A stretch of 35,404 bases of DNA from an uncultured Acidisphaera sp. (GCA_964250825.1 CAXUIE010000002.1:5072-40475); one strand, 5' to 3'; counted from the first letter of the stretch, positions 1 through 35,404 are shown. Numbers and translations are program-made. Notes: generated from the sequence alone by a model not told the origin.

Positions 1-1245
1 GAACCCAACATGCCGCCATTTTGGGGCGCTTCTTTCGAGCGCTACCTCGATCTTTATCGCGCTACATCGGACGCTGTGTCGACCTCCGGGCTCGCCGTCC
101 GGCTGGGCGGGCCGGTCGTCGCCTACTCGCCCGAAGAGGGGCCGGCGCTGATCGAACGCTTCGTCCGCTTCTTGGCTGACGAGCCGCGCATCAAGTGCGA
201 CTTCATCTCCTATCACCGCAAGGGCGCTTGGAGCGACGCGGAAGGCAAGCCGGATCTCCAGCGCCTCGTGGCCGCGGCCCAGGCCACCGCCGATGCTGTG
301 CTGCGGTGGGTGCCGGAACGCGCAGAGAAGCTCGCGATCGTCAACGACGAAGCGGACATGAAGGTGGGGTTCGACCAGCCATATCGCCCGCGGATCACGG
401 CGCAGTTCCCGTCATGGCTGGCCGCTTCCATGATCGCGCATGACGGGCTCCGCCAACGCCACCGGCTGAGTTTTGTCGCCGCTGCGGACGACGCCAACGC
501 CCAGCTCGCGCGTGCGCCGTTCGACGGCCGCCGGATGCTAATGACACCGCTCTCGCCCGCTCCGGCCGACCAATTGAAGTTGCCGGTGCTTGGGTTTTAC
601 GAGCTGCTCCGCTGCCTCGGCGAGCGACGGGGAAAGGGCGGAACGGCGCCGGACGGCGTTTCGCACCTGGTCACGGTTGGAACGAATGAGATCGCCGTGC
701 TGTTCACGCGCTATCGGGACACGGGTGTCGTAGCCCTCGACTGCGTGGTCGGCCACATCCCGTGGCCGCGCGTCAACCTGGTCCAGTTTCGCATTGACGA
801 CGCGCACACCGATGCCGCACGGGGCGCCCCCGATCCGGCGCGGATGCGGCTCGCGCAGGAGTTGGGCGTGCTGGCGCCCCCGCGGTCTGGGCTGCACGTT
901 CGCGACGCGCTGCGTGAGCGCGTGCCCCTCGGCCCGTTCGCCACCGCGCTAGTGTGGATCACCCCCTATCGCGATGCGCCCCCGGCCACCCCGTCGTGGC
1001 TCGAAGCCAGCCGCGAGGGCGGCAACGTCGTGCTGCGCTGGACGCCGGACCGGACACCCGGCTTGTACACGTACGAGGTCAGTCGAACACGAGCGGGAAA
1101 GCGCGCAATCGCGATCTCCCCCGCTCCGCTCCGTTCCGCGATGTGGATCGACACCGCCGTTCCCGACGAGCCGCTCGGCTACACTGTCCGCACCGTGTCG
1201 GCCTCGGGCGTGGCGAGCCGGCCGGCTCCGAGCCGGCCGGTTTAG
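1..1245 (+). CDS. Glycoside hydrolase family 39-like protein (alpha-L-iduronidase/beta-xylosidase type) with C-terminal Fn3-like domain; 5' end cut by the window edge
   Basis: The frame is open back to base 1 (gaa ccc aac ATG), so the ATG at 10 is probably internal. Motif IVNDEADMKVGFDQPY resembles the GH39/iduronidase nucleophile motif (NDEAD-x-x-VG). The last ~90 aa (VVLRWTP..YTYEVSR..YTVRTVSASG) look Fn3-like. Stop TAG at 1243-1245. Confidence 0.7.
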   Translation, partial: EPNMPPFWGASFERYLDLYRATSDAVSTSGLAVRLGGPVVAYSPEEGPALIERFVRFLADEPRIKCDFISYHRKGAWSDAEGKPDLQRLVAAAQATADAVLRWVPERAEKLAIVNDEADMKVGFDQPYRPRITAQFPSWLAASMIAHDGLRQRHRLSFVAAADDANAQLARAPFDGRRMLMTPLSPAPADQLKLPVLGFYELLRCLGERRGKGGTAPDGVSHLVTVGTNEIAVLFTRYRDTGVVALDCVVGHIPWPRVNLVQFRIDDAHTDAARGAPDPARMRLAQELGVLAPPRSGLHVRDALRERVPLGPFATALVWITPYRDAPPATPSWLEASREGGNVVLRWTPDRTPGLYTYEVSRTRAGKRAIAISPAPLRSAMWIDTAVPDEPLGYTVRTVSASGVASRPAPSRPV

Positions 1246-1249
1246 GCGG

Positions 1250-1537
1250 TTACTTACCCTCTTGATTGGTCTTGGCGCTGGCGTCCTTGTTCATCGCCTT
1301 CACCGTTGGAGGTTGGTTGGTCGATCCGGTCTTCTGGGTGGTCGTCGCGGGCGGCGCGTCGCTCGGCAGCGACGTCTGCGATTGGGGCGCCCTGGCGGGT
1401 CGGCTCGCGCTCGCGCCCACTGGCGTATCGGACGTGGCCTGAGCCTGAACCCGCCCGGCGCACAGCACCGGAACGGTCAAGGCCAGGATCACCGCCAGAA
1501 CTCGCTCGGCCATCGGGATCACTCCGCTGCTGCTCAT
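1250..1537 (-). CDS. Small secreted low-complexity protein (95 aa), translationally coupled to the Mo-subunit gene
   Basis: ATG (1535-1537) overlaps the TGA (1534-1536) of the upstream gene (ATGA). The N-terminus is signal-like (AERVLAVILALTVPVLCAGRVQAQA) and is followed by a Ser/Thr/Pro/Gln-rich tail. No recognisable domain, and a shadow ORF cannot be fully excluded. Confidence 0.45.
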   Translation of the reverse strand: MSSSGVIPMAERVLAVILALTVPVLCAGRVQAQATSDTPVGASASRPARAPQSQTSLPSDAPPATTTQKTGSTNQPPTVKAMNKDASAKTNQEGK

Positions 1538-3828
1538 GTCTCGAGTTGCTTTCCGAGAGGCATGTTTCGGATGCGCTTTCCGGTCGCGGCGAAGATCGCA
1601 TTCATCAGCGCCGGAGCGAACGGCGGAACCCCCGGCTCGCCCACCCCGCTCGGCGGCACGTCGGGATCGGCCGGCACGATGTGGACATTCGTCACCGCCG
1701 GTGATTCGTCGATCCGCGCCACCGGAAAGTCGTCGAAGTTCGACTGCTGCACCCTGCCATCCTTGAACGTGATCTCGCCGTGCTTGGCGAGGCTCAAGCC
1801 CATGATCGCCGCACCCTCCATTTGCGATTGGATCCGTTCGGGGTTGACGAACGTGCCGCAATCGACCGCCGTGTCGACGCGCGGGATGGTGAGTTCGCCC
1901 TTATCGCTCACCGCCACCTCGACGATGGTCGCGATATAGCTAACGAAACTGCGGTGTGCCGCGATGCCGAGCCCGTGACCCTTCGGCAGGGAGCGGCCCC
2001 AACCGCCCTTGTCCGCTACGACCTCCACCACGCGGCGCAGCCGGCCCGCGTCGTTGGGATAGCTGTCGAGCGGCTCGCCGTAATTCCACAATTTTTGGAC
2101 CGACGCGTTCATCTTCACGATGCGGGGCGGGCCGATCAGCTCAAGCAGCATGTCCTTCGGATCGCGCCCCGTCGCGTGGGCGATTTCCGCGACCATCGAC
2201 TGCACGGCGAAGGCGTGCGGGATGTTGGACACCGAGCGGAGCCAGCCGATTCGCGTGTGCGCGGCCGCCTCCGGGTTCTCGCAGCGGATGTTGGGGATGT
2301 CGAACGGGAGGTCGACGAACCCCATGCCGAGCTCGAACGGAGCCTGGTGCGCGGCACCCGCCGCGAACGTGGAGAAGATGGTTGGGGCCACGCTTCGGTG
2401 CCGCCATGCGACGACCTTGCCGCTCTTGTCGACCCCCGCCTCGATGCGCTCCGCCGACACGGTGTGCAGGAAATCGTGGCGGACGTCGTCCTCGCGCGTC
2501 CATTGCAGACGCACGGGGGCGTCGATGGAGCGCGAGATCAGCGCCGCTTCCAGCACGAAGTCGCATTTCGACTTGCGGCCGAAGCCGCCGCCCAGCAGCG
2601 TCACGTTGACCGTGACATCCCCTTCCGGGATGCCGAGCGTCTTGGCCAGATCCTCGCGCGTGCCGCCCGGGCTTTGCACCGGCGCCCAGACCTCGGCGCG
2701 GCCGTTGGCGACGTTCGCCAGCGCGACCGGCGGCTCCATGCTCACATGCGCGAGATGCGGGAGGTAATACTCGCCGACGACGATCTTGTCAGCGCTCTTC
2801 AGCGCGCCTTCCGCGTCGCCGTCGTCGCGCACCACAGTTCCGGGCTTGCGCGCCGCCGCTTCGAGCTCCTGCCTGTACGACGCGGAGTCGTAATGCGCGT
2901 TGGCGCCGTCGTCCCAGACAACCTTCAGCGCGTCCCGCCCCTTGATCGCCGCCCCGGTGTTGCGCGCGATCACTGCCACGCCGCCGAGCGGCTGGAACTT
3001 GGACGGCCACGGCCAGCCCTGGACCTCGATCACCTTCTCCACGCCCGGCACCGCGAGAGCGTCCTTCGGGTCGAACGACACGAGCTTGCCGCCGACCACG
3101 GGAGGACGGGCGATCACGGCGTACTTCATCCCGGGCAGCTTGTGGTCCGCACCATAAACGGCGGTGCCGGTGGTGATGGCGCGCAGATCGACGATGCCGA
3201 CCTTGCCCTTGCCCATGTAGCGGAAGTCTTTCGGGTCCTTCAGCTTCAGGTCGGCGAGGTTCGGAACCGGCTGGGCGGCGGCGTCAGAGGCGAGATCGCC
3301 GAAGCCGACGCGACGACCGCCCGATTGGTCAACTACTTCGTGGTTGACCGCCTTGCACTGCGACGCCGGGATGCCCCAGCGCTTGGCGGCGGCCGCCTCC
3401 AGCATGGCGCGCGCGGACGCTCCCATCTGCCGCATCGGGATCAGGTAGTGGCGCGTGCTGCGCGAGCCGTCGGTGTCCTGGTTGCCGTACTTGGCCTCGT
3501 CGCCGGGCGCTTGCTGCACGCGCACCCGCGACCAATCGGCTTCCATCTCATCGGCGACGATCATCGGCAGGCTGGTGCGCACACCCGTGCCCATCTCCGA
3601 GCGGTGAGCGATGATGGTCACGGTGCCGTCCGGCGCGACCGCGACGAAGATCTTGGGATCAACAACCACGCCATGCGGCATCGCGCCGGCGCCCGTGTTG
3701 TACGCCGCCATCGCCGGCTTCGGCAGCAGGGGGGCGGCAAGCACCAAGCCGCCGGTTATGCCGAGGCCTTGCAGGACCTTGCGGCGCGAGACGTTCTCGA
3801 CGGGAAAGGAGCGCTTCATGACATGCAT
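1534..3828 (-). CDS. Molybdopterin-binding large (beta) subunit of an IorAB-type aldehyde/isoquinoline oxidoreductase, Tat-exported
   Basis: Twin-arginine signal SRRKVLQGLGITGGLVLAAP..AMA. Family-typical blocks include IIAHRSEMGTGVRTSLPMIVADE, TLLGGGFGRKS and MEGAAIMGLS. Start chosen at ATG 3826-3828 (MHVMKRSF), 2 nt after the 2Fe-2S gene stop. The track start at 3888 would overlap that gene. Confidence 0.9.
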   Translation of the reverse strand: MHVMKRSFPVENVSRRKVLQGLGITGGLVLAAPLLPKPAMAAYNTGAGAMPHGVVVDPKIFVAVAPDGTVTIIAHRSEMGTGVRTSLPMIVADEMEADWSRVRVQQAPGDEAKYGNQDTDGSRSTRHYLIPMRQMGASARAMLEAAAAKRWGIPASQCKAVNHEVVDQSGGRRVGFGDLASDAAAQPVPNLADLKLKDPKDFRYMGKGKVGIVDLRAITTGTAVYGADHKLPGMKYAVIARPPVVGGKLVSFDPKDALAVPGVEKVIEVQGWPWPSKFQPLGGVAVIARNTGAAIKGRDALKVVWDDGANAHYDSASYRQELEAAARKPGTVVRDDGDAEGALKSADKIVVGEYYLPHLAHVSMEPPVALANVANGRAEVWAPVQSPGGTREDLAKTLGIPEGDVTVNVTLLGGGFGRKSKCDFVLEAALISRSIDAPVRLQWTREDDVRHDFLHTVSAERIEAGVDKSGKVVAWRHRSVAPTIFSTFAAGAAHQAPFELGMGFVDLPFDIPNIRCENPEAAAHTRIGWLRSVSNIPHAFAVQSMVAEIAHATGRDPKDMLLELIGPPRIVKMNASVQKLWNYGEPLDSYPNDAGRLRRVVEVVADKGGWGRSLPKGHGLGIAAHRSFVSYIATIVEVAVSDKGELTIPRVDTAVDCGTFVNPERIQSQMEGAAIMGLSLAKHGEITFKDGRVQQSNFDDFPVARIDESPAVTNVHIVPADPDVPPSGVGEPGVPPFAPALMNAIFAATGKRIRNMPLGKQLET

Positions 3829-3830
3829 GG

Positions 3831-4283
3831 TCAGGCCCCCGTCGCCGCGAGACGCACCGCGATCTCGATTCGCTGGTAACAGCCGCACCGACAGATGTTG
3901 CCGGACATCGACTCGCGGATCTCGTCATTGCTGGGATGCGGGTTGTCCTTGAGCAGCGCCGCAGCCTGCATGATCTGCCCCGCCTGGCAGAACCCGCACT
4001 GCGGCACGTTGACCTCGCGCCACGCCTTCTGCACCGGATGGTCGCCGTGCGGGTCAAGCCCCTCGATCGTCGTCACCTCGCGGTTCCCGACGTCGGACAC
4101 CGCCGTTATGCACGACCGCGTCGCTTGGCCGTCGATGTGAACCGTGCAGGCGCCGCACAACGCCTGGCCGCAACCGAACTTCGTTCCGGTCAGCCCGGCT
4201 TCGTCGCGCAGGAACCAAAGCAGCGGCAGCGACGGATCGCCGTCCCACCTTTGCTCCTGGCCGTTGACCTTAAGTTTGATCAT
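3831..4283 (-). CDS. (2Fe-2S)-binding small (alpha) subunit of the IorAB-type oxidoreductase
   Basis: 150 aa with two [2Fe-2S] cysteine clusters: GCGQALCGACTV (plant-type) and CGFCQ...CRCGCY. It lies immediately upstream of the Mo subunit. Confidence 0.92.
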   Translation of the reverse strand: MIKLKVNGQEQRWDGDPSLPLLWFLRDEAGLTGTKFGCGQALCGACTVHIDGQATRSCITAVSDVGNREVTTIEGLDPHGDHPVQKAWREVNVPQCGFCQAGQIMQAAALLKDNPHPSNDEIRESMSGNICRCGCYQRIEIAVRLAATGA

Positions 4284-4374
4284 GGGAGTTCCTCGCTAGA
4301 TTTCATGTGCCGATGTCGCGAGCCGGTCACGGCGGCGTCGATATGAAAGGCTCACTGGAGATGGCATGCCGATG

Positions 4375-4399
4375 CCGGCCGTTCGACGGGAACGGCCGG
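4375..4399 (-). terminator. GC-rich hairpin (10-bp perfect stem CCGGCCGTTC/GAACGGCCGG, 5-nt loop) just after the stop of PQQ dehydrogenase 1; attenuator or partial terminator
   Basis: Read directly from the sequence, starting 10 nt downstream of the TAA at 4409-4411. There is no U-tract, so intrinsic-terminator function is uncertain. Confidence 0.4.
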
Positions 4400-4408
4400 A
4401 TCAACCTG

Positions 4409-6136
4409 TCACTTTCTTACCGCGAACACCCAAACGACGCCACCTTGCGGGACGTTGTCTTCGACGCCGACATTGTCCTTGGCGAGCGCGTCCTGGATGC
4501 GCTGCGCATCGACACCCCAGCCCGACTGCACGGCGATGTACTCCGTCCCGTCCACCTCGTAGGCGATGGGCATGCCCACGATGCCCGAGTTGGTCTTCTG
4601 CTCCCAGAGCAGATCCCCGGTCTTGGCGTCGAAGGCGTGGAACTCCCGGTCGTTGGTCCCGCCGACGAACACGAGACCGCCAGCCGTCGCGGTCACGGAG
4701 GCGAACAGCTGCGATCCAGGGAAATTGTGCGACCAGGCCTTCTTTCCCGTTGCCGGATCCCACGCCTGCAACTCGCCGAAATGGTCGGCGCCGGAGCGCA
4801 CAGTCAAGCCGATGTCCTCCGCCTTGGTGCCGAGCCAAGGCTCGCCAGGCTTCAGTGGAAGCTTTTCGCCGGTGAAGCCTCCACAGAAATTCTCATTGGC
4901 GGGCACGTAGACGAGGCCGGTCTGCTGGCTGTAGGCGGCGGACGGCCAGTCCTTGCCGCCCCACAAGGACGGGCAGAACTCGATGCGCTTGCCGAGCGTG
5001 GGCTTATGCGCCGGGTCAACGATCGGCGTGCCGCTGCCGGGCTCGACCCCCTTCCAAACGTTTGTATTCACAAACGGCCAGCTGGCGACGTAGCTGATCG
5101 CGTCGGGCTTGCGCTGCAGCACCCAGAACATCGCGTCGCGGCCGGGGTGGACGAGGCTTTTGATGACGTGGCCGTCGCGGTTCATGTCGATCAGCATCGG
5201 CGCGTCAACCTCGTCCCAGTCCCAGGAATCATTCGGGTGATACTGGTGATAGGCCTTGATCTTGCCGCTGTCAGGATCGAGCCCGATGACCGACGACGTG
5301 TACAGGTTGTCGCCGGGATGAAGGTCACCAGGCCACGGTGCCGCATTGCCGACACCCCAGTAGATCGTCTTGAGGTCGGGGTCGTAGGTGCCGGTCATCC
5401 AGGCCGACCCGCCGCCGGTTTTCCAGGCGTCGCCCTGCCAGGTGTCGTGACCGGGCTCTCCTTCGCCGGGGATCGTGTAGGTGCGCCACAACTCCTTGCC
5501 GTCGTTCGCGTCGAGCGCGACCACGTAGCCGCGCACGCCGAGCTCTCCGCCCGAGCCGCCGACGATCACCTTGCCGTCCACCACCAACGGCATCAAGGTC
5601 ATGTACTGGCCCCTCTTGTACTCCTGGATTTTCTTATCCCACGCGACCTTCCCGGTCTTGGCGTCGAGGGCGACGACATGATCGTCGGTGGTCGCGAGGA
5701 ACAGCTTGTCCTGCCAAAGGCCCACGCCGCGGCTCGTCGGGTGCATCTGATACAGATCGTCCGGCAGCTCGCGCTTGTAGCGCCAAATCTCCTCGCCGGT
5801 TTTGGCGTTGAGCGCAATGACCTGACCCGCCGGCGTCGCGACGAACATGTAGCCGTTATTGATGATGGGCGGCGCCTCGTGGCCTTCGCTCACATTGGTC
5901 GAGAAGGTCCAAACCGGGACGAGGTTCTTGACGTTAGTGGTGTTGATCTGGTCGAGCGTGCTGTAGCCCTGCCCGTCATACGTACGGCGATACAGCATCC
6001 AGTTGCCGGGTTCGGGGTTCTTGAGCCGATCGGCGGTGACCGGGCTGTAGTTGTCGATCTCGCCGGCCCCGGCCGCGATCGGTGCGAGGCACGTCGAGGC
6101 GATCAACGCCGACATCAGCCACTGTTTCACGCTCAT
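4409..6136 (-). CDS. PQQ-dependent dehydrogenase, methanol/ethanol family, paralog 1; lacks the vicinal Cys-Cys and carries a D-x-D motif
   Basis: 575 aa with a Sec-type signal (MSVKQWLMSALIASTCLAPIAAGAG). Eight-bladed propeller W-motif repeats are present (VALDAKTGK..W, AFDAKTGDLLW). Metal/PQQ ligand contexts are GGSGGELGVRGY, GVGNAAPW and NDSWDWDE. ATG at 6134-6136. Confidence 0.93.
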   Translation of the reverse strand: MSVKQWLMSALIASTCLAPIAAGAGEIDNYSPVTADRLKNPEPGNWMLYRRTYDGQGYSTLDQINTTNVKNLVPVWTFSTNVSEGHEAPPIINNGYMFVATPAGQVIALNAKTGEEIWRYKRELPDDLYQMHPTSRGVGLWQDKLFLATTDDHVVALDAKTGKVAWDKKIQEYKRGQYMTLMPLVVDGKVIVGGSGGELGVRGYVVALDANDGKELWRTYTIPGEGEPGHDTWQGDAWKTGGGSAWMTGTYDPDLKTIYWGVGNAAPWPGDLHPGDNLYTSSVIGLDPDSGKIKAYHQYHPNDSWDWDEVDAPMLIDMNRDGHVIKSLVHPGRDAMFWVLQRKPDAISYVASWPFVNTNVWKGVEPGSGTPIVDPAHKPTLGKRIEFCPSLWGGKDWPSAAYSQQTGLVYVPANENFCGGFTGEKLPLKPGEPWLGTKAEDIGLTVRSGADHFGELQAWDPATGKKAWSHNFPGSQLFASVTATAGGLVFVGGTNDREFHAFDAKTGDLLWEQKTNSGIVGMPIAYEVDGTEYIAVQSGWGVDAQRIQDALAKDNVGVEDNVPQGGVVWVFAVRK

Positions 6137-6196
6137 GAACTTCCCCCACTTGGTTTTGTTCTTTCGCCTGCATCGATTCGCGATGCGGCGCCACCA

Positions 6197-6892
6197 TCAA
6201 GCCGATTGTTGCGCGCCTACCTTCCCGATGAAACCCTGCGCCACCGTAATGGTCTGGCCCGCCTTGGCAAGCGGCAGCGCCGCCAAGTGCCGGGGCGCCG
6301 GGCCGAACACCACTTCGGCGCCCTGCCGCGGGTCGTACTCGGAATTATGGCAAAGGCACTTGAGCACGTTCTGGTCGTTCTCCTTGACCCATGCCGTCAC
6401 CGGGCAACCGGCGTGCGCGCAGATTGCCGAATAGGCAACGATGCCGCCGGCGGCGCGCGCCTTCGTGTTCTCGTCGAGTTCCGATTCCTGCAGCCGCAAC
6501 AGAAGCACCTGGTTCAAGCGCGACCCGTCCCGCACGACCTTGGTCCGTGGGTCCATTGGCCACGCCATTACCTGGGGGCCGCCGAGCGGGAGATCTTCGG
6601 GCTTGATGACCTGGCCCACATGCTCGTCTTCGGCAAACACGAGAATGTCGCCCTTTTGGGGCCGCTCGTCGCTGCCGGGCTTTTCCTCGTCATCCGCCCG
6701 CGCCGACCCGGCGGTGGACAGGGCAACGCCGGCCGCCAGCGCCGTCAGCAGAACTTGTCGCCGTGGAGCCGCCGGACCCAACTCATGGTCGCCCGTGTTG
6801 CCCGATTCCATTGAGTTGTCGCCGCCCATCGCCTCGTTCGCCATCCGCGCTACCGCGCCGTGTGCCGACATCGTTGGTAATCCGTGATGCAC
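6197..6892 (-). CDS. Tat-exported Rieske [2Fe-2S] protein
   Basis: Rieske boxes CAHAGC and CLCHNS. Twin-arginine motif PRRQVLLTALAAGVALSTAGSARA. The start is ambiguous: GTG at 6890-6892 is the maximal extent, and in-frame ATGs include 6809-6811 (MESGNTG..), which still precedes the Tat motif. Confidence 0.85.
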   Translation of the reverse strand: MHHGLPTMSAHGAVARMANEAMGGDNSMESGNTGDHELGPAAPRRQVLLTALAAGVALSTAGSARADDEEKPGSDERPQKGDILVFAEDEHVGQVIKPEDLPLGGPQVMAWPMDPRTKVVRDGSRLNQVLLLRLQESELDENTKARAAGGIVAYSAICAHAGCPVTAWVKENDQNVLKCLCHNSEYDPRQGAEVVFGPAPRHLAALPLAKAGQTITVAQGFIGKVGAQQSA

Positions 6893-6998
6893 TCGATCAT
6901 TTGCATGAAACTAGGAACCAGTTTTGCGCAATTGCCGAAACGTGTCCATCCACAACCAAGGTGAGACTCTTGCACCGGGGCGCCGCGCGGCGCGTCGC

Positions 6999-7940
6999 TC
7001 AGTCTCCGGCCAACGCGGTCGGACCGATCGTCGGCGGAACCGCTGGCGTCCGCGGCGGCACGTAGGTCAGCCCGGCGGCGTTCGCGATCGCTTCAACCGC
7101 GTTGCGGGATTGCAAGCTCGCGATGGCGGTGTCCGCCGCCGCGATCAGAGCCCGGTCGGAGGCGAGCCCGACATAGCCCATGTTGAAGCCAACGGAATGG
7201 ACGTAGCCGGTGGCGGCCAACCCGATCGTGCCGTGCTTGAGACGCCACGCGTCGAGCTCGCGCAGCGCCACGAACGCGGCGTCGAGCTCGCCGCGGTCGA
7301 GCCGGTCGAACAGCGCGCGCGCGTCCGGCACGTGGACGACGTGTTCCCGCAGTTGCCCGTCGCCGTAGTTCATGGCGATTGCGTCCGCGAGCGTCGCGAT
7401 CTCGACGCCGACAGTCAGGCCCGCGAGATCGGCTAGCTTGTGGACCGGGCGGTCGCCCTTTTGAGCCGACAGCACCACTGTGATCGCGTCCAGCCTATAG
7501 GGCCGGGTGGGGGCGAGCTCCCCTAATTTTACCCAGCGCGCGCGATCGTCCGGCGCGGCGCCGTCGAAGGGCGGCAGCTTGCCAACTGGCGCGGCCGAGG
7601 GGCCGACCGTGTCCTGCGCCAGCGGATATTCAGCCACAAGCTGGCACCGGCCATCCGACAGTAGCGCGTTCGCCTCCTTGATGAGGCTCGCATCCGGGTC
7701 GTCGCGGCTGACGAACCATTGCACGCGCAACTCGCGCCCGAGGCGCTCCGCAATTGCTCGCGAGAGCGCGACCGCGAAGCCCTCCTTTTCGCTGTTGCGA
7801 ACGGAAAGCGGCGGGTCGCTAGCTTGGAGGCAGACGCGAAGGGTTTTCTCCGCGGAGTTCGGTGCATCGGGCGGAGCGGCCGCTGCAAACGAAGATCCAA
7901 ACGCGAGAACGCAGGCCAGAGCCGCCTCGCGCACCGTCAT
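6999..7940 (-). CDS. Quinoprotein-dehydrogenase-associated periplasmic binding protein (MxaJ/XoxJ-like)
   Basis: Start ATG 7938-7940 (MTVREAALACVLAFG.., signal-like) overlaps the cytochrome c TGA (ATGA). The block LRVCLQASDPPLSVRNSEKEGFAVALSRAIAERLG resembles the MxaJ family. The longer track ORF (to 8135) overlaps the cytochrome gene. Confidence 0.85.
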   Translation of the reverse strand: MTVREAALACVLAFGSSFAAAAPPDAPNSAEKTLRVCLQASDPPLSVRNSEKEGFAVALSRAIAERLGRELRVQWFVSRDDPDASLIKEANALLSDGRCQLVAEYPLAQDTVGPSAAPVGKLPPFDGAAPDDRARWVKLGELAPTRPYRLDAITVVLSAQKGDRPVHKLADLAGLTVGVEIATLADAIAMNYGDGQLREHVVHVPDARALFDRLDRGELDAAFVALRELDAWRLKHGTIGLAATGYVHSVGFNMGYVGLASDRALIAAADTAIASLQSRNAVEAIANAAGLTYVPPRTPAVPPTIGPTALAGD

Positions 7941-8275
7941 TGCGGCGCAACGCCTCCGGTGCGAACATAGGCCCATATCGCCTCGATCTCCTCGGGGTGC
8001 AGGACATCTTTCCAAGGTGGCATGCTTCTCTTGCCGTTTTGGACCGAATTGAAGAAGCGCGCCCGATCCGCATGCGGGAACTTGCGAAGGTCGAAAGACT
8101 GGTTCCCCGGATTGACCATGTGCTTCCCGTGGCACGCGGCACAGATGCTATTGAAGAGTTGGTCGCCCGCTTCGAATTGCTGCGGTGAAGGCGGCGGCTC
8201 CGGCGTGTCGGTCTGGGCCGAAGCTGGCGAAGCGCTAAGCAGCGTTCCCGTGAGAAGCAAGGAGGCAAGCCTCAT
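7937..8275 (-). CDS. Monoheme c-type cytochrome (PedF/ExaB/XoxG-like electron acceptor)
   Basis: 112 aa with a signal peptide (MRLASLLLTGTLLSASPASA) and the heme motif CAACH. A distal Met context (SMPPW) is present. It lies directly downstream of a PQQ dehydrogenase. Confidence 0.9.
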   Translation of the reverse strand: MRLASLLLTGTLLSASPASAQTDTPEPPPSPQQFEAGDQLFNSICAACHGKHMVNPGNQSFDLRKFPHADRARFFNSVQNGKRSMPPWKDVLHPEEIEAIWAYVRTGGVAPQ

Positions 8276-8296
8276 TCGTTCTCCGATGAGCAGCGA

Positions 8297-8322
8297 AGAG
8301 GCACCCGGATTCGGGTGCCTCT
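8297..8322 (-). terminator. Intercistronic hairpin (11-bp perfect stem AGAGGCACCCG/CGGGTGCCTCT, 4-nt loop) between PQQ dehydrogenase 2 and the cytochrome c gene
   Basis: Read directly in the 57-nt spacer 8276-8332. No U-tract, so it is more likely an mRNA-stabilising or attenuating element than a full terminator. Confidence 0.5.
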
Positions 8323-8332
8323 CATTCGGTCG

Positions 8333-9997
8333 TTACTGGGGGGTGAGCGCGAACACCCAAAGCGAGCCGCCGGGCGGAACCGCGGCGAGACGCTCGTCGG
8401 CGGAGAAGATGGCGTAAACGCCGCCGATGCCGCTCGATACCGCGACGTATTGGACGCCGTCCTGCTCCCAGGTGACGGGCTGGCCCTCGATGCCGGAGCC
8501 GGTCTTGAACTGCCAGAGCTTCTTTCCGGTGTCGGTGTCGAACGCCTCGAGCTCGCCGGTCAGCTTGCCGGTGAACACCACGTTGCCGGCTGTCGACAGC
8601 ACGCCGGAGAACCGCGGGATATCGCTCGCCACTTCCCACTTGGACTTGCCCGTCATCGGGTCGAGCGCCTTGAGATAACCCCGAGGCCCGTCTGGCCAAA
8701 CCCAATCGATGTCCGCACCCCAATAGGTCAGTCCAGCCCGGTACTGCGGCGTCGTCGGCTTGTAGTGCATGCCCATGTTGATCGTGTTTGCGTAGACGAG
8801 GCCGTTGTTCGGATCGAAGGATATCGGCATCCAGTTCTTGGCCCCGAGCGCGCTTGGCCAAACTTCCTGAGCCTGGCCTTGCTTCACTTTATCGGTCACC
8901 TCCGTCGGGATCGGGCGGCCGGTTTGCATATCGACGCCCTTGGCCCAGGTGATCTTCTGGATGAAGGGGTTGGCCGCGAGCAGCTTGCCGTTCTCCCGGT
9001 CGAGCACGTAGAAGAAGCCGTTTCGATTCGCGTTCATCACGACCTTGGCCGGCTTGCCGTCGATGTTCAAGGTCGCGAGCACCATCTCAGCCACGCTGTC
9101 ATAGTCGTAGGGATCGTTGGGCGTGAACTGGTAATGCCACTTCATCTGACCCGTCTTCGGGTCGAGCGCCACGACGGAGCACGTGTAAAGGTTGTCGCCA
9201 GGATGCGTCATCGGGTTCCATGATCCTGCGTTCCCGGTGCCCCAGTAGACTGTATGAAGATCGGGGTCGAAGGAGCCGGTGATCCATGTCGACGCGCCGC
9301 CGTGCTGCCACGTATCGCCCGGCCAGCTCTTGGCTTCCGGGTCGCCCGGTCCGGCGACGGTGTAGGTCCGCCACAGATGCTTGCCGGTGTCGGGATCCCA
9401 GCCGTCGATGAAGCCGCGAATGCCGTATTCGGCGCCGGAGATGCCGGTAATGACAACGCCGTCCGCGACCAGCGGCGCGACCGTCATCGAGTAGCCGGTC
9501 TTGTAGTCGATCGCGTTCTGCTTCCAGAGCTCCTTGCCGGTCTTGGCGTCGAGCGCCATCACGTTCGCGTCGAGCGTCGTGCGGAATAGCTTGCCGTCAT
9601 ACAACGCGGCGCCCCGGTTGATGATGCCGCAGCACACGATGCGCGGCGTTTCCGGCGGGTAGTCGATCTTGCTTTTCCACAGCTGCTGCCCGGTCTTGGA
9701 GTCGAGCGCCATGGTCGCGGCGTTGGTCGTGACGTAGAGCACGCCCTTGTAGATAAGCGGCTGCGATTCTTCGCTCTTGTTGTCGTCGTAGCTGTAGTTC
9801 CAAACCGGGACCAGGCGCTTGACCGTGTCGCGATTGATCTGCGTCAGCGGGCTGAACCGCTGGAGGTCATAGCTCATTCCGTAGTTCAGGACTTCGGACG
9901 TGTCCGCCGTCCCCTTGGCCAGGTCGGCCGAGGTTTGAGCCTGCGTAGCAAGGGGCGCCAGCACCGCGAGCGACGCCGCGAGCAGAAGCTTTCGCAC
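8333..9997 (-). CDS. PQQ-dependent alcohol dehydrogenase, paralog 2; canonical Cys-Cys and a D-x-D motif
   Basis: 554 aa. GTG start at 9995-9997 is preceded by a purine-rich GGGAAGGGAAG. Signal RKLLLAASLAVLAPLATQAQ, vicinal disulfide context PRIVCCGIINRG, and ligand contexts GISGAEYGIRGF, GTGNAGSW and NDPYDYDS. Confidence 0.93.
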   Translation of the reverse strand: MRKLLLAASLAVLAPLATQAQTSADLAKGTADTSEVLNYGMSYDLQRFSPLTQINRDTVKRLVPVWNYSYDDNKSEESQPLIYKGVLYVTTNAATMALDSKTGQQLWKSKIDYPPETPRIVCCGIINRGAALYDGKLFRTTLDANVMALDAKTGKELWKQNAIDYKTGYSMTVAPLVADGVVITGISGAEYGIRGFIDGWDPDTGKHLWRTYTVAGPGDPEAKSWPGDTWQHGGASTWITGSFDPDLHTVYWGTGNAGSWNPMTHPGDNLYTCSVVALDPKTGQMKWHYQFTPNDPYDYDSVAEMVLATLNIDGKPAKVVMNANRNGFFYVLDRENGKLLAANPFIQKITWAKGVDMQTGRPIPTEVTDKVKQGQAQEVWPSALGAKNWMPISFDPNNGLVYANTINMGMHYKPTTPQYRAGLTYWGADIDWVWPDGPRGYLKALDPMTGKSKWEVASDIPRFSGVLSTAGNVVFTGKLTGELEAFDTDTGKKLWQFKTGSGIEGQPVTWEQDGVQYVAVSSGIGGVYAIFSADERLAAVPPGGSLWVFALTPQ

Positions 9998-10144
9998 GTT
10001 TCTTCCCTTCCCTGTGTGCCAAGAGCGGCACGTCTGGCGTTGTTCTTCGGCGGCCGTCTGCGGACCACTTGAAAGTAGCGTATCGCCCGCACGCAGCGTT
10101 TGCGATAGGGCGAAGTGCGCGTTCCCGACAAAATTCTGGCGCGG

Positions 10145-10156
10145 CGGAGATCTCCG
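10145..10156. promoter_or_regulatory. Perfect 12-bp palindrome CGGAGATCTCCG about 150 nt upstream of PQQ dehydrogenase 2; possible operator
   Basis: Seen directly in the 174-nt pqqE-to-dehydrogenase spacer. No known motif is assigned. Confidence 0.2.
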
Positions 10157-10171
10157 GACGGCTGACGCAGT

Positions 10172-11281
10172 TCAGGCGGGAACGGCGCCAATCCGGCGAT
10201 AAATGAAGGGAGGCGGAGCCTTCTCGCTCGCCTGCACCGCGATATCGAGCACAGCGTGGTGCGGGGACAGGCCGCACGCGGGATCGGTCGCCGCCGCGTC
10301 GCCGGTCAGCGCGAAAGCCTGGCAGCGGCAGCCGCCCCAATCGATCTCGCGTCGATCGCAGCCGGCGCAGGGCGCGGGCATCCAATCGGTGCCCCGGAAC
10401 CGGTTGAATGCATCCGAATCCCGCCAGATCTCGGCGAGCGAGCGGTCGCGCACGGAAGGGAAATCGAAGCCGGGAAGGCTTTCCGCCGCATGACAAGGCA
10501 GCACGCGGCCGGCCGGGGTCACGACGATGAAGCGTTGTCCCCAACCGCCCATGCAGGGTTTCGGCAGTCGCGCGTGGTAGTCCGGCACGACGTAGTCGAT
10601 CACGACCGCTCCGGCCAAGCGCGCCCGCGCCGCCTCGACATCGGCCGTCCCGACCTCGAGCTGGGCGCGGGAAGGGAGCAGGGCGACTTGGTTGGCCAGT
10701 GCCCAGCCATAATACTGAACATGCGCGACCTCGACCCGCGCCGCGCCAAGCTCCACCGCCATGTCGAGCATGGCCGATAAATTGCCCAGGTTTTGGCGGT
10801 GAACGACCAGATTGACGGTGAGCGGCAGGCCGGCACGCCGCACCATCGCCGCGACCTCCCGCTTCTTTTGCTGCGCGCCCGCCATCCCGGCGACGCGGTC
10901 GCCGTTGGCGTCGTCGGCGTCCTGGAAGCTGATCTGCACGTGGTCGAGCCCGGCATCGGCGAGGGCCGTCAGGCGCGCATCGTTAAGCGTGACGCCGGAC
11001 GTGATTAGGTTGGTGTAGAGACCCGCTCCGACCGCGTGACGGACTAGATCGGCTAGGTCGCGCCGCGCGGCCGGCTCGCCGCCGGAGAAGTGCACCTGCA
11101 GCGCGCCGATCGCCGCCGCCTCCGTCAGCACGCGACGCCATTCCGTCGTGTCGAGTTCGCCGCCCGCGCCGCCCAGCTGCGTCGGGTTGGAGCAGTACGG
11201 GCATTGTAGCGGGCAGCGATGGGTAAGTTCGGCAAGGATCGCGAGCGGCGCCGCGAGAGCGGTGCTGGCGTTGTTCGACAT
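10172..11281 (-). CDS. pqqE: PqqE, radical SAM/SPASM peptide cross-linking enzyme
   Basis: CPLQCPYCSNP radical-SAM motif near the N-terminus, and a C-terminal SPASM Cys cluster (CMGGWG.., PCAGCDRREIDWGGCRCQA). Start ATG 11279-11281 (MSNNAST) is preceded by GGAGGAA. The track start at 11380 is an unsupported extension. Confidence 0.95.
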   Translation of the reverse strand: MSNNASTALAAPLAILAELTHRCPLQCPYCSNPTQLGGAGGELDTTEWRRVLTEAAAIGALQVHFSGGEPAARRDLADLVRHAVGAGLYTNLITSGVTLNDARLTALADAGLDHVQISFQDADDANGDRVAGMAGAQQKKREVAAMVRRAGLPLTVNLVVHRQNLGNLSAMLDMAVELGAARVEVAHVQYYGWALANQVALLPSRAQLEVGTADVEAARARLAGAVVIDYVVPDYHARLPKPCMGGWGQRFIVVTPAGRVLPCHAAESLPGFDFPSVRDRSLAEIWRDSDAFNRFRGTDWMPAPCAGCDRREIDWGGCRCQAFALTGDAAATDPACGLSPHHAVLDIAVQASEKAPPPFIYRRIGAVPA

Positions 11282-11393
11282 TTCCTCCGTGTCCCTTCCC
11301 CGGCGTAAGCCGCCGACATTGGATCGCTTCCGCCGTCCGGACGAGCAATAGGGCGCATAAGCGCCAGTCGGGCGCGACAAAGCCCGATCGGCT

Positions 11394-11406
11394 TATAGTC
11401 TCTATA
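11394..11406. promoter_or_regulatory. AT-rich dyad TATAG-TCT-CTATA (T-N11-A architecture) in the divergent pqqE/pqqA spacer; candidate LysR-type binding site or -10 element
   Basis: Seen directly, and it stands out in GC-rich DNA. It fits the generic LysR T-N11-A box. A LysR gene lies downstream of pqqA. Confidence 0.3.
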
Positions 11407-11490
11407 GCTTTATGTGGACCCCATCTGGTAGGAGGGTGCAATCGAACTCGGCGGGCACCCGGCGAGCGACAACAAATAGGGAGCAAGACG

Positions 11491-11568
11491 ATGTCCTGGC
11501 GCAAACCCACTATTAGCCGTATTGCTGTCGGCTGCGAGATCAACGCGTATGGCTGCGCCGTCGTCTGA
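11491..11568 (+). CDS. pqqA: PqqA, PQQ precursor peptide (25 aa: MSWRKPTISRIAVGCEINAYGCAVV)
   Basis: Not in the ORF track because it is too short. ATG at 11491 is preceded by GGGAG 8 nt upstream; TGA at 11566-11568. The W3/P6/G14/E16/Y20 spacing is identical to known PqqA peptides (M-x-W-x-x-P...G-x-E-x-x-x-Y). Glu and Tyr are the residues fused into PQQ. Confidence 0.85.
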   Translation: MSWRKPTISRIAVGCEINAYGCAVV

Positions 11569-11585
11569 CGTCGGCTGATACCGTG

Positions 11586-11619
11586 CCGGGTGCCGCGGCC
11601 GAGACCGCGTTGCACCCGG
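11586..11619 (+). terminator. Compound hairpin after pqqA (CCGGGTGC-CGCGG-ccgaga-CCGCG-tt-GCACCCGG)
   Basis: Read directly, 18 nt after the pqqA stop. Stem-loops that give a short abundant pqqA transcript are known in other pqq operons. There is no U-tract. Confidence 0.5.
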
Positions 11620-11700
11620 AACAGCCGTTGCGGACTGTGTCGGCGCCCGCCGCTTGGGTGTCTGACGGTTCGGGTGCAGGGCTTCGGGGTCCGCCGGACG

Positions 11701-12696
11701 ATGGCAGCGCCAAGCTTCACGCTTAATCAGCTGCGCATATTCCTGGCTGTCGCACACGCGAGATCGCTGACCCGCGCCGCCAAGCTGCTGGACCAGACGC
11801 AGCCCTCATTGTCTCAACACATCGCCAAGCTCGAGGAATCCGTCGGACAACTATTGTTTGAGCGGGGTCGCGGCCAGTTCGACCTGACGGACGCCGGCGC
11901 ATTCCTGTGCCGCCGCGCCGAAGTCATCATGGCCGAGGTGGACGAGGCGGTGTCCGGGCTCGAGGCTCATGCGAAGGGGATGCGCGGCGTGCTGTCGATC
12001 GGGGCGCTCAGCTCGATCGCGCGCAATCTGCTGCCTGGCGCGCAGACGCGGATGGCCGAGGCCTTCCCGGACCTGGAACTCGACGTGCACGAGGTCGCCC
12101 CCGGCGAGGCGATCGAGATGCTGTACACGCGGCGCCTGACAGTCGCGCTCGTCGCGGCGGGATCGCTCGCTCCGAGCACGCTATCGTTCGCGCGAACCGA
12201 CGTGTTCCGCGACTCATACGTGCTCGCGGTGCCTCGGTCGCTCAATCTACGCGGCGTTGTCGATCCGGCTTCGGAGCTTGGCCCCGGCGCGCGACGCGTG
12301 CTGAACAGCGCGGTGCAGTTCACCTTCGGAACGCAGCACCAGTTGCGCATCTCGGGCTGGTACGATCGCTTTCTCCCGGGTCATTGCGTAGTGGGGCGCG
12401 TGCGGTCGTACGAACTGGCGCTGGCGATGGTGCAGGGGGGACGCGGCATCGCGATCGTCCCGGCGCTCAGCGCCCGGATCGGAGCGGGTGTCGCGTACCA
12501 GGTGACACTCTACGACGTCGGCCTCGAGCAGCGGGACATTGTCGCCCTGACTCCGTCACAATACCGCGGCGTCGAACCGCACGCGAGCCTGTTGGCCGCG
12601 CTCCGCGCGGCGGGATCCTCGATCGATTTGCCGTCGGTGGAGCCGACGCCGCCGTTTCTGCGCGCCGAACGGGCTACGGCGGCGGCGGCGCAGTAG
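11701..12696 (+). CDS. LysR-family transcriptional regulator
   Basis: N-terminal HTH LNQLRIFLAVAHARSLTRAAKLLDQTQPSLSQHIAKLEE plus a LysR substrate-binding-type C-terminus. Start ATG at 11701 (MAAPSF). The 3' end overlaps the pqqD 3' end by 23 nt (convergent). Confidence 0.9.
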   Translation: MAAPSFTLNQLRIFLAVAHARSLTRAAKLLDQTQPSLSQHIAKLEESVGQLLFERGRGQFDLTDAGAFLCRRAEVIMAEVDEAVSGLEAHAKGMRGVLSIGALSSIARNLLPGAQTRMAEAFPDLELDVHEVAPGEAIEMLYTRRLTVALVAAGSLAPSTLSFARTDVFRDSYVLAVPRSLNLRGVVDPASELGPGARRVLNSAVQFTFGTQHQLRISGWYDRFLPGHCVVGRVRSYELALAMVQGGRGIAIVPALSARIGAGVAYQVTLYDVGLEQRDIVALTPSQYRGVEPHASLLAALRAAGSSIDLPSVEPTPPFLRAERATAAAAQ

Positions 12697-12988
12697 CGTC
12701 CTCCAGCACGCCGTCGTCGGCGAGATCCTGCAACAGCGAGAGAATGTCGGCGAGGATCTCCTCGCGCGGCGCGTTGAATCGGCTCGCGAGCGCATCCGCG
12801 ATCGCAGCGACCGAACGGCTGGCGTCGACCAGCTTCAATACCTCGACGGCGATCTCGTCGGGCATCATCAGCCGTTCTGGTGCAAGAATGATCCACGCCT
12901 GCCGGGTTGCGTCGAAGCGGAAGCGGGTGCCGCGCGGCAAGCGCGGAACCGAGGCGGCCGCGACGACAAGCCGGGCGCGCGCGGTCAA
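12674..12988 (-). CDS. pqqD: PqqD, peptide chaperone for PqqE
   Basis: 104 aa, with VPRLPRGTRFRFDATRQAWIILAPERLMMPDEIAVEVLKLVDASRSVAAIADAL typical of PqqD. There is no upstream ATG or GTG in frame. The proposed TTG start (12986-12988) overlaps the pqqC TGA (12985-12987). Confidence 0.85.
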   Translation of the reverse strand: MTARARLVVAAASVPRLPRGTRFRFDATRQAWIILAPERLMMPDEIAVEVLKLVDASRSVAAIADALASRFNAPREEILADILSLLQDLADDGVLEDATAPPPP

Positions 12989-13734
12989 TGGTCGGACGGC
13001 ACGAACGCGCCGGGCGAGACGTGCTTCGGTGAGACGTAGGCGTAGCAAAGCGCATCCATCTGCGCCCACAGCACGTCGCACTTGAACCGGAGCGCGGCGA
13101 GCACGCCGTCCTGCTCCGCTCGGGTCCGCGCGTGGGTTTTGCAGTACTCGAGCGCGAACTGCACGTCTTGCGGCGCCTGGGTCAGCCGCGGCTGGAAATA
13201 CGCCAAGGTCTCGCGGCTCACGAAATCGTAGTTGGCGAGCATTCCCTCGACCCGTTCGGCGATGATGACCGGCGAAAACATCTCGGTCAGCGACGACGCG
13301 ATCGCGTCCAGCAGCGATTGGTCGCGCACGAACGCGACATAAGCGTCGACCGCGAACCGCGTGGCCGGAAGCAGGCCTCGCGTCGAACGGACATAATCGC
13401 GGTCGAGCCCCAAGCCGTCGGTCATCCGGAGCCAGCGCTCGATGCCGCCGGGTTGCTGGCCGTCCCCGTCGTGGTCGACCAGGCGCGACCGCCAGGCGCG
13501 GCGCAGCTCGGGCGTGGGCAGGCGCGCGATGAGCGTCGCGTCCTTGGCGGGAATGCGGCACTGATAATAATAGCGGTTCAGTGCCCAGGCCTGGATCTGC
13601 CCGCGGGTCAGCTGCCCGCCATACATGCGTCGGTGGAACGGGTGATTGCTGTGGTAACGCTCCGCTCCGATCGCCCGCAGCTCCCGCTCCAGTTCCTCAG
13701 GGCCGAGCAGGGTCGTCGCCCGGTCGTCGGTCAT
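12985..13734 (-). CDS. pqqC: PqqC, pyrroloquinoline-quinone synthase
   Basis: 249 aa with family-typical blocks (YHSNHPFHRRMYGGQLTRGQIQAWALNRYYYQ, RFKCDVLWAQMDA). The ATG overlaps the pqqB stop (ATGA). Confidence 0.95.
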   Translation of the reverse strand: MTDDRATTLLGPEELERELRAIGAERYHSNHPFHRRMYGGQLTRGQIQAWALNRYYYQCRIPAKDATLIARLPTPELRRAWRSRLVDHDGDGQQPGGIERWLRMTDGLGLDRDYVRSTRGLLPATRFAVDAYVAFVRDQSLLDAIASSLTEMFSPVIIAERVEGMLANYDFVSRETLAYFQPRLTQAPQDVQFALEYCKTHARTRAEQDGVLAALRFKCDVLWAQMDALCYAYVSPKHVSPGAFVPSDH

Positions 13735-14678
13735 AGGGTGACCTCCATTCCGTCATAGGCTACGTCCCAGCCGGCGTTCGCCGCGATCGCGCGCTCGGCC
13801 GAATCGTCGAGTAGGACGGGGTTGCTGTTATTGATGTGGATGAGCATTTTCCGCTCGACGCTGAGACCGCGGAAGGCCGCGATGGTGCCGTCCGGATCGG
13901 CGACGCTCATGTGCCCCATCCGCTTGCCGGTCTTGGCGCCGGACCCTTCCCGGATCATCTCGTCATCCGTCCAGAGCGTGCCATCGAAGAACACCAAGGC
14001 CGCGCCGCGCAGCCGTTCGGCAAGCTCCGGGGTCATGCGGGCGCACCCCGGGATGAAGAAGCAGCGCGCGCCGGACGCGTCCTGTAGCACGATTCCGACG
14101 GTGTCCTCCGCTTCGCCCGCGAGCCGCGCGCTGTCCCGCTCGAGGTACAGGGCCACCTTGCCGGGAACCGCGAAAAGCTCGGCCGTGAGCCCGCCAGGCA
14201 ACGCGAATGGCAGCTCGAGCGCGACCACCCGGCGTTCGACGTAGTCCGGCGATAGCGCGCCGAAGATCGGATTGGCCCCGATCACTCCGAGCACGCGGCC
14301 GGTCGCGAACAACGTGAAAGGCTGGCTTTCCCTCAGAACGAGCAGGCCGGCGACCGCGTCCACCTCGCTTCCGGTCAGCACCACGCCGGCGACCGGCGAA
14401 TGACGGAGCTTATCGCGCGGATGCAGAACCGGGCAGGCCTCGATCTGTTGGCGGAGGTCGGGGCTGGCGTTGACCAGCGTCCAGTGCTCCCCGTCGCCGG
14501 ACACGGCGATGCCGCATTGCGTGCGGGGCCGCGCCGCTGGATCGCCGGCGCGCGCGCGGCGGCAGGCGGCGTTGTTCGCGTTCCATTGCGGGAACCCGCC
14601 ACCCGCCGCGGCGCCGAGCACGACAATACGCAGCGGCGCATCCTCCCTCGCTCGCGTGCACGAAACGCATCGTGTCAC
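13731..14678 (-). CDS. pqqB: PqqB (metallo-beta-lactamase fold)
   Basis: VVLGAAAGGGFPQWN N-terminal signature. The maximal start is GTG 14676-14678 with no SD. A CTG at 14631-14633 (giving M-RIVVLGAAAGGG) sits 8 nt after AGGGAGGA and matches the usual PqqB N-terminus better. Confidence 0.92.
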   Translation of the reverse strand: MTRCVSCTRAREDAPLRIVVLGAAAGGGFPQWNANNAACRRARAGDPAARPRTQCGIAVSGDGEHWTLVNASPDLRQQIEACPVLHPRDKLRHSPVAGVVLTGSEVDAVAGLLVLRESQPFTLFATGRVLGVIGANPIFGALSPDYVERRVVALELPFALPGGLTAELFAVPGKVALYLERDSARLAGEAEDTVGIVLQDASGARCFFIPGCARMTPELAERLRGAALVFFDGTLWTDDEMIREGSGAKTGKRMGHMSVADPDGTIAAFRGLSVERKMLIHINNSNPVLLDDSAERAIAANAGWDVAYDGMEVTL

Positions 14679-14702
14679 CGATCGGGAACGCCGGAAAGGT
14701 GG

Positions 14703-17060
14703 TCAGAACGTTACACGTAGTCCGCCGAAGCCGCCCACGGGAGCCGCGATGCTGTAGCTTCGCGTGTTCGTCGCCCCGGGCGCTTGCACGATCGGAATGG
14801 CCGAAGTGGGAGAGAACGTGCCGTAGGTGTAGTAGCGGGCGTTCGCGACGTTGCGGACCAAGCCGAACAGCTCGACCCCCGGCGCGATCCGGTAGCTCGT
14901 GTTGAAGTTGAGGACGAAGTAGCCGGGCGTCGTTGGCGTCAGGTTCGCCTCGTCGCCGAACAGCACCTGCCCGCTTGCGGCGAGCGCGGTGGCGCCCACG
15001 GTCCACGCCTTCGTCACTCGCCAGTTCGCGCCGATCTTGAGCAAGTGGCGCGGGATGCCGGGCAAGCGGTCGCCCGGGCGGATCGTGATGTTGCCGTTCG
15101 CGTCCGCTCCGGGATTGTAAGGGCTGGCCGCGGTGAAGCCGGAGCCGAACGTCGCGTCGATCAACGAATAGTTCGCGTAGGCGGACCAGCGCCCGGCGGT
15201 CAGCGACAGCCCGGCGTCCACGCCTTGCCGGCGCGTTTGTCCGACGTTCTCAAAGAACGCGCGGCCGACCACGCTGCTGTTCACGAACAGGATGTCGTCG
15301 TCGAGGTTGGTGTGAAAATAGCCGGCGTTCCAGCTGAGCGCCGTGCCGTCGAACGGGTGGAACCGGCCGCGCAGCCCGGCTTCAACCGTGTGGCCGACAA
15401 CCTGCTTGAGGTTCGGGTCGCCCACGAAGAAGTTGGCGAGCGAGCAGGGCGACGCCGCGTCCGCGCAGGACAGTTCGGCGGGCGTCGGTGCCCGGCTGGA
15501 TTCCGCGTAGCTCGCGTAGGGGGTGAGCCAATCGGCCACGCGCCAGGCAATGCCGACGCTCGGGTTGAAGCGGCTGTAGACGTGCACGCCGTTCAAGGCG
15601 GTCCCGTTCTGGTCGGCGAGATTGGTCTGGATGTTGTTGAACCGTCCTCCGACCGTCAGCGACAGGCGCTGCGTCAGGTCGAGCGTGTCGGTGCCGAACA
15701 GACCGAACGTGTTGTTCGTGATGCCTAGCCGCACCGGCGCGATCGATCCATCAGGCTGGTCGATGGTGATGCCCGGCCCGATAAAAGCGCGCGAGGCAAG
15801 CGCAAGGCCGCCAATATCGGATGCGGCGCTGAATATGGTGTTCGCGCCGTCATAGCTGCCGCCCATCGTGATCTGGTTGGGCAAGCCGAACACCGCTCTC
15901 CGGTCCGTCATCTGGAGAGAGGCACCGTAGCCGTTGGTGTCGGTCGACTGCCGGTCCAGCTGCGAATAAGGGCCGCCCGCGAGGAAATCCGGGACCGGGC
16001 TGCCACCTCGGTCGATGACCGGGTTACCGTTTTGATCGCACAGGCCGCCGCCGCCACTGGAGCATGATGTGATCCCGGTGACGTTGCCGTTGGCGACCCT
16101 CTGCTGGAAGCTGTCGTAGTAGGCGACGGTCGCGAGTGAAGTGGTGGGGCCGAGCTCGAAGCTGCCATTGAGATCGAGCAGCCCATAGGTGTTGGCGACT
16201 TGGTTCGGCAAGGTGAACGCTTGGCGCGGGTCGGCCGCGATGAGCTCGACCGGCGACGTCCCCGGCCCGTTCAGCGTGTTGTCCGCCCCGGCAATGCTGA
16301 GATGCAACTCGCCCCGCTCGCCGCGCCAGCCGACGTCGCCGAAGATGTTGTAAACGTCCGACGATTGCTGGTCGCGCCACCCGCTCTCATGCGCTGCGGT
16401 CCCGGCGACGTAGGCCGCGGTTCCGTCGCGCTCGGCGCCGTACTGGAACTGGCCCTCGACGCGACCAAACGAGCCGCCGTCGCCGATCAGCTCGCCGCCG
16501 TGGAACGTGAACCCGTTCTTCGTTTGAATGGACAGCGCTCCACCAAGCGCGTTCAGCCCATAGACGGGGTTGGCGCCGACCAGGTTGACCTCATCGATGG
16601 CGTTGTCCGGCAGCAGGTCCCAGTTGACCGTGTCGCCGAACGGCTGGTTGAAGCGAACGCCATCGAGGTAAACGGCGAGGCCTTGCGCGTTGCCCTGCAG
16701 TGGCGACGCCTGAAAGCCGTGGTAATACAGGTTGGGCTGGAACGGGTTGCCGGCCGCGTCGTCCAGCGTGACGCCAGGCGTGGTGTCTCGGAGCGCCCGC
16801 AGCAGAGAAGGGTTGCCCTCCCGCTCGAGATCCTGACTTGTCAGCACGCTGGTTTCGCCTGGAACCTTGTCCCGATCGATCCCCGATCCGAGCAGCGGCG
16901 TGGTGCCGACGACCTCGACCGGGGGCAGCGTAGTGGCAGGGGGCGGCGACGGAGGGTCGACAGGCGGTTCCGCTGCGGCCGCGAGCGTCTGGCTGGCTAC
17001 GGCGACGGCAGCCGCGTGCAGCAGCGCGGAGCGGCCAAACGACTTGCGAAGGGTCGGCAC
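14703..17060 (-). CDS. TonB-dependent outer-membrane receptor
   Basis: 785 aa with a signal peptide, Pro-rich linker and TonB-box-like LPPVEVVG. Plug-domain blocks are present (GVTLDDAAGNPFQPNLYYHGF, VYLDGVRFNQPFGDTVNWD). C-terminal barrel ends in ..GGLRVTF. The stop is only 24 nt upstream of the pqqB ORF. Confidence 0.93.
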   Translation of the reverse strand: MPTLRKSFGRSALLHAAAVAVASQTLAAAAEPPVDPPSPPPATTLPPVEVVGTTPLLGSGIDRDKVPGETSVLTSQDLEREGNPSLLRALRDTTPGVTLDDAAGNPFQPNLYYHGFQASPLQGNAQGLAVYLDGVRFNQPFGDTVNWDLLPDNAIDEVNLVGANPVYGLNALGGALSIQTKNGFTFHGGELIGDGGSFGRVEGQFQYGAERDGTAAYVAGTAAHESGWRDQQSSDVYNIFGDVGWRGERGELHLSIAGADNTLNGPGTSPVELIAADPRQAFTLPNQVANTYGLLDLNGSFELGPTTSLATVAYYDSFQQRVANGNVTGITSCSSGGGGLCDQNGNPVIDRGGSPVPDFLAGGPYSQLDRQSTDTNGYGASLQMTDRRAVFGLPNQITMGGSYDGANTIFSAASDIGGLALASRAFIGPGITIDQPDGSIAPVRLGITNNTFGLFGTDTLDLTQRLSLTVGGRFNNIQTNLADQNGTALNGVHVYSRFNPSVGIAWRVADWLTPYASYAESSRAPTPAELSCADAASPCSLANFFVGDPNLKQVVGHTVEAGLRGRFHPFDGTALSWNAGYFHTNLDDDILFVNSSVVGRAFFENVGQTRRQGVDAGLSLTAGRWSAYANYSLIDATFGSGFTAASPYNPGADANGNITIRPGDRLPGIPRHLLKIGANWRVTKAWTVGATALAASGQVLFGDEANLTPTTPGYFVLNFNTSYRIAPGVELFGLVRNVANARYYTYGTFSPTSAIPIVQAPGATNTRSYSIAAPVGGFGGLRVTF

Positions 17061-17069
17061 CTCAGGCGG

Positions 17070-18296
17070 TCAGAACCGGCACGCCGTTTCCGGAGCATCG
17101 ACGCCGAGCGTGTCCAGCACGTTCGTTTGATGGAGAAACTGCGGCAGCGGCGCGCGCTCGATCACGGCGTCCGCGGTGCTGAGCAGCACGGGCGCCCGCA
17201 GTTGATGATCCCACGGCCGAAAGCTTCCGGGATTGCCTTTCACCGTGTCAAGGTTGAGCTTGTCGCTCAGCAGCACCGCCTTCACCGCTTCGAAACTGGT
17301 CGAGCGCGCCTGCACAGTGGCCTGCGTGACGGCCTTTACCGCCTCCCACGCCGCCCAGTCGGCGCCCCCCATCCGACGTGGCGGCACCGTCCTCTCGTAG
17401 CGGTGCTGCAATTGCACGGCGGCATCGCGGTCCCAGCTCCAGGACCATGCCGTCGGCATCAGGCCGGCGCTGCCGACGACCGGGCGGGGAAGGTTTGTCT
17501 GGTAGGGGATGAAGCGGCCGAACTCGCCGCTGCTGTCGGCCACGTATACGACGTCGTAGCGTGGCCCCTCGGTCATCAGCGCCACGTTGCTTTGCTCGCG
17601 GTGGCGCGGATCGTTGGACAGCAGGAATGGCCTGGTCTCGACGATTTTGGCGCCGAACTTCTTCGCCGAGCGCTGCAAAGCTGCGACGGAGTGGGCATCG
17701 TCCGGCGACGGCCCCTGCAGAACGAGTATTTGCGGCCACCCCTTGGCGACGAGAAATTGGATGAGGGCGTCCGACAGCATCGATCGGCTCGGATAAGTGT
17801 GGAGCAGCACGGGCGAGCAATCGGCGCCGCGGAGCGCGTCGTCGGGAGCGGAAACGTTGAATATCAACACGGGCTTGCCGGCGAACCGGCGGCCCAGGTC
17901 GGCCAATGTCGCCGCCGGCAGGTCGGCTACGATGAAGTGGACATCTTCCGTGTCGCTCCAGCGCGCGATCCGCTGGGCGATCTCGTCGGGGGACGCTCCG
18001 GCGAATCGGTTCAACGCGAACGCGACGCCGATCACGCGCCCGACCGCGCGCGCGTCGTCGAGCGCCACCTGGCTGCCGCCGAAAGGCCGTCCGACATCGG
18101 TAAACAGGATGCCCGAACGCGCGCCCTTGTCGGCGTAGCGTTCGTCATCGGCCAGCTCGACATAGCCGAGCGTCATCGGCTTGAGCGCGGGGGTCTCGGC
18201 CGGCGCGGCGGCCCGCGGCCCGATCGCGCACAGGAGGGCTGCCGCCCACGCCAGAAATCCGCACCGAACGCGCTGAAACCATCCCGCCCGTGCCAT
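17070..18296 (-). CDS. Periplasmic substrate-binding protein (Leu/Ile/Val-binding fold) of the type associated with PQQ-dehydrogenase systems; no cognate permease or ATPase in the window
   Basis: Start ATG 18294-18296 (MARAGWFQRVRCGFLAWAAALLCAIGPRAAA, signal-like). The body (TLGYVELADDERY..VLIFNVSAPDDALR..ILVLQGPSPDD) resembles the PQQ-ADH-system ABC binding-protein family. The track ORF to 19073 is an unsupported extension. The stop lies 9 nt before the TonB-receptor start. Confidence 0.8.
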   Translation of the reverse strand: MARAGWFQRVRCGFLAWAAALLCAIGPRAAAPAETPALKPMTLGYVELADDERYADKGARSGILFTDVGRPFGGSQVALDDARAVGRVIGVAFALNRFAGASPDEIAQRIARWSDTEDVHFIVADLPAATLADLGRRFAGKPVLIFNVSAPDDALRGADCSPVLLHTYPSRSMLSDALIQFLVAKGWPQILVLQGPSPDDAHSVAALQRSAKKFGAKIVETRPFLLSNDPRHREQSNVALMTEGPRYDVVYVADSSGEFGRFIPYQTNLPRPVVGSAGLMPTAWSWSWDRDAAVQLQHRYERTVPPRRMGGADWAAWEAVKAVTQATVQARSTSFEAVKAVLLSDKLNLDTVKGNPGSFRPWDHQLRAPVLLSTADAVIERAPLPQFLHQTNVLDTLGVDAPETACRF

Positions 18297-18500
18297 TCGG
18301 TGACGCCTACCCTCCCATTTTGCCCTGACGCGTTCCGTCCGCCAGTGTGATCCAGGAAAAACGGCGCAGCAACGGCCGAGGCTTTCATCGATCGCGACGG
18401 CAACCCGGTAGACGCCCCGTTCGTTACCGCTCGCGTAAACAAATGTCGCGGGACGGCGGCTCGCTTGTCGTTCCGACGGCAAAACGGGGGGATAGGAAGC

Positions 18501-18746
18501 ATGGGCCCATTGAAAACAACTTTGGCCATCGTCGGGCTGGTGGTTGTGGCGGGCGTCGGCGCGCCGGCGCATTCGCAGACCGACCCGTCCAAGACCGGCA
18601 CCGGGCCGCGCGGAACGGCGGTTGGGCCGTCGACGGAACCCTCGCCCAACTCCAACGGCACCGGCAACGCGAGCTCCGGGGCGAACTCGGGCAAGGCGAG
18701 CGTGTCCAACAAGTCGAATCGACCCGCTCAAGGCGACAGCCGCTGA
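18501..18746 (+). CDS. Small secreted Gly/Ser/Pro/Asn-rich protein (81 aa)
   Basis: ATG at 18501 is preceded by GGGGGGATAGGAAG. Signal peptide MGPLKTTLAIVGLVVVAGVGAPAHS, followed by a low-complexity tail. No domain recognised. Confidence 0.45.
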   Translation: MGPLKTTLAIVGLVVVAGVGAPAHSQTDPSKTGTGPRGTAVGPSTEPSPNSNGTGNASSGANSGKASVSNKSNRPAQGDSR

Positions 18747-18822
18747 GGTATCCAGCCTGCGCCCAACCGGCCGGCCCAGCGACGGCGGGGGCGACGGTTT
18801 GAGCACGACCGACGGTCCAAAC

Positions 18823-19377
18823 GTGTATCTCGCGGGCCCAGACGTGTTTTTGCCGCACGCCCGCGAGCAAGCCGCCCGAAAGGCGGTCATTTGCGCCTTG
18901 CATGGTCTGGTCGGTCGATCGCCCTTGAACGAGGACGTGCCTGATCTCGTGGCGCTTCCCGACGAAGACGCTTGGCGGACGATCTTCCGCAAGGATGTCG
19001 CCATGATGGAGGGGTGTGCCGCGATCGTAGCCAACCTGACCCCGTTCCGTGGTCCATCCGCGGACCCCGGCACGCTCGTCGAGCTCGGGTGGTTTCTGGG
19101 TCGTGGGAGGCTCGTGTTCGGCTATTCGAACTCCGCGTTATCCTTTGACGAGCGCAGCCGCCATTATGTGAGGGCCTTCCCCGACCCGCATCCCGGTCTC
19201 TCCGTGGAGGATTTCGGCTTGCCGGACAATCTTATGATCCCGGGGGCCGTGGTCGCGGGCGGTGGCCAGTCGATGGCGGTTCCGCTGGATGGTCGTGATC
19301 GCCCGTTCGACGCGCTCGACGTGTTCGCGCGCTGCGTAGCGCTCGCGGCGCGACAGCTGCGGGCTGGGAGAGCCTGA
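18823..19377 (+). CDS. Nucleoside 2-deoxyribosyltransferase-family protein
   Basis: Family-typical N-terminus (V/M)YLAGPDVFLP, and NLTPFRGPSADPGTLVELGWFLGRGRLVFGY. No in-frame ATG. GTG at 18823 is preferred and TTG at 18799 is an alternative. Upstream residues of the track ORF are Arg/Pro shadow-like. Confidence 0.8.
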   Translation: MYLAGPDVFLPHAREQAARKAVICALHGLVGRSPLNEDVPDLVALPDEDAWRTIFRKDVAMMEGCAAIVANLTPFRGPSADPGTLVELGWFLGRGRLVFGYSNSALSFDERSRHYVRAFPDPHPGLSVEDFGLPDNLMIPGAVVAGGGQSMAVPLDGRDRPFDALDVFARCVALAARQLRAGRA

Positions 19378-19384
19378 GCGCCAA

Positions 19385-19648
19385 TCAGCCCCTTGAACGG
19401 GCGGCTCGGGCGCGGTCGCGGCCGGGCCCACGTTGGTTCAGTTGGGACAATCGTTTCAAGCACGCCGGGCAGGTGACGTGATGGCCGGGCGGTTCAGCCC
19501 ATTCGGAGCGCGCCCCAGGTTCGGCGGTGCAAAGGGCGATGCGGCAGTTCGGCGTGACGGCGTGGTAAACGGAACTCCTGGCGCGCGGGCCAGCCTTGCG
19601 CAAGGCCACGAATACACGGCCCGACACGGAAAGGACGTTGGAGGGCAT
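19385..19648 (-). CDS. Hypothetical small protein with a possible zinc-ribbon (C-x4-C ... C-x2-C)
   Basis: ATG at 19646-19648. The 87 aa include ..YHAVTPNCRIALCTAEPG..HHVTCPACLKRL. This is a weak call with no SD inspected and no known family. Confidence 0.3.
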   Translation of the reverse strand: MPSNVLSVSGRVFVALRKAGPRARSSVYHAVTPNCRIALCTAEPGARSEWAEPPGHHVTCPACLKRLSQLNQRGPGRDRARAARSRG

Positions 19649-19805
19649 GGGCGCTCTCGATGGCTGCGTTCCGAAGTCGCGCGGCCGGGTGGTCGGCAGC
19701 CGCGCGGAGTGTCTGAGGAGTAGAACGCGCCGAGACTGCCATGCTTGAAGCCACGCCGCCAAGCCCGGCCGAACGAGCGATCGCCCGCATGGTCTCATCC
19801 CCGGG

Positions 19806-20105
19806 TCAGATTTGCCGGCGGGCGGCTTCCTTGCGTCTCCATGTGCGGCGCCAATCGGAAGGGGGCGGGGAAGCATTGTGATGATCCGCGAGCACGGATA
19901 ACCATGCCGCAACGCTGGACGGTATGCTGGTCCTGCCCTGTTCCCAGTGCCAAACGGTCACCCTCGAGCAGTCCAGCTGCCGGGCGACCTCGGCGATCGA
20001 CCAGCCAATCGTATCGAGGCAACGTCGGAACCACGGTCCGTCGACGCTTGCTTTATCCTGCCGGACGACGCCTAGAAATTCTGTGCTGCTGGAAAGTGTT
20101 TTCAT
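19806..20105 (-). CDS. Small HTH (XRE/Cro-like) DNA-binding protein
   Basis: ATG at 20103-20105 (MKTLSS..). HTH-like segment LDTIGWSIAEVARQLDCSRVTVWHWEQGRTSIP. An AT-rich spacer lies upstream, and no clear SD is seen. Confidence 0.55.
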   Translation of the reverse strand: MKTLSSSTEFLGVVRQDKASVDGPWFRRCLDTIGWSIAEVARQLDCSRVTVWHWEQGRTSIPSSVAAWLSVLADHHNASPPPSDWRRTWRRKEAARRQI

Positions 20106-20199
20106 GTTCACGACAATAAAATGGTTTGAGGGAAGGTCAGTGTTTGACGAGTTCGAGGTTAATCCGTGCTCTGCTCTACTCCCGGCTTCGAGAAATGTT

Positions 20200-21387
20200 C
20201 TAAGATGGGGCGGCCGTCGATGTTTCCGGGACGGGGCCGGCTTCCCGCAGGTTGGAGACGCGTCGCCTCCAATCGTCTCCATGCGCTCGCACCTTTCGCG
20301 CGATGCGCGTCAAAGCGGGCTTCGCGCGGCCGGCGCCTGTCTCCGCAACGAGCGCCACCCAGCCGAGCGGCGTGCGGGCACCCGTGAACGATGCGAGCTC
20401 GGACCTCATGTCAGCGAAGCGGTCCTTGTACGTCTCGTCCCCGCAAAGGAAATCGACCATGGCGAAGCCATTGTCGATCGCCCAGCGGATGTATTCGACC
20501 ATCAGGATCGTGCCTGGCGAGGCGCGGTCAAACGTCGGATCATAGGCGGCGACGAACGCGAGCAGCCGGTCACGGTCCACGATATTGAGGGAGGCCGCGA
20601 CGATCTGCCCGTCGCACTCCAGCACGAACAGCCGCAGCGATCCGGCTCGCGCCAACATTTGGACGAGCGCGCGCAGCAACGCGGCGTCGTTTTGTAGCAC
20701 GGGCGGGGACACGCGGCGCTCGTCCGCCCAGCTCTGCTTGAGCGCGCAGATGCGATCCAGCGCGGCGGCGATGTCCTCGTCGTGCTCCAGAAGCCGGAAA
20801 CCGACCGGCCCCGATGTTTCCAAGATGCGCCAGCCGCGCGCGTGATTGTTCCGCCCCTTCTTGCCGAGGGTCTGGAACCAGGCCTTGCTGCTCGTCCATT
20901 CCCGCAAGTTGACGCCGGTCGCGAGGGCGGCTCGATGACTGGGGCGGAGCCTCACCGACTTCGACGCCGTGACGCCCGCCAGCAATTGAGCGTTCGCGTC
21001 GTGCCGCATCCGAGCGATGTAGGCGAGGTCGAAGCGGGATCCAGCGCTGACATGACGCCACAGCGAGACAACCAGATCGACCTTGTCGAGTTCCGGCGCG
21101 ATCATGACGTCGCAATAATCGCTGCAATCCTTGGCGGCCCACTCCAGCACCCGCAAGCCGCGATATCGGCGCGTGATCAGCGGCGCCACCGCGACGAGAT
21201 CGTCGCGGTGCCAGGCGAGCACAAGATTGAGGCGAAAGCCGTTCGGTTCGCCGGCCGCGCGCCACCAGGCGCCCAGCCAGTCGAAGCGCTGGAACACATT
21301 GCCGTCGGCGCGGGCCCACAAGGCCTTCCACGCGCCCTCGAGTTGCCAGAACCGATCGGGCGTACGGACGGTTTCGAGCCTAATCAT
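20200..21387 (-). CDS. GNAT/FemAB-like acyltransferase of the CelD/BioF2-like family (polysaccharide-associated)
   Basis: 395 aa with blocks FQRFDWLGAWW, LNIVDRDRLLAFVAAYDPTFDRASPGTILMVEYIRWAIDNGFAMVDFLCGDETYKDRF typical of CelD-like acetyltransferases. The ATG overlaps the upstream stop (ATGA). Confidence 0.8.
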   Translation of the reverse strand: MIRLETVRTPDRFWQLEGAWKALWARADGNVFQRFDWLGAWWRAAGEPNGFRLNLVLAWHRDDLVAVAPLITRRYRGLRVLEWAAKDCSDYCDVMIAPELDKVDLVVSLWRHVSAGSRFDLAYIARMRHDANAQLLAGVTASKSVRLRPSHRAALATGVNLREWTSSKAWFQTLGKKGRNNHARGWRILETSGPVGFRLLEHDEDIAAALDRICALKQSWADERRVSPPVLQNDAALLRALVQMLARAGSLRLFVLECDGQIVAASLNIVDRDRLLAFVAAYDPTFDRASPGTILMVEYIRWAIDNGFAMVDFLCGDETYKDRFADMRSELASFTGARTPLGWVALVAETGAGRAKPALTRIARKVRAHGDDWRRRVSNLREAGPVPETSTAAPS

Positions 21388-22382
21388 GGCGCGGCCCGTT
21401 GCGCCGGACCTGCGGACGCGGGAAGCCGACGTGGCCAGGCCCGCGTCGCCATGCGCCGCAACGGCAGCACGTAGAGCCCCGATAATGATTGGTACTCACG
21501 ACTATTCTCTCCTGAAAGACCGAAGGTGAAACTCTCGCCGGGTTGGGGGACGACAAGCGTGCCGAACAGGCGATCCCAGACCGACAGCATCAATCCGAAA
21601 TTCTTGTCATGATGTTCGACAGCGACGCTATGATGCAGCTGGTGATAGTGCGGACAAAGCACGATGGCGTTGCCGACACGGCCGAACGAGACCTTCAGAT
21701 GCGTATGTCGCACGAAATCCATCATGAGGATGTTTCGCATCACGTACACATTGATGCCGAAGATCGTCAGCTCGACCGGGTCGAGGGCGAAGAACAACCA
21801 TACGCCGTAGACGATGCCGACCACGAGGGCGTCCCACATCCGGTTCATGATCTCGTCGAGGGGATGGATCCTGTCCTTCGTCACACCAACCATCACTTCG
21901 GCCGAGTGATGCACCTTGTGCAGCTCCCACAACACCGGGAACCGGTGCTGCGCGCGGTGGTAGACGTAGTAGGACAGATCGAAGGCCAGCAGCATGGTGA
22001 GCGTGAACAAACACAGCATCCACCACCCTGCCGGCCCCGGAACGTGGTGGCCCGATCCGAGAACGGTCGTCAGCAGGAGATGCGTGATGTAGCCCACCGC
22101 CGCGATCATGGCGACCGCGGATGGCACCAGGATCAAGGGCATCACCATGCGCCGCGTGATCCAGAACAGGAAATCCGCGCGAGCGGACGGATGCCGGAGC
22201 ACGTCCCGCGGGAACGCGTAAGACGCGAAGCCGCGCAAGGACGGCAGCCTTCCCGCAGAGCGGACGTACATCATCGCCGACGCGAGCACGCAGCTCCCTA
22301 ACAGCAACGCAAGGGCCGCCACGTTCCCCGTGGTGAGCTTGCTCAGCACCGCGTTGCCGATCGCGGCAGCATTAATGGTCAC
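21384..22382 (-). CDS. Fatty acid hydroxylase / sterol desaturase superfamily membrane protein
   Basis: His boxes HRAQH, HKVHHS and HYHQLHHS, with multiple TM segments. GTG start is preceded by AGGAGA. Confidence 0.88.
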   Translation of the reverse strand: MTINAAAIGNAVLSKLTTGNVAALALLLGSCVLASAMMYVRSAGRLPSLRGFASYAFPRDVLRHPSARADFLFWITRRMVMPLILVPSAVAMIAAVGYITHLLLTTVLGSGHHVPGPAGWWMLCLFTLTMLLAFDLSYYVYHRAQHRFPVLWELHKVHHSAEVMVGVTKDRIHPLDEIMNRMWDALVVGIVYGVWLFFALDPVELTIFGINVYVMRNILMMDFVRHTHLKVSFGRVGNAIVLCPHYHQLHHSVAVEHHDKNFGLMLSVWDRLFGTLVVPQPGESFTFGLSGENSREYQSLSGLYVLPLRRMATRAWPRRLPASAGPAQRAAP

Positions 22383-22498
22383 GCTACTCTCCTCTCAACT
22401 ATTCAAATCGCGCGATCGTCAAATGTCCGGAGCTAGCCCGCCCAAATGCTTGCGGGCCGGCAAGGCTCGCGCGTCGAGGGGGTTTGGCCCTGTCGCGC

Positions 22499-23947
22499 TC
22501 ATCGCGGCGCCCGCGCGGGGATCAAATCTCCCGCCAGCTTGGTCATGTTCGAAACGTAGCCGGGCAGCAGCACCGTTTCCAGCAAAGCGAGGTAAACCAC
22601 CCCGCCGATCGCGAGCTCGGCGAACATGCCCCAAAGGGACGCGCCGCCGATAACGCGGCGGGCGAGCAACATCGCGATCGCCATCGCCAAGCCGCAAAGC
22701 GTGATGCGTGCGACGTTCGCCAGCAGCTTGCCGAATCCGACCCCCGACCCGCGGCGGAGTATCGTGAGATGCAGCGGCACGCACGCAATCGACACGCCCG
22801 TCCAAGCCCAGCCCACCGCGACGATGCCGAACTGGGTCGCTATCACGAAGGCAAGGCTTGCGATGACCAGCTGCGCCACGGTGACCACCACGTAAAGCTC
22901 GGGGCGTCCCAGGGCGCCGAGCGCTTGGCCGGTGAAAAACCACAAGGGCACGGTGGCGCCGGCGAAGCACATGGCCTGCAGGACCGGCACCGCGCCAACC
23001 CACTGCCCGCCAAACGCAAGCGGAAGCAGCTTTGGGGCGACAACCGCCAGCCCCACGGCCGCCGGCATCCAGGCCGCGGCCGAGGCGGTGACCAGGCGCG
23101 TGTAGCCGTGCGCGAATTCCCGGCGCTGGTCGGCGATCCGGGCGAGCACCGGCATCATCACGGCTTGTAGCGGCGCCATGGTCAGCAGGCCGACCACCTG
23201 GATTACCTTCAAACCCAGGGCGTAGTATCCCACGGCGGTCACGTCGAGAAACAAACCGATCAGGACGTTGTCGACCTTGCCGTTCACGGAATTGAGGATG
23301 CTGGCCGGTATGAAGTGCCGGGTGAAGCGCGCCATGTCGGTGAACGAAGCGACGGAGAACACGAATCGCGGGCGCCACCGGATGGTGGTCCACATCACGA
23401 CCAGGATCACCACCGCCTGCGAGATCTGCAGGATCACCAGCGACCATACGCCCCAGCCCGACAGGGCCAGCGCGATTCCGACGATGCCGCCCAGCACGTA
23501 TCCCGAGATCGCGCGCATCGCGAACAGGGACATCTTAAGCTCGCGCCGACATAGCGCCGAGTGAACGCTCACCAGCGCGCGGAGCACGCATAAGGCCGCC
23601 ATCCCGCGAAGCACCGGAGACAACTCGGGCGTGCCGAACGCGTCCGCCATCCAGGGCGAGAGAACGTACAACCCGCCCGCGATGACGGTGCCCAAGGCGA
23701 GGTTGGTCCAGAATACCGTGCTGAGATCGTCCTCGGTGACGACCTCGCGCTGGATCAGGGCGTCGCTGAAGCCTTCGAGCAGGACCACGTTGGCCATCGC
23801 GGTGATCGCCAGGGATAGCGAGAAGATGCCGTACTCGCCCGGCCCGAGAATCCGGGTAAGCACGGCGTAGATGACAAAGGAAAGACCCTGGCTGCCGCCA
23901 ACGTCCACCATCATCCATAGTACGGCTTTGGCGGTCCGCTCCTTCAA
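22499..23947 (-). CDS. Wzx-type oligosaccharide flippase (MOP superfamily)
   Basis: 482 aa, about 12-14 TM. N-terminus typical of polysaccharide biosynthesis proteins (..GSQGLSFVIYAVLTRILGPGEYGIF). TTG start overlaps the upstream TGA. Confidence 0.85.
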   Translation of the reverse strand: MKERTAKAVLWMMVDVGGSQGLSFVIYAVLTRILGPGEYGIFSLSLAITAMANVVLLEGFSDALIQREVVTEDDLSTVFWTNLALGTVIAGGLYVLSPWMADAFGTPELSPVLRGMAALCVLRALVSVHSALCRRELKMSLFAMRAISGYVLGGIVGIALALSGWGVWSLVILQISQAVVILVVMWTTIRWRPRFVFSVASFTDMARFTRHFIPASILNSVNGKVDNVLIGLFLDVTAVGYYALGLKVIQVVGLLTMAPLQAVMMPVLARIADQRREFAHGYTRLVTASAAAWMPAAVGLAVVAPKLLPLAFGGQWVGAVPVLQAMCFAGATVPLWFFTGQALGALGRPELYVVVTVAQLVIASLAFVIATQFGIVAVGWAWTGVSIACVPLHLTILRRGSGVGFGKLLANVARITLCGLAMAIAMLLARRVIGGASLWGMFAELAIGGVVYLALLETVLLPGYVSNMTKLAGDLIPARAPR

Positions 23948-25659
23948 CTGCCCGATCCCGTCGGCTGGCCGGGGGCGGCCGCGATCCCGGCCGTGTTCGG
24001 GAGCAAGCCGGCGACCATGTCCGGCGCGGTCCTGTCATCCCGGCCGCGGCGCGACAACCTACTCGCGTACCGGCGCAGGCGGCTGTGGATCCGTTGGCGA
24101 AGCACGCCGAAGTCGACTGCATATCGCTTGCCGTCGATCAGCACGGTGTTTCCGTGAACCGAGAAAGTATGTAGCCCGTCGGGGAACCGTCCGAACGGGT
24201 CGGGCAGCACAGTGGCCGCCTGCTCCTCGCGAAAGGCCGCGGTCGTGCATTCCACCACCCGATTGAGGACCACAGCCCCTCCGTAGGTCCGAGAGCAATC
24301 CTGCGCCGGCCGGATCAGCTCTCCCCCGCTATAGAATAGCGCGCCGGCGCCGCGGGAAGAGCGGACGTCGATCTTCACCGGATTGGCGCGGTGCGGGTGC
24401 CAGGGACCATCCAGACGCTCGGCCCAAAGCAGGCACAAATTGTCGTACAATCCGATGTCGCCGTCCGTGTAGGCGATCCAGTACAAGCCGTCCAACCGGA
24501 ACAGGGTGGGGTCCGCCATCACCGCGTTCTCCGCCACGACGCAAACCGGGCGTGGCGGCGCTCCTTGACGGAGTTCGTAGATCACCTGCCGGCGCGACGC
24601 GCCCATCTCGGGCAGGCAAAGCACCCGCCCATCCTCCACCCAGGCGAACGGGTAAGAAAGATGGCAGCCGACCGGAAGTGCCACGTCCTCGTTGGCGGTG
24701 ATGGCGTCATCGGCGATCGTGAGCGCCCGGAGCGACCCGCGCCCGCTGCCGTGGCTAAACTGCTCGCACAGGATCACATCGACGCGCCCCGGCCAGGGCA
24801 TGGGGTCCGCGATGTAGCCGTCAGCCTGCGGTATCTCGATCCATCGGGAAACCTTCGCCGGTTTGCCAGCCACGATCGCGTCTGGCGTCGCGTCGGCGAC
24901 GCCAATCGCCCACAATTCGCACGTCGCGTAGTCGCGCAATCGTCTCGCAAAGCCTGCGGCACGGTAGTTAAAGCGCGCGATCGACGGCGGCCGCCGTCGC
25001 CGCCCGTTAGGCCGCCAAGCGGGCCCGCGTGGCTCGGAAATCGGCCCGGCATGCCGCTCGATGCCGGTCGCGAGAAGGTGGGCGACCGCGCGGGCCAGGC
25101 CTTCCAGAAGCATCGGATGGCTCTGGAGGGCGGACAGGCGGACTTCCTCCAGCACTGTCCAGCGCCCGCCGCCGTCAGCGCTTTCGATCAGGTTCAGCGG
25201 CACGCTGCCGGCTGATGTCCAGCACTCGTCCACGCCGAAGAAGGGAGCGAGGACTCCGGCCCCGGTCGAGCCGACGATGCGCCAGATCCGGCCGGGGCTC
25301 GCGAAGCCAGCCCCGTGCAGGTCGACGATGAGACCGTCCGGTGCGACCCCGTGCGCCGAAGCGTGGCCGCACTCGTTGAACCACTGCAGTCCCGTGCCGG
25401 TCACGGCCCGACGCCAGCGGCCGCTTGCCGCGCCCGTCGCGCCCGTCGCGCCGAGTTGCGCCAAGCCGGCGAGGCGCGCCGTGATGAGGCGCATCAATGG
25501 GGAGGTTTCGGCGACCCCGGACAGAACGAGCCGCGGCAGCGCGCGGGCGGCCTCGTCAGGCATCGCCGCCCCGCCTCGCGCCCGTGCGGCAGCGGCAACC
25601 GATGCAGCGGGGCCCCGGGATACATCGTATCCGTCCGTGTCCGACATGAGGGCGATCAT
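23944..25659 (-). CDS. Hypothetical EPS-cluster protein; the C-terminal ~330 aa resemble the beta-propeller-like domain of bacterial proteins annotated glucosamine-inositolphosphorylceramide-transferase-family
   Basis: 571 aa with clean ATG (25657-25659) and operon context. C-terminal blocks YIADPMPW, LSYPFAWVEDGRVLCLPE, ADPTLFRLDGLYWIAYTD, GPWHPHRANPVK, RGAGALFYSGGELIRPAQDCS..YGGAVVLNRV. The N-terminal ~230 aa are unassigned. The family call is from memory only. Confidence 0.65.
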   Translation of the reverse strand: MIALMSDTDGYDVSRGPAASVAAAARARGGAAMPDEAARALPRLVLSGVAETSPLMRLITARLAGLAQLGATGATGAASGRWRRAVTGTGLQWFNECGHASAHGVAPDGLIVDLHGAGFASPGRIWRIVGSTGAGVLAPFFGVDECWTSAGSVPLNLIESADGGGRWTVLEEVRLSALQSHPMLLEGLARAVAHLLATGIERHAGPISEPRGPAWRPNGRRRRPPSIARFNYRAAGFARRLRDYATCELWAIGVADATPDAIVAGKPAKVSRWIEIPQADGYIADPMPWPGRVDVILCEQFSHGSGRGSLRALTIADDAITANEDVALPVGCHLSYPFAWVEDGRVLCLPEMGASRRQVIYELRQGAPPRPVCVVAENAVMADPTLFRLDGLYWIAYTDGDIGLYDNLCLLWAERLDGPWHPHRANPVKIDVRSSRGAGALFYSGGELIRPAQDCSRTYGGAVVLNRVVECTTAAFREEQAATVLPDPFGRFPDGLHTFSVHGNTVLIDGKRYAVDFGVLRQRIHSRLRRYASRLSRRGRDDRTAPDMVAGLLPNTAGIAAAPGQPTGSGS

Positions 25660-25668
25660 CCTCGGCGA

Positions 25669-26370
25669 CTAGCCGACCGCGCTGAAGCGGGATTTCGCGG
25701 CCAACGCCCACCGCACCATCGTCGGCAGATCCTTGGCCCAGGACTTGTCCCACATGTGGACGCCGAGCGTTTCGGGCTTGATGTAGGACTCGCTGAACTC
25801 CTGGCCCATGCCGACAGGGAAGAACACGGTCCAGGGCAGCACGAGCATGTCGCGGACGAAAACGCCGGAAGTGTCGTAGCGATCGAGGCCGTATTTGCGC
25901 AGCAGGCGCGTGACGAGCTTCGGGCCGGTTCGCGTGGGCCGCTCCAGCCCGAACGGGACGGGCCGCATGGCCAACACTTCGTCGAGCGCTTCCCGAAGGA
26001 ACCAATGTCCCGCCTCGGCGCCGAAGACGCCGTTGCAGACCCAGTCCGTGGGATGCGAGTCGACCTGGAATGACCAGAACGCGGCATGGTTCAGCAGAGA
26101 ATCGAGCGGCTTGCGTATCTGGAAGTCCGTGTCGAGGTAAATTCCTCCCTCGGCATGCACGGCCATCAGACGAACGATGTCCGCAACCTTGGACCAGCGC
26201 TTCTCCTTGTAGGCGTGCCGGAGGATCGGCACGCGGAAATCGATATTGTCCTCGCTCCACCGGGTGAATTCGTAGTTCGGGTTGTGGTCGCGCCATCCTT
26301 CGATGAGGCGAGCCTTGCCTTCCGGCAATGGGCCGCCCACCCACACGTAATGAATTCTCTTGGGGATCAT
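25669..26370 (-). CDS. Glycosyltransferase family 32-like (DXD sugar transferase)
   Basis: Start ATG 26368-26370 (MIPKRIHYVWVGGPLPE..). DXD context GGIYLDTDF. The upstream part of the track ORF is unsupported. Confidence 0.85.
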   Translation of the reverse strand: MIPKRIHYVWVGGPLPEGKARLIEGWRDHNPNYEFTRWSEDNIDFRVPILRHAYKEKRWSKVADIVRLMAVHAEGGIYLDTDFQIRKPLDSLLNHAAFWSFQVDSHPTDWVCNGVFGAEAGHWFLREALDEVLAMRPVPFGLERPTRTGPKLVTRLLRKYGLDRYDTSGVFVRDMLVLPWTVFFPVGMGQEFSESYIKPETLGVHMWDKSWAKDLPTMVRWALAAKSRFSAVG

Positions 26371-26444
26371 CTCGAATAAACCTTTGGCCTTAGTTGCCCT
26401 GAAGAGACGGTCGGCTAAGCGAGGCGAAGAGCGGCAAGTCACCC

Positions 26445-27506
26445 TTATCGGACGGTTTCCACACGCGAGGTCATCCGGGCGCCTACCGCTGCACGGTGGG
26501 ACAGGACGCTGACCAGCCCCGTGTGTCCAGCGACAATGAGCAGCCAAATGCAGGCGAAGGTGGAGTCGGCCAGGTTGAAGCGCCAGCCGAGGATGCCGAT
26601 GCCTCCTAGGACGGCGGCGGCGGCGCTCAGCAGGACCGTGACGCTGGCCGCGTCGATCTCGGCGGCGAGGAGCAGGTGGTGCAGGTGCTGACGGTCGCCA
26701 CGAAACGGGTTCTTGCCCGCGCCGATCCGCCGGAAAAACAGGCTTCCGGTGTCGACAAGCGGGATGGCCACCACCAGACCCGAGGCAAGGAGCGGGACGC
26801 CGCGATCGTTCAGCTCAAGGCAGAACCAAGCGACGGCGCAGCCCAGCATCATGGTCCCGGCGTCGCCCATGAACACGGATGCCCGCTTGCGCCACGGCGC
26901 GCGGAGATTGAACGCCAGAAAGGCAACTATTGGAACGATCAGCCGGACGACGATCGTCGTCGTGTCCCACGAGGCGCTCAGGGCGCCGGCGAGGGCGAGC
27001 CAAGCAAGACCAACGGCGACCAGCGACCCCGACAGGCCGTCCACGCCGTCCACCATGTTCACGGCGTTGATCGTCATGAGGATCAAGGTCACCGTGAAGC
27101 CCGCGCTCGCCAGCATCGCCAACGAGCCGAACCCGGTCGCGTACTCCCAGCCGATGGGCGTGAACCCGCCGGCCGCGACGAGCGCCACGGCCGAGATCGT
27201 CTGCGCGGCGAGCTTCTTAAAGGGGCTCACATCGACGGCATCGTCCAGGGCGCCCACAACGACCAGGAACCCCATGGCGGTCAGCAGCACGGCGTAGGTC
27301 CTGAACAGCCCATAATCGAGCGAAGTACCGAGAAAGAACGCGCAGTAGATGGCGAGGCCGCCGACCGTCGGGATTTCACCGACATGCTGCTTACGTCCGG
27401 CCGGGCGATCGATCAGACGAAGCTTTCCCGCGTAGGATCGCGCGGCGTTGATGAGGAGTAGGCACAGGATCGCAATGGTGGCGATCTGCGGAATAAGCGT
27501 CTTCAA
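26445..27506 (-). CDS. Polyprenyl-phosphate N-acetylhexosamine-1-phosphate transferase (WecA/MraY GT4 family), priming enzyme
   Basis: Blocks IDRPAGRKQHVGEIPTVGGLAI, VVGALDD, NAVNMVDGVDGL. Proposed TTG start (27504-27506) lies 5 nt after GGAGG. There is no ATG near the first TM segment. Confidence 0.85.
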   Translation of the reverse strand: MKTLIPQIATIAILCLLLINAARSYAGKLRLIDRPAGRKQHVGEIPTVGGLAIYCAFFLGTSLDYGLFRTYAVLLTAMGFLVVVGALDDAVDVSPFKKLAAQTISAVALVAAGGFTPIGWEYATGFGSLAMLASAGFTVTLILMTINAVNMVDGVDGLSGSLVAVGLAWLALAGALSASWDTTTIVVRLIVPIVAFLAFNLRAPWRKRASVFMGDAGTMMLGCAVAWFCLELNDRGVPLLASGLVVAIPLVDTGSLFFRRIGAGKNPFRGDRQHLHHLLLAAEIDAASVTVLLSAAAAVLGGIGILGWRFNLADSTFACIWLLIVAGHTGLVSVLSHRAAVGARMTSRVETVR

Positions 27507-27639
27507 CGAAGCCTCCAATGGCGCGCGGTAAAAAGTTTGAACCCCCCGGCTGCGGCGGCCCGTGGGCCGCTCGAGCCGGGAAAAAACGGCTTCTCCTGCC
27601 GGACCGGAAAAATCGGCACCGGGTCGTGTCCGCCCATCG

Positions 27640-29871
27640 TCAGGCGGCGCGGCGGCCGTAGTAGCGCCGCACCTCTTTGGAGTACGAGGCGCCATCCGTT
27701 GGATTGCTGCGGGCCATCTGGTCGACATCGACCATGGTCAGCACCACGCCGGAGATCTTGGCGCCCGTTCGAGCCAGCTTGTCGTGGGCGGCGGCGACGA
27801 TCTTCCGCGGCGTGCGCGCCCAGCGGACGAACAGCAGGGTGGTGTCGGCGAACAAGGCCAACATCCAAGCCTCCGGACCGACCATGACCGGCGGCGCGTC
27901 GATGAAGATCAGGTCGTAGTCGCCCCGGGCACCACGCAGCAGGTCCCGCATCGCCGCCGAGCAGATCAATCCGGACGGATTGTCGGTGGAGGCGCCGCAA
28001 GCCAGCACGGACACCCCGGGCGCCACCTTGTCGGAGAACACCACTTCGTCGAGCTGCGCTTGACCGGTCAACACCTCCGACAAGCCAGCGTGGCTTGCGT
28101 CGAACGGCCGGCGAAGCCGCGGCGAGCGCCGCATGTCGGCGTCGACGAACAAGGTGCGCTTGCCGTTCCGGGCGGCGATCCGTGCCAGGGTCAGACCGAC
28201 GGAGGTCTTGCCCTCCCGCGGAACCGCGGAGGTGATCAGGATGCAGCCGTTCGGCTCCTGCCCGAGGACGATCTGCAGGTAGAGATCGGTGATCGCCGTC
28301 CCGATCAGCGACAACGGATCGGGGGCGCGGGTGCGCCGCAGCTCCGGGATCATGCCGAGCGTCGGGAGGTTGAGGTCCCGGCTGACCTGGGCCTGGCTTT
28401 GGAAGCCGCGGTCCCGCGCGTCGAGCGCCAGGATGGCGACCACCGCGAAGATGCTCGACACCGCCATGCCGACCGGGATGACGATCTTGGGCCGCGGGGA
28501 AACCGGGCTGATCGGGGTCGCCGCGTGGGCGATGATGTAGGCGTCCGGCGATTGCAGGGCGCTGCCGACATCCGTCTCGTGCGCGCGCCGGAGGAACGCC
28601 TCATAGATGTCCTTGGCGGCCGTCGCGTTCTGCGCCAACTGGTCGAGCGACACCTCGTTTTCCCGCACCTTGCCCATCTCGGTCATCAGCTGATCGAGCC
28701 GGGCGCGCAGGCCGTTCTCACGGTCGAGCGCCGCCTGATAGTCGCCACGCACGGCCGCGACAATCTTGGAGGTTTCCTGATCGATGCGGCGCTGGATCGA
28801 CGCCGACTGCGCCCGCGAGACCTCGGCGGTGGGATGCTTCTCGCCGTAGATGATCCCGGACGAACTCGTTTCGCGGGCGATCTGCGCCTGCTGGACGCGC
28901 AATTGCTGGATCAGCTGGGAGCTCAGGATTTCCTCGTTCCCGTCGCCCCCCGCGGCGGCGGCGCGCTGGATGTCGCGCAACCGAGAGGCCGCCGCCAGCC
29001 GGTCGCGCTGCGCGCTGGTAAGCTGCGAGCTCGTTTCGGAGATTTGCTGGCGAATGAGCGTGCTGTCGCGTCCTTCGGTCAGCCCGAGCTTGGCCCGGTA
29101 TTGCTCAACCTTGTCGGCGGCATCCGCCGCGGTCTTTTGCAGGCCGGCCAGCCGATTGGTGATCTGACGATTGGCGTCCTCCGTCGCCCCTTGCTTCATT
29201 TCGATTTGATGATCGACGTAGCGTTGCGCCATGGCGTTGGCGAACTTCTGCGCCATGACCGGGCGGCCCGACGTGAACATGATGTTGATCGCGCGAGACC
29301 GCCCGACGGGAGACACGTCCAAATTGTGCTCGACCTCGTCGATGACCGCGTCCGTATAATCCCGCCCTTGCAGGACCGGAGGTTCAATGGCGGCGTGCGC
29401 CTTGTCATACGACGCTTCCGGAATCCAGGGCCGCAGCGCGTCGAGCGACGAAAGCGCGACCCGTCGCAAGAAGCCCGTCCGATTCGGGTTGAAGTCGGGA
29501 TCGTGTTCCAGGTCGAGCTGCTGCACGACGGAGCCGACCAGATCGCGCGACGTGATGACCTGCACTTCGTTGGTTACGGTGTCGAGGTCGATGGTCATGT
29601 CGGGAGCCCCGGCGCCCACCTTCAGCACCTGTGCCCGGCGCCCGTCGATCATCACCGTGGAGGTGGCGCTGTATGTCGGAGTGGTGAGCAGAATGCTGCC
29701 GACGGCCAGCAATGTGCCGGTCGCGACGATACCCGCCGCCATCCAGCGATGATGCTTGAGGGCGCGCCACGCCCGCCCGAGATAATCCTGAGCGTCCGAT
29801 GGCGGGACGTCGGCGCCCCAGCTCGAAAGCATTGCTTCACGGGGTTGTTGAACGAGAAGTTGCGTGTTCAC
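27640..29871 (-). CDS. Polysaccharide co-polymerase / BY-kinase (Wzc/ExoP/GumC-like)
   Basis: 743 aa with an N-terminal Wzz-type TM, a long coiled-coil periplasmic region and a second TM. Walker A is SAVPREGKTS, A' is LFVDADMRR and B is DLIFIDAPP. The short C-terminal Tyr cluster is SYSKEVRRYYG. GTG start overlaps the upstream TGA. Confidence 0.9.
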   Translation of the reverse strand: MNTQLLVQQPREAMLSSWGADVPPSDAQDYLGRAWRALKHHRWMAAGIVATGTLLAVGSILLTTPTYSATSTVMIDGRRAQVLKVGAGAPDMTIDLDTVTNEVQVITSRDLVGSVVQQLDLEHDPDFNPNRTGFLRRVALSSLDALRPWIPEASYDKAHAAIEPPVLQGRDYTDAVIDEVEHNLDVSPVGRSRAINIMFTSGRPVMAQKFANAMAQRYVDHQIEMKQGATEDANRQITNRLAGLQKTAADAADKVEQYRAKLGLTEGRDSTLIRQQISETSSQLTSAQRDRLAAASRLRDIQRAAAAGGDGNEEILSSQLIQQLRVQQAQIARETSSSGIIYGEKHPTAEVSRAQSASIQRRIDQETSKIVAAVRGDYQAALDRENGLRARLDQLMTEMGKVRENEVSLDQLAQNATAAKDIYEAFLRRAHETDVGSALQSPDAYIIAHAATPISPVSPRPKIVIPVGMAVSSIFAVVAILALDARDRGFQSQAQVSRDLNLPTLGMIPELRRTRAPDPLSLIGTAITDLYLQIVLGQEPNGCILITSAVPREGKTSVGLTLARIAARNGKRTLFVDADMRRSPRLRRPFDASHAGLSEVLTGQAQLDEVVFSDKVAPGVSVLACGASTDNPSGLICSAAMRDLLRGARGDYDLIFIDAPPVMVGPEAWMLALFADTTLLFVRWARTPRKIVAAAHDKLARTGAKISGVVLTMVDVDQMARSNPTDGASYSKEVRRYYGRRAA

Positions 29872-30689
29872 GAATGGACCTCCGCCCGGATTGGGCGACG
29901 AGTTGAAGAAAAAGCTTGAAGGACAACCGCTCGCCAGAACGGCGCATATTCAACCAAAAAGCGATAGCCAATCCGCCTCGGTTCGCGCTTGAGGCGATAA
30001 AGCCAGCGAAGGTTGAAACGGTCTATGATGGCCGGATAAAAATCGAACCGGTCGCCGAGGTGATCGAGATAGCCGCCACACGTAAACCCGACGCCGGACC
30101 AACCGGTGTCGGCCAAGGCCACGATGAACGCCTCCTGGCGCGGCGCGCCCATGCCGCAGATAACGATGTCGGGATTGAGCCGCGACACGCATTCCAAAAG
30201 CACATCGGCCGGCTTGTACCCATCAATCGCCGCCAGAATGCGTATGCCGGGATAAGCTTCCCTGATCCGGTCCGCCGCGACATCGGCGACACCCGGCTGC
30301 CCGCCGACAATCGCCACGGTCTTGCCGTGCTCGCGCGCGAACGCGAACACGGGCGGCGCGAGTGAAGTACTGTCGAAACTTACCCTCTCCAGCGGAAAGC
30401 GCCCGACCCGGCGCGCCGCCAGCACCAGGGCGATGCCGTCGCAAAACACGGCATCCATCCGTTGCAGCGCCTTGGAATAGCCGTCGGCACTTCGAAGCAG
30501 CTTGATGCCAAGAGGGTTCACGAACGTCATCAAGCAGGCGGATCCGCTGGGACGTCGAAACGCATCGACAACAAGCGCGAACGCCCGGTCAAGCGACTCA
30601 ACCGCAGATAGCGGAAGCCCGAACACGTCGAGCGAAGCGGAGCGGCTCCGCTTGCTCTCGGTAACGTATTGTTCACAGTCTTCGTTCAT
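29868..30689 (-). CDS. WecB/TagA/CpsF-family glycosyltransferase (GT26)
   Basis: 273 aa with blocks VTFVNPLGIKLL-type (here MTFVNPLG), DGIALVLAAR, ICGMGAPRQEAF and RWLYRLKREPRR. Confidence 0.9.
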   Translation of the reverse strand: MNEDCEQYVTESKRSRSASLDVFGLPLSAVESLDRAFALVVDAFRRPSGSACLMTFVNPLGIKLLRSADGYSKALQRMDAVFCDGIALVLAARRVGRFPLERVSFDSTSLAPPVFAFAREHGKTVAIVGGQPGVADVAADRIREAYPGIRILAAIDGYKPADVLLECVSRLNPDIVICGMGAPRQEAFIVALADTGWSGVGFTCGGYLDHLGDRFDFYPAIIDRFNLRWLYRLKREPRRIGYRFLVEYAPFWRAVVLQAFSSTRRPIRAEVHS

Positions 30690-31230
30690 AACGACTTGGT
30701 TCCGTACTGCAGGCGTCGCGAGGGGGTCAGCAGCAAGCTGTGTGCCAGGCTAAGCTTGTGTTCGGTTTCAAGGCCTTGAACGAATTGTAAGCTTCTCGAT
30801 GCCGGTTCGATGTAAACTCTCCCGACGAGCCCGAGATCGCGGAGAGGCACCCCGATCGTCGCCCCTGTTCAGCATACAAGGCCCGATCGGCGCGGCGAAA
30901 CGGCTGCATGGCACATCGCTGCGGGCACCAGAACGCCCGTATGGTTGATCCGAATTAGATGCCAGCCGATGCAGACACCTGATTAGCAGCGGGTTCGGAT
31001 GAAGACAACGTTCCCGACCAGCGCCCCCTCATGCGCGCGGTTCGCGGCTCGGAACGTCCTAGCACGATCCTTATGGTTCAATCGCGGCAACATTGTGAAA
31101 AGCGCTTCATCCAATAGTGGCTCGTGTTCAGGACGTCGGACACGCGGCGGATGCTCGCGAAGAGTTGTCGTTTGCAATCCGCAATGGCGAACCGTTTCGC
31201 GGTCAGGCGGCCACGATCGACACAGACCAA

Positions 31231-32553
31231 CTAAGCCGAAATGCTGTTGCCTCCCTCGCCCGCCACGCTCGCGCGCGGGAAGCTGAGTTCTACCGTGGTG
31301 CCTTTCCCTGGCGAGGTGGCGATGTCCAGCCGGCCGCCCCACTGCTCGACGAACCCGATCGCGAGAAAGAGGCCGAGCCCTGTACCCTTGTCGCGTTTGG
31401 TGGTGAAGAAAGCTTCGGTGGCGCGCTCGGCCACCTCGGGAGCCATGCCCCCACCAGTGTCCGATACGGCGATCACGGCGATGGCTTCGCGGTCCGGCGC
31501 GGCCGGGACGGTCCGCGTTGTGACTACGATGGTGCCTCCTTTCGGCATGGCGTCCGATGCGTTGCGCGCGAGATTCAAGAGAACCAGTTCGAGTTGATCG
31601 ACATCAAGCTGGGCGAACACGGCTTCGGACGCCAAGTCGAGAACGATCTCGACCCCCGAGGAGACGATCTGCCCCATGGCGTCGCGAAATCCGGCGATGA
31701 GAGCGCTGATGTCCGCGACCTCAGCCGCATCGGTTCGCTGGCGCGCCACGGACAGGAGCTTGGACGCCAGGCTCCCCGCTTTTCGGGCTCCCCAATCCGC
31801 ACGTTCCAGCAGTTCGCGTTGCGAGTCGTCGTCGGCCCATTTCAGCGCGCGCTCGACGCTGCCGAGCACCACGGTCATGAGGTTGTTGACCTCGTGCGCG
31901 ATGCCCGACGCTAGCGCGCCCAGGCTTTCGACGCGTCGCATCTGGCGCAGGTCCGCTTCCTTGCGCCGCGTCACATCCAACTGACTGGCGAAGAGATACT
32001 CGCGCTTACCATTGGAGACCTTCACCGGCGTCACGAACAGTAGGTTCCAAAACCCGGAGCCATCTTTTCGATAATTATAAATCTCTTCCTGAAACGGTTG
32101 GCGCGCCAGGACGGCGTCGTGCATGCGAGCCACCGCCGCCGGGTCGGTACCGGAACCTTGGAGGTATCGGCAGTTGCGGCCGAGGACTTCCTCGCGCGAG
32201 AAGCCGGTCGTCGCGCAATAGGCGTCGTTGCAGAACACAATTGGGCAGTCCGGCTGGTCGGGATCGGCCAGCACCATCGGCATTCGAGTGAGTGCCACGG
32301 CCGCCTTAAACACGGCCTCGCCGATCGCCGCCTGATCGGCAGATGCCGTGATCGGCGCGTCCCGGCCACCCCCTTCGCCTTCTCTGGCCGTCAAGCTGCT
32401 GTTGCTCCCATCACCATGCGCCGTCACGCTGTCTTGAGCGCGAAGGATGCGCGGCAGGACACCCGTTCGCCACCAATCCTCGATTGTCGTCGGCGACTTC
32501 AACCGATCAGCACGCGCAAGGTCGCAGCCGTTCCTTTCGCCCCTGTAGGGCAC
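31231..32553 (-). CDS. LOV-domain (blue-light/FMN) sensor histidine kinase
   Basis: LOV signature GRNCRYLQG with flanks PIVFCNDAYCATTGFSREEVL and NYRKDGSGFWNLLFVTPV. H-box GIAHEVNNLMTVV; N/G boxes LLNLARNASDAM, DTGGGM and GTGLGL. No receiver domain. The start is uncertain: GTG 32551-32553 lacks an SD, and an in-frame TTG downstream follows GGGAG. Confidence 0.88.
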   Translation of the reverse strand: MPYRGERNGCDLARADRLKSPTTIEDWWRTGVLPRILRAQDSVTAHGDGSNSSLTAREGEGGGRDAPITASADQAAIGEAVFKAAVALTRMPMVLADPDQPDCPIVFCNDAYCATTGFSREEVLGRNCRYLQGSGTDPAAVARMHDAVLARQPFQEEIYNYRKDGSGFWNLLFVTPVKVSNGKREYLFASQLDVTRRKEADLRQMRRVESLGALASGIAHEVNNLMTVVLGSVERALKWADDDSQRELLERADWGARKAGSLASKLLSVARQRTDAAEVADISALIAGFRDAMGQIVSSGVEIVLDLASEAVFAQLDVDQLELVLLNLARNASDAMPKGGTIVVTTRTVPAAPDREAIAVIAVSDTGGGMAPEVAERATEAFFTTKRDKGTGLGLFLAIGFVEQWGGRLDIATSPGKGTTVELSFPRASVAGEGGNSISA

Positions 32554-32572
32554 AGGTAGACGTCAACAACCG

Positions 32573-33055
32573 TCACGCGTTCCGCCGCCAAACCTCCTCT
32601 TGCAGAAGGCTTGCGAACGCGACCCAGGCCGCAAGCGGCACGCCGGCCCATGCGGCCCTGCGGTCAACCCGCGTCGCGGTCGCCACGCCCGCGATGGACG
32701 CCGCCAGCATGCCTGCGGTGACGCCTGTGGCCTCGTCCAGCTGCTTGCGGCCGAACAACACCCAGGAGAATCCTCCGATGCCGAGCACGTTGATGGCCCA
32801 CGCCGCGAGGGCCGCCGCGCGCCAGCCGGTCGGCCGCGCCGAAAGCAACCGAAACCCGGAATACCCGTACAGCGCGTCGAGGAAGGTCCAGGCCACGCCG
32901 AACACCGGGCCCGGGGGCGTATAGGATGGCTTGCGCAGGGAAGCGTACCAGGCTGCGGTTCGTGGATGGTCCGGCGTCGGGCTGTACTGGCGACCCGCCA
33001 ACTGCGCCCCGACCACCGCCGAGCCCGCCAAGACCGCCGCCAAACCCTTGTTCAT
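32573..33055 (-). CDS. tspO: TspO/MBR tryptophan-rich sensory protein (tetrapyrrole-binding, 5-TM)
   Basis: Start ATG 33053-33055 (MNKGLAAVLAG..). Family blocks WYASLRKPSYTPPGPVFGVAWTFLDALYG, and a C-terminal WVAFASLLQEEVWRRN. Confidence 0.88.
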   Translation of the reverse strand: MNKGLAAVLAGSAVVGAQLAGRQYSPTPDHPRTAAWYASLRKPSYTPPGPVFGVAWTFLDALYGYSGFRLLSARPTGWRAAALAAWAINVLGIGGFSWVLFGRKQLDEATGVTAGMLAASIAGVATATRVDRRAAWAGVPLAAWVAFASLLQEEVWRRNA

Positions 33056-33084
33056 CAGCACACTCCCCGCTTCGACCGGCGCAT

Positions 33085-33110
33085 AACGGCGCAACCGGCG
33101 GCAACGTTCC
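33085..33110 (-). promoter_or_regulatory. Candidate EcfG-type (general stress response sigma) promoter GGAAC-N17-CGTT upstream of tspO
   Basis: The minus strand reads GGAAC gttgccgccggttgcgc CGTT. The -10 element ends about 30 nt before the tspO ATG. This matches the alphaproteobacterial EcfG consensus GGAAC-N16-17-CGTT. Confidence 0.45.
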
Positions 33111-33123
33111 AAACGGAGGCCTC

Positions 33124-34887
33124 CTATTGGGCGAGCGCTTGGCTGCGGACTAGCCGCGCGTACAGCCCGTCCGCTTCCAGCAACCCGGCATGGGTTCCTT
33201 GTTCCACCGCCCGGCCTTCCGCCATCACTACGACGAGGTCGGCGTCCCGCACGGTGGAAAGCCGATGCGCCACGACCACCGTCGTGCGGCCGGCGCGAAG
33301 GCGCGCGAGCGCCTCCTGAACGGCGACCTCGCTTTCCGCGTCGAGCGCGCTGGTCGCCTCGTCCAGCAGCAGGATGCGCGGGTTGCGCAGGAGGGCCCGC
33401 GCCAGCGCGATCCGCTGCCGTTGGCCGCCCGACAGCCGCTGGCCGCCCGGCCCCACGCGGGTTTCATAGCCGAGCGGCAGCTCCGCGATGAAGTCGGCCG
33501 CGGCCGCGGCGGCGGCGGCGTGCTCCACGTCGGCCGTGCTTGCGCCAGGTCGCCCAAGATGGATGTTGGCGCCCACCGTGTCGTCGAACAGCAACGCATC
33601 CTGCCCGACATAGGCGATCCCGTCGCGCAAGCTCGCGATCGCGAGGGCGCGCACGTCGGCGCCGTCCACCGCGACCGTGCCCGCGGTGGCGTCCTGCAAG
33701 CGTGGTATCAGGGCCAGCGCCGTGGACTTTCCGGCCCCCGACGGTCCGACGAGTGCCACGGTGGTGCCCGGCTCGGCGACGAAGCTCAATCCATCTAGCC
33801 CGACCCGTCCGTCCGGATAAACGAAGCTGACAGACGCGAAGGACAGGCGGCCTCGCCCGGGCGGCAACGGGTCGGCATTGGGGATCTCGCGAATGGTCGG
33901 CCGCTCGTCGACGACCGCGAACACCCGGATCAAGCCCGCGAGCCCTTCCTGCACGGCGGCGTTCAGCGATCCGAGCGCGCGCAGCGGGCGCGACGCGATC
34001 AGCAAGGCGGCGACGAAGCCGGTGAAGTTGCCGATCGTGTTGCTGCCGACCGCGGCGCGCCAGCCGGCGAAACCGATCACGGCCGCGACAGCCGCCCCGC
34101 CCAGCACCTCGAGCACCGGGTCGACCCGCGCCCGACTCCGCGTCATGCGCAACAACGCCCGGTAGAGGCCGTCGAACGCGAGATGGGCTCGATGCTGCTC
34201 GGCCTCCTCCAGCCGGTAGGCGCGCACCGTACGCGCCTGGGCGAAGCTTTCGTTGAGCAGGGCGGAGGTCTCGCCCATCCGCTCCTGCATCCCGCCGGAC
34301 GCGCGCCGGACCCGCTTGCCGATGCGCTGGATCGGCACCGCCGCCAGCGGATACAGCGCGCCCGCGATCACGCTCAGCACCCAGTCGAGATACAGCATGG
34401 AGGCGACCAAGCCGACCACGGTCACCACGTCCGAGATGCCGATCACCGCGCGGGTCAGCGCCTCGCGGATCACCGCCGCGTCCGTGGTGAACCGCGCGGC
34501 AAGCTGCGCCGGCGCCTCGCGCTCCAGCCGGGCGACATCGGCGCGCACCAGATGGCCGAACATGCGCTCCTGCAACTCGCGGATCACCGTCAGCACGATC
34601 TGCTGAACCTGCACGGTTTGCAGGTACTGCGCCGCCGCCTTGACGGAGGTGACCACCAGGACGGTGATCGGAAGCTGGTAGAGGATACGTGCGTCGCGGG
34701 CGGTGAACATGGAGAAGGCGCGGTCGATCACCACCGGATACAGCGCCGTGGTGCCGGCCATGACGGCGGTCAGCAGCAGGACCAGGAGCAAGCGCGGCTT
34801 GTAGCGGCGCAGGTGCTCACGCCACAGCCGAACCAGCAGCGCGCGCGTGCTCGCCTCGTCGGGGCGCGGCGGGGTGGAACCATCCAT
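33124..34887 (-). CDS. ABC exporter, fused permease/ATPase (MsbA-like)
   Basis: 587 aa with 6 TM segments and an NBD. Walker A is GPSGAGKST, the signature is LSGGQRQR and Walker B is ILLLDEATSALD. Confidence 0.92.
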   Translation of the reverse strand: MDGSTPPRPDEASTRALLVRLWREHLRRYKPRLLLVLLLTAVMAGTTALYPVVIDRAFSMFTARDARILYQLPITVLVVTSVKAAAQYLQTVQVQQIVLTVIRELQERMFGHLVRADVARLEREAPAQLAARFTTDAAVIREALTRAVIGISDVVTVVGLVASMLYLDWVLSVIAGALYPLAAVPIQRIGKRVRRASGGMQERMGETSALLNESFAQARTVRAYRLEEAEQHRAHLAFDGLYRALLRMTRSRARVDPVLEVLGGAAVAAVIGFAGWRAAVGSNTIGNFTGFVAALLIASRPLRALGSLNAAVQEGLAGLIRVFAVVDERPTIREIPNADPLPPGRGRLSFASVSFVYPDGRVGLDGLSFVAEPGTTVALVGPSGAGKSTALALIPRLQDATAGTVAVDGADVRALAIASLRDGIAYVGQDALLFDDTVGANIHLGRPGASTADVEHAAAAAAAADFIAELPLGYETRVGPGGQRLSGGQRQRIALARALLRNPRILLLDEATSALDAESEVAVQEALARLRAGRTTVVVAHRLSTVRDADLVVVMAEGRAVEQGTHAGLLEADGLYARLVRSQALAQ

Positions 34888-34901
34888 GCGGCGGGCGTGT
34901 A

Positions 34902-35404
34902 TCAGCCGCCGACCCGCCTCGCCAGTTCAGCCCGGCAGGCGTCCGAATCCGCCACGCATCCGCCATCAAGCCACCACTGGCGAACCGCGCGCAGCAGCAC
35001 CCCCACGCGCGGCCCGGGGGGAAGCCCGAGCGCCAGCACGTCGCGGCCCTCGAGCGGGAACACAGGCCGTTCCGTCGCGGCGATGCGCCCACGCAGCCCG
35101 GCCCAGCCCGGCGCGTCCCCGCCCGCCAGCCACGCACGGTCGATCAGGACCTCGCCCAGCGTGTCGGCGAGCAAACGGCGGAGGTCGGCATCGCCCGCGT
35201 CCGGGCGAGGAACGGGATCGCCGCGCAGTGCGAGGAGCCGGTCGCGCTCGGGGATCGAGAACTTGAGGCGGTCGGCCACCGTGACCGGATCGCCGTCGAG
35301 CAGTGCCGCCAGCCGCAGCAGCGGGTCGACAGGAGCCCCAGCCGCCACCAAGCGGGCGAGCCGAGTAACGTCGGCACCTTCGGGCAGCAGGGCGGGCCAC
35401 ACCC
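34902..35404 (-). CDS. C-terminal part of a CCA-adding enzyme / poly(A) polymerase-family tRNA nucleotidyltransferase; 5' end outside the window
   Basis: The frame is open to the window edge. The C-terminal region (..DRLKFSIPERDRLLALRG.., FPLEGRDVLALGLPPGPRVGVLLRAVRQWWLDGG) resembles alphaproteobacterial CCA enzymes. Confidence 0.65.
   Translation of the reverse strand, partial: VWPALLPEGADVTRLARLVAAGAPVDPLLRLAALLDGDPVTVADRLKFSIPERDRLLALRGDPVPRPDAGDADLRRLLADTLGEVLIDRAWLAGGDAPGWAGLRGRIAATERPVFPLEGRDVLALGLPPGPRVGVLLRAVRQWWLDGGCVADSDACRAELARRVGG

What the first reader, a model, noticed from the sequence alone, without database searches (positions are those of the whole stretch)
4409..6892. PQQ dehydrogenase paralog without the vicinal Cys-Cys disulfide, paired with a Tat-exported Rieske protein
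**Seen in the sequence.** The two PQQ dehydrogenases align well by eye. The canonical paralog (8333-9997) has PRIVCCGIINRGAALYDGKLF. The second (4409-6136) has LYQMHPTSRGVGLWQDKLF at the same place, a loop about 3 residues shorter with no Cys pair. The gene directly upstream (60-nt spacer, same strand) encodes a Rieske protein (CAHAGC / CLCHNS) with a twin-arginine signal.

**Established knowledge.** The adjacent-cysteine disulfide is a hallmark of methanol/ethanol-family quinoproteins and is linked to electron transfer from PQQH2 to the dedicated cytochrome c. Quinoproteins with other acceptors, such as membrane glucose dehydrogenase, lack it.

**Inference.** This paralog may pass electrons to a soluble periplasmic Rieske centre instead of cytochrome cL/c550. 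I do not recognise that pairing as a described quinoprotein redox chain.
Basis: partly seen in the sequence, partly recalled or inferred. Interest (0 to 1): 0.78.

Follow-up and report, generated by a model that had tools for sequence, protein, structure and literature searches.

The report
Rieske protein paired with PQQ dehydrogenase
A periplasmic alcohol-oxidising enzyme that lacks its family's usual cysteine pair is almost always encoded next to an exported iron-sulfur (Rieske) protein, which probably takes its electrons in place of the usual cytochrome c; I found no paper that describes this pairing.

Summary
Gene 4409-6136 (- strand) encodes a complete lanthanide-type PQQ alcohol dehydrogenase. 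Its active-site loop reads LYQMHPTSRGV instead of xxCCxxxNRGx. The mature protein has only two cysteines, and both belong to the distal MDH-type disulfide. Sixty bases upstream lies a Rieske gene with a twin-arginine signal, CAHAGC/CLCHNSEY motifs and four cysteines.

The pairing is not chance.
- In an unbiased metagenome sample of this dehydrogenase clade (51-63% identity), 59 of 73 loci have the Rieske gene directly upstream.
- All 78 complete loci fetched with the Rieske as query have the dehydrogenase directly downstream.
- 0 of 29 other PQQ dehydrogenase genes in the same loci have a Rieske upstream.

The pair occurs in Alpha-, Beta- and Gammaproteobacteria, Binatia and Deinococcota. Two copies lie on a Methylobacterium aquaticum 22A plasmid, evidently the genes published as uncharacterised "PQQ-ADH type 6a".

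The best explanation is that the Rieske protein is the dehydrogenase's electron acceptor. This is inferred, not shown.

The link to the missing disulfide is weaker. Some clade members sit next to cytochromes c, and one Deinococcus enzyme that keeps Cys-Cys also has a Rieske upstream. Aldehyde-dehydrogenase-like molybdenum genes downstream, with no cytochrome subunit, may share the acceptor.

The parts
6197..6892 (-). Rieske [2Fe-2S] protein gene. The coordinates give the longest ORF. The likely start is ATG 6844 or 6871.
   Evidence: Pfam Rieske scores 36 bits against a cut-off of 20.3. The best solved relative is the Thermus thermophilus bc-complex Rieske 1NYK, E 2.9e-34. All bc1, b6f and AioB equivalog models score below their cut-offs. 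Homologue starts were compared.
6695..6763 (-). Twin-arginine signal core: RRQVLL, a roughly 17-residue hydrophobic stretch, then ARA before an acidic linker (DDEEKPGSDERPQKGD).
   Evidence: RR plus a short hydrophobic region plus an AxA-like site is conserved in most of the roughly 70 diverse partner Rieske proteins inspected. Cleavage is inferred, not shown.
6404..6421 (-). Rieske box I, CAHAGC: a cluster Cys and His ligand plus one disulfide Cys.
   Evidence: The CxHxGC motif is present in 141 of 146 partner Rieske sequences.
6335..6358 (-). Rieske box II, CLCHNSEY: a disulfide Cys, a Cys and His ligand, and the Ser and Tyr that raise the potential in bc1-type centres.
   Evidence: CxCHxS-x-[YF] is nearly invariant in the family. 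The effect of Ser and Tyr on potential comes from established bc1 mutagenesis and is recalled from my own knowledge.
6137..6196 (-). 60-nt spacer between the Rieske stop codon and the dehydrogenase ATG. It holds a GGGGGAA ribosome-binding-like run and no terminator-like hairpin.
4409..6136 (-). PQQ-dependent alcohol dehydrogenase of the Cys-Cys-less clade (probably PQQ-ADH type 6a), with a Sec-type signal peptide.
   Evidence: TIGR03075 scores 610 bits against a cut-off of 480. The best solved relative is PedH 6zcv, E 2.9e-102. The AlphaFold2 model has pLDDT 81 and pTM 0.86, and Foldseek places PedH on top with TM 0.86.
5723..5767 (-). Active-site loop LPDDLYQMHPTSRGV, which replaces the vicinal Cys-Cys loop. 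H132 and T134 are invariant in the clade.
   Evidence: The signature H-x-T-[NST]-R-G appears in all 121 clade proteins and in the sequences of all 80 metagenome loci.
5207..5233 (-). NDSWDWDEV: the catalytic Asp plus a second Asp two residues later. This is the signature of lanthanide-type enzymes.
   Evidence: The meaning of the extra Asp is as stated in PMC11996626.
4877..4978 (-). C388 (FCPSLW) and C418 (NFCGG), the only cysteines of the mature enzyme. They correspond to the distal MDH disulfide.
   Evidence: Both are invariant in alignments A3 and A4. The equivalence to MxaF C386-C415 is my own alignment from memory.
3831..4283 (-). [2Fe-2S] small subunit of a molybdenum hydroxylase or aldehyde dehydrogenase. 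It is a likely pathway partner, not part of the conserved core.
   Evidence: Pfam Fer2_2, E 1.8e-29. It is co-located with the pair in most Bradyrhizobium-type loci.
1534..3888 (-). Molybdopterin-binding large subunit with a Tat signal. No cytochrome c subunit gene follows it.
   Evidence: MoCoBD_1 and MoCoBD_2 domains plus a TAT_signal hit. The best solved relative is the large subunit of the Gluconobacter membrane-bound aldehyde dehydrogenase, 8gy3_C, E 1.6e-83. None of 68 related loci has a cytochrome c ORF after this gene.
6999..9997 (-). Internal contrast, not part of the module. It comprises a Cys-Cys-containing PQQ dehydrogenase (8333-9997), a monohaem cytochrome c (7937-8275) and a MoxJ-like binding protein (6999 to about 7940).

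Best explanation
The region encodes a conserved two-gene redox module.

**Export.** The dehydrogenase goes to the periplasm through Sec and binds PQQ and a lanthanide there. The Rieske protein receives its [2Fe-2S] cluster in the cytoplasm and goes out through Tat, probably as a soluble protein after signal cleavage.

**Electron flow.** The dehydrogenase oxidises an alcohol, or possibly an aldehyde; the substrate is unknown. The resulting PQQH2 is re-oxidised in two one-electron steps by the high-potential-type Rieske centre. The Rieske plays the part that cytochrome cL, XoxG or c550 plays for canonical enzymes. It then passes electrons to an unidentified cytochrome c, cupredoxin or oxidase that is not encoded in the module.

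**Lineage-specific extension.** In this window and its Bradyrhizobium-type relatives, a cytochrome-less molybdenum aldehyde-dehydrogenase-like enzyme encoded next door probably oxidises the aldehyde product. It may use the same Rieske protein.

**Shown.** Gene content, motifs, the fold of the dehydrogenase, conserved adjacency and co-inheritance.

**Inferred.** Direct electron transfer, solubility of the Rieske protein, its redox potential, the substrate and the downstream acceptor.
For: **Adjacency.**
- An unbiased sample was fetched with the dehydrogenase as query. Of 73 metagenome loci with enough upstream DNA, 59 have the Rieske gene directly upstream on the same strand, at 51-63% identity to the window enzyme.
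- Five of seven hand-picked diverse lineages show the same, including Binatia and Gammaproteobacteria, with no molybdenum genes nearby.
- Of 80 species genomes fetched with the Rieske as query, all 78 complete loci have the dehydrogenase directly downstream.

**Control.** None of 29 non-clade PQQ dehydrogenase genes in the same loci has a Rieske upstream, against 147 of 171 clade genes.

**Annotated plasmids.**
- All 9 records with a PQQ1-like gene at 43% identity or more also hold a Rieske relative, and it lay next to the dehydrogenase in the 7 records examined.
- None of the 19 Burkholderia-type records at 41% or less holds one.

**The pair stays together.** It survives duplication (L037, L051, and twice on the M. 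aquaticum plasmid) and gene-order inversion (Paracoccus, Alteromonas).

**Co-divergence.** Mantel r = 0.83 over 60 diverse pairs, and 0 of 1000 permutations reached it.

**Rieske features.** It has all four cysteines of the disulfide-bearing type plus Ser and Tyr after CxCH, and a conserved twin-arginine signal. Its closest solved relative is a respiratory Rieske, 1NYK.

**Same slot, different redox protein.** In some Rieske-less clade members the neighbouring slot holds a class I cytochrome c protein, and P0241 is such a protein fused to the dehydrogenase. This marks the slot as the redox-partner position.

**Contrast inside the window.** The Cys-Cys-containing paralog has its own cytochrome c and MoxJ-like gene.
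Against: - No biochemical or genetic data exist, and gene adjacency does not prove electron transfer.
- Co-divergence is expected for any two genes inherited together.
- 14 of 73 clade loci have no Rieske within the available flank. These are scattered through the tree, so the enzyme can work with other partners, or the gene lies elsewhere in those genomes.
- The redox potential is inferred from motifs only.
- The Rieske structure model was unusable (pLDDT 37).
- A model of the complex could not be made with the tools.
- In Bradyrhizobium-type genomes the molybdenum enzyme is also linked to the pair (68 of 78 loci). There the Rieske could serve that enzyme as well.
Confidence: 0.6

Rival explanations
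1. The Rieske protein belongs to the molybdenum aldehyde-dehydrogenase-like enzyme (1534-4283). It would replace the cytochrome c subunit of AldFGH-type enzymes. On this view its position next to the PQQ dehydrogenase only reflects a shared alcohol-to-acid pathway operon.
For: - The large subunit resembles Gluconobacter ALDH (8gy3_C, E 1.6e-83), an enzyme that needs a third, cytochrome subunit.
- No such gene is present in the window or after the MoCo gene in 68 related loci.
- The Mo genes lie within 10 kb of the pair in 68 of 78 Bradyrhizobium-type loci.
- They form the same four-gene row in Stellaceae and on a Roseomonas plasmid.
Against: - The Rieske is always glued to the PQQ gene, whereas the Mo genes change place: 50 convergent, 14 divergent, 4 on the same strand.
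- Outside that lineage the pair occurs without Mo genes. Only about 9 of 73 metagenome loci carry them, and none of the five diverse Rieske-bearing lineages does.
- Azoarcus and Paracoccus carry an NAD-type aldA instead.
- Bradyrhizobium sp. USDA 4369 has the pair alone.
Confidence: 0.07
2. The two proteins are functionally linked, but the Rieske is not the primary acceptor. It could be a stable structural or regulatory subunit. It could donate electrons or protect PQQ. Or it could stand one step further down the chain, after an unlinked cytochrome c.
For: - Some members of the same clade have cytochrome c neighbours or no Rieske at all, so the catalytic subunit does not strictly need a Rieske.
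- MxaI shows that MDH-family enzymes can carry small subunits of unknown function (my own knowledge).
Against: - Cluster ligands, disulfide cysteines and the Ser are conserved across about 140 partners, which argues for a working redox centre.
- In Rieske-less relatives the same gene slot holds a different redox protein.
- No third conserved gene accompanies the pair.
Confidence: 0.2
3. The adjacency has no functional meaning. It would be a conserved but incidental neighbourhood, or the Rieske is a stray paralog of the bc1 subunit, as database names suggest.
For: Sources name the protein 'ubiquinol-cytochrome c reductase iron-sulfur subunit' or 'QcrA and Rieske domain-containing protein'. Its closest solved relatives are bc-complex Rieske proteins.
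Against: - Scores lie far below the cut-offs of every bc1 or b6f equivalog model: 89 against 275, and 34 against 97.
- No cytochrome b or c1 gene was seen in the gene tables of the loci examined.
- The adjacency is conserved across phyla, across duplications and across order inversion.
- The control is 0 of 29.
Confidence: 0.03

Closest known systems
XoxF-XoxG, MxaFI-cytochrome cL and ExaA/PedH-cytochrome c550 (ExaB/PedF) systems
   Same: A periplasmic eight-bladed PQQ dehydrogenase of the methanol/ethanol family, encoded beside a small dedicated one-electron carrier. The catalytic residues are the same, including the lanthanide-type Asp. The window itself carries such a canonical set at 6999-9997.
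   Different: The adjacent carrier is a Tat-exported [2Fe-2S] Rieske protein, not a Sec-exported c-type cytochrome. The vicinal Cys-Cys over PQQ is replaced by an invariant His-x-Thr loop. No MoxJ-like gene belongs to the pair.
[quoted passage not shown] 2014 classification; Adh4 and Adh6 of Methylobacterium aquaticum 22A)
   Same: The window enzyme shares 48-53% identity and the H-x-T-N-R-G loop with the two PQQ-ADH genes on plasmid pMaq22A_1p. PMC7356819 assigns the plasmid genes adh4 and adh6 to type 6a and says the family 'has not been characterized'. PMC8561711 notes that the Cys-Cys is missing in some members of that group.
   Different: Neither paper mentions the Rieske gene ('rieske' occurs 0 times in each). 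No partner, substrate or mechanism has been proposed for this type. I could not place the window protein in a tree with the original reference sequences.
Arsenite oxidase AioAB (and related Mo enzymes with a Rieske subunit)
   Same: A periplasmic dehydrogenase whose electrons leave through a Tat-signal-bearing, disulfide-containing, high-potential Rieske centre to soluble cytochrome c or azurin. This is the best precedent for a Rieske centre acting outside bc complexes.
   Different: In AioAB the Rieske is a tightly bound subunit that carries the signal-less catalytic subunit out through Tat. Here the dehydrogenase has its own Sec signal, so the two must meet in the periplasm. The AioB model scores 44 bits against a cut-off of 95.65. 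The catalytic cofactor is PQQ with a lanthanide, not Mo with [3Fe-4S].
Rieske subunit of cytochrome bc1/b6f and the Thermus bc complex (Qo-site chemistry)
   Same: Closest sequence relatives (1NYK, E 2.9e-34). The cluster motifs, disulfide, Ser and Tyr are the same. The proposed chemistry is also the same in kind: a Rieske centre oxidises a quinol, here protein-bound PQQH2.
   Different: No cytochrome b or c1 gene is nearby. The N-terminus is short and looks cleavable, rather than forming a transmembrane anchor. The protein scores below the cut-offs of all bc1 equivalog models.
Quinohaemoprotein ADHs (type II and III) and the Gluconobacter membrane ADH and ALDH complexes
   Same: Periplasmic alcohol-to-aldehyde-to-acid oxidation by a PQQ enzyme followed by a molybdenum aldehyde dehydrogenase. 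The window's Mo large subunit resembles 8gy3_C.
   Different: Those enzymes carry fused or bound multihaem cytochrome c subunits and reduce ubiquinone in the membrane. The window has no haem subunit for either enzyme. The only small redox protein in the operon is the Rieske.

Membership tests
PQQ-dependent dehydrogenase, methanol/ethanol family (TIGR03075) | Family HMM score above the curated cut-off | tested here: met
   610.4 bits against a cut-off of 480.05.
PQQ-dependent dehydrogenase, methanol/ethanol family (TIGR03075) | Eight-bladed beta-propeller fold | tested here: met
   AlphaFold2 model with pLDDT 81 and pTM 0.86. Foldseek top hit is PedH 6zcv, TM 0.86-0.88.
PQQ-dependent dehydrogenase, methanol/ethanol family (TIGR03075) | Metal and PQQ site residues: Glu of GGE, Asn of GNxxPW, the catalytic Asp, and a conserved Arg | tested here: met
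   SGGELG, GVGNAAPW, WDWD and HPGRDAMFW align with the PedH equivalents. They are invariant in the clade.
PQQ-dependent dehydrogenase, methanol/ethanol family (TIGR03075) | Vicinal Cys-Cys disulfide over PQQ | tested here: not met
   The loop is LYQMHPTSRGV. The mature protein has only C388 and C418. The Cys-Cys is absent throughout the clade.
Lanthanide-dependent subgroup of PQQ-ADHs | An additional Asp two residues after the catalytic Asp | tested here: met
   NDSWDWDEV. The criterion is as used in PMC11996626. Actual metal use cannot be tested here. A sister branch in Paracoccus, Alteromonas and one M. aquaticum copy has DWA, the calcium type.
PQQ-ADH type 6a (Keltjens 2014) | Phylogenetic grouping with the type 6a reference sequences | tested here: inconclusive
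   The evidence is indirect. The only two PQQ1-like genes found on the M. aquaticum 22A plasmid share the clade signature and 48-53% identity. PMC7356819 places the plasmid genes adh4 and adh6 in type 6a. The record is unannotated here, so the locus tags were not matched. The Keltjens paper and its reference set were not available.
Rieske [2Fe-2S] protein, disulfide-bearing high-potential type | CxHxGC and CxCH cluster boxes with the two extra disulfide cysteines | tested here: met
   CAHAGC and CLCHNS, with exactly four Cys. Pfam Rieske scores 36 bits against 20.3. The boxes are conserved in the partner family.
Rieske [2Fe-2S] protein, disulfide-bearing high-potential type | Ser and Tyr hydrogen-bond donors after CxCH, and a midpoint potential above about +150 mV | tested here: inconclusive
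   Ser and Tyr are present (CLCHNSEY). In the family Ser is nearly invariant and the second position is Tyr or Phe. The potential itself cannot be tested here.
Cytochrome bc1/b6f complex Rieske subunit (the name given by some databases) | Equivalog HMM score above the cut-off | tested here: not met
   QcrA_actin 89 against 275, Rieske_proteo 34 against 97, b6f PetC 33 against 250.
Cytochrome bc1/b6f complex Rieske subunit (the name given by some databases) | Encoded with cytochrome b and c1 genes | tested here: not met
   No such domains appear among the window ORFs scanned or in the gene tables of loci L001-L003 and L084-L091.
Tat-exported protein | Twin-arginine motif followed by a hydrophobic region | tested here: met
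   PRRQVLLTALAAGVALSTAGSARA. The same architecture is conserved in most diverse partners. The generic TIGR01409 model gave no hit for this protein. Export and cleavage cannot be tested here.
Arsenite oxidase small subunit AioB | Equivalog HMM score above the cut-off, and an adjacent AioA | tested here: not met
   TIGR02694 scores 44 bits against 95.65. The neighbouring gene is a PQQ enzyme.
AldFGH-type three-subunit periplasmic aldehyde dehydrogenase (neighbouring genes 1534-4283) | Molybdopterin large subunit, 2x[2Fe-2S] small subunit and a cytochrome c subunit | tested here: not met
   The large and small subunits are present. The cytochrome c subunit is absent from the window (the only CxxCH ORF is 7937-8275) and from 68 related loci.

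The most novel reading that the evidence does not exclude
These are 'quino-Rieske' dehydrogenases. The exposed histidine ligand of the Rieske cluster docks into the PQQ funnel. The funnel is opened by loss of the vicinal disulfide and lined by the invariant His-x-Thr loop. The cluster then oxidises enzyme-bound PQQH2 directly by proton-coupled electron transfer, as at the Qo site of bc1 complexes. This would define a widespread haem-independent entry point into the periplasmic respiratory chain. It occurs in soil Bradyrhizobium and in marine lineages. In Bradyrhizobium-type genomes it would also collect electrons from a cytochrome-less molybdenum aldehyde dehydrogenase.
Probability: 0.3. Interest if true: 0.82.

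Novelty: new variant of a known kind. Interest (0 to 1): 0.68.

Why it matters
- **A different acceptor.** To my knowledge, every characterised methanol/ethanol-family quinoprotein hands electrons to a c-type cytochrome, free or fused. An iron-sulfur acceptor would be a different answer to how PQQH2 is re-oxidised. It would also bear on the long-debated role of the vicinal disulfide.
- **A common family.** Relatives of the partner Rieske are encoded in 290 species genomes. Thousands of relatives appear in metagenomes. The family occurs in cultivated Bradyrhizobium species and in M. aquaticum 22A. 'ADH type 6a' is reported among the dominant PQQ dehydrogenase transcripts in deep ocean water (PMC11996626). 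Yet it 'has not been characterized' (PMC7356819).
- **A practical obstacle explained.** Knowing the likely partner makes the family testable. It may help explain why the family has stayed uncharacterised if assays assumed a cytochrome.
- **Annotation.** Databases call the Rieske a bc1 subunit and the enzyme 'alcohol dehydrogenase (cytochrome c)'. The first is contradicted by the model scores. The second is probably wrong if the Rieske is the acceptor.

Tried and rejected
- **Complex model.** I tried to fold the Rieske and the dehydrogenase as one in-frame read-through. No multimer tool was available.
- **Rieske structure.** The AlphaFold2 model from a shallow alignment of 10 sequences was unusable (pLDDT 37). 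I ran no fold search on it and relied on the sequence match to 1NYK instead.
- **Keltjens 2014.** The paper that defines the PQQ-ADH types is not held. The Huang et al. ISME J paper is not held either. The type 6a assignment is therefore indirect.
- **Literature.** Searches combining Rieske with PQQ, quinoprotein or Bradyrhizobium found nothing relevant. The one apparent hit, on Bathyarchaeia, concerns cytoplasmic oxygenase-type Rieske proteins.
- **Mo enzyme as sole partner.** I considered and rejected the idea that the Rieske belongs exclusively to the Mo enzyme.
- **Loss of Cys-Cys as a requirement.** I considered and rejected the idea that loss of Cys-Cys is required for Rieske pairing, because of the Deinococcus case.
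- **Rosetta-stone fusion.** I looked for a fused Rieske-PQQ protein in the hit lists and found none (lengths). The only fusion seen joins a cytochrome c and propeller protein to the dehydrogenase (P0241).
- **Early regex failures.** My first scripts reported 'NA' for the loop only because of over-strict patterns. This was corrected.
- **NJ-tree tags.** The CC tags in the tree are wrong, because insertion columns had been dropped.

Full report
**1. What is in the window**

All genes from 9997 down to 1534 lie on the minus strand.

| Coordinates | Gene | Key evidence |
|---|---|---|
| 8333-9997 | PQQ dehydrogenase PQQ2, with PRIVCCGIINRG and DYD | |
| 7937-8275 | 112-aa monohaem cytochrome c | Pfam Cytochrome_CBB3, E 2.6e-15; |
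| 6999 to about 7940 | MoxJ-like binding protein | |
| 6197-6892 | Rieske protein | |
| 4409-6136 | PQQ dehydrogenase PQQ1 | |
| 3831-4283 | [2Fe-2S] subunit | Fer2_2, E 1.8e-29; |
| 1534-3888 | Molybdopterin-binding subunit with a Tat signal | |

The pqqB, pqqC and pqqE genes lie upstream. So do a TonB-dependent receptor and a protein of the 'PQQ-ADH system' binding-protein family.

**2.

- *Family and fold.* PQQ1 scores 610 bits against the methanol/ethanol-family model (cut-off 480). Its closest solved relative is the lanthanide-dependent PedH. It folds as the expected eight-bladed propeller (pLDDT 81, TM 0.86 to PedH).
- *Catalytic residues.* The metal and PQQ site residues are present, including the extra Asp of lanthanide enzymes (NDSWDWDEV).
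- *The loop.* At the place of the vicinal disulfide the sequence is LPDDLYQMHPTSRGV. This loop is three residues shorter than in PQQ2.
- *Cysteines.* The mature protein has only C388 and C418. Both are invariant in the clade and match the distal disulfide of methanol dehydrogenase. No replacement disulfide can exist.
- *The Rieske ORF.* It ends 60 nt before the PQQ1 start codon, and no terminator-like site lies in that spacer.
- *Rieske motifs.* It has PRRQVLL, a short hydrophobic stretch and ARA, then CAHAGC and CLCHNSEY, with exactly four cysteines.

**3. The clade**

- A search of 1.8 billion representative proteins shows that many PQQ-ADH lineages lack the Cys-Cys. PQQ1 belongs to a distinct group marked by H-x-T-[NST]-R-G in the loop and N-x-S-W-D-W-D-E-V at the metal site.
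- All 121 proteins aligned from a profile search carry both marks. Named sources include Gemmatimonadota, Gammaproteobacteria, Binatia, Entotheonellaceae and Stellaceae.
- In a neighbour-joining tree the group is monophyletic. Its nearest sisters keep the Cys-Cys, so the loss is derived.
- Both PQQ1-like genes on the Methylobacterium aquaticum 22A plasmid carry the signature. Yanpirat et al. place that plasmid's two genes, adh4 and adh6, in 'PQQ-ADH type 6a' and state that the family 'has not been characterized' (PMC7356819).
- Alessa et al. note in passing that the Cys-Cys is missing in some members of that group (PMC8561711).
- So the missing Cys-Cys and the clade are known in outline. The Rieske neighbour is not mentioned in either paper.

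**4.

| Sample | How it was fetched | Result |
|---|---|---|
| Species genomes | Rieske as query; 290 carry a relative, best 80 kept | 78 have a PQQ1-type gene directly downstream; the other 2 are cut by a contig end |
| Metagenome loci | Dehydrogenase clade as query (unbiased for the Rieske); 80 loci at 51-63% identity | 73 have enough upstream DNA; 59 have the Rieske directly upstream on the same strand, 14 have none |
| Hand-picked diverse members | Seven proteins looked up by sequence | 5 have the Rieske directly upstream; none of these has molybdenum genes nearby |
| Other PQQ dehydrogenases in the same loci | Control | 0 of 29 have a Rieske upstream, against 147 of 171 clade genes |
| Annotated plasmids, PQQ1-like at 43% identity or more | Separate protein searches with Rieske and PQQ1 | All 9 records hold a Rieske relative; it lay next to the dehydrogenase in the 7 examined |
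| Annotated plasmids, 41% identity or less | Same searches | 0 of 19 Burkholderia-type records hold one |

The nine plasmid records come from Roseomonas, Azoarcus, M. aquaticum (two copies), Alteromonas, four Paracoccus and Deinococcus.

Further signs that the two genes travel as a unit:
- Duplications keep the pair together (L037, L051, M. aquaticum).
- In Paracoccus and Alteromonas the order is inverted, but the two genes stay adjacent.
- Pairwise distances of the two proteins co-vary: Mantel r = 0.83, and 0 of 1000 permutations reached it. This shows co-inheritance as a unit, not contact.

**5. The Rieske protein**

- Its closest solved relative is the respiratory Rieske of Thermus thermophilus (1NYK, E 2.9e-34).
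- It scores far below the cut-offs of every bc1, b6f or AioB model.
- No cytochrome b or c1 gene accompanies it in the window or in the loci whose gene tables were examined.
- Across about 140 partners the cluster boxes, the two disulfide cysteines and the Ser after CxCH are conserved. The next-but-one residue is Tyr or Phe.
- From established bc1 work (my own knowledge), the disulfide, Ser and Tyr go with potentials of roughly +150 to +300 mV. That is above the PQQ/PQQH2 couple (about +90 mV), so electron flow from PQQH2 to the cluster is thermodynamically plausible. This is inference.
- The N-termini show RR, a short and only moderately hydrophobic stretch, an AxA-like site and a charged linker. 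This looks like a cleavable Tat signal rather than a membrane anchor. That too is inferred.

**6.

- *Clade members without a Rieske.* The 14 Rieske-less loci are scattered among Rieske-linked lineages. In three cases a class I cytochrome c protein sits in the adjacent slot (L089 and L152 upstream, L160 downstream).
- *A fusion.* P0241 is a fusion, or a merged gene call, of such a haem-and-propeller protein with the dehydrogenase. This supports reading the neighbouring slot as the redox-partner position. It also shows that Cys-Cys-less enzymes can have cytochrome partners.
- *The converse case.* Deinococcus aetherius has a Rieske directly upstream of a PQQ dehydrogenase that keeps SCCDVVNRG.
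- *Conclusion.* Loss of the disulfide and use of a Rieske are strongly associated but not strictly coupled.

**7. The molybdenum enzyme**

- The large subunit resembles the Gluconobacter membrane-bound aldehyde dehydrogenase (8gy3_C, E 1.6e-83). The cytochrome c subunit of that enzyme type is missing here, and no cytochrome c ORF follows the gene in 68 related loci.
- The two Mo genes lie within 10 kb of the pair in 68 of 78 Bradyrhizobium-type loci. Their arrangement varies: 50 convergent, 14 divergent, 4 on the same strand.
- They form the same four-gene row in Stellaceae and on a Roseomonas plasmid.
- Elsewhere they are mostly absent. Azoarcus and Paracoccus have an NAD-type aldA instead.
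- The simplest reading is a periplasmic alcohol-to-aldehyde-to-acid route in this lineage. The Rieske may serve both enzymes. The conserved core remains the Rieske-PQQ pair.

**8. Verdict**

- The sequence observation is confirmed.
- The proposal that a Rieske protein replaces the cytochrome as electron acceptor is the best-supported explanation (about 0.6).
- It rests on conserved gene context and motifs only.
- I rate it a new variant of a known kind: a known enzyme family and a known kind of iron-sulfur carrier, in a combination that I did not find described.

Noticed in passing
window 1534-4283 (- strand): A two-subunit molybdenum enzyme, consisting of a [2Fe-2S] subunit and a Tat-signal MoCo subunit. 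It is most like the Gluconobacter membrane-bound aldehyde dehydrogenase (8gy3_C), but no cytochrome c subunit gene is present. It lies within 10 kb of the Rieske-PQQ pair in 68 of 78 Bradyrhizobium-type loci, in three different arrangements.
   Followed up: partly
window 6999-9997 (- strand): A canonical set lies directly upstream of the Rieske gene: a Cys-Cys-containing, lanthanide-type (DYD) PQQ dehydrogenase closest to PedH, a 112-aa cytochrome c (7937-8275) and a MoxJ-like binding protein. All seven genes from 9997 to 1534 could form one long operon, because no convincing terminator was found between them.
   Followed up: partly
L176 (Deinococcus aetherius plasmid pDAETH-2), Rieske 4878-5453 and PQQ dehydrogenase 5508-7172: A Rieske gene sits directly upstream of a PQQ dehydrogenase that keeps the vicinal Cys-Cys (SCCDVVNRG, DYD). 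So Rieske pairing is not confined to Cys-Cys-less enzymes.
   Followed up: partly
L173, L174, L180 (Paracoccus and Alteromonas plasmids); also L175 (M. aquaticum): A sister branch of the clade has the H-x-T loop but DWA at the metal site, which is the calcium type. In Paracoccus and Alteromonas the gene order is PQQ dehydrogenase, then Rieske, then a conserved secreted, cysteine-rich protein of 136-153 aa with no assigned function. That third protein is absent from the window and from all other fetched loci.
   Followed up: partly
L089 5404-6930 and protein P0241 (1075 aa): In a Rieske-less sub-branch the upstream gene encodes a 508-aa beta-propeller protein with a C-terminal class I cytochrome c domain. 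P0241 is the same protein fused to the dehydrogenase, or the two were merged by the gene caller. L089 also has a 679-aa Peripla_BP_6 protein directly downstream.
   Followed up: partly
window 10172-19073: The PQQ biosynthesis genes pqqB (13731-14678), pqqC (12985-13734) and pqqE (10172-11380) have a LysR regulator on the opposite strand (11590-12696) between pqqC and pqqE, and I could not identify pqqD. Next to them lie a TonB-dependent receptor (14703-17060, weak PqqU and siderophore-type hits) and a 667-aa protein whose C-terminal half matches TIGR03863, the 'PQQ-ADH system' binding protein.
   Followed up: no
L037 and L051 (Bradyrhizobium genomes); L175 and L179 (M. aquaticum 22A plasmid): The Rieske-PQQ pair is duplicated as a unit within single genomes. 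In M. aquaticum one copy is lanthanide-type (DWD) and the other calcium-type (DWA).
   Followed up: partly
L177 (Thermus thermophilus plasmid pAK1c) 4854-5447: A related Rieske protein (42% identity over the N-terminal part of the domain) is encoded between a GH15 glycoside hydrolase and a TauE/SafE exporter, with no PQQ enzyme nearby. The Rieske family therefore has other contexts outside the pair.
   Followed up: no
window 20200-30689 (- strand): An ordinary-looking exopolysaccharide cluster: a Wzz/tyrosine-kinase-like protein, WecG and GT4 glycosyltransferases, a Polysacc_synt flippase, an acetyltransferase and a fatty-acid hydroxylase. It appears unrelated to the finding.
   Followed up: no

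Follow-up and report, generated by a model that had tools for sequence, protein, structure and literature searches.

The studied DNA of a soil alphaproteobacterium carries genes for a binding protein (SBP) and a TonB-dependent receptor (TBDR) directly in front of pqqBCD, and we consider, with a probability of about 0.6, that the two proteins are a reduced lanthanide-acquisition module which is now joined to these PQQ genes. Such an arrangement probably couples lanthanide uptake to PQQ synthesis. The initial annotation had described the receptor as wired to cofactor synthesis, and the physical linkage to pqqBCD was confirmed. Our inferences concern the substrate, the joint transcription of the genes and the place to which the metal goes, as follows. 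The LutH-like receptor would use TonB energy to move the lanthanide, probably chelated, over the outer membrane, and the PedA1/LutA-like SBP would then capture it in the periplasm. From the SBP the metal would be handed straight to both D-x-D PQQ alcohol dehydrogenases, periplasmic enzymes whose genes follow downstream, or, alternatively, to a PedBC/LutEF-type importer with genes outside the window, i.e., outside the whole analysed stretch of 35,404 nucleotides. A promoter 5' of the SBP gene that also served pqqBCD would let the cell provide both parts of the Ln-PQQ cofactor, the metal and the organic one, together. A counterpoint to the uptake reading is that the window holds no ABC permease or ATPase to complete the canonical uptake path.

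Gene identities, family placement, junction anatomy, and the recurrence and variability of the arrangement were established by the analysis. The SBP, TBDR, pqqB, pqqC and pqqD genes are arranged head to tail (Table 1). Their common location on the minus strand, reported in the initial annotation together with overlaps among the three pqq genes and two short, hairpin-free gaps, was confirmed by open reading frames and profile matches, and the overlaps amount to 4 nt at both pqqB/pqqC and pqqC/pqqD. Of the two gap lengths reported, 9 nt was borne out, while 24 nt holds for the GTG start of pqqB and may have to be revised. In the window the following candidate codon is CTG 14633, with GAGGGAGGA just before it. 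The PqqB profile and the relatives match only from codon 16-17, the GTG start of the relative L004 corresponds to CCG at the matching window position, and in L089, the closest genome, the GTG upstream of pqqB is out of frame, so the true gap may be 69 nt, which would still be short. L083 and L088 retain the spacer sequence between TBDR and pqqB, and so does L089, where it belongs to the stretch that separates SBP from pqqB. Both gaps were free of terminator-like sites, whose number in the region equalled the shuffled expectation, and RNA folding over both junctions gave stabilities not above those of shuffled sequence (z +0.6 and +2.5), both in agreement with the reported lack of hairpins. Rfam and tRNA scans of the window gave no matches.

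Table 1. Features of the SBP-TBDR-pqqBCD region and its neighbourhood, with positions counted from the first nucleotide of the window.
Feature	Position	Strand	Assignment and remarks
Second PQQ alcohol dehydrogenase, D-W-D motif	4409..6136	-	TIGR03075, 610 bits
PQQ alcohol dehydrogenase, D-Y-D lanthanide motif, PedH/ExaF-like	8333..9997	-	TIGR03075, 678 bits
pqqE	10172..11380	-	TIGR02109, 545 bits
pqqA	11491..11568	+	motif scan; 25 aa, MSWRKPTISRIAVGCEINAYGCAVV
LysR-family regulator gene	11701..12696	+	HTH_1 + LysR_substrate; convergent with pqqD, 23-nt overlap with pqqD 3' end
pqqD	12674..12988	-	TIGR03859, 75 bits (cut-off 46); TTG start overlaps pqqC stop
pqqC	12985..13734	-	TIGR02111, 368 bits
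pqqB	13731..14678	-	TIGR02108, 392 bits (cut-off 245)
TBDR-pqqB junction	14679..14702	-	24 nt up to GTG start; 69 nt if pqqB begins at CTG 14633
TBDR gene	14703..17060	-	Plug + barrel (PF07715, PF00593); 785 aa; LutH-like
SBP-TBDR junction	17061..17069	-	9 nt, from sequence
SBP gene	17070..18296	-	Peripla_BP_6 + TIGR03863; 408 aa, signal peptide
Divergent intergenic region 5' of SBP gene	18297..18502	.	presumed promoter region of the unit

With junctions of this kind, it is plausible that the five genes form one operon. The promoter of pqq genes is normally supplied by pqqA. In the window pqqA was absent 5' of pqqB and was located on the other strand past pqqD, which makes co-transcription likely; it was absent from the corresponding 385-nt spacer of L082 as well. 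Given the inverted pqqA and a spacer of 24-69 nt without terminator, pqqBCD would most likely be read from a promoter upstream of the SBP gene, where the divergent intergenic region includes the ribosome binding site GGGAGGG and is partially conserved with L088 and L089. A possible, though less favoured, alternative is that there are two transcription units, SBP-TBDR being apart and pqqBCD having its own promoter, situated either within the 3' part of the TBDR gene or within the 69-nt spacer, which is conserved. Indeed, pqqBCD can stand alone in relatives, with a divergent kinase gene upstream in L004 and the 385-nt spacer in L082, and approximately 80 nt 5' of pqqB, which could hold a promoter, are common to the window and L089 despite the different upstream gene. 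The promoter scan of the minus strand from 10000 to 19500 nevertheless found no sigma-70-like site, a result to which we give little weight since the sigma-70 model is weak for GC-rich Alphaproteobacteria. In addition, transcription would be expected to run on from the TBDR gene even given an internal promoter, since there is no terminator behind that gene.

The TBDR has a signal-like N-terminus and the architecture of a TonB-dependent receptor, i.e., a signal peptide, a plug and a 22-strand barrel. It was 38.3% identical over 757 aa (506 bits, E 2e-172) to the LutH-like receptor of Methylosinus trichosporium OB3b, the reference sequence being taken from Table S2 of PMC12482762; this receptor is reportedly needed for XoxF expression with cerium. 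Identity to the pMNOD02 receptor of M. nodulans was 38%, and there the receptor gene is followed by a response-regulator gene and then by the gene of a lanmodulin-like protein with four DPDxDGT EF-hands, an order resembling that of lutH and lanM in AM1. The comparisons with LutH covered the OB3b and M. nodulans receptors, the published OB3b sequence standing in for LutH of M. extorquens AM1. In a neighbour-joining tree, a check proposed along with the initial annotation, the clade of the window TBDR was sister to these two receptors and away from PqqU, which together with LanA formed distant outgroups. LanA, the lanthanide receptor of Methylotuvimicrobium, gave 52 bits at 21% identity, and the TBDR was not counted as a LanA member. 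As judged from its sequence, the TBDR is a LutH-like outer-membrane receptor, and 38% identity between TBDRs is insufficient to fix the substrate. A PDB search with the TBDR returned no matches at E<1e-5, and one with the SBP (E<=0.01) returned a single weak LivJ-like match, 3I09, so substrate inference from structures was not possible. The only M. extorquens match among the best 120, P0280, was 66% identical to the M. nodulans receptor and 38% to the window TBDR; it was considered as M. extorquens LutH and rejected as probably an accessory paralogue, its context being without lut genes and uninformative. The surroundings of a match on a Methylocalor plasmid were transposase-bearing and also uninformative.

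The SBP passed the TIGR03863 model (PedA1/LutA family) narrowly, at 418.8 bits against a cut-off of 413.6, whereas canonical members score 457-463, and it was 36-39% identical to canonical TIGR03863 proteins of full PedA1A2BC-type clusters. Relatives with at least 70% identity comprise more than 100 clusters, many of them labelled as the SBP of a "PQQ-dependent alcohol dehydrogenase system". A search of the 35-kb window by tblastn with canonical PedB, PedC and YVTN queries found no PedB/PedC-type ATPase or permease, upholding the earlier statement that such genes do not accompany the binding protein; the sole match was the generic nucleotide-binding domain of an MsbA-like exporter at 33.1-34.9 kb. 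Neither the TIGR03864 ATPase nor the TIGR03861 permease adjoined the SBP-subfamily loci L081-L083, L088-L091 and L093-L096. We assign the SBP, on family models and gene context, to a divergent "orphan" subfamily of PedA1/LutA without a nearby ABC partner; genes for the cognate ABC parts could lie at another genomic location. In L081 and L082 a TIGR03866 YVTN propeller (308.6 bits, cut-off 287.3) is encoded 5' of the SBP, constituting a PedA2-PedA1 pair, and a remnant of such a gene 5' of the window SBP gene was searched for and not found.

For the receptor, the initial annotation had offered import of a lanthanide or scavenging of PQQ. The former is well supported by the LutH homology, by an SBP of the PedA1/LutA family and by homologues situated in lut- and ped-type clusters; together with the D-x-D dehydrogenases, these lines of evidence favour lanthanide import over PQQ scavenging. 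In the latter case the TBDR would re-import leaked PQQ or an intermediate and the SBP would retain PQQ, comparable to PqqU and PqqT. The genes directly adjoin PQQ biosynthesis genes, PQQ producers lose PQQ and use capture proteins, synteny of PqqU with pqq genes was published for four Burkholderiales genomes (PMC12124388), and the YVTN propeller gene yncE adjoins pqqU in E. coli. We nonetheless consider PQQ salvage very improbable, as the TBDR scored 87.5 bits with the PqqU equivalog model NF041535, for which the cut-off is 1200, and the BLAST match to E. coli PqqU (73 bits over 291 aa) was confined to the C-terminal barrel. The PQQ-binding signature of PqqU is Y/F/W99, R304 and R365 (PMC12124388), and in the MAFFT alignment, which is weak around 304 and 365, the TBDR has Gln, Val and Arg, respectively. 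Furthermore, the SBP, as a PedA1-family member, is of type I (Peripla_BP_6), and PqqT (PDB 9B1U/9B1V), a group-2 binding protein, was not matched by it in the PDB search at E<=0.01. The resemblance to PqqU (YncD) of E. coli and to the Burkholderiales loci is that a TonB-dependent transporter gene is co-oriented with PQQ genes, which suggests co-regulation; the difference is that the window TBDR belongs to another family, without conservation of the signature residues, and that its predicted substrate is a lanthanide (chelate) and not PQQ.

Both PedA1A2BC and LutA/E/F have an experimental link to lanthanide-dependent growth (PMC6839425, PMC7391723). With the lut cluster of Methylorubrum extorquens AM1/PA1 (lutA-H, lanM) and the OB3b receptor, the window shares the TBDR family (38% full-length identity to the OB3b protein), a LutA-type periplasmic binding protein, and the location of lanthanide-type PQQ dehydrogenases and pqq genes in one genomic area. 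Unlike the lut cluster, it lacks the LutE/LutF ABC parts, lanmodulin and the LutB-type YVTN propeller, the last being present in sister lineages, and here two genes stand directly 5' of pqqBCD, apparently as one unit and not as a separate lut cluster. In AM1, La represses lutH four-fold. With PedA1A2BC of Pseudomonas putida KT2440 it shares TIGR03863 of PedA1 and, in the neighbouring gene of sister lineages, TIGR03866 of PedA2, and both systems adjoin PedH-like D-x-D dehydrogenases. However, the P. putida system includes an ATPase (PedB) and a permease (PedC) but no LutH-like receptor (PMC6839425), while the window has the reverse, and the SBP reaches only 36-39% identity to the canonical family members.

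The order SBP-TBDR-pqqBCD was found on at least six other metagenome contigs, namely L083, L088, L082, L095, L096 and the truncated L097. All six fusion-bearing contigs came from one narrow clade, with 79-87% nucleotide identity, and the fusion occurred in none of the 80 species genomes with TBDR homologues. The synteny survey that had been suggested for receptor and pqqB was thus positive within a single clade of metagenome contigs, and the recurrence of the gene order on independent contigs is beyond chance. The junction itself was variable. Precisely the TBDR gene is absent at the orthologous site of L089, giving SBP-pqqB, and in comparison with L089 the window TBDR forms a clean indel the size of one gene, with copies of the 9-nt direct repeat GTTCTGACC on both sides. 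Simple deletion between these copies was rejected as the origin of L089 since the fit is inexact, L089 holding 40 unrelated nucleotides at the site. In the sister lineage of L082, L095 and L096, the 385-nt spacer before pqqB contains the remnant of an esterase gene (pseudogene), and L081 has the SBP-TBDR module without pqq genes. The coupling between SBP and TBDR is tight throughout the clade of the window, L089 excepted, with 9 nt or, in L081, L082 and L095, an overlap of the two genes. The arrangement is therefore recently remodelled and evolutionarily labile, and not a conserved ancient operon.

As the junction is young and variable, the adjacency could be a by-product of rearrangement. The TBDR might then import another metal chelate, e.g., of iron, with co-transcription being incidental. 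The indel between the repeats and the esterase remnant in L082 speak for this, and so do the source annotations, which name the TBDR homologues iron receptors, and the commonest neighbours in the family, which are a histidine kinase with a LuxR-type regulator, or TonB, and not PQQ genes; a two-component system, rather than PQQ or lanthanide genes, adjoins most TBDR homologues (approximately 39 of 83 loci). We still hold a lack of functional coupling to be unlikely. The TBDR is similar to LutH-like receptors over its full length, its spacing to the SBP is tight in all of the clade but L089, and the naming after iron comes from generic automatic annotation. The family also occurs repeatedly near ped/lut ABC clusters, pqq operons and PQQ dehydrogenases across lineages. 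In L005, a 62%-identical homologue is located 58 nt past TIGR03863-TIGR03866-TIGR03864-TIGR03861, L072 is similar, and a ped-type ABC cluster lies within 10 kb of a homologue in L004, L008, L023, L027 and L060; altogether, pqq, PQQ alcohol dehydrogenase or ped-type ABC genes were within 10 kb at 18 of 80 homologue loci. Loose linkage between TBDR and pqq genes is common in this family. The view that the arrangement had not been described consequently held in part: no description of a tight fusion of LutH-like/LutA-like genes to pqqBCD was found in the literature, but loose linkage is widespread and PqqU-pqq synteny is published. What is seen in the window is an unusual arrangement of known parts.

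Should the genes be co-transcribed, a single promoter would govern both halves of the Ln-PQQ cofactor, and the region would represent a simple system, outside classical methylotrophs, for asking how bacteria adjust the import of a metal to the making of its cofactor. Possibly of greater importance is the SBP subfamily, which occurs commonly in soil metagenomes and regularly beside PQQ dehydrogenases without ABC membrane components; it hints at a periplasm-only lanthanide route that is not part of the M. extorquens or P. putida models. A long shot is that PQQ or a pqqBCD-dependent product serves as a secreted lanthanide carrier, in which case the LutH-like receptor would take up Ln-PQQ and the orphan PedA1-like SBP would hand the metal-cofactor pair to the dehydrogenases, bypassing the cytoplasm; this would explain both the receptor-SBP-pqqBCD unit and an SBP subfamily without ABC permease or ATPase. 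The natural variants, with receptor, without receptor and with a pseudogene spacer, offer ready comparisons for the fitness effect of the linkage.

The window contains a complete pqqABCDE set. As in the canonical pqqABCDE(F) operon, pqqB, pqqC and pqqD are translationally coupled via their 4-nt overlaps, and all five core genes lie within 4.5 kb. In contrast to that operon, pqqA is inverted and placed with the LysR gene between pqqD and pqqE, transport genes and not pqqA precede pqqB, and pqqE leads a separate run with the dehydrogenase genes. The inverted position of pqqA is found in L082 and L004 too, and the LysR gene is at the matching place in L088, L089 and L093. Downstream of pqqA there is a hairpin at 11586-11621 (-42 kcal/mol, z -3.05). 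The inverted pqqA had been overlooked earlier, as had the extension of the cluster downstream by pqqE and the dehydrogenases. The two D-x-D dehydrogenases that the initial annotation mentioned were recovered, DYD being present in the PedH/ExaF-like protein and DWD in the second one. Their nearest solved structures are those of quinoprotein ethanol dehydrogenase (6ZCV/6ZCW), and the D-x-D motifs are visible in the alignment.

The binding protein gene, the TonB-dependent receptor gene and pqqBCD follow one another on the minus strand as in the initial annotation, and its coordinates, strands, gaps of 9 and 24 nt and overlaps between pqqB, pqqC and pqqD were all verified in the sequence. The remainder of the gene set is listed in the table. 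The family title of TIGR03863, to which the binding protein was assigned, is "PQQ-dependent alcohol dehydrogenase system" substrate-binding protein. A nucleoside deoxyribosyltransferase gene lies 5' of the binding protein gene in divergent orientation. Both PQQ dehydrogenases carry the D-x-D motif previously ascribed to them (DYD and DWD), and the best structure matches for both were the quinoprotein ethanol dehydrogenase entries 6ZCV/6ZCW. The GC content of the window is 62-72%, and scans of the window for RNA families and tRNAs found nothing. The inverted pqqA, opposite to pqqBCD and pqqE, was also seen in the related loci L082 and L004, and the LysR gene has an equivalent position in L088, L089 and L093.

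Features of the pqq region and the adjoining genes in the window
Feature	Position	Strand	Description
Binding protein	18296..17070	-	408 aa; Peripla_BP_6; TIGR03863, 418.8 bits (cut-off 413.6)
TonB-dependent receptor	17060..14703	-	785 aa; plug and barrel
pqqB	14678..13731	-	TIGR02108
pqqC	13734..12985	-	TIGR02111
pqqD	12988..12674	-	TIGR03859
LysR regulator	11701..12696	+	3' end overlaps pqqD 3' end by 23 nt
Hairpin 3' of pqqA	11586-11621		-42 kcal/mol, z -3.05
pqqA	11491..11568	+	encodes MSWRKPTISRIAVGCEINAYGCAVV; between pqqD and pqqE
pqqE	11380..10172	-	TIGR02109
PQQ alcohol dehydrogenase	9997..8333	-	TIGR03075
Small c-type cytochrome	8275..7937	-	weak matches to c6- and PedF-type cytochrome c
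SBP_bac_3-like protein	about 7940..6999	-	weak Pfam match
Rieske protein	6892..6197	-	Rieske domain
Second PQQ alcohol dehydrogenase	6136..4409	-	TIGR03075
Molybdenum oxidoreductase	3888..1534	-	MoCoBD domains

No terminator-like sites were found at the junctions on either side of the receptor gene, and the reported lack of hairpins was borne out, with folding of the two gaps no better than that of shuffled sequences (z +0.6 and +2.5). Co-transcription of the binding protein and receptor genes with pqqBCD is likely, since pqqA and its promoter face the opposite way, the spacer is short and a terminator is absent; read-through transcription, taken alone, we regard as rather probable. The segment ahead of pqqB is conserved and pqqBCD stands alone in relatives, so an additional internal promoter is possible. 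That the transport pair and pqqBCD form separate transcription units altogether appears doubtful; as to substrate, this alternative overlaps with every other reading considered here. The 24-nt gap assumes that pqqB starts at the first in-frame GTG. The match to the PqqB profile and to all relatives begins only at codon 16-17, the position at which pqqB of L004 starts with a GTG after GGAGGA. Here L004 reads GTG-CTG and the window CCG-CTG, preceded by a strong GAGGGAGGA; L082 and L089 read CTG-CTG at the conserved N-terminus, and L089 has its upstream GTG in another frame. The gene seems to have no canonical start codon at its conserved N-terminus (14619-14678, minus strand). Translation may start from CTG or from the non-conserved upstream GTG, and the true spacer may be 69 nt.

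Both a lanthanide and PQQ had been proposed as substrates of the receptor. It aligned end to end with the LutH-like receptor of Methylosinus trichosporium OB3b (38.3% identity, 757 aa, 506 bits), which is reported as necessary for XoxF expression with cerium. It is also 38% identical to a receptor on Methylobacterium nodulans pMNOD02, whose gene is followed by a response-regulator gene and then by one for a protein with four EF-hands of the DPDxDGT type, the signature of lanmodulin; lutH and lanM adjoin in M. extorquens AM1. The Methylotuvimicrobium lanthanide receptor LanA is unrelated (52 bits). In a neighbour-joining tree the clade of the window fell within a large radiation of mostly Acetobacteraceae and unclassified alphaproteobacterial MAGs, to which the OB3b and M. 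nodulans receptors were sister, with PqqU and LanA far outside. The receptor aligns with E. coli PqqU at 73 bits, confined to the C-terminal barrel; it scored 87.5 bits against the PqqU equivalog model, where the cut-off is 1200, and it lacks Y99, the signature residue used in defining PqqU (PMC12124388). No sequence relationship was found between the binding protein and the PQQ-binding protein PqqT. With membership of both families failing, PQQ salvage is highly improbable. In E. coli K-12 (L087, 5964-9369) pqqU divergently adjoins yncE, encoding a YVTN-type seven-bladed propeller, a pairing that parallels the propeller-binding protein-receptor order of L081 and L082.

Judged by its sequence, the binding protein is assigned to a divergent branch of the PedA1/LutA family, with 36-39% identity to canonical members. 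Experiments tie PedA1A2BC and LutA/E/F to lanthanide-dependent growth (PMC6839425, PMC7391723). The branch comprises more than 100 protein clusters at least 70% identical, mainly from soil metagenomes. In four sampled loci (L090, L091, L093 and L094; 70-77% identity, gene at 10001-11215 in each) it usually occurs as an "orphan" pair of YVTN propeller and binding protein; all four have a cytochrome c gene close by, all but L090 also one for a PQQ dehydrogenase, and no ABC ATPase, permease or receptor adjoins the gene in any of them. In L093 and L094 the pair is followed by a conserved protein of about 248 aa. The propeller of L082 passes the PedA2-type model TIGR03866. Permease and ATPase genes had already been noted as missing beside the binding protein gene; homologues of PedB (the ATPase), PedC (the permease) and the PedA2 propeller are absent from the whole window.

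The reading we favour, with a probability of about 0.6, is that a reduced module for lanthanide acquisition has been joined to PQQ synthesis. Its LutH-like receptor would import the lanthanide, probably chelated, and the PedA1-like protein would bind it in the periplasm, from where it could serve the two D-x-D dehydrogenases directly or feed an importer encoded elsewhere. Besides the LutH-like match, the ped/lut neighbours of related receptors point to the lanthanide. The receptor alignment was scanned against one genome per species, giving 80 loci at 50-71% identity, and in 18 of these pqq, PQQ-dehydrogenase or ped-type ABC genes were within 10 kb. The receptor gene of L005 (62% identity) begins 58 nt past a TIGR03863-TIGR03866-TIGR03864-TIGR03861 run, which is the complete PedA1A2BC/LutABEF-type set; L072 is similar, and five further loci have the same ABC set within 10 kb. 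The commonest neighbour (about 39 of 83 loci) was a divergent HisKA_3 kinase (UhpB/MctS-like) with a LuxR-type response regulator, and the order binding protein-receptor-pqqB occurred in none of the 80. We consider it unlikely that a receptor for some other substrate adjoins these genes incidentally. The kinase/regulator pair was directly upstream of the receptor in L001, L012, L016, L041, L064, L069 and some 33 others, and a TonB gene was upstream in about 15 of the 83. L004 has a receptor of 60% identity 1.2 kb past pqqE, and a divergent kinase gene upstream of pqqBCD. A Paraburkholderia largidicola chromid (L086, 4593-12130) has a 37%-identical receptor about 2 kb after pqqBCDE, with one hypothetical gene between; formylmethanofuran dehydrogenase and fhcD genes adjoin the receptor, and the locus stands as an independent, loose pqq-receptor linkage in Betaproteobacteria.

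Every component comes from a known family, and lanthanide uptake, pqq and XoxF/ExaF-type genes share genomic islands in methylotrophs. The arrangement had been taken as undescribed, which holds in the literature searched for a LutH-like receptor and LutA-like protein directly ahead of pqqBCD, as it does for an inverted pqqA and for an abundant PedA1/PedA2-like subfamily without ABC partners; it is less so for PqqU, whose synteny with pqq has been noted in Burkholderiales (PMC12124388). Although the fusion is restricted to one clade, was remodelled recently and holds no surprise in its mechanism, it makes a clear, testable case.

The tight fusion is limited to the narrow clade of the window. 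The junction is the same in L083 and L088, where the receptor is 87% identical, and L088 continues in the same order with LysR, pqqE, dehydrogenase and cytochrome. In L082, L095 and L096 (78%) propeller, binding protein and receptor genes are followed by a 385-nt spacer (12368-12752 in L082) and pqqBCD. Within this spacer is what remains of the 3' end of an alpha/beta-hydrolase (esterase) gene (in L082, 78% identity over 50 aa, E 3e-23), which marks a rearrangement breakpoint; in L081 the esterase gene is intact after the receptor and pqq genes are absent from the locus. There the propeller-binding protein-receptor set (2153-7571) adjoins genes resembling the N-methylglutamate pathway of methylamine use (GATase, GXGXG, Glu_synthase, Gln-synt_C, DAO). 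Among sequenced genomes the closest, MAG GCA_963757115.1 (L089), is collinear with the window on either flank (about 79% identity) and lacks exactly 14702-17064 (2,363 nt, the receptor gene), with 40 unrelated nt instead joining the binding protein gene to pqqB. The same MAG has a 71%-identical receptor at another site (L001), beside a kinase/regulator pair. The three modules recur close together, with exact junctions remade several times. Copies of GTTCTGACC at the stops of the binding protein and receptor genes bracket the missing segment; this 9-nt direct repeat (14701-14709 and 17068-17076, minus strand) occurs only these two times in the window, where 0.19 copies are expected. Positions 19900-35000, syntenic with L089 and L095, form a polysaccharide and lipid biosynthesis region with a GINT1_N-domain protein, fatty-acid hydroxylase, GNAT, Wzx-like flippase, glycosyltransferases, Wzc-like tyrosine kinase, WecG and an MsbA-like ABC exporter.
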